The position numbers and the translations under genes were made by a program. A DNA stretch of 64,000 nucleotides from Gordius albopunctatus (lineage: Eukaryota). This document shows, piece by piece, positions 1 through 64,000 of the stretch. Every line of letters starts with the position of its first letter. Within the stretch, counting starts at the first letter, position 1. The stretch covers positions 3,038,001 to 3,102,000 of the forward strand of contig OZ193910.1 of NCBI GenBank assembly GCA_964276515.1, in the 5' to 3' direction. The notes below the pieces were generated by a model. That model did not search any database. It worked only from the letters and a program-made list of their open reading frames with translations, and was not told where the DNA came from.

Positions 1-226
1 CAATCGCGACACTTATAAAGGTCCCCTTGAAGTTGGTGACAATATGGATTAGGCTGCGGTCGTTCTTCATTCTCATTAGCGACAATTAAATTCTCACGAT
101 TGGGGGTAAGATCGTGGGGCGACGGAATTCCATTGGAATGGGATTGTAAAATTTGTTCCAGTGCGCGATTTGATGCAAAAGATTCCTTTCCCCGTTGTAA
201 GGGTCCGTTATCCATTATTAGTTCAG
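1..226 (-). CDS. Partial coding exon of a probable C2H2 zinc-finger protein (continues off the left edge)
   Basis: Acceptor cttccttgtatcag ends at 227. It is followed by 74 stop-free codons (ELIMDNGPLQRGKESF...PNPYCHQLQGDLYKCRD-C/W) ending in YKCRD plus TG, which looks like the start of a C2H2 finger. A strong-context ATG (ATA ATG G) sits at 215. Absent from the ORF track because it is truncated. Confidence 0.5.
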
Positions 227-2377
227 CTGATACAAGGAAGGAGTGGCGTTTTAAAGAGTAATGTTAGTATACATTTGATATGATATTTAATTCCCCTAAA
301 TTTTCATCATTTTTATCGTTAGGTTAATATGAAGGTGGCACCTAAAATGTGCGAAAGTTTTTATAGCTCTTAGAACATTTTTACCACCTGTAAACCGTCT
401 ATAACTTGGTGGAGGGGCGGGCGAGGGGTGTTGAGATTATATGAATTGAATAACAGAAAGCGACCCACACCTATAAACTTCGTGGAAATTATATTTTGGC
501 TTTAAAAGGGTTTAAACCACCCCCGCATACGATATTGTTTTTAGGGCCAATAGTGACCCCGGTGTAAGCAGTAAAACACGCAAAATTATAGATATATTTA
601 CGAATTTGAGGCAAATATGGTTGAGGAGACATCAATCTGAAGCAAGAACTTGTTAACACCTTTAATCCTCAGTTTTTTACCAGATTTTGGATAAAAATTC
701 AGCATACGTGATGCAACGATATATTAATAACTTAGGTGTAAATAGAAAGCAGGCAAGGGCTTGCGTCCCAAAGTATATACCCTCAAGGTCGTTTTGTCAT
801 TCAGAAAAAGAAGAGGATAGATGTTAAGGTGCTGAGGGTGGGCGAGATAGGGGATAGGTAGATTGAAGAAAAAGTATTCAAAAGTCTATACAACAGGAGC
901 AGGCAGCAGGACTAAGGTAAATAGTAAAGCTAGAGCGTAGTGAAGGGGAGGCAATGAAGGGCGCTTATTTCGAATTCTACAATTATGGTAAAAATTTAAA
1001 AACTATCATTTTGCCCTCCCCCCCCCTCTGATACCCATTCAAAATAGTAAATGCAAGATACGAAGGAGGCTATGATTAATATTACCCTAATCACTGTAAA
1101 ATCTAAAAATTGGCTATTTTAAAATATCTTTTAATTCAAAGATAATTATCGATCCAAAAGGTATTATTATATTTAAGGATTTTTAGTTTTCTTACTACAC
1201 AGATCATCGGAATTAGACTTTAATTTCAAGAAAATCGTTTAATAAAGTTAATAAATTTGTTAATTTGCCTCATGGATTTAGCAGATCTAGCTAGAGTTTG
1301 CTACTTTAAAACTAATTATAAACATAACATTAAATTGCAATTTTTAAGATTCTACCGTCAGCAACAATTTGATATTTTTACAATCCTTCTTTATATATTA
1401 GAAGTTAAATATTCAAAGAGATGCATATTAATCAATAGTATAAGTATGTCATTCTCAGGTTTCGAATTTGAACCCCCCCCCCCCCTAAATGGCGAAAAAA
1501 AAAATTTCAATGCAAAAACCCTAAAAAATTAAAAATTTTACGTCCCCCCAATGAATCACAGCTGAAAATCTAATTATTGGTTCAGAGATTATGATGGTGA
1601 GAAGATTAGGGGGGCTCTAAATCCAAAAAATTGTTGAAATTTATTATAATTATAACAAACATTTTAAAAAAGGATCATTTTGACTCTAACCCTAAATCAG
1701 TATTGTCCCCCTTTAATACAAATGCTAGCAGCTACGCCTATGCCCTTACATATACGATTTTCTGTAATCATATATTAATTAGTTGTGACTTTGTAGAATA
1801 CATATGCCTGATATTCGTAACATCTAACATACATACAATCCCATAAATAATAAAGCTCACGTGTTATTTTAAACAACTCAATTTTACCCACCCCTAGAGC
1901 CCTGCAAAAATACCACATTTTTTTACAAATGGCTTTTAAAATCCGCAAATTTTCACAAATTTCTCAAACTTCTTATATGACTGGTTTTTTTAATATTATT
2001 TATAAAAAATATTTCTTTCGATAAACGAAATTAAATGTGCACCCACATGGGCTTAGTCGGGGGGGGGCAGAGGGAGGGGCAGCTGCCCCCTTTATATTCA
2101 ACTAATGGCTACGCTAAACCCATGGATTAACAAGTGACGAGCCACAGAGGCCCATCTTATTTTTGTTGTAATTTTACCTCCACCTTTTAGTTGAAAGTAT
2201 GGTGTGATGTAAGCGAGCTTGTACTCAATTTTTGTTTTTCTGATGATAATAATTTTTTCTACGAAGTTGTGTGAAAAACATTACCAAAAACACACACATT
2301 TTTGAATTTATATTCAATTAAATAAATGCCATATAGAATTATCAAATAAACTTAAGCATATAAACAACATATTAAAT

Positions 2378-2553
2378 CATGGGCCTAGTTGAGGGGGGGG
2401 GGCAGAGAGGGGCGGCTGCCCCCCTCTAAATCCAAAAAAATTGTTTTGTTGAAATAATTAAAATTATGGCTAAAATTTCAAAAAATGATTATTTTGCCCC
2501 TCGCTAAATCATTATTGACCCCCCCTCTAATCCCAACGCTAACTACGCCCATG
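2378..2553. mobile_element. MITE family A (TIR CATGGGCGTAG...CTACGCCCATG, G-tract rich, 8-bp TSD, hAT-like)
   Basis: Termini catgggcctag / ctacgcccatg; flanks tattaaat / taataaat (7/8 match). Confidence 0.8.
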
Positions 2554-3263
2554 TAATAAATTCAAAAAAAAAGTTATCACTTTCAAATTTAAATTTATAT
2601 AGGAGTTATTATTAAAATTAAAAATGAATAATTTTAAAAGGTTGCGCAGCGTTGTTAATAATGGTGGTATTTTGTGGCGGAAAAAGACTTGAGGCGCCTC
2701 AAGTAGATGATTGGCAAAAAAACTAAGAATTGATTACAACATGTATATAATGCTAATCTTTTGGTTGAATTTTATTCAAGCAACTTGCCAAATGCCTTAA
2801 AAACATAGCTATGGGCTTGATTAAAATTCCCACTATCTAGTTTCTACCTGTATAATCGTTATTAAAACATTGATGGGGGCAAATGCATGGCTAGAATTAT
2901 TTTTTTATTTCATGTATATTTGCTAAATTTATTTAAAAAAAATTTAATTTAATTTAGTAGAGGGCGGGGCGGGGGGGGTGGTTCTGTTCATTAATGCTTC
3001 CCCTAACTTAGCCCGTGATCTGTATTTGATAAATAATTTTAAACACATTTCATTGTAAAAAATTAGCCAAAATTTCGAGAAAATTATTGAAATGTATAAA
3101 AATAAAAATCGCTAAATATATATAATCCCTATAAAATAGGTGATAAAGTTGTTTAAATAAAAATTAATTACCTATATATCATAACAAAATAATCGTAGTT
3201 TAAAACTAAGGCACCTCATAAATAAAAGCTCGATGGGAATGCCAAAAAGTCAATGAAAAATAC

Positions 3264-3318
3264 CTTGGAATGTGAGATCAGGTTATAGTCCACATCTTTA
3301 AACTCGGCGCATTTTTGG
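3264..3318 (-). other. Candidate small exon (5' UTR or coding) upstream of the left-edge gene
   Basis: aaatcgtag acceptor and AAG/gtattt donor bracket 55 nt; one frame is open (QKCAEFKDVDYNLISHSK). Its phase does not directly match the 1-226 exon. Confidence 0.25.
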
Positions 3319-6225
3319 CTACGATTTCGGATTTGAAAATAGTTTGGAGGTGATGATTGGGGTTGGCTATGTTTTGCACCTGACAACAGTGATATTAGAT
3401 GATAAAGTGGGAGAGGGGGAAGAGTATATATATATGAAAATTCTGCCTGCAATAGCACTCTGCGGCGCACACTTAAACCTTAAAACCGCCTCACTCCTTC
3501 ACAAAATATAGACATACTACAAGAAGGGGGTGAGGGGGGGGGGAGACTTAAGGAATATATCAAGCTCTTTCTACAGTTGGTTATAGGCGGATAGGGAGGG
3601 GGGGGGGGTAAGGGTTCCAAATTTGGTAGGAATATTTTTTGGCTTGCACCCCCAAAGGAAGGGGCGGGGGGTGGGTGGTGGTTATACAGGTAGGAAAGCT
3701 AGGTGCGATAGTAGGAGTAGTTAGTTAGTGTAGTAGATAGGATATTTATTTTTCCTTTCGTTTACCTCTCTCCCCCTCACTCGCACCGCTATCTCCTGTA
3801 CTCGATGGTGTGATGGTTCGCGAGTAAACAACAAAAAGCCCACCGCACTTAGCGAGTTGGGTTCGGAATGATGACTAATTGAAAAACGAGTACGTACCCA
3901 AAAATTTTGGCCAGGTTGTTTTTGCTTGGCCCAGGAGGTGTTAGTAATTAAAGAGATGTAAGGGGGGGGAGAGGGCTTAAGATCAAATCAGGCGAGGAAA
4001 TAAATGTTGCGAAATTCTATTAGGAGAAGCTAAGATTTGGAATTTTGACGGGCATGCCTGCTTATGATGATGTGATAGGTGGGGGTGGGGGTGTGAGTAT
4101 AATGCATTATCGATGATTTGGCTGGATGAGCTGAGCTTCAGGCTAGTGCAAATAAAATCGAGGACATTGAGTCAGAGTAGTAGGAAGGAGGGAGTATTGG
4201 ATGCATCACAAAAGAAGGGAACGAGGGCCAGAACCAAGCTAAGGAGAATGGGGGTGGGATGAGAGGGGTAGGGGGAGTACGATCAATAAATGGGAAAAAA
4301 TCCTTACTACAAAAACTGGCATCTGATGCTATTGCTGCATCAATAGAGTAACAAGTGGTTGGTTGCCTGTATATAGCAAGTATAAATCCTGCAAGTCGTG
4401 CCAAGCCAATCTCTTCAAGTTTGCCAGTGAGTGAACGGGGAATAAAATTTCATGACAGTGGCGCCGATATAATTTTGGAATGAGTTGAGGTAGAAAGAAA
4501 GTAATAACACTAGAGTACAGTCTGCGGCCTGCAATGGTTTTATATAGTCTGGGCTGGGTGCGTTCCAACTAATATTATGATAATCCAAGTTAAGAGAGAA
4601 TTAGTAAATTTCTATTGTCCCACCCAACTTAAACTAATCATCTCAACTACTCCGAGCTTTAAAGAACCGCTCAAAATCGTAGCCCCTGCCACCTCTGCAT
4701 TTACTAGTGCCAGAGGGAAGGTAAAATAATGCGCAATCAATATCGTACCACATCACGCCCAGGGGGACTTAATTATATTTCATCCACCCCCTCACTCACC
4801 GCCGCCGCCACCCCCCTAAAAATTACATGAGGGATATTGACATGTATATCAGGTCGCGGGGGCCCCCTCTAATCAATGGTTTTGTTTGATTTAGCTATCT
4901 AAGCTCCTCAGGCAGGCTCATCATATATATATGGCAAAAGCGCTCAGCAGCACGCAAGCAAATCAGGCACGAGTGGGGTGGGGTGGGGGGAAGAGCGAGA
5001 AGGTTGTGCATTTGCGTTTGTGTGTTATTATTACAGCTTTTGCATCCGCGACGCGATTGACATATAAGGAGAAAATATACTGAAGGGAGGGGGGTTGGGG
5101 GGGGGAGCTAGTGGTTGTTATATTTATTATATCTCAGTTAAGAAGGAAGGAGGAAATCGACCCATTTTGTCCCAATTCTGACCTAAAAAGATCAATAAAG
5201 CGATAGAAAGATATTTACAGTAACTTCCGAATGGCCTTCCTTCCCTTCTGTACACGACTTGGATTTGCAGCATCGAAATGCTATATTTGAAAGATAGCCT
5301 TTGCTTTTTATATTTATTGAAGACCTGCTTATTAATAATAGGGCGAAAACTTTAAATCACATGTCCCACCCAAAATTGACTCAGATACTCCAATAAGAGT
5401 TTTCTTAAATTTTATTGGGGAGGAGGGGACAAATACTTTTTAATCAAACTTTGCAATATAGGCCTCATTGCTCTTTTTACCTCAAAACGGGGGTGCTATC
5501 ATGAAAGCCCTGTGCTTTATAGTTGACCAATAAAAAAATAATTAAATCTTGTTAAGTAAAACGTTGAATAGCTGCTACATTTTTGTTTTTTACAGGAAAG
5601 ATGTTTGTCATGGAAGGCTTGCAAATAAGTCGATGAACATGAGTGGAAAAGGGAAATATCTTTATGGCAAAAATGAATACTTACCCTGCAGGTAAATTGA
5701 AAACTATTGCTGTATGATGGTATAAGTGTTCACTCGCATTTATTTAAAATATATAAATTGTGCTTATTCTGCGATATTTATTCTAGCAAGTCAATCGTGT
5801 TTATCAGTAGTAAACTTAAATAAATTTTTTGTTTTAAAATATTTACGAAACCAAGTAAGTATACAATGGGGAAATTAGTATAAAAAAGATTATTTTTCTC
5901 TTAGTCGACTTAGCTTTGGGGGAAGGGGAAGGAGGGTTATTGCCAAACTAGGCAGGTAGAATCTATACGTTATTCAAGCTATTCTGACTTAGGAAGTGCC
6001 AGGGTAACACATACGATATTTTTTCCCTTGGCAATATATAAGTCCAAGAACGTAATCGATAAATCCTTGCCCCCCATTCACTAGAAGCCCCCCTCTTGCT
6101 TCGCCCCTTATTACCTGTAGCAACCCCCCGCCCCCCCCTGCTATTTCCTTTCCCACCCACATATATTGGTGATGGATAATAATGAATGATGAGTTAGGAA
6201 ATTCTTCAAATTTTGTCAACCTTAC

Positions 6226-6258
6226 CGGGAAGAAGCACATCTCATCGCAGGGTAGAGA
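6226..6258 (-). other. Candidate 33-nt exon
   Basis: Strong polypyrimidine acceptor ttttctctctcgtctag and donor CCG/gtaagg. Confidence 0.3.
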
Positions 6259-6645
6259 CTAGACGAGAGAGAAATATTAATGCGTGGGATATGGTATTTT
6301 TCACAACATTAGATCGCAGTAAAATACTTTTAAATATGAAGGGCAAGAAGTCGATATGTGTCCTTTCAAGTGACGATTCCATTAAATTTCGGTTTTCAAT
6401 TAAAGATATTAAAGGGGGGGGGGGGGTAAAAGGTGTCCTGCTGAGAACCCTTATTTTTGACTCCTATAATTTTTTTATCATGTATGATACATTAGTGGAG
6501 CTTAATACTCAATCATTCGTTTAGGTAGCCCAGTTTGAAATTTTAAAGGATTAAGAAGGCGCCTAAAGGCCTATAAAATTTTTCAATTAGTTATTTATTA
6601 TGTATTTATTACGTGATATATTATAGCGAAAATATCCAACTTTAT

Positions 6646-6825
6646 CATGGGCCTAACCAAGGAGGTGGGGGGGGGGGGCAGAAAAGGTCTGCTGCCCCCC
6701 TCTAAATCCAAAAAATTGGGACGGAAATCTATTGAAATTATGGCTAAAATTTCAAAATATGATAATTTTGCTCCTTCCTAAGTCATTATTGCCCTGCTCT
6801 AATCCAAATGCTGGTTACGTCCATG
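6646..6825. mobile_element. MITE family A
   Basis: Termini catgggcct / ttacgtccatg; flanks aactttat / agctttat (7/8). Confidence 0.8.
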
Positions 6826-8445
6826 AGCTTTATACATAGGTCATCTTTTTTTTATTTTGGGGCGACTCTAATAATTTTTGGAGTATAAACCATCTAATAT
6901 TACAAAATATCTTAAAATTTATTTTAAAACCCATGGCAAATATTAATTGAACTATTAAAATAATGGGGATTTTAAACGAGTATCCGGATTTAAAAATTTC
7001 TAAAAATGCATGGGGCCATTAAACCACATCTGTATGCCGCCGTTTTTTCAAAATAAAACTTAGCGGCTTCAATATTTCGACATAATCACTGAAAAATATA
7101 ATGAAAATTTATTTTTTTGCACAAATTTGTTCTTAGCGCTAGGATGAGAAAAACTATTTCGTAGAAACACTACAGATAATTTTTAGCCGTCCTTGGAATT
7201 TCACTGGTGCATTATGAAACGTTATTCTATACAAAGCGTCAAGAAGTTTTGCTAGTCTCTAGTCTCATCAAGGAAAATATGAAATTAGGAAGACTTTGTC
7301 CATGACATAGCCTTGATCCAGCCAGCATTGCTTATATCGAAATTTAGCTGAGATTCTTTAAATCAAAATAACTTCAAGCTATCTGCCTTGCTTCTTAGCT
7401 ATCTAATTCTGCATAAAACTTAGGAATTTCAATGTCCTTTGTAATATTGAAAAATAAATCATCGCGGAACCAAAATATTCCACAAATTAGAACGAGTCAA
7501 GACGGCCATTTTTAATACCCACATTTGTACGGCGTGGATTGCTGATATTAAATGTTTTATAGCATCGCAAGATTCCTATTTGTTAAAATTTTCTTTTAAT
7601 AAGCGCAATTTTTGCTTATATATAAGAGTGACCAGGTGACAAAATAACGAGTCCTAGTTGTAGTGAGACATTAAAATTACTGCATCCAGAGCGTGTCCGA
7701 GCAATCCTTAGAACTTTTCTATTTCTAAAGAATATAAAGGCTGACTCTTTGTTTTTTACAGGTCAAGTGAACCAGCTTTAAATACCATTAGTATATTTAT
7801 AAAATAATTTACTCCTGTCCCAATCATTTAAGATACTCTTATAGACCACCTTTTTATCCCTTATGCTTATCCATTAAAATGCCTTATTAATGGCCAGGAT
7901 AAGCCAAAGTTTAATTTTCTTTGGTACCTTCTTAAATGTTCAATTTGACCCTTTTAAGCCCGATCGCTTAGTTTTTATATTTGGTCGATTAAGAATCTCC
8001 CAATCCACTAATTTACAAAAAAAATTTAATTACAACTTATTAGAATGAAAGTAATTATATAATAGTCAAACTAAAAGGATTTAGATGGGCAATAATGATA
8101 CAGGGAGGTGCAAATTATAATTTGTCGAAATTTTAGCCATAATTTTATTCAACTTTAAAGAATTTTTGCACGTAGAGGGGGGCAGCCGCCCCTCTCTGTC
8201 ACCCTCTAGCTACGCCCATGGCTGTACTAAAAAATCATAGAAACCGGATATACTAATATAATCATTTTAGCCCAGCCCCGTTTTGCCTCGGCCCAGTTTT
8301 AAAATTCAATTTTTTCTTGTATTTTTGAAACTTATAACAAGTGATTTAACTTTGCTAAAACTGCACAAACGAGCTTCTTCGAATGCTAATTTTTCGTTAT
8401 TGCCACGTAGTATGACCTTTCAGGGTAAATACTAGTAGTAGTCGT

Positions 8446-8595
8446 CATGGGCGTAGCCAGAATTTGAATTAGAGGGGGGTAAAAATGGTTTCGGGAGGGG
8501 CAATAATGATTATTTTGAAATTTTAGCCCCATAATTTAAATAAATTTTTGGATTTAGAGGGGGGCAGCCGCCCCCCCCCCTTGGCTACGCCCATG
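8446..8595. mobile_element. MITE family A (opposite orientation)
   Basis: Perfect TIR catgggcgtagcca / tggctacgcccatg; perfect 8-bp TSD gtagtcgt at 8438-8445 and 8596-8603. Confidence 0.9.
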
Positions 8596-11500
8596 GTAGT
8601 CGTCCGTTTGCACTAGAACAGCCACCAAACGTTCGCAAAAAAATGAGTAAAGGTAAGTCAGTATCAGGCGAGACGACACATAGGCAGGACAAGCAACCGA
8701 GGAGAGAGCACGGGGTCTCTAACATTTTTTTGCGCGTTGTTACCTTCATCTCTGTCAACCTGCGAGCTAGCTCAGTCTTTTTTCTCCTCTCTCTCTTCAC
8801 GTAAATTATGCTGCTGCTATACTACATTTCTTAGCCTCCCTCCCTCCCCAGCCCCACTCTCAGCCAGCCAGCCAGCCAGCCAAAATAAAGGTAGAGGAAT
8901 TTGAATGAAATGCAAAGAAACAATATTACCTCCCTCCTCTCAGAGGACACGAAGTAGAAAAAGGAAGTATAACGACCAATAATAATTTCTAGTTCTACCA
9001 CGTAGGTTGGTAGTAGGGAGGGCTATGCTCGCTTTTGCGTCTTTTAAGTGGTAATGGGGCTATGTGAACTTTATTTTAGAGTTTTTTTTTTTAATAAAGC
9101 AGAGTTTATTACCAACATTTTTAGAGATTCTATTATTGATTTTCGTGCAAATGTGCGCATTGCTGATGGAAATAACCTCTTGAGTTTTTGCTGCCCCGAC
9201 TATCAAACTTAACTTCAATTTGGCAATAGATCGATGGGGCGTTGGTGTATGTAGGAAATGCGGGCCAAAAATATTAATCTGAATTCTGCGTGGGTTTGGT
9301 CGTCATCTTACCATAAGAATGCTTTCCTCTAAATAAGTACAAATGGCTAGACAGAAAAAGCCTATCATCGCCTATGATGTCTAGATTCCTTCAGCAACAA
9401 TATCTCATCCGACCATAATCACTGACGTTAAACAAAAAATGTAATTTTCCCAATAATTATGAAGTTGATGAAGATTTCATTGAAAATGCTTGTCCCAATA
9501 TTATCGTCAATATGAAAACTAAATTTTTTACTATCCCATCACGTGTTAAAGTGCGAGAAATTTGAATTTTAATAAATGATGGTTTTATAAAATTTAAATA
9601 ATAAAAAGATGACAATCGATCAAAATTATAGGATAACATTGTATACATACATTGACAAAGCATACTTATGCTATTCCTATAAATAGAATACTCAAAATTT
9701 CGACTCGTTAAATAATTGCCGCAGCAATTCAAATTTTCACCAAAGTCATAAATAATAGCCCTAGCAAGTTATTTATTAAGACAAGAAGTTACACGTTTTT
9801 AAAGATTGCTAAATTATTTAATTAACATTTTAAAAGTTCAAATGGTTTTGTTGTTTGCCACGCGACCAGCAAAAGTTCATTTTATAGAGGAGGAGGAGGA
9901 GGGAGAGGCGAGTTGCTAAGCTAAGGCAACGAAAACATGAACGAACTGCGAAGGAAAGTTTGTGCAAACATTTAAATATATACAAATGCAAAACTATTTT
10001 AGAATTTTATAAATTTACTGTTGATTAAATGTGCCTTGTTTTTGGCGAATTTTTAATTTAGTTTGTTGAAAAGCTAAGGGTTGTTTAGGGGAAAAAGTAC
10101 ATATAGTACTACCGGTGTGCTTAATATTAGCCAGGATATAATTTCCCTCATCCTTAAGCCAAATGTTGTAAAAAGTTGAATTGCTATTTATCAACATGTT
10201 TATTAGTAGTAATTTACTCATATATATTTACTTCCAAAACCACTTTTCTTGGGCATTTCCTGTCGATAATTGACTAATTTCATTAAATCTCTTTTTTTTA
10301 AATGTTTTTTAAGGTTTTGAATTTCAAAAAATACAACGCAACGAGTTAGTTATCAATACTCTGCTAAATTGGCGTTTAATATTGAGCCCAATTTAACTGA
10401 GCTCCTCGTCAGATCTTGTTGTTTTTTATGTAAGATATTCGATTAAATCTGCAATCTGCACGAACAGGTCGGGCCAGTGGACCAGCCTAAAAACCTGGGG
10501 CACGAGCGGATATTGACGGGCTAGACCAAACAAATTTTGGCCGGGCTCTGGCGGCAAGACATATTTAAAAATTGGCGAAGGGCCCATATTTTTTAAACGG
10601 TCCTAGAACTATAAAAATTTAAACTGACCACAAACTGACTTAATTTAAAAATATAGACAATTTGATTTTTCGAATTCTGGTTAAAATTGACATAATCCCA
10701 ATAATATTACTCACCTCTTTAATCGATACATTACATTTTAATTATCCCATCATCTTGTATTGTAAAAACGGCTGGGTTGGGGGGGGGGCGAAACTTTTAA
10801 AAGTTCGATTAGGATAATTTTTTTAAAACTTTTAAAGGGTTTTTGCATTGAATTTTTTTAATCATTAAGGGGGGGGGGCTGCTACCCCTAGCTATGGTCA
10901 TGCCGTAATTAATAACATTCGTTATATCCATATTACATATTAAAATTTTGGTTGGGTTGTTAAAGAGATTGGTGAAAATTGTGTAAATATCTTTTTCTCC
11001 GTTCAATCTACTCAATATTTAAGAAATAATGCGGTAATGGTTTAAGCGTTTGTGCCAAGTATTTTATTAGAACTCAAATTGAAAAAACCAATTTGATATT
11101 ATAAAAAAAGGTTTTATTACCGCACCCGTTTATTAATAGAGGAGGAAGGGGAGGGGGGAGGGGGGGGGGTAGAAGGCGGGCTAAATGCAGAAGAGATTTT
11201 AGAGAAAAGAATCTATGGCATGAAAAGGAGAATCCTTTAAGGCCCTTATTCCACACATCCACACCCAAGTGATAATAAAATTAGTTCAAGGCCATTACAC
11301 GTTTCGCCAAAGCACGAGCCCATAAATCTTCAAAAATAACCCATTTGCAGGGAATGAGTATAATTTAAATATATCAAAAAAAAAAAAATGATTGCTGATG
11401 ATTAACGTTTAGCAAAAATCCTTGTTGTCATAATTACATTTGCGATCATTTTAGGAAAATGTTTTAAAAATGTGATTTAAATGATATAATGTGATCTTCC

Positions 11501-12240
11501 AAGTTAAAATAAAGGCATAGGCTTAGCAGGGGGCAACTGCCTCCTTTCTAAATCCCAAAATTTATTTAAAAAATTTATTTTTAGAATTAAAGAAGCAATT
11601 TTCACCTCATTCCCCTTCAGCTTTAATTCAAATCCTGGCGATGCCATAAATTTATGTCACCAATTCAACCACCTCCCGTAATGAATTAAATTTAAGGGAG
11701 TTTGGCTGCTTTGATTTTTAGATAGTCCCTGCCCTGTAAAGAAAAATAAATTTTACCCCAAACATTTAATGTAATATAAGAATGGACTTGGGAAAGATGG
11801 ATGATTTCAGATTCATACCATTCAATTTTATATTACCCAAAAAAGTTGTTTTGATCTTGTGGTGAGGTTCTTTAAAGAGTTTAATATGGATCGGAATGGG
11901 CCGATCCGATTTGCCAAAATTTTTATTTTACAACATAGTTGCAACAATTAGTTGATTAATTATCATACTTTTATTGTGCGAATGCAAATATCTGTTAAAG
12001 TATAAGTTTGCAACTGTATATTTAGACTCTAATTAGCATAAATTACTTAGCAATTTGTAATTATTTACTTAGCAGTTAAATAATACCCTTTTTTAATTTT
12101 GTTTTTTCGAACAATATATTTTTAATGGAAAATTGTTTATTAGATTACACACAAGTTCATATTAACTCTATTGTTTTCATTGAAATTATTCCCAGTGTTA
12201 GCGCCGGTGCTATAGGAGTAGCGCATTTAAGTGCAATCGG

Positions 12241-12581
12241 CTATAGCACATAGCACCTCAAACTCCCATCTCCTATAGCACATAGCACCTCAAACTCCCA
12301 TCTCCTATAGCACATAGCACCTCAAACCTCCCATCTCCTATAGCACATAGCACCTCAAACTCCCATCTCCTATAGCACATAGCACCTCAAACCTCCCATC
12401 TCCTATAGCACATAGCACCTCAAACTCCCATCTCCTATAGCACATAGCACCTCAAACCTCCCATCTCCTATAGCACATAGCACCTCATACCTCCCATCTC
12501 CTATAGCACATAGCACCTCAAACTCCCATCTCCTATAGCTTATAGCACCTCAAACCTCCCATCTCCTATAGCTTATAGCAC
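12241..12581. repeat. Minisatellite, about 10.5 copies of a 32/33-bp unit ctatagcacatagcacctcaaa(c)ctcccatctc
   Basis: Units start at 12241, 12273, 12305, 12338, 12370, 12403, 12435, 12468, 12501, 12533 and 12566 (partial). They are head-to-tail with no unique spacers. Confidence 0.97.
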
Positions 12582-13275
12582 TTAAAATGACTATGTGCTA
12601 TAGCTTTAGCTCCTTAAAAACGCTATTTCCCCATCACTAATTTAGAGGGAGAGAAACGCTTCTATCCCACCCTAATAAATAAAATAATAGGAAATTTAGG
12701 TTAAAATTTTTCAAAATTATCATTTTGCGTTTTGCGCAGCCTTTTGCCGCCCCCCCCACTCCAATTTAATTGGAATTTAATTCTTAGAAAATTTTTTATC
12801 AAACCAAAGATTCTTCCGTTTTCGGCGATTAAAATTATTAGTCGGTCTATCATTATAAAGCTGTTGTTTGGTTTAAAGAATGGAGGCCAATCGACATTAG
12901 ATTTGTGAAATAAAAATGCTGATTTACAAATTGCCCTGTGAAATAAAACACGTGTTAGAAATAATCTTGATTTTAATGAGCAAATGATAGCCAATATTGA
13001 ATATTGGAAAACAGGATCTATGGTAGTCAAATAAAGCGCTAAATTTATATTTAAAATTCAACTTTCATTTAGCCGAAAAGTAGTTATTAATTTAGATTCC
13101 GTAAAGAAATAAAAAAATTGATAGACAATAATTTTTAAGGAGGGCAATGGTCAAGGGCTTAGCCATGATTGGAATTAGAGGGGGGAGGCAATAAAAATTT
13201 GTTCTTAAATTTTAGCCACAATTTGATAAACTCAAAATCTCTAAAATTAAGGAATAATCTTGTACCAACTTAGAC

Positions 13276-13414
13276 TAGTGTTGTAAAAGGGGCTGGGTAT
13301 TTTTTGGTCCACCTATGGTTTTAGTCGACTAAACATAAAGGGACCGAATGACCAAAAAACCTTTGATCGCGACTAAGGAAAAGAGACCAAGAATCTGCCG
13401 TTTTTACAACACCA
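13276..13414. mobile_element. MITE family B (TIR TAGTGTTGTAAAA, 8-bp TSD)
   Basis: Termini tagtgttgtaaaa / ttttacaacacca; perfect TSD acttagac. Related fragments lie near 10757, 17872, 33530-33635, 34322, 38652, 39430 and 54190. Confidence 0.85.
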
Positions 13415-15644
13415 ACTTAGACAATCTCTGGGATGGGCAGTCTGTCTTCCATCCTCTCTGAAACAACCCTGCCTCATCTTGAACAAAATACTAACATAAT
13501 AAACCTAAAACCTGAAAATATATTTTTAAACGATATCATCTTCTATGGGCATAAATCATCAGGGTTCAATAAATTGGAATTTCGTTATGTATAACTAGAT
13601 TTTACTTAATTGATAATAATTACAAAATCGTTTACCGAATCTTCAGTTTATTGGAATGTAAAATGGCTTTTTAATGGAATTATTATTATAAGTCCGCAAA
13701 GATGAAATTACCGTTTATCTAAATTGCGATACTGTTTTAATGGCAAACAAAATTTGACGGCCAAAATATTTTTTAAGGGTTCGGGGGCTTTGGTAAAAAT
13801 TTATGATACCAATGCGTACTAAAGTATGAATTTTAGTCGATCTTTTGAGCTACTCGGTCTTGTATCTTCGTTTATAAAACAATAATTTAATTAAAGTTTC
13901 CCACCCTTCTCCCCCCCCCCCCTTACTATTTATTTCTGACTGCCTATACAGCAGGTATTTTTGCCTTGAACATCATCTATCTATCCACCTATCTTGCCTT
14001 GCCACTTAACACAAAATATTGCAAAACATTTTAAGGCCACCCTCGCCTCCTCCTACGTATACCATAACACCATAGCTCGTTGATGAGGTTTAGGTAAAAT
14101 TGTTGTTCCTTTCAAGATTTAGATTGACTTTTTGATTATACTAGCTGTATCAAAACGATTATCAAATATTCCGCACTAATCAAGTGAAATTTAGTAAGCC
14201 CGGTCGACCCTAAAAGCCTAATAAGCTAATGTCATCATGAGTTTAAAGACCAACCGGGCCAAAAATTAAAATTAAATCGGGGCTTAAATTGGGCCTGATG
14301 GATTAAGGCAAAATCTAGCAAGAAATTTTGTAAAACATTTTAATAATTCCTTTATTGTGTCGGCTATTTAGAGGAGACAAAATATTTTTGTGCGGGTTTG
14401 TATTGTAAATATTTTTTTCATAAATTTACAATTCAAAAAAGTCAAGCCGGGCTCGGGTCAAGCCTGAGTAAAAAAAAATTTGAGCTCGGGCAAAATAAAA
14501 TAAAGTGTCGGGCCGGACTTGCGCCGAAAAAGTTCCATCAGGGCTCTAGTAAAAACCAAGAAATCGAAAGCCCGGCTCGGATGGCCGGAACTAAGCTTAA
14601 AGGAGGCCCAACCCGGAATCTATCAGGGTATAAATATTAATCGATTTAATAGAAAATTTTTATACTAATTTGTCGCTATAAATTTTTTTTGACTATTTAA
14701 ATTTATAAATCAACATTTTCTTTCCTATATTTTTTATTAGTATAGAACATAGGCTATTTTCTATACCTTTTAATTTTATTAAAGTCATAATGGAACTGTT
14801 ACCATTTTAAACTTTTCCTAAAGCATCAGAATAAAAAATTAAATTTTTTTTTTCGTTGTGAAAAAAAAATTTGAAGCTAAAAGTATAATAGATGATAAGC
14901 AAAAACTTTTCATTAATATTAATACACCAATAAATTAATGTTACTTTCACTGAATGAAAGTCTTAAAATAGTTGTTGGCGTTGAAATATTTTATGTTTGT
15001 AGATATTCATTCCGCGTTTGGCCTAATTATTTATATTTGTGGCCCGGCCTAGAATTTTCATCCTCTTAATTTTTTAAGCCGAGCCAGCTACCCCTAATTT
15101 CTTTTATCCCCAAATTGAGATGATTATATTTTACGAAATTATGATTAACATTTCGACAAATTAACATTTTCATGGCAAAATCCTAACTAATCAGAGAGCA
15201 GAGAAACCCAGCCCGCTGCCCAAAACTGCCCTTGTGCTTTTGGGTATTATAACTTTTTATTTGAATGTATATTATTAATTAATCGTAGTTCTAATCGAAA
15301 AAAATGAGAATTAATTAAAATATTTGGAAAATATAACGAGATTATTTCTAAAAATGCGAAAAATCATAATATAAAGGCTGGCAACCCTCTGAATTACCTT
15401 AAAATTTATTTATAAAAATTTAACCAAAGCATATAACATTTTTAGATTAGATTTTAGTTATTTTTTATGGGGTAAATAATATCCTGCTTTCCCACGTCTT
15501 AAACATTAATTGCAAACATCTAAATAAGTTAAATAAATCAATCGTTATCATAATTTAAAAAGCAGGAAAGGGGGGAGGGAGGTGCAGGAGGGAATGGAAG
15601 GGGGAACAAGACTCTTCTATACTCTGTACTGTATAAACGTAGCT

Positions 15645-16770
15645 ATTTGCTATGCAATTTATGGGCGAGAATGCCTAGAGTTGTTAAATTGCTAACTTTC
15701 TTCAATTCCAGCTACCATCTGCTCGAGGTTCTGCTCGGCCCTCGAGCATTTTTATATGCTACTGCTCTGCTCAGTGCACCGAACAGCGAGCACACATTGT
15801 GCTAACGCGCATATTAAGCAACCCAGTATGCGTGCCCGCGTCTGGAGTTTGAAGCAAGTTAGCAATTTAACAACTCTAAGAATGCCTATAGGGGGGGGGT
15901 ATAAAATGCAAAATGATTCGTTAATTTTATTTATACAAATATTTAAAAAGTTAAATTTTTGTAAAACCTGCTATAAAACATTTATTAATACTTTATTTAT
16001 TGAGGAATAGATTTTCTTTCATTCTTCATTTTTATTTATCAACTGCAAAATTAATCAAAATGACGATAGTCATCCTTCCAAAACGTACAACTTTCAATTT
16101 AGAGTTTTTTTAATACTGTATAAATTTAAACAGTTTGGTGTATGCAACCCATAATTTGAATTATGACTATAGACGCTATTCAAATCATGCGCATATGTAT
16201 GTATAGTATAAACAAGATATTAAAAAAACGAAAAAAATTTCCAATCAGACCTTGACCATTGGTCATTTTTTTCATCACTTTGGCCAGTGGTCATTTTTTA
16301 TAATAGTTAGCTAGCAGACAGCGAAATAAATAGCCTATAATTATAATCAAGAAAAAAAAATAATTTTAATTTCACTTTGGCCAGTCATCATCTTTTCCAT
16401 TGGTCAGTAGCCAGCAAACGGCAAAAATAAATTCGATTCACAATTTGGCCAATGGTCATTTTTTTATTGGTCAGTAGCCAGGACACGGTCAAAAGGGATA
16501 TAAATACATAAAAGACGAAAAAAAACGAAAAAAAATTCGATTCACAATTTGGCCAATGGTCATTTTTTTCATTGGTCAGTAGCCAGTACACGATCAAAAA
16601 GTCATATTATCAATGGTATTAACAACAATATATTTATTTAATTTAAAAAAAAATAAAAAAATTTGCCCTCTCAGGGTATCGAACCAGCAATTAAAAATAC
16701 TTGTTGGTCGGACAACGGACGGACGGACGGACAACAAAAAGCGAGCCCATAAATTGCGTAGCAATTAAAA
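15645..16770 (-). mobile_element. Helentron/DINE-1 (HINE)-like non-autonomous element
   Basis: Inverted terminal motif ttgctatgcaatttatgggc (15647) / gcccataaattgcgtagcaatt (16745), which includes a hairpin (AATTGC-TAC-GCAATT). A (GGAC)n microsatellite lies at about 16709-16732 and about 100-bp internal tandem units at 16250-16600. The same terminal motif recurs near 17352, 35304, 40083 and 41423. Confidence 0.5.
15676..15878. mobile_element. MITE family C (about 36-bp TIR TAGAGTTGTTAAATTGCTAACTT..., 8-bp TSD)
   Basis: Long TIRs and perfect TSD agaatgcc; a near-identical copy lies at 30958-31159. Nested inside the HINE-like element. Confidence 0.9.
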
Positions 16771-17916
16771 GCAATAAAAATAATTTTGAAACTAAAATTT
16801 GCTGGCAAAACTTCTTTCTAAATGTATTTTAGAACAGACCCCTATTACCTATGCTAAAAATGGGGACCTGCCGGTGGGCGTGTAGCCAGGATTATAAATA
16901 GAGGGGGGTAATTAGGATTTAGATGATTTAGGGGGTAGAGCAAAATCACAGTTTTTTGAAATTTTAGCCATAATTATATGATTTTAAATAATTTATCTTG
17001 CCACTTCCTCGGCTATGCCCATGCACTTGTCTAGGTAAAAACATCATTACAGTGAGCGATTTTTTGTCGAGAACTTGAAATTTAAACAAACTTTATAATT
17101 GGGAATGTAAAACTTATGGAATATATGATCAATAAAATTGTAACATATCAGACATCAGAGATTAATACTATATAAAACTAACAATTTAAATTGCAAAAAA
17201 TGAAATTTCATATTATTATAATGGGGGGGATTTACAAAATTACGTTTACTAAATAATAAGAAGGATGCATAAATCATATATTTAAAAGCTCCAGACATTT
17301 AACTTAAATATATGATAGATATAATAAGGGTTTAAAATTCTGACATGACAATTATTGGCTATGCAATTTATAGGTATTTTTACATTTTGAAACTTAAAAC
17401 TGCCAAGCAAAAATTGGGAGTAGTATATTAGTACAACAACACTCTTATGCCTTGTAAAATATCTTCATATCCTCTCTCTTGGCAGTCTAGCTAATTTTTC
17501 CGTTACTTTGTTTAATACTAAAGAGACGCGTCTAGAATTCAAATCGATATGATGACCGTAAAACTCTTGGAAGGTGGATAAGGGTTCAACATAAACACAG
17601 AGTTGTGAAGGGGAGGTATTCAAAAGGTTAAAATACATTCCGTTTCCACACTGTTTTAAATTTAATCATTTGTAAAATTTGAAATGCCTTAGTAGATAGT
17701 TAAATAGTTATTATATTAAATTTAAATGATATAGCAAGGGTTTCTGATAACTGAAATTTTAAATCAGCTTCCGAAATTGAATTCAAACGAGTGAGTTTGT
17801 TTCGGTTTGGTGACAGTCTTAAGTTGTATACAAATAAAATTTAGAAAATATTAAATGTATGTAGTGTTGTAAAAATTGTTGGAATGTTTTGTTTGGTCGA
17901 AAACACACCATAGGTT

Positions 17917-18067
17917 CATGGGCGGAGGCAGGGGGGGCAGGGAGGGGTGGCTGTCCCCTCTAAATCCAAAAAAGTGTGTAAATTTAGTGAGATTATGGCT
18001 AAAATTTTAAAAAATTATTATTTTGCCCCTCCCTAAATCATTTTCGCCCCCCTCTAATTCACCCATG
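17917..18067. mobile_element. MITE family A inserted into a family B remnant
   Basis: catgggc...cccatg termini with perfect TSD cataggtt. Confidence 0.85.
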
Positions 18068-18274
18068 CATAGGTTTTTTGGTTATCGGTCTGTTTTTCTT
18101 ATCAAATTGATAAGGAGCAGAATTTTGTAGTTACACTACAAACTACAAAGACATCTCTACTATATGGTGATTGATTGTACCAGGCTCTATAAAAGAGAAT
18201 CAATGACGAACAAAATATTTAAAGCATATCCATGCTTGTCAGAGTCAGTACTAACAAGGTTTCATACAGAGGGG

Positions 18275-18467
18275 ATGGGCGTAGCCAAGAGGGGGGGGGG
18301 CAGGGAGGGGCGGCTGCCCCCCCCCCTAAATTAAAAATTTTGTCGAATTTTATTAAAATCATGGCCAAAATTTCATTAAGTGATCCTTTTGCCCCTCCCT
18401 AAATCATAATTGCCCCTCCTTGAATCATTATTGCCCCCCTCTAATCCCAAAGCTGGCTACGCCCATG
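18275..18467. mobile_element. MITE family A
   Basis: atgggcgtagcca...tggctacgcccatg flanked by cagagggg on both sides. Confidence 0.85.
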
Positions 18468-18744
18468 CAGAGGGGAGTTATTAACTAAAGACCCGCCCCC
18501 CTGGACCTGAAGAAAATTGTAAGCACCTTGATTTTTTTAGGAGAGCAAGTTTTATATGAGAAACACCAAATATTATTTCTAGGATTTATAATACCGACAA
18601 AGTTGTTATAGCATTCCATAAAGTTGGCTTTCAATTATATTATCAAACAAGAATATATAATTGTTTCCCAATCTTTGTATATATATTAATTAAGTTATAG
18701 TCTTCTAAAATACTCTTTTATGGTGTATAGGAAATGATAGCTTT

Positions 18745-19148
18745 CATGGGCGTAGCCAGCTTTCGGATCAGGGGGGGGGGCGAGCAAAAAAAATCGCCGA
18801 GACTAAGTGAGAGCAAAAAATTTGGTATTTAACGTTAGTAATTAAAATATTTTGCTATTCTTTGGCCTCAACCCACATAAAAACTCATTATTAATCAACA
18901 GTACAGTGTACAGAGGATATGTAAACGATGTATGAAGGAACTAACACAAACGCAACTACTAATCTCAATAATAATTTAAATTTGCGTCAAAAGTTCGTGA
19001 AATAAAATTTTCAACATAAAACTTAATTTCAATCAGGGGGGGGGCGAAACACTAATTTTTTCCAATTTTTACATAAATTTACATTAAAAAATAGAAAAAT
19101 TCTCATTCAGGGGGGGGCGGCCGCCCCCCCCCCCTGCCTACGCCCATG
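18745..19148. mobile_element. MITE family A, long variant (404 bp)
   Basis: TIR catgggcgtag / ctacgcccatg; perfect TSD atagcttt at 18737-18744 and 19149-19156. Confidence 0.92.
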
Positions 19149-19318
19149 ATAGCTTTATAAACTTTGACTACAAGAGCATAACTATAGTTGGAGTTTAGGA
19201 GCTAAAGCTTTCTTAAGGGGGCCAATTTGAGTTAAAAACAGATTTAAATGAATTTAAAAGGAGGATAGGTTACATAGGGTATATGGTTATTTCAACTAAT
19301 TCTTAAAAGTATAGGATA

Positions 19319-19601
19319 CATGGGCGTAGCCAGCTTTCGGATCAGGGGGGGGGCGAGCAAAAAAAATCGCCGAGACTAAGTGTAGTAATCAACAGTACAG
19401 TGTACAGAGGATATGATGTAAAACGATGTATGAAGGAACTAACACAAACGCAACTACTAAACTTAATTTCAATCAGGGGGGGGGGGGCGAAACACTAATT
19501 TTTTCCAATTTTTACATAAATTTACATTAAAAAATAGAAAAATTCTCATTCAGGGGGGGGGCGGCCCCCCCTGCCCCCCCCCCCCCCTGCCTACGCCCAT
19601 G
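19319..19601. mobile_element. MITE family A long variant, internally deleted copy (283 bp)
   Basis: Near-identical to 18745-19148 apart from two internal deletions; has its own perfect TSD ataggata. Confidence 0.92.
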
Positions 19602-20309
19602 ATAGGATACACATGTTTTTTAACATATAGCTTTTACAACTCTTCTAATATAAAAAAACATTTTTCACTTTTGTACAAGTTGCTATTTTAAAGAGCATTT
19701 GTAACACAAATTTTAGACGGTGATCCTAAAAAGCTAACATGTTTCTGTTTTGCTAGATGAAATTAGTTTAGATTAAACCCTTATCGATCGATCACATCTC
19801 TGCTATGGGCAACTTCTTGATTGACTTTGAAGGGGGTAATGGAAGAGATAAAAACCACTTTCAATTTTTCCTACCAGGGCAAACTAAATTTCGCCAAACA
19901 AAGCATCTTTTAAGTAGAAATAACCAAAAACGGGACCACAACACAAAATCCTTTTGTATGTGTACGGTCGTGTGTCTTTTCAGAAATAGATTTAAAATCA
20001 GGAAACGAGGACGACATGCAATGCCCCTTCGCCCCCCTTTCATACTTCTCAGTGAGATAGATTTTCATGTCACATCTCTCAAGGAACAACTAGTTAAAAT
20101 TGTCCTCCCCGGAGTGAATGATGTCCATTTGAATCTCTTATCTTTCTCTCCCCTTCTGTGAGCGTCCGGTCCGCGAGTGAAATTTTATTGGATTTTTGCA
20201 ACGCTGGCCGGAGTTATTAAGATTAGGAATCGATAAAGACATAAGGAGGGTTATTCTGCCTAAGCTATATACGTGTTCTAGGCGGAAAAATATTTAGAAT
20301 TATAGGAAG

Positions 20310-20466
20310 CATGAGCTTAGTGGAGGGGGGGGGCAGCTGCCCCCTCTAAATCCCAAAATTTGTCGAAATTTATTACAATTTTGGCGAAAATTTCAAAAAA
20401 ATGATCATTTTGCCCCTCCCTAATTTATTATTGTCCCCTCTAATTCTAATGCTAGCTACGCCCATG
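20310..20466. mobile_element. MITE family A
   Basis: catg...ctacgcccatg termini; flanks ataggaag / atagtaag (7/8). Further degenerate copies lie near 930, 1600, 2046, 8075, 11517, 16876, 27214, 27625, 29876, 33113, 33760, 35846, 39685, 43266 and 43876. Confidence 0.8.
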
Positions 20467-21927
20467 ATAGTAAGGTAGTTGTTAACTTGAGGCGAGGTTG
20501 TTAAAAAAATTGGAGGGTATATTACATAATTATATAAAACATCGATATCTACATATAAAATATCAAACGGTAACAGATTTTAAATCCATTTCTTTAGCTT
20601 GAATTTGGCGAGTGAATAAAAATGGGAATCAATTTTAAAGTTTGAAAAGATTCAAATATACCTAAATTAATTGTTTTAACATGAATTCAATCTACCGGAT
20701 GTATTATAATTATTAACCTATAAATTTAGTAATCATAGGAGCGTTAAATAGCAAATTTCCTAATCCTTTCTTACGCCGCGAGCTAAATACAATTAAAAAT
20801 AGTATGCAACTTCCGTTAAAAATTGATAAGAACTCAAGAGTCAAAACGCATGTTCCATAGTCGACAGAACGTTGGATAAAATATACTTGACAAGTTATAG
20901 AAATCGTTTAAAAACAAAATTTAGCCTAAATTTTTAAAAGACGCTTTTATAAAGTTTGGTGTTTTATTTTAAACAGGACTTTAAATTTTTTCTTATTATT
21001 AACATTTATGGTGTATAACGGCTTAAAAAATCTTATTTCAAATTATTTTAACATATAATATTATTCCTTATTATATAGCATGAGCAAAATGCCTTTGACC
21101 AAAAGGTATTAAAAAATTTGACAAAGATTATCATATCTCAAGCATATCATTGCTATTTTTTATTGAAGCAGTTTATAAAAAATACAAAAGCAATTTTAAA
21201 TATTAAACATTGTCTGGCACTGTGTTGCTTTCACCAAACATGATTCTGAGCAATTCCAAAAGGTCGATCGTTTAGATTAATGTTTTTGTTTAACAATAAC
21301 AATATATGCAGAGCACTTCGTTAACAACAGAAACAAGATATATAAAAATGATTCGATTTACCAATTCAGCATTTGCATTAAATAGCTATATCTATACTGT
21401 TAAGTATTGGAGACAAAAAATAGATATTAGTGTATTGTTTCGTTTTCGTGTGATATTTTGTCAGATTTTCATTTGATGATGGTATAACATTATTAATCGT
21501 AGTTCTTATCCAGAAAATCGTGAATTCTATTTAAATTTTTTTGAAAACATTAGGTAGTTAATGTCAAAAATTTAGGGCTCTAATTAGGTTTAACCGGAAA
21601 TTATAAGGGTTCTGGGGCAATTTAGCTATAAAATTGGACAAGGCTAGGTTTGGGTAGAAAAACTTAAACAAATCTTTTGCACGACGAACGAGCTATTATC
21701 ATCTCTCTTCCTCTCTTTCCTATTTAAATTGAAGTTTTTTCGCAAAAACTTTATTATCTTTCAGCTGCATTTGACAATCGATCCATATTATTAATCAAAA
21801 ATACAAGTTAATTACAAAACGCTATCTATGACTAGCTATATGTCACATTTATTTCCTTTATAAAAATAATAAACGTTAACATTATTTTTTGTGTACTAAC
21901 ATATGAAATAATCAAAATATTTGAAGG

Positions 21928-22859
21928 TTATTGCTTATAAAATGCCACGCTGCTTTGCCTTGATTTATGTTGGGATTCAGTACCAGTAGAAGTTATTGCT
22001 AAACTTGTACAACTGCCATCGTTGGAGTTCATCTCAATGTTCCAACCACGACTAGATCTTTCTTTTCTTTGCTTTGGTCTCTGTTTCTTCGATTTACTTT
22101 TAACAATTTTCTTGGGACTGCGTCTTTTTCTTTTCTTACTTAAAACTTTCTTTTTTCTTTTCTGTCCCCTTTTACTTTTGGTTTTGCGTGCAGTTCCTTT
22201 ATTTATTGTTCTGCGACGTTTCTGTTTCTTGCCAACTTTATAACCTTTGCTAGTATCTTTGGCCTTGCGCTTACTTCTTTTTCTAGCGCCTTTTGTAGGA
22301 GGCTTAGATTTAAATGTGATTTTTGGTTTAGTACTTTCTAATCGTTTCTTACTTGGTTGAGGTTTACAACTTACTACCATATCAGCGTCCCTTGTTTGTC
22401 GTTTAGGCTTTTTAGCCAACCTATGGCCTAACTTATAACTAATTCGTAGGCAGGAAACTGCAAATTCAGCTCTTTCCATATTAATGTTGACGAGAGTAAA
22501 CTGAGGCTCCCTGACCAATTTTCTAGAAGGATGTTGGTCAACGAATTGCTTATCGGGAAATATCGTTTTCTCAAAGTTTACAACAGAATTTTTATCATAA
22601 ACATCAACACATGACAATATTTCGCCTTGGTCCTCAAAACTAGTACTGTCCATCTCTTCCACTTGTATGCTTGCCGGGTAATTGCTATATGTTGGAAGTT
22701 GGTCAGCTTTATCAACAGCTACTTCAGCCACTTCAAAAGTATTTTTGTCAACTTTTTCCACCTCTTTACCACATATATTGTCTGGTATAAATCTTTCCTT
22801 GACTTGGTTATAATCGTCTTTGTACCTTTCTTTTTCTTCCCCATTCAAACATTTTACCT
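21928..22859 (-). CDS. Lys/Arg-rich ORF (about 310 codons), probably the last exon of the adjacent orphan gene
   Basis: Long stop-free frame in AT-rich DNA, acidic first third and extremely basic C-terminal half (KKQKRRRT, KKRKRRSPKK). A gattag acceptor ends at 22860. The junction with the upstream exon is not resolved. Confidence 0.65.
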
Positions 22860-22993
22860 CTAATCATATATAAGACATAATTGAGAAGATTACCTCGAAA
22901 TTATGCTGGAAATAAACTTATATATTTCACATTATGCCATTACCCTTATGTAAATAGATTCAAGATCTAATTAAGGATCTTATCATGATAATC

Positions 22994-25900
22994 TTACCTT
23001 GATTTTAACTTTAAGTTATCTAATACTTTAAAAGGTTGCAAGTCTAAACAATTACTTTGGCGTCCTTCATCTGGTTGTGTATCTTCATCCTCTTCATCAA
23101 CAGGTTCTTTAATTTCAACTTGATTCATATTGCTTCTAAAAACTAGTTTTGTGAGTTGCATCGAATCTTTTGGTTTTTTACTAAATGCTACCTTGTGGCT
23201 ATTCTTTTCGTGTGAGTACATGTAATCAAAGTAAATTTCAATTTTCTTAATTAATTTTTCCAAAGATTCCGCTGTCGCGTCTAAGATTTCCTTCGTATCC
23301 TCTATACTCATCCGCTCACTATCCATGAGATCTGCATCGGGACTACCATTTTCTTCCGGTGAAACTTTCTCATCTTCGATACCTTTTTGTTGTGGTCTTA
23401 GTATAGATTCCACGTTTCGTGTTTTCGTAATGGAATGAGAGAACGAGATTGTATCAAGCTCGTAATTCACAAGATCACTGAAGGTCGCTTGTTTAGTGGT
23501 TTGAGTAGAGCTGCTTAAAGCACGACTCGGTGACATTCGAATGTCGGGTATAATAACAGGGGCCGGGATTTGGTTCGTTACTAAATTAATTGGGATATTG
23601 GGATTCACGGATGGGGAAGCATCACAAATTGGAGCAATGGCGGTCAGAGTTTCTTTCACAAACACTTTGTTTTTCTCCATCCATTGAACCTCTATTATTT
23701 TTTGGTGTCTCTCACATATTGACATAGGCGATTCTTGAAAGTTTGGTAGAGTTGAAAAAGGCTCATGGTCCTGCAACGGCATATACGTGGTTGAGTAGAC
23801 CTGATCATTTATAGGTTCTAAGTTGGTAACAGTTGCGATTCGTGGAGTCATCTCTGGTACAGATTCCAACATTTTAGCATTGGCTAGCTCTTGGATGCTC
23901 TGTTGCTTTTCGGCAATAATTTGTTCTATGTGGCTGATTATATTAAAAGGTATTGGCAATGGTCCTACCGCCTCTCTTTGTTGTTTTATATATTGTTCAT
24001 AATCAATCGGTTTGTTCTTAATCAATACCAATTCTTTCTGCGATTCGACTGGAGCCTCATATATTGTTTTCCCCCAATCAAGGCCTTCGTGATCATGATT
24101 TAATTTATCAGCTGAAATTTGGGGGTTAGAATTGTCAAAATCGTAGGTAATTTTACCCGTGGTTTTCAAACCACTAATTCTTTGTCCAAAAGAACTTTTG
24201 ATAGCGGGTTTAAGTCCCGCCATTTCATTATTTAACTCGGTAGTGGCACCAACGTCCGTCGACGTGGTTGAATTAATGGTTTTTTTTATTGGCAGAAATT
24301 TACTTGGCCCATCGATCATTGCATCTAGAGATTGTCTTCTTCGTTTTCCATACTTAAACTGATTGTCATAAGATATTTTGTCATTGCTGAATGTCCTTTT
24401 ATGTGTACTTTGCAGTTCGCCCGTCCTTGGCATAATTGCCAGGGAATTGTTTGGAGTTGCAATAATTGAAGAAGTAGGGCTCGAGCTTCGCATTGAACAA
24501 CTAGGTACATAAGATTTAGCCATGCTTAGTGAATTAAAGATTAATCTTGATTTTTCATCGTCATTCAATGAATCATCTTTTTTGGTTAAAGGAAGTTCTC
24601 TTTTTAAAGTCCAGTCTGTATTAGACAAAGATGTTGTAGGTGTATTTCGACAGATGGCCTGCTTCCCTTCTGCAGGTAAAGAGGTCGTCGAAGTATTTCT
24701 ATCAACCAACTCTTTCACAATGTCTTCTATCGATTGTTTTTCAGTTTGAGTAAAATCACTTTTTACTTCGTAGACTTCAACACTTTTAGGGCTTGTAATA
24801 ATATTTGTTTGCACTGAATGATTAGGATCAATAGAATCAGGCTGGGAAACATTTGATTTAACTTGTTTTAGAAACTCGTTTATTAGATTATTTATTCCAG
24901 CGAATGTTCGTCTTTCACATATATCAGCTATGTACTTAGGAAGTTGATCCATACTATCTTTAGCAACCAATTCGGGTTTGTCAGAGTCGTCCTTATTACC
25001 ACTGCTGCATTCATCTAAGTTTTCTTCCATCAATCTTTCGTTAACTGCGCTGTTGATCTGACATAAGAAAACGTCCCAAAGGTTCATTAAATTTTGAATA
25101 AGATTTTTGATGTCTACTATATCAGTGTCGGTAAGGCGCTCTTTCGAATGTACTAGGTTTGTTGAAAGATGTAATCTAATATCATCTAATTGCCCCTCGA
25201 TATTAATTTTAAACGAATGCAATAATACATTGGTAAATAAACTTAAACTTTCATTTATCTTGTTGCTATCTACCAAAATCCTTTGCTCTAAATACTTTTG
25301 AAGGTGAGAAACACCAAGTTCACCTTGTTTAGATATTAATTCTTTAATCATACCTTCCATACGTGGTTTTAAACTATCATTCATTTTTGATACATCATTA
25401 GTTAATTGCTCCCTCAGTGTATTTTTCAGTAAATTCATCTCATTCATCAATGATTTAAAGTGTTCATCTCTCTTTTGACTTTCCACCTTACCTAACTGCT
25501 CTACATGTTCCTGGAGACCAGAGTTAATAGAAATGACCGAAACTTTAAGATCTTCGAGTTTCGAAAAGGATTCTTTTTTTAATTCTCCGAGTTGCTCTTT
25601 TAAGCTAAATTTTAATTTTGCTATATCCTCCATTAGCTCTTTAATATTACACGTCCTTTCACTAGTTGACCATTCTATCGCTTCTTGCAATTGATCGATT
25701 TTAGAGTTGGTCTCACCTAATTCTTGCTTCCCTTTTTCTATTCTGCTACCTACCATGCATTTGACCTTGCTAACTGCTTCTCTTATTATATGTTGCTCAT
25801 TTATAAGGACATTAGCATTTTTTAAATTTCTTTTAATCATTGCCAAAATTAATTCTTTTGGCTGGATTACAAGAGCTTCGTCTGGACTGGGTGTGTATGG

Positions 25901-26929
25901 CAGTTTGTCATTCGGTATATGCCACTGGGTATGATCTAAATCGATTTGTTTCTTTATATCTCCTATGTCATTTTTGATCAATTCTAGACTTTCATGAATT
26001 GATGTGTAATCTACTCTGTGTATCTGAGATTGAGATACGTTCTGATCAGTTGAAGTATTCTCGGTATCCTATTATATGGAATATATATAGTCGCATTACT
26101 TTGTTTTCTAGTTTATTTTTATAATAAATTAATAAAGAACAGAACATACCTTAGAAGCTATTAGAGCTGTTGAACCTATATAGGAAGGCAAAGCATTTTT
26201 TAGATTATTTTCTGGAATAAAAAAATTCATATATTAAAAAATTGAGGGTAAAATGTTTTAAGTCATAATATTTATTAATGATGAGAGTTATTATAAACCT
26301 ATCAATGCCATTCCAAGATTATTTTGTGTTTCAGATCCTTCAACATTTGTTTTATTCCTAAGGTTCAACATATTATATTCGTTATTGGCACGTCTCAAAA
26401 CACCCAAAAAAGATTGGGTATAATCCATAAGTCTTGCAATCAAATTCTGCGTTATTCTCGGTAAAATTTCAATAGATTCCTCAAGACTCTGCGAACTGCC
26501 AGCTCTATCCTGGGAATTTTCATCCTCAGCTGTTTTGATCGTCAGCAATGTGATTAGACTCAACCAAAACCAGTCGTTTAAATTCTTTACCGAGTCGGAT
26601 AATCCTAGTAAATCAGCCCCAGTGCTTAATGGAGGTGCTAATGGTAAACTATTGATCCAGCCCCATGGTAATAGTTGACCCCTTGCCAATGACCAACATA
26701 GCCCGGTAAAAAATTGGAAAAAAATTTCTAACAGAGCCGAAGGTAGGAAAAAGGTGTGATAATAGGAACACGTTACGAAGCTTGAAATCCAATCCATACA
26801 TTGAGAAGGAGCTGAAACGAATTGGTATAACAAATCGATTAAAATATCGGGTATAGTATCACTGTTAGATCCTCCAGGCCAAAAAGCCTCGAATAACCAA
26901 GACAATAGTGATTTCGTAGGTATCATCAT
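22994..26929 (-). CDS. Large uncharacterised protein: hydrophobic N-terminus, predicted coiled coil, long Ser/Thr/Pro-rich disordered region
   Basis: Phase-consistent exons 26929-26299, 26175-26150 (26 nt) and 26068 to about 22998 (includes the 995-aa ORF), joined by GT-AG introns. No family recognised. Confidence 0.75.
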
Positions 26930-28281
26930 AGCATGTTTGTGCTACATCTCCAGTTACTTCGTAATGATAAAGGGTGGGAAAACTTTAATTGGATTGAACA
27001 ATCGTTAGTTTGAGGAAGTATAGTTTTTAATTAAAACTTTTGTTAACATCAGTGGTTATTAAAAATTGTTTGACATCATAATATATTTGATTGTTGGTAA
27101 TAAAATTATTAGAGTTACCGAATTGCATCGGCTTATAAAGGCGACAATAATAAATCACTCATTCCAAAATATAAGGCTGAAGACTTATGAAGTACCCAAT
27201 GTTCCTTTTCAAGCATGGGCGTAGCCAGTTTTGGGATTAGAGGGGGCAATAATGATTTAGGGAGCGGCAAATGGAATATTTTTTGAAATTTTGGCCATAA
27301 ATTTCAACAAATTTTTAGATTTAGAGGGTAGCCGCCCCTCCCTGCCCTATTTTTAAGTTCTTATCAAGCCAGCGATCTTAAGCTATACGTTAAGATTAAT
27401 ACACTTTTCAATAAATTTCCTTACTATACATCCTCTATAACTGTCTATAAGTGCGTTTCCCACGACATGGCTTTTAAGATAATTAGGTCATTTATTGAAT
27501 TTGCATATTTCCTAAATTCCCAACTCAACTTGCAATTTCCTCCACATTTCAAGCATTATTACCAATTTTTAAAGAACGCGTTTAATTTAAAAGAAGAATG
27601 ATTTATGCCGTTGACGCACAAGATAGGCGTAGGCAGGGGGGGGGCACAGGAAGGGGCGCCTGCCCCCCTCTAAATTCAAAAATTCGTTAAAATTTCAAAA
27701 AGTGTTCATTTTTCCACTCCTTAAATCATTATTGCCCCCCCCCCCCCTAAAGTATGCACGTAAATAAAATCTAGCACTATAGCAAATGATCCTAAAATAG
27801 GATGCTTTATATATAAAATACAAGTTGATAATTATTATTTAAAAATCCCAAATGTTGTTAAAACACCTCGCATAGACCAGTTTATTTAGGCATTGAGGTT
27901 AAGGCTATGTAGTCGGCAATCCAAACAAGATATTATTTACAAAGTGATTGCGATATAAATAAAAACGAGGCTGTATTTTATAGATGTTGGCAAATAAATT
28001 TTGTGAATCTATTATATAACGAATATATTATTATAAGTCGATATATATAACAATGAGTGCATTTTGGGAGTTGTTAGTATTAAATAACGGTGCTTAACGA
28101 ACGAATCATCACGAAAGGAGGATAATTTTTAAGAAGAAGGGAGGAGGGGAGGGTGCAAGGTATTTGGTAAATTTTTAACGAAACCATTAAAACACACGAA
28201 GCTGAGTATCTTATAACGGTCCCTCTCTTTGTCACAGCGGACGCGATCAGATTTCTAAGGAGAGAGAGGATGCCGCTAGCT

Positions 28282-31200
28282 TTAAAATTCGGGTTTGTAA
28301 GATTCGTGAAAACCGTCGTATTGGACTCCCACGTCAAAGCAAACTTTAGCACCTCCTTCGGCGAGGGGTGACGACGACGACGAGAGTTGATTAACAAAGA
28401 CCCTCTCGAGGCTTATTTCGTTATTTTCGAGTGCTAAGCGCGACCTGGGGTTGAGTTGGGGAGATTCGGTCAACTTGAAAGAGGTGTACTCGTTAGAACT
28501 ATCGGGGGAGGAGGATGAGCATTGTCGACTGACACAGGCGGATGGAGCCCTTAACACACCATTTTTGGGGGAAGGGGAAGAGTGAAGGGGACGGGGTTGA
28601 TGGTGGTGCGTCGTATGATTCAAAAAAGCTCCAGCACTTTTTCTCCTAAATTTATGGTCGGTCGAACGGGAGTGGCCTTTGAGGAGGAGCGTTTTGTAAT
28701 GCGGGGCCGTACGACTGCCTGGGCCAAGTCTAAAGAAATCAGACAGAAATGTTAAATAAGGGTAATAATATGGTCTGGTAGGTAGTGTCTTTTGGTGATA
28801 TAACTTGCAGAGCCTTTTGGTATCACTCAATAAAAAACATATTTGAAAGACATGCCTCAATAGCGGATTTAGATTATGCCCTCCTACTAATATCCTATTA
28901 ATCCCAGTTGCATTGAACTTATATTTCACCTTGACCTTTTGCAAAGTTAAATTAAATTATAATTTAACTGCATTCCAACTAAAAGAATATTTGCATCTGA
29001 ATAATATTCATTATTTGCTGCTTATATTAAAATAAACAAGGGTTATTATATCCTGCCAAGCAAAATTTGATAATAGAACACAAGGGACTTTCAAAAGATA
29101 GTGGATGAAGAACCCACATTGAAAGTAAAAATCTTATTGACATTTATAATGAAAATCTTAAATTCCCCCACCTCTAAGTGTAAATTTTCCAAAAGGGATC
29201 CTCTAAATACTAACCCTCAAAAGTGTATGTTATAAAAGATACATTTCGTTTCTAACGAGAAGTGTACAACAGTCTTAAAGTCCAGCCCCAAAACAAGGTC
29301 TTTAACCATTCCATTTAAAGCCGCCGCAGAGTAAATTTCGAAAATACTGGTATACACTTACACACAGAGTAAAGCGATAGGCACACAATGACTAACCTAT
29401 CTTTAGAGTTGCCAATAGGCTCTTCCAAGTGGTCGGCTCCCAGGACGGGCGAAGATATTTTAGGAGTATCCACAGCTTTGGAATTATTGCTGCTATTCAT
29501 ATCGCGTTCTATGACGAACGTACTCATAGCACGAGCCCCGCTCCGGTTATTAACGTTGCCGGGCGATCTATAATTATGATGATGGTTACTTTGCGCCATC
29601 AAAACGCTGACTAGAGTCAATTTACGAGCCGGAGTCATAAACATATCTTTTATGGTCGAAGGTTCGGCCGGACTAGCTTGGTCCCGAAACGACGAATCAC
29701 GTTCTAGAGCCCTTCGGTAGAGGGCTTCCTTCCTGTAGTAATGGTGGAGCAGGATAGAAAGGATAAAGCATTCCAAAACCAGCAGCAAGTGGTTAAGTTC
29801 TACAAATGTGACGAAGGAGAACATACGTAAAAATCAAGATATGTTTAGTGGTAATGTCATAAAAAGAGGCAATGGCATGGGCGGCCAGCTGTCCCCCTCT
29901 AAATCCAAAAAATTGTAGAAACTTATTAAAATTATGGCTAAAATATCAAATAAAAGTCACTTTGCCTCTCCCTAAATCCAAACCTGGCTATGCCCTTGGG
30001 CAATGGCTTATAAATAAGATGGATCTATCAGAAAAGCTAATTTGTATTTGTTGACAAGTTGTAAGGCTGGATTGATCAACGAATTGTTAACTGTAAATAT
30101 ACCTACTTAAAAAGAATGGACAGCAAATAATTCTTTAAAATGTTTTATTCTTCTGTTTTAGTTTTAAAAGTAGTTTCTCATGTAGTCTCCTAATTTTCCC
30201 CTGCCTACGGTAAACCACATTTTTGGCTAGGTAAAAATAATATAATTTAGGAAAATTTTGCCTCTAAAAATACTTTGATACGAAATAGGATTAAAAAAGA
30301 ACAGGTGGTCCCATATTTCCGTTATCCTTTATTATAAAATATATTTAATTTTATGCCCTCTCTCCTTCTCACCTAGACCGCGGGTTTTTGTGTAGAATGG
30401 AGCAACGCAAGGCAGGATATCTTTGGTTGTCAGGAGATCTAGGATCGAGCCTTGCAAATTACTGAATATCAAGACGAGTTGGATGCTGATGAATTTCGCC
30501 AAAAGGTGATGTTCTTTCAAGTGATTTTTAGCGAGGCGAAACGTAACCACGAGGCCGTACATCCCGATTATCGTGGAGATGGACGTCATGATAGTGAGGT
30601 AAAGGTAGGCGTTAGCCAAATCGATCTGCCACATTAATTTTATTATCACACCACGTGTACAAAGATGTAATTTTATGAAGTTCCTAAAAATAGTAAAACC
30701 CTCTGAGGGGGTAGGCGAAGCTAGTAGTTTGACTTATGCCTCTCTCGAGCTAATTTAGCTTAGTTCTCCATTGATGTGATATTATGATTGCATCGAGATT
30801 ACAAAGCCAAGCCAAAAATTTATATAAATAAAGCATTGTTAGGCCAATGAACGATAGAAGCTTATGAGAGAGTAAAAATTTTAAAAGCTATGCATTTACC
30901 TAATACCAAGGATTTTAAATTAGATTTCGAGCCTTAACTCCGGCTTATAGTTAAGAGTAGAGTTGTTATATTGCTAACTTTCTTCAACTCCAGCTACCAA
31001 CTGCTCGAGTTTCTGCTCGGCCCTCGAGCATTTTTATATGCTACTGCTCTGCTTAGTGCACCAAAAGCGAGCACACATTGTGCTAACGCGCATATTAAGC
31101 AACTCAGTGTGTGTGCTCGCGTCTGGAGTTTGAAGAAAGTTAGCAATTTAACAACTCTAGTTAAGAGTAACATATTTGCATGGAAGGATCTAGCTGTTTG

Positions 31201-34200
31201 CCATTATACGACTATTCGAACTGACGATTAATTTTGTTTATATACTCTTAAAGATAATCTTGCAAATAACGATAAAATAATAATCATTACTAAAGCTAAA
31301 ACAAACATTTTGGAAATTTATAAAAATTGTGGTAGGTAATAGTTAAGAAGGTTACTTGGCCCGGTGTGTAGCTTCCGTCGGTCCATAGAACGGAAGCGAT
31401 AAATATGAGAAGGGGCCTGACTAAGGCAGTTTGAAATACGATTGCTTTGAGCCGAGTGAAATTTTTCCTGCGAATTAAGCAAAGAAAATTGGTGCATACA
31501 TAAAATGATCCTACCATTAAATTGTTTATTTAATGTAGCGTTCCCTTTAGTTTATGAATTAGCGATTTTATTCTGAAAAAAACGCCTTTTTAAAAAATGT
31601 GTTTACCGTATTCAAAAATTCCTTGTTTATGATAGGTACACATTGCTGTAAATATTTAATTTCTAAAATTTTTACCTATCGAGCTCATCGAGATCGAGTG
31701 TTTATAAAAGGTTAGTAAACAAAGTCCGCTAAAAGTTGCCAGAGATTACAAATTTATATATTGAATTGTAACCACATATCTAACTAGTTTTAAAAATCAA
31801 GAATTTATAAATAAAAATCAAATAATTCCTAAAGTACAAAATGTATAGAAAATTTAAAATTTTCTGTACAGGACCTTCTTCCCTACCCATTATGACGTGA
31901 TGACATAAAATTAGAAAGCGACCGTCATTTTTGTAAGATGACCGTTTCCGCTTAGTTTGCGCGCCATAGCATCGCAAAAAATGAAGTGAAACGACACATT
32001 TATATCGAGCCCGGAGGCGCCATTACTTTTGCCAAAACTGAAACGAATTAATAGGAAAGTAGTGATTAATTTCATAACGCCTTAGTTATTCCAGAAATCT
32101 ACGTTTTGTAAATTATAAGTAAATAAAAAAATAATCTATCTATTACATATTAGATGAGTTAATCCGACGAGGCCTTTATCGAGTCATACAGGCATAGAGC
32201 AAGTCGCGAAAAAATTGGTTTTGTTAGTGTGGGCGGGCGGGCTAATTTTTGGTAGTATTTAGGGATTTCAAAAAAACTCGGGAGGGGCAATCAAGTAGAT
32301 ATTAGTTTTTAAACATGGTTACGCAATATATTTTGGAACCTTAAATATTCATAATAATTTTATTTTAGTGTATATTATAGACGGTAAAGCAAGTTGAGTT
32401 GCGATATTAATTATATGTTTTTTATAGTTTATAGTATCAATCAATGAAGATGTATTCTACCTTTCTGAGTTTTACATTGCGCAAATCCAAAATTCAGATA
32501 TAACTTAAAAGAAATTAATCAATGTATGAGATTAATTAATCATATATTTCGATATTAATTATAAAATATTATATATAATATCATTAATTTAAACGATACG
32601 TCTTTTATGCAATATAGAATTCATAACCTTCAACCCGACGCGGACCCGAGTTTAAAAATTTTCAACCCGAACCCGACTCGATCCGAAAGCGTTTTTAAAA
32701 CATAATAAATAATCATTTGTTAATATTTTACCTTTCGTGATTCAACTTTAAATTGAATATTTAATTATATCTTTATGTAGTTAAATTTATAATTTACTTT
32801 ATAGACACTATAAACAATAATAAATACTCATTTGTTAATATTTTACCTTTCGTGATTCAGCTATAAATTTAAATTTGACTCCAAATTAAACGAATTAAAA
32901 AAATAGAAAAGGAAATTGATTTTTATACGAATGAATGATTATAATTAGTTATACAATTCGATATTGTTTTAAAAAAATTATAGATAATAACATTAATTTA
33001 ACAAATACTACGTTTCGTTCATTTTGTAATTCATATCCTTTGACCTCGACTCTATAAATCCAACCCGACCCGAATGCATTCTAAGATTTTCAACCCGAAC
33101 CCGGAACCCGACCCATGGGCCTAGGCAGAGAGGGGCGGCTGTCCCCTCTAATCCAGAAATTAGCTAAAATTTAATATAATTAAGATTTAAATCTTAAAAA
33201 ATTATCATTTTGCCCCTGTTAAATCATTATTGCCCCCCCCCCCACGGCTTATTTGCAAATGTTGTGATCATCACGAAAAAGCATAAAATGATTATTATTA
33301 CTTATCGACAAACACCATGGGTAGGCAGGGGCAACAACAAGCCAAAGGAGGACTTTGGAGCGGAATCGGCGTTTCCGAGAGTATGTCTAGCATGCAAGAT
33401 TTTCCTCCGAAATACTCTACTATGAGTTGGAAGAACTGAAATACGGAGATGGAAAGGTAGCTAAATGAATGAATGGTTGGAAGCAATCAATTTTCTATCA
33501 CGGAATCCTTCAAAGCTTTATTATTCGGCGACTAAGAAAAAGGGAGCAAAAGGCGTTAGTTTGTTCTTCGTATTTAGTCGACTAAAAACAAAAGGCGGTG
33601 CACCAATCGATACCCACCCATTTTCGCAACACTACCTTTACAGGTATGACGTGTATCGAAATTTAGATTTGTAAATTGTGCTAAAACAACCAAATTAAAA
33701 TTGAGCTCTTACGTTGCAATTGCAGCATTTTGCAAAAAATGATAAAGTTTGAATGAGGGCGGGGGGGGGGCACAATGGTGATTTGGAGGGGCAAAACGAT
33801 AAAAGTTCATTTTAACTTTGCTGACATATTTTAGAAATTTAGGTAGTGTGGGCCCTGCCTCCCCCTGGCTAGGACTATGATGTGCCCTACGTAACTATTA
33901 TAAAAGTTCGCTTTTTAGTATTATTTGTATTTAAAAGGTTGAAAAATAAGTTTCGTTACGTTTTCGCTCGAATATTCAATTTGGATCATGTCGAGAAGCA
34001 AAAATAGTGGTTTCAATCCTGGTTGGGGTTAGTTAGCGTCCAACAACAATATTTAAGCAAATTTTTAAGAAAATTCAAAAAATTTGCCCAGCATGGCTGA
34101 AATGTTTAACTTACACGGAAGCCACAAAGTCCACTAGGACACCCGCGCGAGGCACATAAATCCCGAGGAGAGACGTCATCGAGTATACCTGTATGGTAAA

Positions 34201-37089
34201 GCATCGTTCATTTTAACCGTAAAAAGCACTCATTTTTTAAAACATTACATCAACTATTTTACGAAACTATGTTAAATCTCCATTTTCTACTTTTTAAATT
34301 CATTTTAACGCTATATATACGAGTGTTGTAAAAAGGGCTGGATCTATATCGCGACACCACGAGCAACCTTAATTCAACCTCGCGTTAAATAGTGAACCAA
34401 ACGATCACGGGCCTTGCCAAGAGGGAAGGGGCAAGAAGGGGCAGTCCCCCCCCCGCCCTCTAAATGCAAAAATTTATTAAAATCATGGTTACAATTTCAA
34501 AAAATGTTCATTTTGCGCCTCCCTAAATCATTATTGCCCCCTCCCCCCCCCCCCATAATTTCGATGCTGGCCACGCCCATGCAAACATTTTAGCCTACCC
34601 AATTATGCTGGTGCCAATTGACAAAATTATTGACGGCTCGCATCGCTATCCAAGGCAACATGCTAAAACCCATAAAAACCATTACGTAACAAGGAAACGG
34701 AAATTTGGCAAATAAAATCATTAAGGTTCATAAAAAAGGGTTTTAAAACGTAAATTCCACGTCGCTTTCCTCAATCCAACTAAATCCCGGCGGATTTAAA
34801 CACAAAACAGGCCGGTTTTTTCGCTGCGAAATTTGGAGGCAAATTGGTTACTTCCGAGAGAGATAGATAGATAATAACAAAATTTTATCGCATTTTTGAA
34901 ACAAAAATTTTGTGGTAAAATGACACGAAATCGGGTGGGATCACAGCGAGGAAGGAAGGGCAAAAAGGAAGATGACATCACAATTTTTAGGCGAAAAAAA
35001 TGTGTCAGATCAGATATTTTAAGAAGTCCCCAAGGTCAAAAAATGACATTTAGAGAGAGAGAGAACATTGGTGGTTCAGTTAAATTAAGAATCAAACGAG
35101 CCTTGATTCGGGTGTGTCGAGATTGGTTATTATTATTTATTATTATGAATTATGCATTTTATGGGCCCCCCGCTTCTGTCCAACTTGTAACTTTGGAATA
35201 GTTGCCGTGAAATTTTTGAGCTTGTTGTATTATATGAGCTGGGAAATATTTGTGCCACACAATTCGTCGATACATCCACGGCAAAATGGTGAAATGGGCG
35301 AACTTTTAATTGCTCTGCAATTTATGGGCTCGCTACTCGTTATTTTTAAAAATTGCCGGCGAAACTTATACGGGTTCTCAATGCCCTGCGGATTAAGATC
35401 CTACGGAAGACTTTTATTTTGCTCTCGCGTGTAGACTAGCTGATGACCGTTTCTTGGCTCACATTTTATTATCATTATTGCTATTTTCCAACGTTTTCAC
35501 AAGGTTGGTAGAATCGTAGCATCGTATAACAACTCGTGGCTTAATTTAATTAACCTTTCCTACAGGCTAGTAAATGGGACGTGATTCCTGTATCGATTCA
35601 CTAATTTAAAAAATCGTCTTATGTACGGTGCCCATCAAGTCGCCGAATTTAATGTCCCCCGGTTACAAAAGGTCGCGTAACTTAAAATCGTCCCCCATTC
35701 AACCAATCACAAAATGTCCCAGGTGAATTCGGCGAGATTGTTTTCCGCGAGTTGACGAGCCACCATTAGAGATTATACATAGACTAGAAGAACGAAGGGG
35801 GGAGCACATATAGATTATAGGTTTTGGTTATTTAAAGAGTTTTTCACGGGCGTAGCAAGGGGAAGGGTCCCAAATGACGTAAAATATTTTTCCCGATGCA
35901 AAAACCCTTATAAACCCAAAAAAATTTATGTTTTGCCTCCCCCTAATCCAAAACCTGGCTAAGTCCATGGAATTAGTTAAACAAAACCGCATTTTTAAGT
36001 GTGTATATATATATATACCATATTTATAAAAATAAAAATACTGTGATGGAGGAGCAATTTACTGCCATCTGCATTTTATTAAATAATAATCATTTGTTAA
36101 CATTCTTTTGATTAACTAGTGAGGGAGCTAAATTCAAATGGGAAAATTAATGGTACGTACAACTGTATGTAGTCTATGATGGTTATATGACAATTATTTT
36201 ATTTGTCAATTTCCTTTGTGGTGAATAGATTTTAATCCCTTTTTATCGATCTCAAATGTACAAATTTCCCCAAATAATTGATTCAAAAAACGTGTCCTTA
36301 ATTTGTTGCGAGCGAATCTTTTAAGCTAAAAACTTGAGGAGTGTAGTTATTTTAAAAATCTGTAAAACAGGCAGGCAGTTAGCATGTATTAATTTGCTAA
36401 TGGCGGCGGCCTAAGATTTGCGTAGCACTAAATTTATTTAACGATGATGCGTACGCTATAATAAAATTAGGTGAGTTTTCAAGTGATAAACTTGGGATAA
36501 AACATCGCCTCCTTTTGTCATTCAATAAAGGAGAAGGGGTAGCCACCCCTTAGTCCTTTTAGCATCGCTAAAGAGACGACGCCGTTTAACTAGCGACCGC
36601 ACTGAATTATTATCGAAAAATCAATAAAAATATTGCGTCTAAAATTTTATAAAAATATAATTTTAAAAAGCAATCATACCAAATTATGTCGATTCTCAAC
36701 TTTGCTCCCCCCATCCAAAAAGTATGAGCAAATTTTAATAGATGTCATATAAACTAGACTCATAGATAGGGCTAGTTTTTCAACTCATTCATAGGAATAG
36801 GATATTAAAATTTTGCTATAATGGTCCCCAACTTAAACTCAAACTTGCTTCCTAATTGAGCGTTTTAGCCGGAAAAAGTGAGCGATCGCACTAAAATATG
36901 TTGAGGGATCGAGGCTAAATCTTTGAAAAAAATTACCGGAAAGATGCCGATTAGCCAATACAGGCGTTCCTTGTGTGATTTGTAAGGCACTTTGACGTGG
37001 ATGAAATAGAGCTCGTCCGCAAAAACGAGGCAAGTGAAAAGGGAGAGGAGTGTGGCTATCGACAATATGACGTAGCCCAATGGCGTCAT
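28282..37089 (-). CDS. SLC51A: Organic solute transporter alpha-like protein (OSTalpha/SLC51A, Solute_trans_a family), about 533 aa from the ATG at 37089
   Basis: Phase-consistent exons 37091/37089-36937, 34188-34115, 33460-33302, 31467-31356, 30625-30373, 29799-29397 and 28729-28282. Hallmarks: GIYVPRA, YFGG, Cys cluster PPLACCCPCLP, KFISIQLVLIFSNLQ, NHLLLVLECF...YYRK. An AG precedes 37091, so further 5' exons may exist. Confidence 0.85.
30958..31159. mobile_element. MITE family C (intronic in the OSTalpha-like gene)
   Basis: Same TIRs as 15676-15878; perfect TSD gttaagag. Confidence 0.9.
34406..34581. mobile_element. MITE family A
   Basis: cacgggc...cgcccatg termini; flanks caaacgat / caaacatt (6/8). 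Confidence 0.7.
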
Positions 37090-37868
37090 CGCTAGGCGAA
37101 AATTGGCGAGAAAAAAACATAAATTTATTTATTCAAAAATTATTATCGAGAATAAAACATAAATTAATTTATTATAAGATCCCTTTTAAAATCCCTGCCC
37201 TGCTACGGTTGTTATCGCTACCATAGAAATCATGGAAAATCGGGATGATAAAATCAATATTTTGCAATGTTAAAAATAGGCACACCTAGTAGAGAGCCCC
37301 GAAAAAGGAATTTCTTCGGCCCTAGTTCGAAACTTTTCATTCAATTTTTCCCTGGCCCAAAACCGAGGCCAGCCCCCCGACTTTTTTTTACAGAATAACC
37401 ACCCACACTTTTCACTTGGCATAAAAAGTTTTGGCCTCCTCTAAACTAAATAGCCTACTAAACAATAAAATTAGTAAAATGTTTTAGATCGACCCGAGGT
37501 CCGATTAAATTTTAATTTTTGGCCCCATTTTGGCCCGGCCGCAGGGCTCTACATGCACCTAGGTAATCTAACATACGCGAGTTAAAACTTTAAGTTTTAC
37601 AGTGCGCGCGCTGGTGTTTGGGTGTTTAAACAATTTTTTAAAGGGGCCGAGATGAAGTAATATAATTAGAAATTGGAGATAGGGAGGGATCATTAATAAT
37701 AGCGTCACCTCAAAGTTTTGGTCATCAAATTTTATCGATAAAATGTCTACCCATATGTACGGATGATTAATTTTTGAATTATCTCTTTTCCGAAAACTGC
37801 AAAAATTAAACCAATTCAAAATTTAGAAGGACCGACGCGAAGAAATATTTTGTGTTTAGCCCTGACTA

Positions 37869-37989
37869 CGTAGGCGTTGCCAGGGGGTGGCATGAAGGGG
37901 CGACTGCCCCCTCTAAATTCAAAAAATCTAGGAAATTTAATATAATTATGGGCAAAATTTTAGTAATCCAATCCATACGCGTACCCATG
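37869..37989. mobile_element. MITE family A (short, degenerate)
   Basis: Family core ggggcgactgccccctctaaattcaaaaa; flanks cctgacta / cctggcta (7/8). Confidence 0.7.
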
Positions 37990-40249
37990 CCTGGCTATGT
38001 ATAATCATATGATCCATTTTTCAAAATACGGGAGTTCCTTGAAAATTCGAATTTATTATTATTATAGAATTCAAACAATCTGACCCACAAAACACTTCTA
38101 CAAATGTCAAAAACGTCGATAATCTTAGGGCAATAATTATTGATGCATTACGGGGTTTTAGCTACCTTTAAAACCCCCTACTTCTAGCAGGAACCTAGCA
38201 AAACCGGCGACAGAAGCGGACATTATTTAGGGAATAAAGACCGATAGCCCCGCCATTACCTACAGCAGCAGTCTCGAATCATTGAATATCGGGAAATATT
38301 AAATCGCGTATCTGTTCCTCATAGATTATGTTATGATGTACACCTCCTCATCCTTCTAATTATATCATCATTATCAATATATAGGACAAAATAATTCAGG
38401 GGTTGAGTAATATTGAATCGGATCGATCGATTTTATCATGGAACGGGGGTAATAGGGGTTATTTGAATGAGTGCTAGATATAGGATAGATATGAATGAGG
38501 CAGCCTAAATAAATTAGGCGCCACCCGCCGCCGCCCGCCGAACTAGGAACTAATTTGGGGCAATTTATATTTGACACGTGGCAAATCGTTGTCGCATACG
38601 ATGTACATGTGGGTAGCCAAGAGGGTCCCTCTAATTCCAATAAGTAAATACTAGTGTTGTAAAAAGGGCTGGTTTTCTGTTTAGTCAACAACCTTTGGTT
38701 TTGGTCGAATAAACAACATAAAGAGACCAAAGATTTTTTATCTGTTTTTCTTATGGCTTGTCTTAATATGGGATTTTGCTGCGCAGCAAAAATCGTGGTA
38801 AGTGTTATAACATAGCCCCGTGTCCTAACTTCGAATGCGATTTTGTAAGATGCAAATTTTTTCCTGAGCTTAAATCTTGTATGTTTTTGCATTTTTACGC
38901 ATCAGCAAAGTTCAGATATAATCTTAAGAGTTGAAATAAACAAAAAACCGTTTTTAACTATCAAAAAACAAAATATTAATAAGTAAAATCGTGTTTGAGG
39001 CACACGAAATTGAATCGGATATTTAGACAAAAATAAATTCGCGCGATATCAATCTTAATCCGATACTAAGACAAGCCCTTAGTCGGCCCTAAGCCAAGTC
39101 GAAATTTGAAAAAGAGACCAGAATCGACCGAAAGTCTTAGCCCCCCCCCCCCGTCTTAATATACGATTCAATTTCAAGCGCCATATTTTTGTTTGTCTAA
39201 ATATGCGATATACTACATGTCGTGGGATGAACAATTTCAATTTAGTTACCATATATATAGGAATATGCATTAATAAGCGTAATTAAAGGATATAAATATA
39301 TTTGTTTTTTTATGAGCCAAAAACAGAACAAAAGTAGGAAAAAATGAGGTGACGCTCGTATTAAGTTCCTTTTTTTTTGCATCTGTGCAAAATCGCACGA
39401 ACAAAAGTTCGACCAAACAAAACTCAATCGTTTTTACAACACCTAATATAATACTATTAAATATGCCTAAAAAATCGACAAAAAAAATCATCTCATATTT
39501 CGCCGAAATTCCAAAATCAAGAGAGCCAAAATGAATAAAAAAATTTAAATTACATTCCAATAGCCATGCTTTTGTAAATATTGTATACAAAAGCCTTCCC
39601 ATATATGTAGGATGATGGTAAAAAGTTGCGGAGGGACGGCAAAAAAATATTATAACGCCTATTTAACAATTTATGTCATATAGCACGGGCTTAGCCAGGG
39701 GGGGGGGGCAGGTTGGGGCGGCTGCCCCGCTCTAAATCCAAAAATTTGTTGAAATTTATGCCTAAAATTTGAGAAAATGATCATTTTGCCCCGCCCCTCT
39801 TATCCCGTGCTACTCCCCAATATGGAACAACACGACTAAAGTTGCCGAACGAATCGCAATCGTTTAACAAAAAACACTGAACCCTATCGCAATTTGGGAT
39901 TCGCCTTGTTTGGGCGACCTTTGCGGGTCTGTTTTTGGAATTTCGGCTAAGCCCACAGGTCTGTCGACTAGAAAACCGGACCAAATAAACATTTGATCGA
40001 TTCATTTTATAATGTTTAATCGCCTAAAACTAAAGAGGTGACCCACACAAATCCCAGCCGCTTTGAAATACTATACTAATATTAATTGTTATGCAATTTA
40101 TACTGTCTTCTACCTTTTCCAACTTTTGATATATTAATAAGGATCTAAGATTGTGGTGACGTTTTATCGAGTTTGACTAAAGATTAAAATGCTAAACAGT
40201 TTATTTAACAACAAAAACTTGTTTCGCAACTTCTCCCAAACATTTTAAG

Positions 40250-41060
40250 GGGTGTTAGTTGAGTAGTGCTCAGTAATAATATCATAAATGTTAAGTATTT
40301 TATTAAAGCGCTGCGTAATAAATTCAACGCTCAGCTTTAAATACAAAATGCTCAGTATTTTTACCAAAAATGCTCAGTAATTTAAATACATAATTCTAGG
40401 CCTTAATCTTTTTGGCGCTTATATTTCATATATTTATTTATCTTAATTTCTTTATTATTCGTTTTATATAAAATCATTTTATAAAAGGATTTTGAAAATA
40501 AATTAAAATCGTTCTTTAGTTTAGCTAAACTGAATAGATTGGAGGAGGCTTTATTTATTTTTAATTGATTCGGAAAGGTTTTTTTGCGTCTTGTTTTATC
40601 CGCTCAATTTCCCACTCCTTCACTTCCAATTAAGTAAATGGCAAGTAAATTTTGAGATGAATAACATTAAGAAATATATAATCAAAAAAATAGCACTTTA
40701 TTTTGAAACGCTTTGCCCTTTAATGCCTTTAAAACGGTAGAAAAATAATATTTCAAAAAAAAATTAATTTCCTATTAATATGTTAACAAAAAGAAATTTA
40801 AAGTATTTAAAAGTACTATAGCTGCACGGTTACACGATCGAAATTGCTGGTTCGAATCTCACTTCTTTACGAATTTTATTTCAAAATTAAATTTCATTCC
40901 CTTAGAAAAAAATTACTGAGCAACGTTAGACTTAAAAATTGGGCAAACCATTAAAATATAAAACATTTAATTATAAAATATTCGAATTTAACATCTCAAT
41001 GTTTCACCGAGCATTTGATAAATTCTACTGAGCAAAAATTGAATTTACCGAGCACAATAA
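40250..41060. repeat. Degenerate foldback-like element with inverted arrays of TGCTCAGTA
   Basis: tgctcagta copies at about 40267, 40349 and 40371; inverse (t)actgagca / accgagca copies at about 40914, 41006, 41026 and 41047. Confidence 0.45.
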
Positions 41061-42879
41061 TTTTTCCTCTTTTTTAAATAATTAGTTTTGACAATAAAAC
41101 AATTAACTTATACATACAATTCTAAAATTTTAAGGTCACTCATCTATGATGATTTCATCAATGCAATGGAATTCACCGAAAATCAACAACATTTCACGGT
41201 TTATAAGATTGATTGGAAATTTAGGCGGTATTTATATCAAAAAATTTTTCTTTTGACGTCGACAAATTGAATTATATTAAACAGGTTTTCCTTACTAATC
41301 GCCCCTGTTTCCCTGGGGACTTTCAAAAATATTTAGACCTCTAAAATACCTCTTTCCCCCCACATAAATTATTATTAAATTTAATCATTGTTGTAGGCCA
41401 ATATTATAAACAATTACAAAACTTTTAATTGCTAAGCAATTTATGGGCTAGTTTTGGGGTGTCCGTCCCTCCTGTTCGTTCGTCTTGGCCACATTCTAAT
41501 TATTGAATAATTGCTGTGGAAACTTTCGCGAGTTTCTAATACCTGTGTGGACTTATGCTTCCGTAAAAGAGTTTTACTTTGCTTTCGCAAATAAAGCTAA
41601 CTCGGCTTCAATTTTTTCGACCTCGCCCGGTCCCAACTTGCATTGTTATTCAAGGGCCTCACTGATTTCACCTTTATATCTATATATTCCCTTTGGCATT
41701 TTGTCTAGGTTGTTGCTTTATATCGGATATTTGCGAAACTGGCCGATAAATTACCACCTGCAAATTTTGCTTTTCAAATGGTTCAGCCATCATTAAAAGG
41801 TGATGAATAAGGTGGTAACCTTGGTAGCCTTGGCGCAAAGCCAATCGACTGCCTCTTAAAAGCAAGTGTCCAACACGAAACAAGACCGAAATGACCACTA
41901 CAAAACAATTTACGAAACACTCGTTATATTTTGCTCCGCTTACGTCAATGTTTTGCACGATTGATATGACACGAAATATAATGTTTCCTGGTTCAACTTT
42001 CTCAAAACGAGTATACAGGGAAAATTTCCCGATTTTTTAAACGAGTTGGGTGGGTGGGTGGGGGGGGGGCCAAAACAATTTTTCCTTTTAAATTCGCAAG
42101 ATTACGTATTTATTTGATGAGCAAGTTACCGTTGCTACGATCCATAAGGGAAGGTGAGGTGATAAATTGTCAAAATGTTCACCATATTATTACAACTTGC
42201 AACTCAATCAATTCGATTAGTGGCTCGATGTTTGTCGACAGAGAGAGAGAGTCGGACATCGAAGGATGACAATCATTTTAATCGATACTAAGGTATAATA
42301 TGTATAAAAGAATTTTAAAAGTAGTAGTTAATTTCCATTAGGCTTTATTCGCTTTCATCTAAATGGACATTAAAAAATTCCTAGTTGGGGCGTTTCGATT
42401 AAAACTAAGTGCCTTTTGGCTCCTGCCCCTCGCTTAGCATTTTAAAGTAATTTTAAAGGGATCATTATCAAAGGCAATTTAGGACACATTTTAATAATGC
42501 ATTTCCTTTCGTCTCTCCTGCCTGTCCAGCCTTTTAAAAGGACAAAAATTGTCAAAACCAAAGCTGAACATCTCTTTAAACTTTCCCAAATAAAAACTTG
42601 CAAAAAATTTTTTAACTCTTATGATTTATAAAAATTAAATTTTTTTGATTAAAACGATCTAGGGGTTATGGTTAAAATTTTAAAAAATGATCATTTCGCT
42701 CCAAAATCATCATTGCCCCCCCCCCTAAATTCCGATTCAGGTACAAAAAAACATATTTCAAGCTCGAAGCTAAATGAACCCAAGTGGGCAGAGCTTAAGA
42801 GGGGCAATTGCCCCCGTCCCCACATAAATCACTAAGTCTCTTACAATCAATATTCGAGATTCTAAATTATGACCAAATA

Positions 42880-43210
42880 CAGTCGAAACTTCTTAATCGC
42901 AAATCGGATTATCGCGGAAATCTTTTAATTGCGAAGTTAACCGCCATTTTGTTTTTTTTAAAACGATAATATTAACAAAAACATCGTTTAATGACAAATC
43001 GCTTAATAGTACAATATCGGATATTCACAAACATTTTCGAGTCCTTAAATCAACCATACAATTATATAAAATATCGTTTTATTGCGAGGAGTAAGAAATG
43101 AATATTTAAAATAATCTACATATACTATTATTTCCATCGTTTAATCTCGAAATATCGGTTAATCGCGATTTTTTTAGGCCCAAGGCTTTGCAATTAAACG
43201 GTTCTGACTG
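42880..43210. mobile_element. Tc1/mariner-pogo (Tigger-like) MITE
   Basis: TA-CAGTCGAAACTTCTTAATCGCAAA ... TTTGCAATTAAACGGTTCTGACTG-TA: imperfect 24-bp TIR with TA TSD, plus internal ttaatcgcga-like repeats. Confidence 0.75.
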
Positions 43211-46200
43211 TATAGCTAAATTAGATGCTCCACACTCGTCTACTTATCAAGCCCGACTCATAGACATGGGCGGCGTGCCCAGCATTGGAATCAGAGGCGG
43301 AAAGTATTCATCTAGGGGGGGGGGGCAAAATGTTTATTTTTTGAAATTTCAGCCATGATTTTTCATAAATTTCAACAAATATTTAAATTTACAGGGGGCC
43401 AACACGGCCATAGCGAATTTAAAGATAGGTGGCTGTGAAATTTTACGTGCATTTAAGGACAATTCCTCATAAAAATCAATTATTCCGACCGACCGACCGA
43501 CCGGCTGCTGGTATCGGCAAAAAATAATAGTTTATCGTTTTCCCGCCCTCGCCCTACTGCCAACACCGAAATAAGTCTCTTTCCCTAACAGGGGGGGGGG
43601 GTGGTTCGTTAATAAATGTATTTCCTTATAAACTCGACAACACTAAGTAATCGCCGGTTTATATGAATGATATAGTAGATCTTTCTTTTACTACCAATAC
43701 GTAATGAATAAGTCGATGCAACCAACAATCGGGAGTCGGAGTTACTTCGTTGAAAGGGCGAGATTAATATATATATCAATAATTCTTCTAAAGCTACCAA
43801 ATAAAAAAAAGTAGAAATACGAGCAGCCTTGCTTGTACATCTACTTTTTGTTTGACCAAAAGCCCTTGGTTTGCTCATGGGCGTACTCAGGTTTTGAATT
43901 GGGGGGGGGGGGGCAAAACATAATTTTTTTTTATTTTTTCACTGTTTTTGCATCGAAAATTTTCCCTCGAAAGATCAAACAAACAAACAAACAAAATCCA
44001 AGTAAACGAAATCTTTAACAGGTCTACACTAGAATGGCTCCCGAAATTGCATAAAATTATGGGTAATCGAAAAATAATCATTTTTCAATTTCCTAAATTA
44101 TAATTATTGCCTACCCCCCCCCCCTCTAATTTCAATGCTGGCTACGTCTTGTGAATACGTTTTTAAATGGTGTATTAAACTAGTACAAAAAGGCAAAGTT
44201 TGCCCCCGACGCTGAATTATTGTATAAATGATAGTTTTTATTGCGAATATATGGCGCTTACTTAATTTAATATAATTAAGGCAAAAAGTCTTGTTCCTTC
44301 AATTCAACATTTCGTGGCTTTCGCGGCCACCTTATATATAAGAGATAATTGAAAAACGAGAAAAAAAATTCTTTTAAAATTGAGAACGACCTTCAAAATT
44401 TATCAAAAAATGTTCATTTATTACAAAAATGTTATAACTTGGAAGCTCTAGGACATTCCTGATAACCCGTTCAAGTAATTAATAAACGTATCTAATTTCA
44501 AAGGCTTCACACGTGCCAGAGAAGAAGGATATTAAATTAATTTGCTTGAAACTTTCGAAACTAATGCCAAAGATTTGCCAAAAAATACAAAAATTTCATA
44601 TTAAAGGCAGAGAAACACTAAAAAATTCTGTGAGATATTATTTCTTCATTAAGCAATTGTGTAGCAGCTACAGCTACGTTTACTGAAATGAAAGTCTGAG
44701 CGCTTATCTTGATAAATTATAATTATTTCGACATCAAAGCGTACATAGTATTATCTTAAATTCTGGCATGGCACGCTATCTTAAATAACGTTAGCTTTTG
44801 CAACTATTAATTAAAAATTTCGAGGAGTAGTACAGATCAAAATAGCTAAATTTTTAAATATTAAAATATATTTTAATTAAAAAGTGCATCTAAAATTTAC
44901 CTGCAAAAACTTCGACGACAGTTGGGATTGTTGCTGTGCATGCTTTATCAAAATTCATACTTATAAGAGCCATCTTTAGAATTGTTTCTTGATTGTTTCA
45001 CTTTGAATCAATTTGTTGTTATATTAGAGGTAGAAACCAAACGATAATTATTGCAAAAACCGAGTTGGAATTTTAAATTTGCAATTGAATAAAAAATGAA
45101 ATTTGTGGAGGTGTCGTATAATAAAACGAGTGTAACGGGTCATTATTGATTATTTGTTAAGGCCATTAATTAAGGCAATTTTCAATTGTATGAGGAATAT
45201 AAATATAATTAAATAATGTTACATCCATTCATAAATTAGCGAAATGTATATAGGAGTTTGGTTATATTTGCACACAGTTTTCTATAGCACTTTAAGATTG
45301 TACGTTGTTACATCAAGGAATTAACATTTTTTCTGGAATCTATTAATAGCAGAATAAGTAAAAATTCATTTTTTAAAATATTACATATAAAGTAATTTTA
45401 AATATTAGATAAAAAATGAGATATATTTTTAAAAATTTTCAATTATAAAGGATAAAGTGATAGTATTTAATAATTTATAATTCTCTAGTATAATTGTTGT
45501 AAAATAAAAATACCCATCAACTAATATTTTAATTTAATTTTTAAAGACAACATAATAACATAGTACAGCTGAGGTAAAAATATTTAATTAACCATTTAAA
45601 GCATTTATAAAAACAAGAGGTATATTATATCAGGCTAAATGTGTAAATAAATGAAAAGCAAATTTTACCTTTTGAAGTTCATTTGAGTAGCGGCATGAAC
45701 GCATGTCATCGGCTGATTTTATTACATATGATTTATTTATGCAATTAATATACAATACTGTGCAAAAATTTTATTTCAAATTCACTTATTTATTTAATAT
45801 TTATCAAAAAGGTCTGTAAAGTTATATTTAAAAATTTAATTGATAATGCAATTAAAACATTTGGCTTATATATCATTGATTGACAAATAAAATTTTTTTG
45901 AATTTAAAGTTGTTTGATTCAAATTTACCAAAAAAGATTTTAAATGCTAAGCATTGATAGTTAGTTTAGCTATGATTGCATGATAATATTAGTTGTATAA
46001 ATGTATGGTATTACCTAATTAGAATACTGGTATCTTTATGATTTGGATATCACTCTATTCACATTTCTTCTTACTCTATTCACACTCATTCTAATTTAAA
46101 TATCTTAGGGCGAATTAATAATTTTATTCATATTAACCTCCATAAAATGCTATATAAAATAATGTTTAACGATACCAGATCATCTTTTGGTTATTTTAAT

Positions 46201-46269
46201 AAAGTAGAAATCCTCTACAAATGTCAGTCTAGATATTCTTTATAAAAGTTATTAAAAATTTTTATAGAA

Positions 46270-46528
46270 GTTTCTCTTTATAAAATCGGTGTGGTTGGAT
46301 TGATAAAGTAGGTAGAAAGAAATTGTAGACGATATTTAGGGCAATTATGACCCATAATCAAAAGAAAAAATTGTATTTTTCTATCAACGTGTTTATCCTA
46401 ACCATTAATTTACTTAACTTCGTTTTCCCTTTTTTCCTGATTGATGGTCTACGACCAAAATATCGCGTTCCATTTCCCTCTACCTATTTAATCAATCCTA
46501 ACTCACCTATTTAGCCCAAAGAAATACA
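46270..46528. repeat. Old palindromic element (about 90-bp degenerate inverted arms)
   Basis: 46270-46360 (ggattgataaagtaggtagaaagaaattg...gatattt) matches the reverse complement of 46438-46528 (ggattgattaaataggtagagggaaatgg...gatattt). Confidence 0.6.
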
Positions 46529-47296
46529 CAATAATGGATTGAATATACAATATATATTATAATGGTTGTTTTAAATAAAAAAAATCGTTATGTAAATGTT
46601 ACTTTATTTAGTATTATTAATTTTAAAAAGATGCCAAAATTGCTTAAATAAGTCAAATTATCAAATCGTAGGTAAAAGGAGCCCATGAAACTTTTAGCAT
46701 TTTGTCATATTCAAATGTATGATAAATTTCTATGATAAAAATAATTGATTCTAGATTCAAAAAATGCACTGTTTAAGCTTGTGATAGTAATAGAAGAATT
46801 ATTAGAACAATAAATGTTTACCTAAATATATTACATGTTTTTGCCTATATAAAATCACGCACATGGTAATAAATTCTAAAAGCCCTAGGCATATTAAAAT
46901 AGACGCACTAACTGTCATATTAAGTAAGCCATTATGGCCAATCCACGATGGCTACATAAATGTTGGTTAAAATTTTTGTGTCGGTTTTAAAGTATTTTAA
47001 TAAAATTATATCTTAGTGATTTTTCAATGAGCATTACATTTATGCATCTTAATCCCAACCTGGTCAATGCACAGGCTACCCAAAATTTATTTGGCTACAA
47101 TTGTGGGGCAGGCAAACAAGACCTCATATCATATTAAAAAAATCGGTAAAAAGCATATGAGTTTAAATGAAAAGCACAAATATTTTGTAAATATATTTAA
47201 ACAATAGTAATATGAACGGGGTATCAATTTATGAAATATACAAGTGGTGTTTAAATTATTTATCATAAATTGAATATAAACAAATTGTAAAGAGGG

Positions 47297-49131
47297 TCAG
47301 GTTAATAGGGTGTTAGCGGAATAAGTGTTTTGAGACAACTGATTTGAGTGAGCGGAAGTGAGGTGGGCAACTTCTTCATTTTGATAAGAGTGTGTGGGGA
47401 TTCTTGGACAGCGATTGGCAAAATGTCCTCTTTCACCACACTGTTGCATCAATGTTTTCAAAATGTAAAATAATTATAAAACAATGTTCTCACTAAACAT
47501 TATTAAGCCAATGGTGCTATTGAACTTATCATTGTCCAAAAAAATTATATAACATTTTTCCAAATTCAGAAATGAGAACATGCCAAATAACTATGCATTA
47601 AATAACCTAGTAACAATATTATAGGCAAGTGCTGCTGGTCCTTAATTTTTAAACCCAAATTCAAAATCATATCATTAAATATCACTAATTCACCGCTTAA
47701 TGTCATACATAGAGAATCTTATGATATAAATAGATTTAATTAGACTTGATAAATTCTTGTCCCAATATTGGATTAAATCAATAATACATCTAAGGTGTAA
47801 ATTTGTTGCCAAAAATATGTATAATTTTATGAAAAGGTAACTCACCCTAAAACATGTGATGTTATCCATATTTCTATGACCTGGATCTGAGACCTTGGTT
47901 CCCCCAAAATTCTTATATACAAATAATACCAAAACACATATTTTATTTAAGCTATATATAAAACTTAAAAAGGCAAAGGAAGTCATGCAATTCAAAATAA
48001 AAATATATAACTTTGAAGTATTTTTATTAACATAAATAGACAAAAAAATAAAAAATTAGGCTTCAATTGCAAAGAAAAATTGAATTATTATTAACAATAT
48101 ACAATAATTGAGTTGTAAATTTATTTTAAAAAATTGTTACTTTAGTAAGTTGATAGGATGGGAGAGGAATATGGATGAATGGTGCCTGAGAAAGTTGGGA
48201 ATGAGATGTTGCATTAGTGTTTGAGTCATTTTGTAGTTTTGAACAAAATTGTAGCTTATGCCCTAGCTCTCCACAATAATGGCACGTGATGGTCCTCTTG
48301 AGAGGTAAGTTACCAATCTGAGGCACCTCATTTAAGGTTGGTGCATCAAATTTGGGACTTAATGAAAAATAAACTATAGTATAAATCATTATAGATCATT
48401 ACTTACTGAATAAATTTACAAGATGGGCCATCTGGACAAAATCCATTTAAGTAACAGATACATATAACCCTTCTTACATGCCTATTCTTACAACTTGGAC
48501 CTACAAAATAGTACTTCTTTTAAATACATAATTAAACAGTTATAAAAATACAAAATTTACATAATTAGAGCTTTGTGTAAATTCTATATTTCATTTCATT
48601 ACCATGCCGACAAAAGCCTCTAAAATACCAAGGACACTCTTTTATTTTTGATTCAGGGTCAATATGTAAAAAGGGGCATTCTTTGTTATTACAAGCATCT
48701 ATAAAAAACAACCAATTAATTAATTTGTACCTTAGTATTATCTTACTAAATTTGGAATAGAAATAGCATTCTGGCATTTTGCTCATATCATACTCATGCA
48801 GAAACTCACAATCATCACCCTTTTTACAGAGACCTCTTAGCCAATGTTTACACACTACATTTTTATCACCCTACGTTTGTAGTTATTATATACATCTATT
48901 AAGTCACCTTAATATGACGAAATGGGCAGAGTTGACCTAAATTACACAATCCTGTATATTTGAAGGAATTACATATAGCAGCACCGGACTCTAAAGCATG
49001 TTATATTCATAATTAAATGTAATATTACTATCCATTCCAATAAAAGGTAATGATATACACCCGATCTGACTTTCCAAAAAATCCTCCACCTCAAAGCCCA
49101 TGTTACTAACGTTGGCAATCAAATCCTGCAT
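47297..49131 (-). CDS. CPSF4: Cleavage and polyadenylation specificity factor subunit 4 (CPSF30/Clipper), about 302 aa
   Basis: Exons 49131-49029, 48990-48908, 48870-48747, 48698-48603, 48500-48407, 48357-48141, 47893-47846 (acceptor could be 18 nt further upstream) and 47440-47297. Encodes MQDLIANV...LPFIGMDKSGAA, five CCCH fingers (CKHWLRGLCKKGDDCEFLHEYDMSKMPECYFYSKF) and two CCHC knuckles. Confidence 0.96.
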
Positions 49132-50439
49132 TTGTAACCAAATCGTTTACCCGCGTTTAGGCACAAATATTTAATCACAGATGTCGTCGTCTAAATGCCA
49201 TTTTACAATCTGGCTATTCCTGTTAAACATTGCTAATTAATGTTAAGCTTAGGTTTATAATAAGTAGGACTGAGTTTAAGTAAATCCGAAAGTTGGTTAA
49301 AACGCTTATTGGTCCACCCAAAAATTCAAAATGGATTACTTAAATGGATGAATCCCTTCTGTAATATGCATCAAAGATATAAAAATCTAACGAAAGTAAC
49401 GTTTTAGATCTATAATAAGACCGGAGTAGCACTACAAAAACGAAATCCGACATTTGAGTATATTAAAATGGAGCCGTGCATACAAGACTATATGCTATGA
49501 CAAATGACTGGTGCAGGAGAAAAATAGGGCGGGTGCGATAAATAAAAACCAGATAAAGAGTAGGACATATTTTAAAAAGTAGAGGAATGATGTAGAAAGG
49601 ATTGTATGTAGGTGTTTAAGGTAATTAATGTCTATAGATTAATATAATAACCAAAACTGAAAAATAAATTAATGTTTATTATGAAATCATGGACCAATAA
49701 CACAGTTGACAGTTATAAACAAATTCATCTTAGTTTAGTTTCTATAATCAATGATGCAATACAAAAACACTCTTGAAATCTCTTGAATAGAAGCCAAACT
49801 ATTTTATATTATCCATTATAGGGGAAGTGCCGAATTATTAAAATTATAAATCTTTTGACTTTCACCACTAATATTTCGAGCATCCAACAGATATAAAAGT
49901 AAACGACTTTTATAATTTGTGTTTCGTAAAAAGAGCTGTAGAAGAAAATTTAAGTGAATATAAAATCTGACCTACAGTTATTAGTAATAGGGAAAATCAT
50001 AGAAAAATTTCGATTTCGTTTCATTTTGAAAATCTGAGACGAGACTTTGAAACGTTGAGTTGATATCGAGACGAGAATTTAGACAGAGACGAGATAAGAT
50101 TTTATCAACTTGATCTCGGTGTTTAAATTTCTTTGTTGACCTTAATAATGTATATTAAAATGATATTATTTACTGTAAATCCTGTCTAATATAATTCGTT
50201 GTATAAAATCGGTCCCAAAATAAATCTATTTTTCTATATTTTAATGAAATTCACATTTAGATTTAATTTCACACACAAGCAGCTGTCAAAATTCAAATTT
50301 TAATAATTTTACCTTTTTAAATAGTGGCCCTTAGGGTAAGTAAAGATTTTTTAAATATATTTATTGCATAATCATATCTTTAGCATTTATACATAATATA
50401 AAAAAACGGAATTAAATAGGTTTTCATAAAATTAATATC

Positions 50440-51110
50440 CTGTTGCTTAATGACATGGAAATTTTACAGACACTCACAACCTTCGGCGGCCACCACAACA
50501 TTCATTTTTTACGTTTAAAACAAAGTAAATATTACCAATGCAAAAATATCACCGCCAATGAATATCAATATTATGCCTCAGAACGAGGACAGGAATCCGC
50601 AACAGAAGTGGGCATCTTCATCCAAAATAATTAAAAATTCATAATATAAACAATGTTAGTAATAGGATTATAGTATTACACATTACACCTTCACAACGAC
50701 CGAATCCTTTCCATTTTCAACGTCTATTCCCCCCCCCCCCTTCTTTAAAGTTAATAACACAAAATGAGACTTAAATGTAAATGTATAAAAATACTTCTAG
50801 GTAAACTCAACTCACCCCTAGTGCATAAGGACAAAGAGAATCAACCCCCACCCCAGATGCTATAATTACTTCCTAAAAAATGAGAAACATCGAGGCACCC
50901 AAATGACTTTATTTTAGGCAAATTAATACATTGTGGAATAATAAAAAACCTTCGCACTATACAGCCTATTATAAAGACGGATCACTTCGTCATTTTTGCC
51001 CATCTCTTCATAACCATAGCCGCTCTCCACTCGTTTATAAAACACGTACCCCCCCCCTTACATGTTCACGGATAATAAAAGATATCGCTCATCTGGTCAC
51101 CCGACTCCAA
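50440..51110 (+). mobile_element. Highly degenerate non-LTR retrotransposon remnant (APE endonuclease-like, possibly RNase H-like traces)
   Basis: Broken frames give EVGIFIQNN (cf. GVxIxI), NVYSPP, LGKLNS (cf. GDxN) and YYKDGS (cf. YTDGS). Confidence 0.35.
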
Positions 51111-52272
51111 ACAGACTCTAAAACGCTTGGTTTTCGAAACAATCTCTGTCAATGACCATAATAGCCTCATAACTAAATTTTTCACCTCCATTCATGAGAA
51201 TCAACTGCATGTCAACACCAAATCTTAGTTTTCGGAGGAAACAATAACTCAAATCGAATCCCGCCATAATGTCTTCGAGGACAATTCTCTTAAAGGTAAA
51301 TAAATTTGGATTTAGACGCTCACAAAAAAGATAGAGGCCCATATCAAAAACGCCAAATAAAATTTCATATCTACAAACCATGACAAAACAGACAGCTCGC
51401 TCTAAAAGCACCTACTCCCCATACAAAATACTAAAAACTTTAACCACTAAATTTTCCAACACAATCACTGTTCGATAAGAAATATAATCATAATTCCAAC
51501 GATTCTTTAAATTAAACGATTGCCTGGAAGTAGCACTTCCGCTCTATTCTCACGGTTCCAACCCATTCCACTTACCTGGATATATTTAGAAATTATATTA
51601 CCTTTCACATTATCACATTATAAAGGTAGAGTTGGCCGGGGAGCTCTAATCTACTAAATTATCTGTGCTATTTTACACTACACTAAAATATATGAGGTTA
51701 AGTCTATTAAAAAACGATTAATGGCTTAATTATTGTAAAAATAGACCAAGTAAATATTTTGGTACATAATATGGTATTTCACACTATGATAGAAGCGTTT
51801 TTTTAAATTTAATTATATATGTGCAATTTAGTGAAAATCTCAAAACACGTATGTTTTCTTCAAAACTTTGTATTTTTTACACACTTTGATTTTTAAGAAA
51901 GAAAAGACTACAAAGTATATATGATACAGCAGATGTTATATTTATTCTACGTTTTAAAGATACGATACGAGCTGTATTTAATTAACGCGTGTAAGATCAA
52001 AAGGGGTATACAAACGCGTGGGTATAGAAGCGCGGTGGGGGGTGTGGGGAATCCGTAACTTTTGTATAGGGGATACGACAACTTTAATAAAATTATATGA
52101 GAAGAGAATATTCAACTTTCAATAAGCAGTTTACATTGATTTGATTAATTTATATCAGTTAATACATCTAAGTTTTAGATTAGAACAAAAATATTTATTA
52201 AATTATATTGCCTTAATTATAGCAGTAAAATTTGTGAGTAAATTATACACACAAATTTTAGTGCATTGTAAC

Positions 52273-53703
52273 TAGGGATGGCACAATGGGAATTTTCCAT
52301 TTTCCCGGGAAACTTCCCCGGGGAAAATTCCCCTAAAAAATATTTTTTAAATCAAATATGTATGATCTAATTTAAGTTATATATTATTTTAATTTACTTT
52401 AATTTCATATTTACCTCGTGGTAACCAATATTTTAAATATTTCCTAATTTATAATTTGTGAAAATTTGCCTAAATACTATTAGCATCTAGTTGTTAACTT
52501 AAAAGATTTTGCAATCTACACTAAAGTTAATTATCTCAATAATCAGTTAAAACAATATACCCTTATAGTTACATTAACAATTAGTTCTCTAGTGTAAAAT
52601 TCTTTCCATATAAGGTAAATTTACATATGCTTGTAAATTTAAAATATTTAGTAAAATCATTTAAATTTTATATTGCCATTTTACTCTAAATCTGAAAATA
52701 TTATATACCAACTTAATAGTAAGTATAAGTAATATTTAAAAAATATATCAACTTTTTATTTAACATTAGAGAATTTGCAATCTACACTGAAATTAATTAT
52801 TACAATAATCCTAGATAAGCATTTAAGTTATATTAACAGGTAAATTTACATATACTTGAATATTTAGCAAAATCTATTATATTTTTATTGCCATTAACTG
52901 TGAAAATATTTTTACCAACTTCAAATCAAGTAATCTTAAATAGATATTTATTTTATGCTAGTATTTAGTTTTTTTATATAGAAGTATTTGTTATATCTAA
53001 CTAAATTAAAATTTCTACATTTTATTTAAACTGAATTTACACACCATTTTGGTAAAAATAATCTGTAATCCTTTGAAAACAATAAATGTAAAAATTTAAT
53101 ATTATTAAGCTTATTTTTTTGACTGATAGTTAGTTTTTTTGACTAATAAATGCCAAGAAAAACATCTGACATTTGGAAACATTTTTCTAAACATTTATCT
53201 TCAAATAAGAAAGATTGTATTGCTGTTTGCAATTATTGCAATTTAAAATATACATTTCCAAACTCAACCAAAACGGCAAATCATATAGCTAAGTGACCAG
53301 ATTTTATAAAGGAAAAGAATTGTCAAAAAGTTTTCTTAATGCCCCCTCTCCACAATCATCAATTTGTGAGGTAATGCTTGATGTATGCCCTATACAACAA
53401 ACATCTGCTTCATGTGACCCAAAACCATCAACATCCAATATTATTAGTTACTTTGATAGCATGACCCAAACTCAGCAAGAGAAATTAGATGAAAAATTAG
53501 CATTGGCTATTTAATGATTTTCCTGATTTGCTTCTTTATATTGTTTGACTAATAAATTTTATTAATCTTAATCATACTCGTGAACATTTGTTTATACTAA
53601 TTTACCTGTCTTGCTCGTTATTTCCCCTTAATTTCTTGTTTTTTCCCATTATTTCCCGTGAATTTTCCCTTAAGCGAATTTCCCGGGAAAATATCCATCC
53701 CTA
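52273..53703 (+). mobile_element. Internally deleted hAT DNA transposon (1431 bp)
   Basis: TIR TAGGGATGG / CCATCCCTA, perfect 8-bp TSD attgtaac (52265-52272 and 53704-53711), subterminal ttcccggg repeats at both ends, a diverged internal duplication (about 52500-52940) and a transposase 5' remnant. Confidence 0.92.
53150..53514 (+). pseudogene. hAT transposase N-terminal remnant with BED zinc finger
   Basis: MPRKTSDIWKHF...AVCNYCNLKYTFPNSTKTANHIAK*, with TGA where the last Cys is expected, then after a frameshift ...IISYFDSMTQTQQEKLDEKLALAI. The catalytic region is missing. Confidence 0.8.
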
Positions 53704-53829
53704 ATTGTAACTTAATTTACTTATAAAGGAATATATACAAAGCTATTATCTTAAACTATATTAAAGAAAATCTATAGCAGAATAAAAATGTTTTAAAGTC
53801 AAATTTAGCGCGAATAATGCTTCAGGATA

Positions 53830-53941
53830 CATGGGGGGAGGGAAGGGCGGCTGCCCCCTCTAAACCCAAAAATTAAGTGTAAAATTTCAAAAAATAATCA
53901 TTTTGCCCCCCCCTCTAATTCCAATGCTAGCTACGCACATG
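53830..53941. mobile_element. MITE family A (short)
   Basis: catg...ctacgcacatg termini; flanks tcaggata / acaggata (7/8). Confidence 0.75.
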
Positions 53942-54709
53942 ACAGGATATACAAAAATTAGAGGTTAAATAATTAAGCAATTAGTAATTTATATAATTTT
54001 CTGACCTTTGTAATTCCGTTTATATAATCTCTGACCCGTTAAAAAAATCTCAGGCTCACCGGTGCCCGTTCCATTAATTGCTAAGCCCCTCCGGGTCCGG
54101 CCCGTTAAAATGTTTATGATACAAAGCCCGCCCGTACCCGGCGGTGGGCCAGACGTGTGCAAATAATTGATTGTGTTATTGATTTGTATTAGTGTTTTAA
54201 AAACAGCTGGGTTTTGTTTGGTCGACCTTTGGTTTTAGTTAACTAAACATAAACAAATTAAGGATTTTTGGGTGTGTTCTTATCTTAAGAAATTGATCGA
54301 AGTCATAACAACTTATTTTACGAATGTTAAATAAGGATCCCAGCTAGTTCAAATATGTAGATGATGTGATATTTAAAATATTCACCAATTTAATTCTTTT
54401 GTAATTTATGTTAATTTATTAAGCAATTAAAAAAATAAATGCTGAAATATGTCAAGAGCTGATATGAGATTTTCATAATGGCACCCGGGATGACTCCCGC
54501 GACCAAGACGAGATAAAAAACACTAGCAGTTACGGTTTTAAATAATGTTTGACAAGTTCAAAAAAAACATACCCATTAAAGATGGGTATAAAAAGTTATA
54601 AAAATCCTTAGAAATACAATCGATTGCAAATTCTGTTTAACGTTTAATTTGAGTATTAAAAAGTACAAAAGCTATTATACCACTCAATTAATAACAATTA
54701 CATTTTTTA

Positions 54710-57098
54710 TCAACTATTTGCGATAGTATTCGTAACAAATTTAAGGGAAAACAGCCTTTTTTCCAGGACGCATATTTCGTACATAAACTCTTCTAAGCTC
54801 TGTTCACTAAGGTTGGCCATCATTTCAAAAACTATAGTAAAATAGGAACGAGATGAGTTGGTCATCTCTTCGCCTCTCTTTTCTTTAGTGTAGTCCTTAA
54901 TAAACTGCTGAAAAGCTAATTTAAAAGGTCGCTTTTGCGAAAGGTATTTCACGTTGGGTAAGCGGTCGTGAGACTCTTTATTAGCCAAGTGTAGTCCTAG
55001 CAAGCGGTCAAACACGCTACCTATTACGAAGCAGGGATTATAGCGAGCTAAAGATTCGAGCTTAGCACCGGTTACACTTGACTCAGAGGTGATGGGTGTT
55101 ACTAGAATCTCTTTCTCGAAATTTCCCCGATTAGAGTTATACTCTAATGTAGAATCGGAGGCATTCGGTATTAAGCGCTCAAAGGCGGATGAGAGACGGG
55201 CTTTAAAAGCAGGCCTACCCGATACGTACTTCGTGGAGATGGTGGTTAGACTGTTTTGACTAGACATTAGTCGGTAAGTGGATAGGAGATCGCGGGCATA
55301 GAAGGCTGTATATAGTTGAGGAGTAGGACAATTGAGAGTGTTAGAGAAAGCGGGAACGCCGGAAGGGGGTATAATTACGTCGGATTCGCTCTGTTGCGAT
55401 TCAAAAGATTCCATATTTTTCCGACAAGGACATGAAAGAGTTTGGGTAAGAGTGGGAGATATGTAGTAGTACGCTTCCTGCGGAGAAATCAAAGTGAGAC
55501 TGGATACATCCAAAAGGTTATGCTCTTCCAATTTTGAAATCCAATCCCGCCACCAGGTGGCGAAGCAACAATCGCTGGTGGGCGGCATTAGGTTATTTTG
55601 AGTGAAGTGAGAGTGATAGGCGAGTTTGAGAGCGACGTACAAGTAGGACAAGGTTCTTCCTTCAAAATTGGGCATCAGCCTCGCAACTTTAACTTTGTTG
55701 TAGGGAGGATCTTCGAATCGTAGGTAAGCGCCATCTAGCGGCAAGACCTTTTGCGTTTCGGTGTATATCGAGAGAGCTACCCGAGTGACTTCGGCTATAT
55801 TTAGATTAGAAAAAATAAAAAAGGTAAAACAATTAAGGTGTACCTGGCAAGCATAACATATCGGCGTACGTGGAAATATTAGATGGTAAGTCGGGCTTTG
55901 GAATTTTGGTGGTAAGATCCATGATGTTACATAGCTGAAAACATGAGGCACGGATTAATTTAGTTAGCGGTATGGATTTGTGGATGAGAATTTGATTGTC
56001 GTAAAGCATAAATTTCATGTGCGACGGTAAATTGTCACTACTTCCAAAATAAGCTAGTTTATGTTCTTTTATCAGCCTTTAAATACATCTATTTAATTTA
56101 AAGTATTTGAGTAATTTACCGCAATAGATGAGACAGCTGATATTTTGGAAATTTGATAAACAGTAAACCGAGGTATATGAAGCATATATTGTGTACTAAG
56201 GCTTGTCTTTGAGTCAATAACAAATTTTCAATTTTTTTTTTGAATTTATAAGTTTTATTTTTTAAGGCAAAATCAATGAGGGTTGGGTCAATTTCGTCAA
56301 TAAAACTGGTGCAATATTCGTTAATACATTCACTTTGTAACTGGCAAGCATTATTAAGGCTCTGTTGTGAGTTTGTTGAAACTCTATTTTCATTTAAATT
56401 AATTGGATCCGATTGAGTATTAGCTTCATATTCCATAATAATATCCTTGAAAAGTAAGTCATAATTTGTCTGATTATCACTTTTTATAATATTGTCAGCT
56501 TCAGGTTGTGGATTAAATTCCTCTTTATGTTGTGGTGAGGGGTTTAGGCTATTTATATTATCCCAAGGCAACGGATTGACATTTGATTTTTTAAGTTGAT
56601 GGAGAAATTTTTTTGTAGTTTGCAGATCAAGATTTTGAATACAAACAGCTATATCTCTCAGATGAGGAGAAGGGCCAGGCTGAGGGTTAGATGTAAATGC
56701 TATATCTAAATGTATTTATTTAAGTGGAATAAAACTTAAATAAAAACTTTGTTTTGATAGGAAAACTTTAAATAGGTTAAAAACGATTGATTTAAAAACA
56801 GATGGGGCACCCATATCTACTAATTGATTGCATTGTTTCAATAAAAGTGTTAAAAAAGCTTCATGAAAAGTCCAAGGAAGTCCTTTATCAACTAGAAAAA
56901 CATTAGTTTATATAAAAATATATGCATACAATATTTATCCACAATATCTTTAGAAGAACTTGGAATAATTTGTGAAAATCCAACATCATCTGAATATTGC
57001 TCATAGATAAAGGGTAATTGGGTATTGCAATTTTCACAAAAATAATTTCCATCAATGCATTCAAAAGAGGTACCATGACAATGCTGACAAACTTTCAT
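54710..57098 (-). CDS. TAF1B: TBP-associated factor RNA polymerase I subunit B (TAF1B/Rrn7), about 738 aa
   Basis: Exons 57098-56930, 56891-56748, 56705-56120, 56076-55844 and 55794-54710, all phase-consistent (introns 38, 42, 43, 49 nt). N-terminal zinc ribbon CQHC...DGNYFCENC, then WTFHEAFLTLLLKQCNQLVDMGA, QLSHLLRLIKEHKLAYF and PNFEGRTLSYLYVALKL, in the order of TAF1B motifs. Confidence 0.85.
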
Positions 57099-57099
57099 T

Positions 57100-57345
57100 T
57101 TAAGGTAATGTATCAGGAAATCCTAAATCTTTGAAATCTTCTTTGGCCATTAAATTTTTATTCATGCGACATTCCAAGTAGCTCTTGGCTTCTTTTCTAC
57201 ATTTTGAATTATTTTGTTTGTTTTGTGACATACAGAGCATATATTTAATGACAAATTTTTTGCACAAATTGTTGTGATCAATGGGGAAACTACCATGATC
57301 TGGAGGTATTGTTTTAGCAATCTTTTGTTGAGTCACTGTTGACAT
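57100..57345 (-). CDS. COX19: Cytochrome c oxidase assembly protein COX19 (twin CX9C), 81 aa, single exon
   Basis: MSTVTQQKIAKTIPPDHGSFPIDHNNLC-x9-C...C-x9-CRMNKNLMAKEDFKDLGF carries the COX19 signatures PPxxGSFPxDH, YLECRM and LGF. The first ATG in this frame is at 57345; the ORF-track start at 57372 is a TTG. Confidence 0.95.
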   Translation of the reverse strand: MSTVTQQKIAKTIPPDHGSFPIDHNNLCKKFVIKYMLCMSQNKQNNSKCRKEAKSYLECRMNKNLMAKEDFKDLGFPDTLP

Positions 57346-57830
57346 TAGAATACAATAATTTATTGGCCTCAATTATATCAATATCTGATAAGGGTGGAAT
57401 TGAGTGTGAGTTTGACTGGACAAAGTATCGCGATTTAGAATCTAAAATATTTATTGTATGAGGCTAAAAATTTACCTTGAATTGTATTTAAGGAATTTAA
57501 ATGAGGCGTTATATAATAGTTCAAAACCGTGTATGTAAATAAAATCAAAAAGGGGAAACAACAAACGATCAAAGGAATTAAAAACGCCCAATATCTAAAT
57601 ATAATAATAATAATAAAAATTAGCAACCAACTTCTTGGGATAATAAGTAATTCCAAAATATTCAAAGATGTGGTCAGGGACAAAAGCCCATAATAAGTAA
57701 ATGCCTATATAACAAAAATGCAAATTAATATAAGCTATTTAATCTTACCAAAAACTAAATTTGAAACAATCCATAATACAAATCCATAAACAGCTCGTTG
57801 TGGGCATGGGGAGGGATTTGGTACATTCAT
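57314..57830 (-). CDS. PIGP: Phosphatidylinositol N-acetylglucosaminyltransferase subunit P (PIG-P), 133 aa
   Basis: Exons 57830-57749, 57704-57632, 57594-57476 and 57441-57314 (introns 44, 37, 34 nt). They splice to MNVPNPSPCPQRAVYGFVLW...YLLWAFVPD...GITYYPKKYWA...TPHLNSLNTIQD...IPPLSDIDIIEANKLLY...DC*, matching PIG-P motifs throughout. Missed by the ORF track. Confidence 0.93.
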
Positions 57831-58181
57831 AATTATTAAATAAATCTGCTAAAGTACATGCAACCTTAAACGTCGTTAACAAATGCTGTTGGACAATTTA
57901 TTAATTTGATGTTATTAATACAACCAAAATTTAATTCTAACATTGTCCTTAACCCTGACAGTAACAATAAATGAGAAATAAATTTTGAATAAAAAAGCTT
58001 ATCATCAGGTTATAAGCCTAAGGTAAAAAGAGTTATCATTTTCGGTCAATATAGTAAAGCGAAACTAATGTTTTGTGAATTAGACTAGCAATTGTGCATT
58101 ATTATTTTAATTTTCATATTGTAAAAAAATAATTTTGTCCACATTAAGACCAGGTTTCTACCACTTGTTAGAACCCATAAT

Positions 58182-58500
58182 CATAGATAGACTAATAAAA
58201 TCCTAGACTGCCGAACAGCTGATTTTTACTATTAAAATAATTCATACACAAAAATAGCTTCCATCTAAGAGGAAAAACTCAACAACAGGTAATATTTATA
58301 CTTCTCCATCTCCACGATAAAATATTTCAGAAAATAAAAAAGACTAAGCTTAATTTATAAAAGAACAAAAAATAAGTAAATTAGAACAATAAATTATGCT
58401 AAATTCTATTATTTGGTTTCGATTTCCCACAAAACGGCGCTTGCTATAATTCCTAAAAAATTGTCAGCTGTTCAGCAGTCTATGGTTTTATTAGTCTATG
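58182..58500. mobile_element. MITE with about 35-40-bp TIRs (CATAGACTAATAAAA...)
   Basis: atagactaataaaatcctagactgccgaacagctga at 58187 is the inverse of tcagctgttcagcagtctatggttttattagtctatg ending at 58500. No clean TSD. Confidence 0.7.
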
Positions 58501-59759
58501 ACTGTCCCATTATTTCCACGTTTTTCAGACAAACTTTATCTTTGTGGCGGTACTTGCAGCATTTGCTGGAGCAGAAGGATTAGGAACCACTAAATACAAG
58601 AGGTATTATGTGCGGTGTGTTAAAAATCACGTTTACCCACCGGGGGGCACCGATTCGCTAATATCTCCCCGACGGTCCAACTCCACAGGACCCCTACTAC
58701 ATTGATATCTCCCGGCCTCTCTACCGCTCCCGTTACAGAACTGTGTTCCTGCCAGTTTCACACATTGAGGGCAGATGCCCATTGCCTTAAATCTAGACCT
58801 TAGACCTAAAGCCCTTCAAGCTCTACGTGGACCCCTTTGGCTAACGATATTGTAGTCCCCCTCCTCCTATCGATCGCTCAGAAGGCAAATCAGGCTCATA
58901 TAGTGATCCCTAGACAGCTCATCTGCTCTGATAAGAAAGCCCGAAAAAACAGGATCCGGTCTAACCAATTTTGCATTGTGTTCAACGGAAATATTCACCC
59001 TACACCCTGACTTGATGGTATCCATATTTATGATATAAATATTTAAAACCTTTGTACATTACTCGTGTCAACTTTTTGCTAATTCCTATGTTACTCACGA
59101 CCCTAAAACTGTTGATGAAATTTTTTGCATTAATTGGAATAGGTTCTCAAAAATCTTAATTTTCCACATCTTTTTTACTCAGGCAACAACTTGAGGTTCT
59201 TATTGAATGATAAAACATTTTACCGACTCTTGGATAATTTATATTTTCGACGACTATATTATAGATCTTTATATTTAAACAATATGTCTTTTGTGATTTT
59301 GTTATCATATAAATAACCTTTTACCCATTAAAATTTCAATAAACTACGACTTCACCCAAGCTACCTACAGTTTAACAATTCACGAATCAATTTTAAATAG
59401 CTCGTTAATTATAATCAAGTCAAAATAAATAAAGGGAAACTAATTTAATGAATAAATGATTGTAATTAATTATACATTTCGCTATTAATTATAAATATTA
59501 TACATGATAGCAATAATATAAAAGGTATGTGTCTTGTATTTTGCGATGTAAGATTTCTAACTAGTGAACCGACTCTTTAAACCTAACCTAACCCTACTTC
59601 GTTTACAAAGTTTGGTATAAAAGCAAGGATACTAATGATAATAAAATTATCAAATAGCTAAAAGGTCAGCTAAAAAATACGTAAACGCGTTAGGCTATAC
59701 TGGCTTCCAAATACTCCCCAAACATTTCCACAATAACTTGAAAACGTGTAAAATGCATA

Positions 59760-60208
59760 ACAAGTGGAGGGATAGCTATATGATATCGATATACAAGATG
59801 AAAGGCGATATTCATGAATGTAAAAACTACAGAGGCAGAAAGCTTATGAGTCACACTCTCAAGGTATGAGGAAAAGTGATCGAAAAGTTTACAATTTATT
59901 TAGATTTATGCCGGAGAGGTCTACAGCAGATGCCCTGAACAGTGTTAGAATATTAATGGAACGGTTTAAAGAAAGGGAGTTGCACATAAGTTTCATCGAT
60001 CTAGAAAAAACGGTTGATAAAGTCTCTCGTACTTTAGTGTGGAAATGTCTTAAAGAAAACAATGTACCAGAATTATACGCCAGAGCAATAAATGATATGT
60101 GCAAGGGAAATAGAACGAACGTTAAAACGATTGTCGGGACTACAAAGGGTTTTGGCATCAACACTGGTGTCCATAAGGGTCAGATCTTAGTCCCTCCCTC
60201 TTCATAAT
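59760..60208 (+). mobile_element. Old RTE-clade LINE, left RT fragment (host of the nested insertion)
   Basis: Degenerate YKMKGDIHECKNYRG.KLMSHTLK, STADA, FIDLEK..DKV and GVHKG/SDLSPSLFI. Confidence 0.85.
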
Positions 60209-63200
60209 CTTCTTCTTCTTTATCAGTTATTTGGTCCCACATAGGTGAGGTTTGTTTTGATGAGTCTCTTCCATCTTGGCCGGGTTAGTGCCATGTCTTG
60301 ACGAATCTCTTTAGTTTCCATAACTTTATCGACTTGCCTTTTCCACGTGACACGGGGTCGTCCTCTTCCTCTCTTCCCCGGTATTTTCATGTCTAGCACT
60401 TTTCGATTTACGTCATCCGGGTTCCTTCTTAGTATATGCCCATACCACCTTAGCCGATTTTCGTTAATCATGTCCGCCATAGTTTGAATACCCATTTTTG
60501 TCATGAGAAAGTCATTCGTCATATGGTCGAGCTTAGTATACCCCAAGCTCCACCGTATCATTCTCATCTCCGTGGCTTGTAATAGCTTTCCTTCCGTGGT
60601 GTTTAATGCCCATGTTTCACTTCCATAGAGTAACACCGGTTTTACGATGAATTTGTAAACTTTGCTCTTCAAATATATTGGCATTTTCTTGTCGCACATT
60701 ACACCGGATATACTTCGCCATTTAAGCCATCCTTTTTGAATCCGGGCATTGATTTCAGTTGCGCAACCTCCCTCTTGATGTAGCATAGAGCCGAGGTAAT
60801 TAAACCTGTCTACTTTTGGGTACTTTAGGTGGTCATCCAGCGATGGGGTGCTTGTACCGTTCATTTCCATGTATACCGTTTTTTGATCGTTGATCTTTAA
60901 ACCATATCCAGCTAAGCGCTTTGACCACTTTTCTGCTTCTTCGAATACCTTCTCCCTTGTTTCCTCGCATAGTACTATATTATCGGTATATAGCATACAC
61001 CATGGCGATGGCTTTTGAAAGTCCCTCGTTATCGTGTCTATAATTCTATTAAATAAAAAGGGACTTAAAGCAGAGCCTTGATGTAATACAATATTATATT
61101 AACCCGAAAAGGTTTAGAGTCTCCAACTGTCGTCCTAACGCAAGAGTTTGAGGCTTCATAGATATTTTTCATAAGCCGTATATATTCGTCAGGGATATTT
61201 TGTTTCCTCAGGCACCACCATATTAAATCGCGGTAGACCGTGTCATAAGATTTCTCCAAGTCGATAAAAACCATATGTAGGTCTTTCCTCTTTTCACCAT
61301 ACTTATCCATCATTTGTCTTAGGGCGAAGATTGGGTCGATTGTGGATTTGCCGGCCACGAATCCGAATTGATTAGCCGATATTTCCACCTCGTTTTTCAG
61401 CCTTGTTACTAAGATCCTTTCCAAAAGCTTCAAGGAGTGGCAAGTTAGCTTGATACCTCTGTAATTGCCGCAGTCCTGAGGGTCTCCTTTTCCTTTGAAT
61501 AAGGGTATAATCGTGCTTGCTCTCCATTGATTAGGGATTCGCTCTTCCAATATCTTGTTAAGGAGGTTCGTCATGGTGGTGACTCTTTCTTCACGACATC
61601 CGAGCAATGCTTCCATAGGTATTCCATCTGGGCCATTTGCTTTTCCTTTTTGTATCTTGTTCATTTGTGTCCTAACTTCATCCTTCTGAAAGAGTTCGAC
61701 CATACTTATATTTGGCTCAATTTCGGTAAGGGAATCCTTGTCATTTGCAATATTCATAAGTTTCTTAAAATATCCTTTCCACCTTTCCATCACTTCCTTC
61801 GGCTTGAATAAGGTCTGACCCTTCTCGCTTTTGACTATTTTAAGAACTCCGACATCGCTACTTTTCTTCTCCCTTATCTTGGCCAATTTGTACATAAGCC
61901 TATCGCCCCCTTTATGATTCAGTTTGTTTGCCATCTCGGTGTACGCAGCATTCTTCGCTTTTGCAACGGCCTTTTTTGCGGCCCTCTTTGCGTCCCTGTA
62001 CTCTTGATAATCCTCCGACTTTTTTGATTTATGCCACCGTCTATATAGATTTTTCTTTATTTCGATGAAATCTTTAACCGATTGATCCCACTACCATAGT
62101 TCCCTATTCATAGCTTTGCCTCCTTTGGTCTGTCCTAGAACACGAATCGCTGTTTCCTTAATGTCCTTAGATAGCGTCTCCCAATCTTCGTCTACGTCCC
62201 TTTGCAACTTCCTTGCACCCAAGAGTGACGGGGCTTTTTGATGGTATTCTTCGTTCGTCGACGTATCCTTTAGCTTTTCGTATCGAATTCCAGGTTCATA
62301 TACCTTTCTTCTCTCGGGAAATACTCTTCTGTCAAGATCCATAACAAGGGGACGATGTTGCCTGGCGATTTCTTCTCCCGGTATTACTTTGCAATCCTTG
62401 ATACTCCATAAGTCCTTTCGCCGTATAAGCAAATAGTCGATTTGACTAAAATGCTTCCCACTTCTACAGGTCAAAATATGATCTTCGCGCTTTTGAAAAT
62501 AGGTGTTAACGATTGCCATGTCATATGCTTGGGATACTTGGAGAAGTTTTTCCCCTTCTTTGTTCTTCAGACCATGCCCATAGCCTCCATGATTGCGTTC
62601 ATACCCGAGGCGATCTTTCCCTACGTGAGCGTTGAAATCGGCCCCAATAATTAGCCTTTCTTCCTGTCGGATTCCTTGTATTTCCTTTTCCAATGATTCG
62701 AAGAATATGTCTTTCTCTGATTCCGAACACCCAATTTGGGGAGCATACGCGCACATAACGGTTAGGAGGCCCCCTTGATCCGCAATTTTCACCCACATTA
62801 GCCTGTCGGAACAACTTTGACTTCCACCACCTTGTCCTTGAACGATTCGCTTAGAACGATACCGACCCCGTTTCTACGATTTGGTGACCCACTGTAGAAA
62901 GGCTTGTATCCTTCTCCTAAATCGCGAGCTTTCGTTCCGTTCTACCTCGTCTCTTGTAGGCAGGCGATGTGTACCTTTCTTCTTTTTAGTATCTGTGCGA
63001 CCTCGATGCTCTTCCCCGTTAACGTTCCCACATTCCAGCACGTAATTCGCATTCTTTTCACAACTAGTTTCCTTAACCGCCTTCGTTGTGAGTTGGGCAG
63101 TAACCCTAGTGTATTTTTCACATTGCACGGGCGGGGTATGCAGTGCGCGTCGTTTGTGGAGGACGCCCTAGCCTTTTCTTGTAAAATCTCGTTTGAAACT

Positions 63201-63297
63201 ATCATAAATTTTGGAGTTGATTTTTATAGCCGGTTTCCGACCTGATGCCAACCCTCCACTTTTTGCACACGGACTTGGGACCGTCGTAGGTAGTGTT
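60209..63297 (-). mobile_element. Apparently full-length (3.1 kb) RTE-clade non-LTR retrotransposon, APE+RT, inactivated
   Basis: APE motifs WNVGTL, CLQETR, YAPQ, GADFNAHVG, SQIDY; RT motifs NYRGIKL, QFGF...STID, FIDLEK, HQGSALSP, with YTDN in place of YADD. (AAG)n 3' tail at about 60209-60220 and 14-bp TSD tccctcttcataat (60195-60208 and 63298-63311). Stops at about 62942 and 62091; frameshifts at about 62810 and 61095. Confidence 0.95.
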
Positions 63298-63760
63298 TCC
63301 CTCTTCATAATGATAATGGATATTATTACAAAGGAATTAGGCGAGGAACTTGGGGCAGTAATCTTTGTAGACGATATATTTATCCTGCCAATAGTGAACA
63401 AGAATCGGCGAATACTGTGAATTGATCAGTAAATGCAATCAAAGTAAGTCTCAGGGTAAATCGAAAAAAACACAATACATGAAGAAAAGTTTAAATCAGA
63501 TGAAGATCAGCAATGTACATTCATTATTTTAGGGAAATAGGAACTTAGCCACATTTTAAGCGGATGGTGGAAAGAATAAAGATATCCAAGCAACGATAAT
63601 CTTTGAATGTCTCAAATGGAGAAAATTAACGGGCATTCTGTGCGACAAAAACATCCCAGGAAGACTCAAAGGTACACTGTATAAGTCCATAATGACGCCT
63701 AGCGTCCATGTAGATAAAAATGCTAAGATGGTGTCATATATGTCACATATGGATTCGTTG
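63298..63760 (+). mobile_element. Old RTE-clade LINE, right RT fragment
   Basis: Resumes exactly at the TSD with SLFIMIMDIITKEL...IFVDDI, later LKWRKLTGILCDKNIPGRLKGTLYKSI. Confidence 0.85.
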
Positions 63761-64000
63761 AAGACGAGCAACGAGAGGCGCGGCATTGACCAGGTGCGGG
63801 ACGATAGCAAGTGAGAGACAAAATAGATCTAGGAAGAGTAACGGGAAGGACGCAAAGGAGAATAACAACTGGCGCGGGACACACAAAGAGAGTATTATCA
63901 GAGGCAATAACAACTGGTGGAAGGAATGACAACTGGTGCAAGACACGAGAAGAAAAGAAGTGTATCCGAATAAAAGGGAACATCGGCGCACAGACAAAAT

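Follow-up and report, generated by a model that had tools for sequence, protein, structure and literature searches.

How three unrelated housekeeping genes that lie end to end on the minus strand could each be transcribed and translated is the question raised by this locus of the horsehair worm Gordius albopunctatus. Within the window, that is, the whole stretch of 64,000 nucleotides that was analysed, a four-exon PIG-P gene, an intronless COX19 gene and a five-exon third gene, a probable TAF1B, follow one another in the order small, small, large (133, 81 and 738 aa), with no non-coding base at the PIG-P/COX19 junction and a single one at the COX19/third-gene junction (Table 1). In spliced coordinates and with default splicing, the starts of the three genes lie in frames 0, 1 and 2, and the genes are thus separate, non-fused ORFs. 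The coordinates, the 32-nt overlap, the 1-nt gap and the differing frames had all been given by the first-pass annotation and were confirmed from the sequence. An in-frame fusion through alternative splicing was rejected, as all acceptors on the 11 PIG-P/COX19 and 8 COX19/third-gene paths score at or below -1.3, equal to exonic background, on a matrix built from 14 introns of the window. Under random placement, and with the genome size and gene number of Gordionus, the expected number of such triples would be, as a rough estimate, about 0.01 per genome.

Table 1. Coordinates of the gene cluster and of associated features in the window
Feature	Position	Strand	Remarks
ATTAAA followed by U-rich sequence	54643..54648	-	about 60 nt past third-gene stop; candidate poly(A) signal of whole unit (inferred)
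Probable TAF1B/Rrn7	54710..57098	-	exons 57098-56930, 56891-56748, 56705-56120, 56076-55844, 55794-54710; open spliced frame, 738 aa
TAA-A-ATG junction	57096..57102	-	COX19 stop, one base (57099), third-gene start (57098)
COX19	57100..57345	-	intronless, 81 aa, twin CX9C
AATAAA within COX19 coding sequence	57157..57162	-	152 nt past PIG-P stop; candidate end of a PIG-P-only mRNA
PIG-P (GPI-GlcNAc transferase subunit P)	57314..57830	-	exons 57830-57749, 57704-57632, 57594-57476, 57441-57314; 133 aa, ATG 57830
PIG-P/COX19 dual-coding overlap	57314..57345	-	32 nt, COX19 in +1 frame; seen in contigs of runs X1 and X2
3' half of PIG-P	57346..57594	-	AUG-free, 6 CpG (o/e 1.23), gene body elsewhere CpG-poor; possible internal promoter (post hoc, weak)
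Single-copy stretch	57831..58186	-	356 nt between MITE and PIG-P AUG; presumed promoter and 5' UTR (inferred function)
MITE-like repeat	58187..58499	.	313 nt, 36-nt terminal inverted repeats (92%)

The first two identities proposed by the first-pass annotation hold. The frame of PIG-P is without internal stop across GT-AG introns of 44, 37 and 34 nt, and three of its four exons match the Pfam PIG-P profile (PF08510) in order, at profile positions 1-17, 19-41 and 43-80 (E 0.081, 1.1e-6 and 2.6e-6), each singly below the 39.3-bit cut-off and with summed scores of about 70. Exon 4 had no Pfam match, the last nine residues form a tail past the conserved end as judged by eye against the fly protein, and a protein search with the exon-2 frame, a weak query, returned a single candidate, which did not reach E 10, and hit no PIG-P from any species. 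COX19 carries a CHCH domain above the Pfam cut-off (29.3 bits), matches proteins named COX19, retains 32 of the 32 invariant columns of our alignment (A1) and is 74% identical over 81 aa to the Gordionus protein CAK9301546.1, to which it is sister (support 100/99) in a tree of 21 rows whose remainder is unresolved. This pairing is in keeping with a nematomorph host, and transfer from an insect host was set aside on account of it, in a tree that has no insect row.

The third gene is probably TAF1B. It has introns of 38, 42, 43 and 49 nt, the exact ends of the second having in-frame alternatives, and exons 2, 3 and 4 together with the start of exon 5 show what we take to be a resemblance to TAF1B. 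The N-terminal zinc ribbon matched Zn_ribbon_RRN7 (E 0.051, 13.7 bits) as one among nine weak zinc-finger matches, and, in the protein atlas, generic zinc-ribbon clusters only. Searched as single exons, the cyclin-fold core had no match in Pfam, PDB, protein collections or the atlas; exon 3 gave 437 candidates in a protein search, none at E 10, exon 5 gave no match among 1.84 billion at E 0.001, and a single-sequence structure model of this last exon was unusable (pLDDT 34). Compared with two sequencing runs, the window differs at nine coding positions of this gene, and because six of the nine substitutions change the residue, weak constraint on the 3' half is suggested.

The close packing is real. 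Run X1 gave one 4008-nt contig spanning 54226-58233, with seven substitutions and no gaps relative to the window, and run X2 a 675-nt contig (56794-57468) identical to the window, both retaining introns; the two runs belong to one study, and either could be the source of the assembly itself. As gap-free contigs of two runs cross both junctions, an assembly collapse, which the first-pass annotation had named as a possible refutation, does not account for the arrangement. Its statement that no transposon interrupts the cluster was borne out by read depth, which in X1 stays at 200-297 throughout the 14 bins between 54403 and 58140, compared with 16,000-155,000 for the flanking repeat bins, so that 3.7 kb free of high-copy repeats are flanked by repeats; for the 'transposon-rich' surroundings, this check covers 52000-60000. 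The spacing of 1.3-20 kb claimed for the other genes likewise fits the CPSF4-like gene, which starts at 49131, 5.6 kb below the cluster, and the more distant TMEM184-like and 1,500-aa genes. A composite transposon that captured the cluster was rejected as an explanation, as the left and right flanking repeats are unrelated to one another, and a hidden fourth, Pcc1-like ORF 5' of PIG-P was found in none of three frames, one tested frame of 47 codons having no Pfam match.

On balance, we lean towards a single promoter upstream of PIG-P that would give rise to an unsplit, spliced tricistronic mRNA, whose successive ORFs ribosomes would reach through leaky scanning and reinitiation, the mechanisms proposed for the polycistronic mRNAs of flies. 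For PIG-P and COX19 alike, a transcript can end only within the next gene, and that gene must be passed uncut for the third gene to be reached. A shared transcript is thus the most economical reading, since the PIG-P transcript must end beyond 57314, within sequence that COX19 and the third gene need intact, and it is favoured because the fly orthologues of PIG-P and COX19 both reside on obligate dicistronic mRNAs. The single pre-mRNA proposed by the first-pass annotation is partly supported on these two grounds, whereas its term 'operon', taken in the leader-spliced sense, has the anatomy against it. PIG-P would be translated by ordinary scanning from the cap. Ribosomes skipping its AUG would meet five out-of-frame AUGs opening ORFs of 5-29 codons, none of which extends beyond coding nt 113, after which scanning could resume across 257 AUG-free nt and lead to reinitiation at COX19, there being no internal in-frame PIG-P AUG to trap ribosomes. 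The third gene might then be reached by reinitiation at the stop-start junction, since all ribosomes translating the COX19 frame terminate there; another route would be reinitiation following short out-of-frame ORFs that close about 60 nt before the third gene. The low output expected from such a route would fit three low-abundance factors, and shorter isoforms may coexist with the tricistronic message; in flies, such isoforms started from internal promoters are the usual case, a point against this scheme.

The distribution of AUGs bears on this scheme in both directions. Internal in-frame Met is found at none of 132 codons in PIG-P (post hoc P about 0.045, with two window ORFs as reference) and at four in COX19; an upstream cistron is reportedly without in-frame AUG (Wall et al. 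2005), with which PIG-P agrees and COX19 does not, and the first-cistron COX19 of flies also has an internal Met. Out-of-frame AUGs number six in PIG-P, the COX19 start included, against 3.5 expected, and three in COX19 against 3.1 (5000 synonymous shuffles each), and are thus depleted in neither. Counted from the PIG-P start, 14 AUGs precede the third gene. Both findings count against this scheme. Viral-type reinitiation depends on the TURBS motif, whose core is UGGGA; no TURBS-like 18S-complementary motif was found in the last 120 nt of PIG-P or COX19, and no Asp-rich tail. Neither junction showed an unusually stable fold (z -1.6 and +1.6 relative to mononucleotide shuffles), and Rfam returned no structured RNA within the window.

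The most serious competitor, although we consider it unlikely, posits two overlapping units, one transcribed from a promoter of PIG-P itself and the other, a COX19-TAF1B dicistron, from a second promoter within the 3' half of PIG-P, with COX19 in its usual first place ahead of a long partner. The CpG-rich patch in that half (57594-57346) may hint at such an internal promoter: it holds six CpGs against 1.3 expected (P 0.002-0.017), a level that resembles the sequence upstream of the CPSF4-like gene, but six CpGs are few and the patch was chosen post hoc. No ATG occurs in the 345 nt of genomic DNA that precede the COX19 start. COX19 is the first ORF, ahead of Ppcdc, both in flies and in a species as distant as a crab, and it precedes a flavoprotein ORF, 25 nt downstream, in the metagenome locus L005. 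This is one of four metagenome loci in which 0-56 nt separate COX19 from the ORF downstream of it, of flavoprotein/PPCDC type in L005, L007 and L008 and a mitochondrial carrier in L025, a closeness that also speaks for the tricistronic reading; against that reading, the present trio was absent around COX19 in all 80 metagenome loci, most of them short and distant. A pyrimidine occupies position -3 of all five COX19-frame AUGs and an A that of the third gene; these letters are, however, largely fixed by the protein, the -3 rule is only presumed to apply in this organism, and the CPSF4-like start has a C there. This arrangement would, moreover, still leave PIG-P transcripts to end in COX19 or to continue as tricistronic RNA.

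Three monocistronic genes, with promoters and UTRs inside the coding sequence of their neighbours, are improbable. AATAAA hexamers at 57162 and at 56720, in intron 2 of the third gene, could end PIG-P and COX19 mRNAs, and in the available parts of the fly studies considered below 45 of 159 loci have monocistronic forms of both genes. The cluster, however, has six AATAAA in 3.1 kb, no more than the window background of 2 per kb, and use of the one at 57162 would truncate COX19 ahead of its stop. The promoter of the third gene would in addition have to sit in CpG-poor COX19 (o/e 0.17), and the surrounding genome is not compact, so that nothing forces genes to overlap.

Somewhat more improbable still is a leader-spliced operon without intercistronic DNA, of the Ciona or SL1 type, in which any one pre-mRNA would yield a single message, the upstream or the downstream one. 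Spliced leaders are used by nematodes, the presumed sister group, and the acceptor of PIG-P intron 3 (57442), the only strong one upstream of the COX19 AUG, lies 96 nt before it with no AUG between; in addition, five metagenome loci (L003, L004, L006-L008) carry a pyrimidine tract with an AG located 8-16 nt upstream of the COX19 AUG, within a gap of 24-92 nt. Such an operon does not fit, however, because the coding sequences overlap and the third gene has no good acceptor before it, the best candidate scoring -1.3, a value attained by 21% of 267 exonic AGs. No AG lies between either stop and the next start, and literature linking Nematomorpha with a spliced leader was not found. SL2-type operons have a gap of about 100 nt with a poly(A) signal, a U-rich tract and an unpaired acceptor; the gaps here are -32 and +1 nt. 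Finally, an assembly artefact or decayed genes, for which the residue-changing substitutions of the third gene might speak, are scarcely credible against gap-free junction contigs from two runs, three frames open through seven introns and the intact invariant columns of COX19.

If the tricistronic reading is true, unsplit polycistronic mRNAs extend to another phylum, in a repeat-rich genome where compaction gives no explanation, and the same small genes remain polycistronic while their partners and rank change, which bears on the origin of such loci. Our literature searches found no earlier description of polycistronic nuclear mRNAs in horsehair worms or of the PIG-P/COX19/TAF1B trio, and neither TAF1B nor CG6241, which we take to be its fly identifier, occurs in the 12 fly supplement files searched, a part of that material. 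The TAA-A-ATG junction with its 14 upstream AUGs would lend itself naturally to testing how reinitiation follows long ORFs in cellular mRNAs, a process whose distance rules a 2023 review calls unknown. The locus is also a warning for annotation, as the Gordionus genome stands at 71.6% BUSCO and COX19 alone of the three genes matched a Gordionus protein, no neighbour of Gordionus COX19 being recovered by the searches; the missing matches for PIG-P and the third gene may reflect weak searches or missed cistrons. Here we speculate, at rather long odds, that horsehair worms make three conserved essential proteins from one uncut mRNA by TURBS-less reinitiation after full-length ORFs, that COX19 and PIG-P are permanent polycistron passengers swapping partners across animals, and that such loci, missed by one-gene-per-transcript annotation, lie behind some of the gene loss that has been reported in this phylum.

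Several known systems share parts of this organisation, as far as the portions of the cited sources that we drew on describe them. Reinitiation in calicivirus, influenza B, SART1 and human CASQ2-type overlaps (PMC10275272, PMC3923131) resembles the COX19/third-gene junction in having stop and start within a few bases, and the PIG-P/COX19 junction in having the start upstream of the stop. The 1 nt at the former lies within about 20 nt, the TURBS range for stop-start distance, whereas the 32-nt backward distance at the latter exceeds the 20-30 nt of TURBS. Green-algal leaky-scanning bicistrons (Gallaher et al. 2021, PMC7896298; PMC11892635) likewise have a short first ORF, a short inter-ORF distance and small mitochondrial factors, but algal upstream ORFs are poor in internal AUGs (PMC11892635), unlike those of the hairworm, which show no shortage of out-of-frame AUGs. 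Ciona operons that lack intercistronic DNA, and the SL1/SL2 operons of nematodes, also place unrelated housekeeping genes head to tail with almost no spacer; in Ciona (PMC1488885), however, the trans-splice acceptor abuts the upstream mRNA end, after the stop, while the hairworm has a coding overlap and no acceptor after either stop.

The comparison with Drosophila was made on FlyBase R6.04 and on the parts of Crosby et al. 2015 (PMC4528330) and Hayden and Bosco 2008 (PMC2276209) at hand. There, the fly PIG-P, CG14550, is the second ORF, overlapping the Pcc1-like CG42498 by 34 nt, at a locus whose mRNAs are all dicistronic, and the COX19-like CG42496 is the first ORF before Ppcdc on an obligate dicistronic mRNA with an 18-nt gap. 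Gaps of 1 nt occur in CG34314-Rad1 and CG33932-Rpp20, seven loci are tricistronic and two tetracistronic, and among 159 dicistronic loci 45 are exclusively dicistronic and 114 also yield monocistronic isoforms. The four-ORF CG9865 locus carries a putative mannosyltransferase and two twin-CX9C ORFs on one message, and thus joins a glycosyltransferase-type ORF with twin-CX9C ORFs as the hairworm cluster does. Shared with these loci are the presence of PIG-P and COX19 on polycistrons (putative in the hairworm), unrelated partners, small ORFs before a long one, an overlap below 40 nt (34 there, 32 here) and gaps of 0-1 nt. The partners and their order differ, PIG-P being first here and second in flies, and COX19 standing mid-cluster here, before a 738-aa gene; the fly loci are in addition backed by transcripts, whereas the hairworm cluster is known here from DNA alone. 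Judged by its layout, the anatomy fits a fly-type polycistronic mRNA, with PIG-P and COX19 joined to other partners through the same types of junction; the gene combination is new, and the kind of organisation is already known from flies.

PIG-P, COX19 and a third gene, probably TAF1B, lie head to tail on the minus strand, with 32 nt common to the coding sequences of the first two and a single base between the COX19 stop and the start of the third gene. In the spliced message the three starts fall in frames 0, 1 and 2; the coordinates, overlap, gap and frames given in the first-pass annotation were borne out when recomputed. The overlap corresponds to a nine-residue tail past the conserved PIG-P end, as judged by eye against the fly protein. 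PIG-P exons 1-3 match the Pfam PIG-P profile in profile order, and all five database matches of COX19 are of COX19 type, led by a Gordionus (hairworm) protein at 74% identity. Closing intron 3 of the third gene at 56077 keeps its frame open, a nearer acceptor leaving a stop in frame.

Features placed in the cluster and its surroundings
Feature	Position	Strand	Description
PIG-P	57830-57314	minus	4 exons, 133 aa; introns 44, 37, 34 nt
COX19	57345-57100	minus	1 exon, 81 aa; CHCH match above cut-off (Pfam)
Third gene (probable TAF1B)	57098-54710	minus	5 exons; open frame of 738 aa with intron 3 closed at 56077
MITE-like element			313 nt; ends 356 nt above PIG-P start
CPSF4/Clipper-like gene	49131-47297	minus	CCCH fingers and zinc knuckles; six modelled exons, introns 37-102 nt; CpG-poor body; uORF of 8 codons above start
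TMEM184/OST-alpha-like exons	28285-31529	minus	
~1,500-aa gene	21928-26929	minus	one exon of 1,024 codons; coiled-coil-like and Lys/Arg-rich parts; no clear Pfam family
RTE-type LINE, broken	59866-62873		endonuclease and reverse transcriptase spread over three frames
BED-finger transposase remnant	53150-53514		

The packing also stands against assembly collapse, as gap-free contigs from two sequencing runs of one study cross the junctions: one 4008-nt contig of the first run holds the whole cluster (7 substitutions, 0 gaps), and a contig of the second crosses both junctions without any difference. These contigs retain introns and are thus DNA, uninformative on transcripts. Read depth is single-copy in all 14 bins over 54403-58140, with high-copy repeats on either side, in keeping with the earlier claim that no transposon lies within the cluster. 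The other placed genes are spaced by kilobases. If genes were placed at random, a genome would hold about 0.01 triples of this kind by a rough estimate. All host genes placed within the window sit on the minus strand.

A PIG-P or COX19 transcript can end only within the next gene, AATAAA occurs at background level in the cluster (6 per 3.1 kb; window, 2 per kb), and the first poly(A)-like hexamer 3' of PIG-P precedes the COX19 stop, so that its use would destroy COX19 messages. Together, these features suggest that a transcript from a promoter upstream of PIG-P likely runs on to the end of the third gene. Co-transcription of at least COX19 and the third gene is likely, and it is slightly more likely than not that a whole tricistronic message feeds all three proteins. 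As the main alternative, a second promoter inside the 3' half of PIG-P may drive a COX19-TAF1B dicistron. This AUG-free half has a CpG o/e of 1.23, with 6 CpG vs 1.3 expected (post hoc P 0.002, Poisson; 0.017, codon shuffle); gene bodies are low (CPSF4-like 0.26, COX19 0.17, start of the third gene 0.14) and the region upstream of the CPSF4-like gene reaches 1.29. Of 159 dicistronic fly loci, only 45 are exclusively dicistronic. Resolution by leader splicing fits poorly, as the coding sequences overlap and no AG follows either stop ahead of the following start codon. With an acceptor matrix built from 14 window introns (in leave-one-out scoring, 11 of the 14 true sites exceed 2), the best acceptor upstream of the third gene scores -1.3, equalled by 21% of 267 exonic AGs, and the sole acceptor able to serve COX19 is that of PIG-P intron 3, 96 nt above the COX19 AUG; in-frame fusion by splicing would require equally poor acceptors.

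From a tricistronic message, leaky scanning and reinitiation would, we infer, deliver COX19 and the third gene. PIG-P has no internal Met (P ~0.045, post hoc). Its out-of-frame AUGs, five in number, begin ORFs of 5-29 codons that end no later than nt 113, and the 257 nt that remain before COX19 are free of AUGs; the protein sequence would predict such an AUG-free stretch (P of none 0.73), so that reinitiation is permitted, not proven. Out-of-frame AUGs are not depleted in PIG-P (6 with the COX19 start counted, vs 3.5 expected) or COX19 (3 vs 3.1). This speaks against leaky scanning alone as in algae, whose loci show upstream AUG depletion (PMC11892635), unlike the trio. The third gene is preceded by 14 AUGs; ribosomes reading the COX19 frame would all terminate a single base before its AUG, and some short out-of-frame ORFs terminate ~60 nt upstream. 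Checked against the reinitiation systems of PMC10275272 and PMC3923131, neither junction shows a TURBS-like motif, an unusually stable fold or an Asp-rich tail.

The naming of the third gene is the weak point of the case, of which the packing argument is independent. The gene is probably TAF1B, as first annotated, given motifs in four exons that we take to resemble TAF1B; the one database match in favour, to Zn_ribbon_RRN7, is sub-threshold (E 0.051). Single exons otherwise gave no match in Pfam, PDB, two protein collections or a protein atlas, and a single-sequence structure model was unusable. Its composition shifts midway (54710-56076), from GC3 0.22 and CpG-poor in codons 1-300 to GC3 0.42-0.48 and CpG o/e ~1.1 thereafter, which could mean that a methylated domain ends there or that the 3' half has been replaced. 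Six of nine coding variants alter the residue, and eight are located in the last exon.

In a tree of 21 COX19 rows picked from the matches, the window protein is sister to the Gordionus protein (support 100/99), which makes a nematomorph origin of the DNA likely. The Gordionus genome is not compact (288 Mb, 64% repeats, 10,320 genes, BUSCO 71.6%; 10.1101/2023.06.26.546503).

Among 325 metagenome pattern matches, 132 were COX19 relatives and 80 were retained; PIG-P or the third gene was near COX19 in none of these 80 loci (tblastn, E 1; most loci short or distant). Neighbouring ORFs numbered 106 in 24 of the 80 loci, and 24 of these ORFs, picked by hand, were scanned. A PPCDC-type flavoprotein follows COX19 in four loci (gaps 11, 25, 56, 216 nt; two near-identical) and a mitochondrial carrier in one (0 nt), while a KIN17, rhodanese-domain or CCDC174 ORF precedes it by 24-92 nt in five, the intervening sequence containing an acceptor-like AG. 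COX19 thus recurs in tight clusters, its partners varying from one to another. Loci L006, L007 and L008 hold a CCDC174-COX19-PPCDC cluster (acceptor-bearing gaps of 39-75 nt before COX19, 11-216 nt after), possibly an animal operon resolved by leader splicing except for its last two genes, which would stay together on one dicistronic message. At L025:1570-2727 the 300-aa carrier starts directly at the COX19 stop, a TBCC ORF lying 239 nt upstream, and in L003 and L004 the KIN17 (92 nt) and rhodanese-domain (24 nt) gaps each hold a pyrimidine tract and AG.

The literature searched gave no description of the trio locus, in agreement with the first-pass remark that it was not known to be described as an operon, nor of nuclear polycistrons in the hairworm phylum, papers listed in one such search dealing with mitochondrial or unrelated topics. 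In FlyBase there are 159 dicistronic loci, along with 7 tricistronic and 2 tetracistronic ones, and one-base ORF gaps occur in at least two cases in File S1 (PMC4528330); TAF1B is absent from the 12 supplement files searched. Fly PIG-P (CG14550) comes second on an mRNA whose forms are all dicistronic, overlapping the first ORF by 34 nt; the COX19-like CG42496 comes first on its message and ends 18 nt before Ppcdc, an arrangement conserved as far as a crab (PMC2276209). The trio would work like a fly polycistronic locus and is a candidate locus of that type.

Follow-up and report, generated by a model that had tools for sequence, protein, structure and literature searches.

The window (the whole 64-kb stretch of nematomorph DNA analysed here) contains candidate genes for PIG-P, COX19 and a TAF1B-like protein, the reading frames of which lie end to end on the minus strand, with a 32-nt overlap between the first two and a 1-nt gap between the second and the third. 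We tentatively interpret them as one predicted polycistronic unit of the Drosophila type, in which COX19 would be translated by ribosomes re-initiating after small upstream open reading frames (uORFs). This interpretation is a narrow favourite, an internal promoter for COX19 being nearly as likely. The features of the locus are as follows.

54710..57098, minus strand: TAF1B-like gene encoding about 738 aa in five predicted exons, with a C4 zinc ribbon at the N-terminus
57096..57102, minus strand: junction of COX19 and the third gene, TAA-A-ATG (stop, 1 nt, start)
57100..57345, minus strand: COX19, single exon, 81 aa, twin CX9C, CHCH match with E 9.2e-7, starting with MSTVTQQKIA
57314..57345, minus strand: PIG-P/COX19 overlap, 32 nt including the stop; frame 0 encodes the PIG-P tail and frame +1 the N-terminus of COX19
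57314..57441, minus strand: PIG-P exon 4, coding part up to the stop at 57316-57314; Pfam PIG-P positions 91-121, E 0.086
57476..57594, minus strand: PIG-P exon 3, ATG-free; Pfam PIG-P positions 43-80, E 2.6e-6
57632..57704, minus strand: PIG-P exon 2; Pfam PIG-P positions 19-41, E 1.1e-6
57749..57830, minus strand: PIG-P exon 1; Pfam PIG-P positions 1-17, E 0.081; start ATG with A at -3
57346..57688, minus strand: ATG-free stretch before COX19, 343 nt in the genome and 272 nt spliced, counted from the last ATG
57836..57859, minus strand: 7-codon uORF with its stop 5 nt before the PIG-P ATG, relevant only if the transcript starts above 57859
58187..58499, no strand assigned: high-copy MITE-like element with 36-nt terminal inverted repeats, bounding the unique region upstream of PIG-P

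The dual-coding overlap of PIG-P and COX19, proposed in a preliminary description of this DNA, is real: the shared nucleotides are read as MSTVTQQKIA in the COX19 frame and as YSNVNSDSTKDC* in the PIG-P frame. The latter is the C-terminus of a predicted four-exon PIG-P model (57830-57749, 57704-57632, 57594-57476 and 57441-57314, minus strand) encoding 133 aa, and in this model PIG-P indeed lacks an internal Met, as had been claimed. The overlap lies wholly beyond the last PIG-P residue matched by the Pfam model, hence what is read in two frames is a PIG-P tail of 10 codons and not two conserved domains. PIG-P exons match the Pfam profile in consecutive order; two of the matches are clear and two are weak, and no exon alone reaches the curated cut-off. 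The predicted introns (44, 37 and 34 nt) are all of the GT-AG type, and their size is normal here, as the introns of CPSF4 in the same window are 38, 37, 48, 102 and 49 nt long. The CPSF4/CPSF30-like gene that served as the control for intron size encodes CCCH zinc fingers and occupies positions 49131 to about 47300 of the minus strand. When the 40-aa stretch around exon 2 was used as the query for full-length PIG-P relatives, no candidate was obtained, which is a weak blank. PIG-P and COX19 are conserved proteins, and the third frame was assigned by a weak match.

The junctions were compared with two DNA runs of one study, possibly made from the source sample. Contigs of the run X2 across 56794-58232 have 0 differences from the window, and a single gapless contig of the run X1 spans 54226-58233 with seven differing letters, none of the six listed ones being in the junctions.

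Ten alternative PIG-P models with other splicing or intron retention were tried and rejected, their products being truncated or chimeric. It is highly improbable that splicing avoids the overlap altogether, whether by a different last exon of PIG-P or by joining of the exon-3 donor to an acceptor inside COX19 (57336 or 57300), which would fuse PIG-P and COX19 in frame into a chimera. On paper such joins do yield open frames of 169 and 157 aa; however, the modelled exon 4 carries the end of the Pfam PIG-P profile, the 34-nt intron before it fits the 37-49-nt introns of CPSF4, and the first six residues of COX19 are identical in the COX19 of Gordionus, as expected of a used start. The Gordionus protein (CAK9301546.1) is the best of five COX19 matches, with 74% identity, the others having 50-59%. 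In its gene, the PIG-P frame could likewise be closed by a stop at this codon pair, but earlier stops are allowed as well; this is compatible with the overlap but is not evidence for it.

The next gene on the same strand is found 5.6 kb beyond the three-gene cluster and much of the window consists of repeats, so the spacings of -32 and +1 nt do not result from general compaction. Both are within the range given for dicistronic genes of FlyBase, about -34 to +319 nt (PMC4528330). High-copy repeats were seen on both sides of the cluster (52000-54300 and 58187-58499) and none inside it. Elsewhere in the window, a Twister-P1-like ribozyme match (63248-63302, minus strand; 31.3 bits, the gathering value being 67.2; E 0.0087 on the whole window; core kept) is located just 5' of degraded endonuclease/reverse-transcriptase frames (about 63220-60220), which we take to be a non-LTR retrotransposon of the RTE type. 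The minus strand also carries a gene of organic solute transporter alpha (TMEM184-like, about 37130-28280; Pfam Solute_trans_a, E 2.4e-18) with long repeat-filled introns, and a large gene of no clear family (26941-21928) with frames of 216, 1024 and 311 aa, a coiled-coil-like first part and a Lys/Arg-rich basic tail.

The third frame is likely that of TAF1B. Its zinc ribbon matches Zn_ribbon_RRN7 with E 0.022, which is below the cut-off and second in the match list, and it was named TAF1B-like after what we take to be TAF1B motifs. The frame stays open across four predicted GT-AG introns of 38-49 nt, which separate predicted exons at 57098-56930, 56891-about 56748, 56705-56120, 56076-55844 and 55794-54710 (the second donor is uncertain). 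For the last exon, no relatives were found at E<=10 among 3784 candidates, proteins of 631-2000 aa (a weak blank), PDB sequence searches with five pieces of the gene returned nothing meaningful, and the single-sequence fold of the last exon had a pLDDT of 33.9, too low to use. This exon (54710-55794, minus strand) is visibly GC-richer than the first exons and holds most of the listed allelic differences of the two DNA runs.

If the predicted exon model is right, the transcription units of PIG-P and COX19 must overlap; every PIG-P mRNA would therefore carry the COX19 start, every COX19 mRNA would end inside the third gene, and the 5' end of the third gene would lie in or above COX19. As COX19 holds seven internal ATGs, scanning to the third gene is excluded, and ribosomes consequently must either re-initiate at the 1-nt gap or use another transcript, a problem equally posed by COX19/Ppcdc of insects. 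An AATAAA at 57162 inside COX19 could end PIG-P mRNAs there, but this hexamer is common in AT-rich DNA; the poly(A)-like hexamers at 57455, 57364, 57162, 56720 and 54420 were discarded as too frequent in such DNA to be informative. The TAATG formed by a TAA overlapping the COX19 ATG closes only a few codons of the third frame and was set aside as incidental.

Five out-of-frame ATGs are located in the first part of the PIG-P message: four in exon 1 (57826, 57807, 57787 and 57774, corresponding to +4, +23, +43 and +56 of the spliced message) and one in exon 2 (57691, +95), where a 5-codon ORF closes at 57674. These short frames have 5-29 codons and all are closed 257 nt upstream of COX19, with no ATG in between; the preliminary description, which placed the last closure at about 57676 and gave the ATG-free spliced stretch as about 260 nt, was right in both respects, all frames being closed by 57674 and 257 nt separating the last uORF stop from the COX19 ATG. 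Two of the five ATGs have A at -3 together with G at +4. The PIG-P start, with A at -3, does not appear to be in a weak context; the CPSF4 start nearby has C at -3.

Leaky scanning combined with re-initiation after uORFs, one of the routes to COX19 suggested previously, is feasible in view of the frames of 5-29 codons, the 257-nt gap and the resemblance to a layout of the Kaposi's sarcoma virus KSHV, whereas leaky scanning alone does not hold up, because the PIG-P start carries A at -3 and is succeeded by five ATGs that could have been avoided. In mammals re-initiation is associated with uORFs of under 30 codons (PMC5972666), and the 5-29 codons found here fit this limit. A toy model with assumed parameters brought 0.002-0.17% of subunits to COX19 by leaky scanning alone; when re-initiation was included, COX19 was reached by 0.8-4.9% and the third gene by 0.03-1.1% of loaded subunits. 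Raw folding energies of 60-nt windows of the spliced message were weak (-0.5 to -8.8 kcal/mol), with no hairpin or IRES-like sign.

According to the tentatively preferred reading, a single promoter would be located between the MITE-like element (58187) and 57830, and most ribosomes would translate PIG-P. A minority would pass on to the ATGs between +4 and +95, or initiate at -29, and produce peptides of 5-29 codons; having stopped by +112, they would acquire initiator tRNA again within 257 nt and begin COX19 at a low yield, about 1-5% of loaded subunits in the toy model. Any Met in exons 3-4 of PIG-P would create a frame running past the COX19 start, which would explain why none is present here. 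To make the third protein, ribosomes would re-initiate at the COX19 stop, as they must in some form on the COX19/Ppcdc mRNAs of insects, or would use a shorter transcript.

The closest viral counterpart of this scheme among the systems compared is KSHV, in which ORF36 overlaps ORF35 and is reached by ribosomes that re-initiate once they have translated a short uORF and scanned 332 nt (PMC3561293). In both cases the second frame begins before the first has ended, and a short uORF is followed by a scan of about 300 nt. However, the viral uORF is strong and overlaps the first start from upstream, whereas the short frames here begin inside PIG-P, except the weak one at -29.

The ATG-free run was chosen after the fact, and its P values, to be read accordingly, were 0.035 in a codon-order shuffle of the 90 runway codons, 0.015 in a shuffle of all PIG-P codons and 0.026 from base composition. 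Equally long gaps between ATGs make up 3/103 in the other coding sequence of the window and 18/1108 over the whole minus strand. With the protein fixed, P rose to 0.68-0.82 under four silent-recoding models, because only one synonymous change within the run could create an ATG. Codon choice decides on an ATG at six places of PIG-P, and at five of them, all in the first 98 nt, the ATG is present; in total PIG-P has five out-of-frame ATGs, where codon shuffles predict 4.9 and silent recoding predicts 2.8-3.5. Silent sites thus show no avoidance of ATG, and any signal has to be sought in the amino acids. Rarer triplets have long gaps in the same 370 nt as well (GTA 308, TAG 294 and CTA 230 nt).

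As for the amino acids, an in-frame Met is the ATG most harmful to COX19, since its frame runs past the COX19 start. The lack of Met in 132 PIG-P codons has P=0.047 at the Met frequency of the window. Just after the second membrane segment, Met is present in five of the five insect PIG-P proteins in the alignment of PMC2276209 (compared by eye) and absent here, the position falling in the segment that matches PIG-P exon 3; the five insects are related to each other, and PIG-P is the second gene in them. The ATG-free run is mostly dictated by the PIG-P protein, and as evidence it is weak to moderate.

It is nearly as likely as the preferred reading that COX19 has its own start site inside PIG-P, between exon 2 and exon 4, the ATG-free stretch being its 5' UTR. 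This would account for the contrast between the five unselected 5' ATGs and the ATG-free 3' part, introns included (343 nt), and would escape the low COX19 yield of the toy model. COX19 is the first cistron in flies (PMC4528330, PMC2276209), 3' cistrons of flies often have an alternative promoter (PMC4528330), and KSHV ORF37 provides a viral parallel (PMC3561293). The mRNA beginning with COX19 would probably continue into the third gene, as in the fly COX19/Ppcdc, and the PIG-P mRNA would overlap it, ending in or after COX19. Such a promoter, however, would have to sit in a coding region with introns of 34-44 nt, and both fly orthologues are annotated without a monocistronic form (PMC4528330). 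A sigma-70 promoter scan matched its shuffles; it is not meaningful in an animal and was disregarded.

The second route put forward in the preliminary description, a coupled termination and re-initiation in which ribosomes terminating on PIG-P go back about 30 nt to the COX19 ATG, appears distinctly unlikely; it would make the ATG-free run a matter of chance. In the 270 nt upstream of the PIG-P stop, no ATG other than that of COX19 is present, and cellular cases with overlapping frames exist, such as CASQ2 with an about 82-fold lower yield (PMC3923131). However, the TGGGA core of the termination upstream ribosome-binding site (TURBS) is absent from the spliced message (-70 to +787), the PIG-P tail has no runs of aspartate, the first frame is long (133 codons), and the overlap of 32 nt exceeds the 1-14 nt of caliciviruses, where distance lowers the yield (PMC5972666). 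This route would also leave the ATG-free run unexplained. Compared with the TURBS type as a whole (caliciviruses and influenza B), the UGGGA core is lacking before both stops of our locus; the distance between stop and start, within about 14 nt in that type, is too large at the PIG-P/COX19 junction (32 nt) and suitable at the junction of COX19 and the third gene (1 nt).

Nematomorphs are the sister phylum of nematodes. An operon of the nematode style, with one pre-mRNA transcribed from a PIG-P promoter and spliced-leader (SL) trans-splicing at 57442, the acceptor of intron 3, to give the COX19 mRNA and at 57123 to give that of the third gene, is nevertheless unlikely. Besides the position of the host phylum, it has in its favour AGs that precede the starts with no intervening ATG, the distance being 96 nt for COX19, 24 nt for the third gene (97th percentile in either case) and 18 nt for PIG-P (86th percentile). 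Yet the acceptor model is weak, with leave-one-out scores of -7.5 to 3.1 and 57442 itself in the training set; such an AG occurs within 30 nt at 114 of the 1105 minus-strand ATGs; the AG at 57123 lies inside the invariant Leu-Gly codons of COX19; and no match to an SL RNA family was found within the 64-kb window. Since the frames overlap, each trans-splicing event would be an either/or choice with the upstream gene. Nematode SL operons likewise consist of unrelated housekeeping genes closely spaced on one strand, but here the frames overlap or abut, and the intercistronic space for 3'-end formation is absent. No paper combining 'nematomorph' and 'spliced leader' was found in the literature searched, which says nothing either way, and the main texts of the preprints 10.1101/2023.06.26.546503 and 10.1101/2024.06.11.598342 on nematomorph genomes do not contain 'intron', 'operon' or 'splic'.

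The closest cellular precedents come from Drosophila. According to Hayden and Bosco (2008), the transcript of CG14550, named a PIG-P subunit by them, carries a Pcc1-like uORF, and that of CG30290 carries a twin-CX9C uORF conserved to Pancrustacea (PMC2276209); the latter uORF, when matched by eye, appears COX19-like. Crosby et al. (2015) listed CG42498/CG14550, the Pcc1-like and PIG-P pair with a 34-nt overlap, and CG42496/Ppcdc, in which the COX19-like frame precedes Ppcdc with an 18-nt gap, as exclusively dicistronic. The same source (PMC4528330) counts 159 dicistronic, seven tricistronic and two tetracistronic loci in Drosophila; only 45 of the 159 dicistronic loci are exclusively so, and 3' genes often have their own promoter.

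CG42498/CG14550 resembles the locus described here in that PIG-P is combined with a small unrelated gene, in the length of the overlap (34 nt there, 32 nt here), and in the first frame, which lacks an internal Met in five of the five insects listed, apart from the doubled start Met of the fly. It differs in gene order, PIG-P being second there and first here, with COX19 as the partner; no Pcc1-like frame was found upstream of PIG-P among the 14 frames scanned. CG42496/Ppcdc resembles it in having a larger unrelated gene directly after COX19 in spite of many internal ATGs, whereas the downstream partner here is TAF1B-like and COX19 is preceded by an overlapping gene. The leaky-scanning bicistrons of green algae and the fly stoned/Snapin locus (PMC11291117) share with our locus a Met-free first frame and a small mitochondrial protein; however, in those bicistrons the first start is weak and ATGs ahead of the second frame are few, while the first start of our locus carries A at -3 and five out-of-frame ATGs come after it. 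The locus does not fit the pattern of a plain leaky-scanning bicistron.

The neighbours of COX19 were also surveyed on metagenome contigs, in the best 80 of 169 COX19-bearing stretches, many of which were short and none of which came from close relatives. In these 80 non-nematomorph loci, neither PIG-P nor the third gene had a match with an E value better than 0.15, a blank of little weight. PPCDC is located just downstream of COX19 on the same strand, with gaps of 1-134 nt, in 11 of the 80 loci (best 80 of 169), which are not independent, several being from the same organism. COX19 of the PPCDC-linked loci holds 5-10 internal ATGs, and in one of these loci (L013) the COX19/PPCDC junction consists of the same seven letters, TAA-A-ATG, as the junction of COX19 and the third gene here. 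Among the other same-strand neighbours are a gene with a ubiquitin domain, 26 nt after COX19 (L001), MED7 about 640 nt before COX19 (L002), a rhodanese-domain gene ending 24 nt before it (L011) and a MOB-family gene 132 nt after it (L027). COX19 swaps its neighbours, yet often stays tightly packed. A further locus, L041 (502-3160), has five same-strand frames around COX19, spaced by 13, 25, 4 and -8 nt, with 553 ATG-free nt before the COX19 start; it looks like part of a very compact protist genome and not of an animal one.

Shared mRNAs of small housekeeping genes are known in flies, where PIG-P and COX19 are both listed, with other partners. New here are the adjoining of PIG-P and COX19 to each other and the addition of a third gene, in a different phylum; no report of a PIG-P/COX19/TAF1B pairing was found in the literature searched. 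In practical terms, gene finders that forbid overlaps on the same strand will truncate or drop either PIG-P or COX19. The locus is well suited for asking how packed genes are expressed in a nematomorph, the options being ribosome scanning of the insect kind, internal promoters, and spliced leaders of the nematode kind. If the trans-spliced operon were true, operons and SL trans-splicing would date to the ancestor that nematodes share with nematomorphs, and there would be operon genes with overlapping frames and with acceptors inside the upstream coding sequence. More generally, the comparison suggests that packing on shared transcripts may be a lasting property of PIG-P and COX19, while their partners change.
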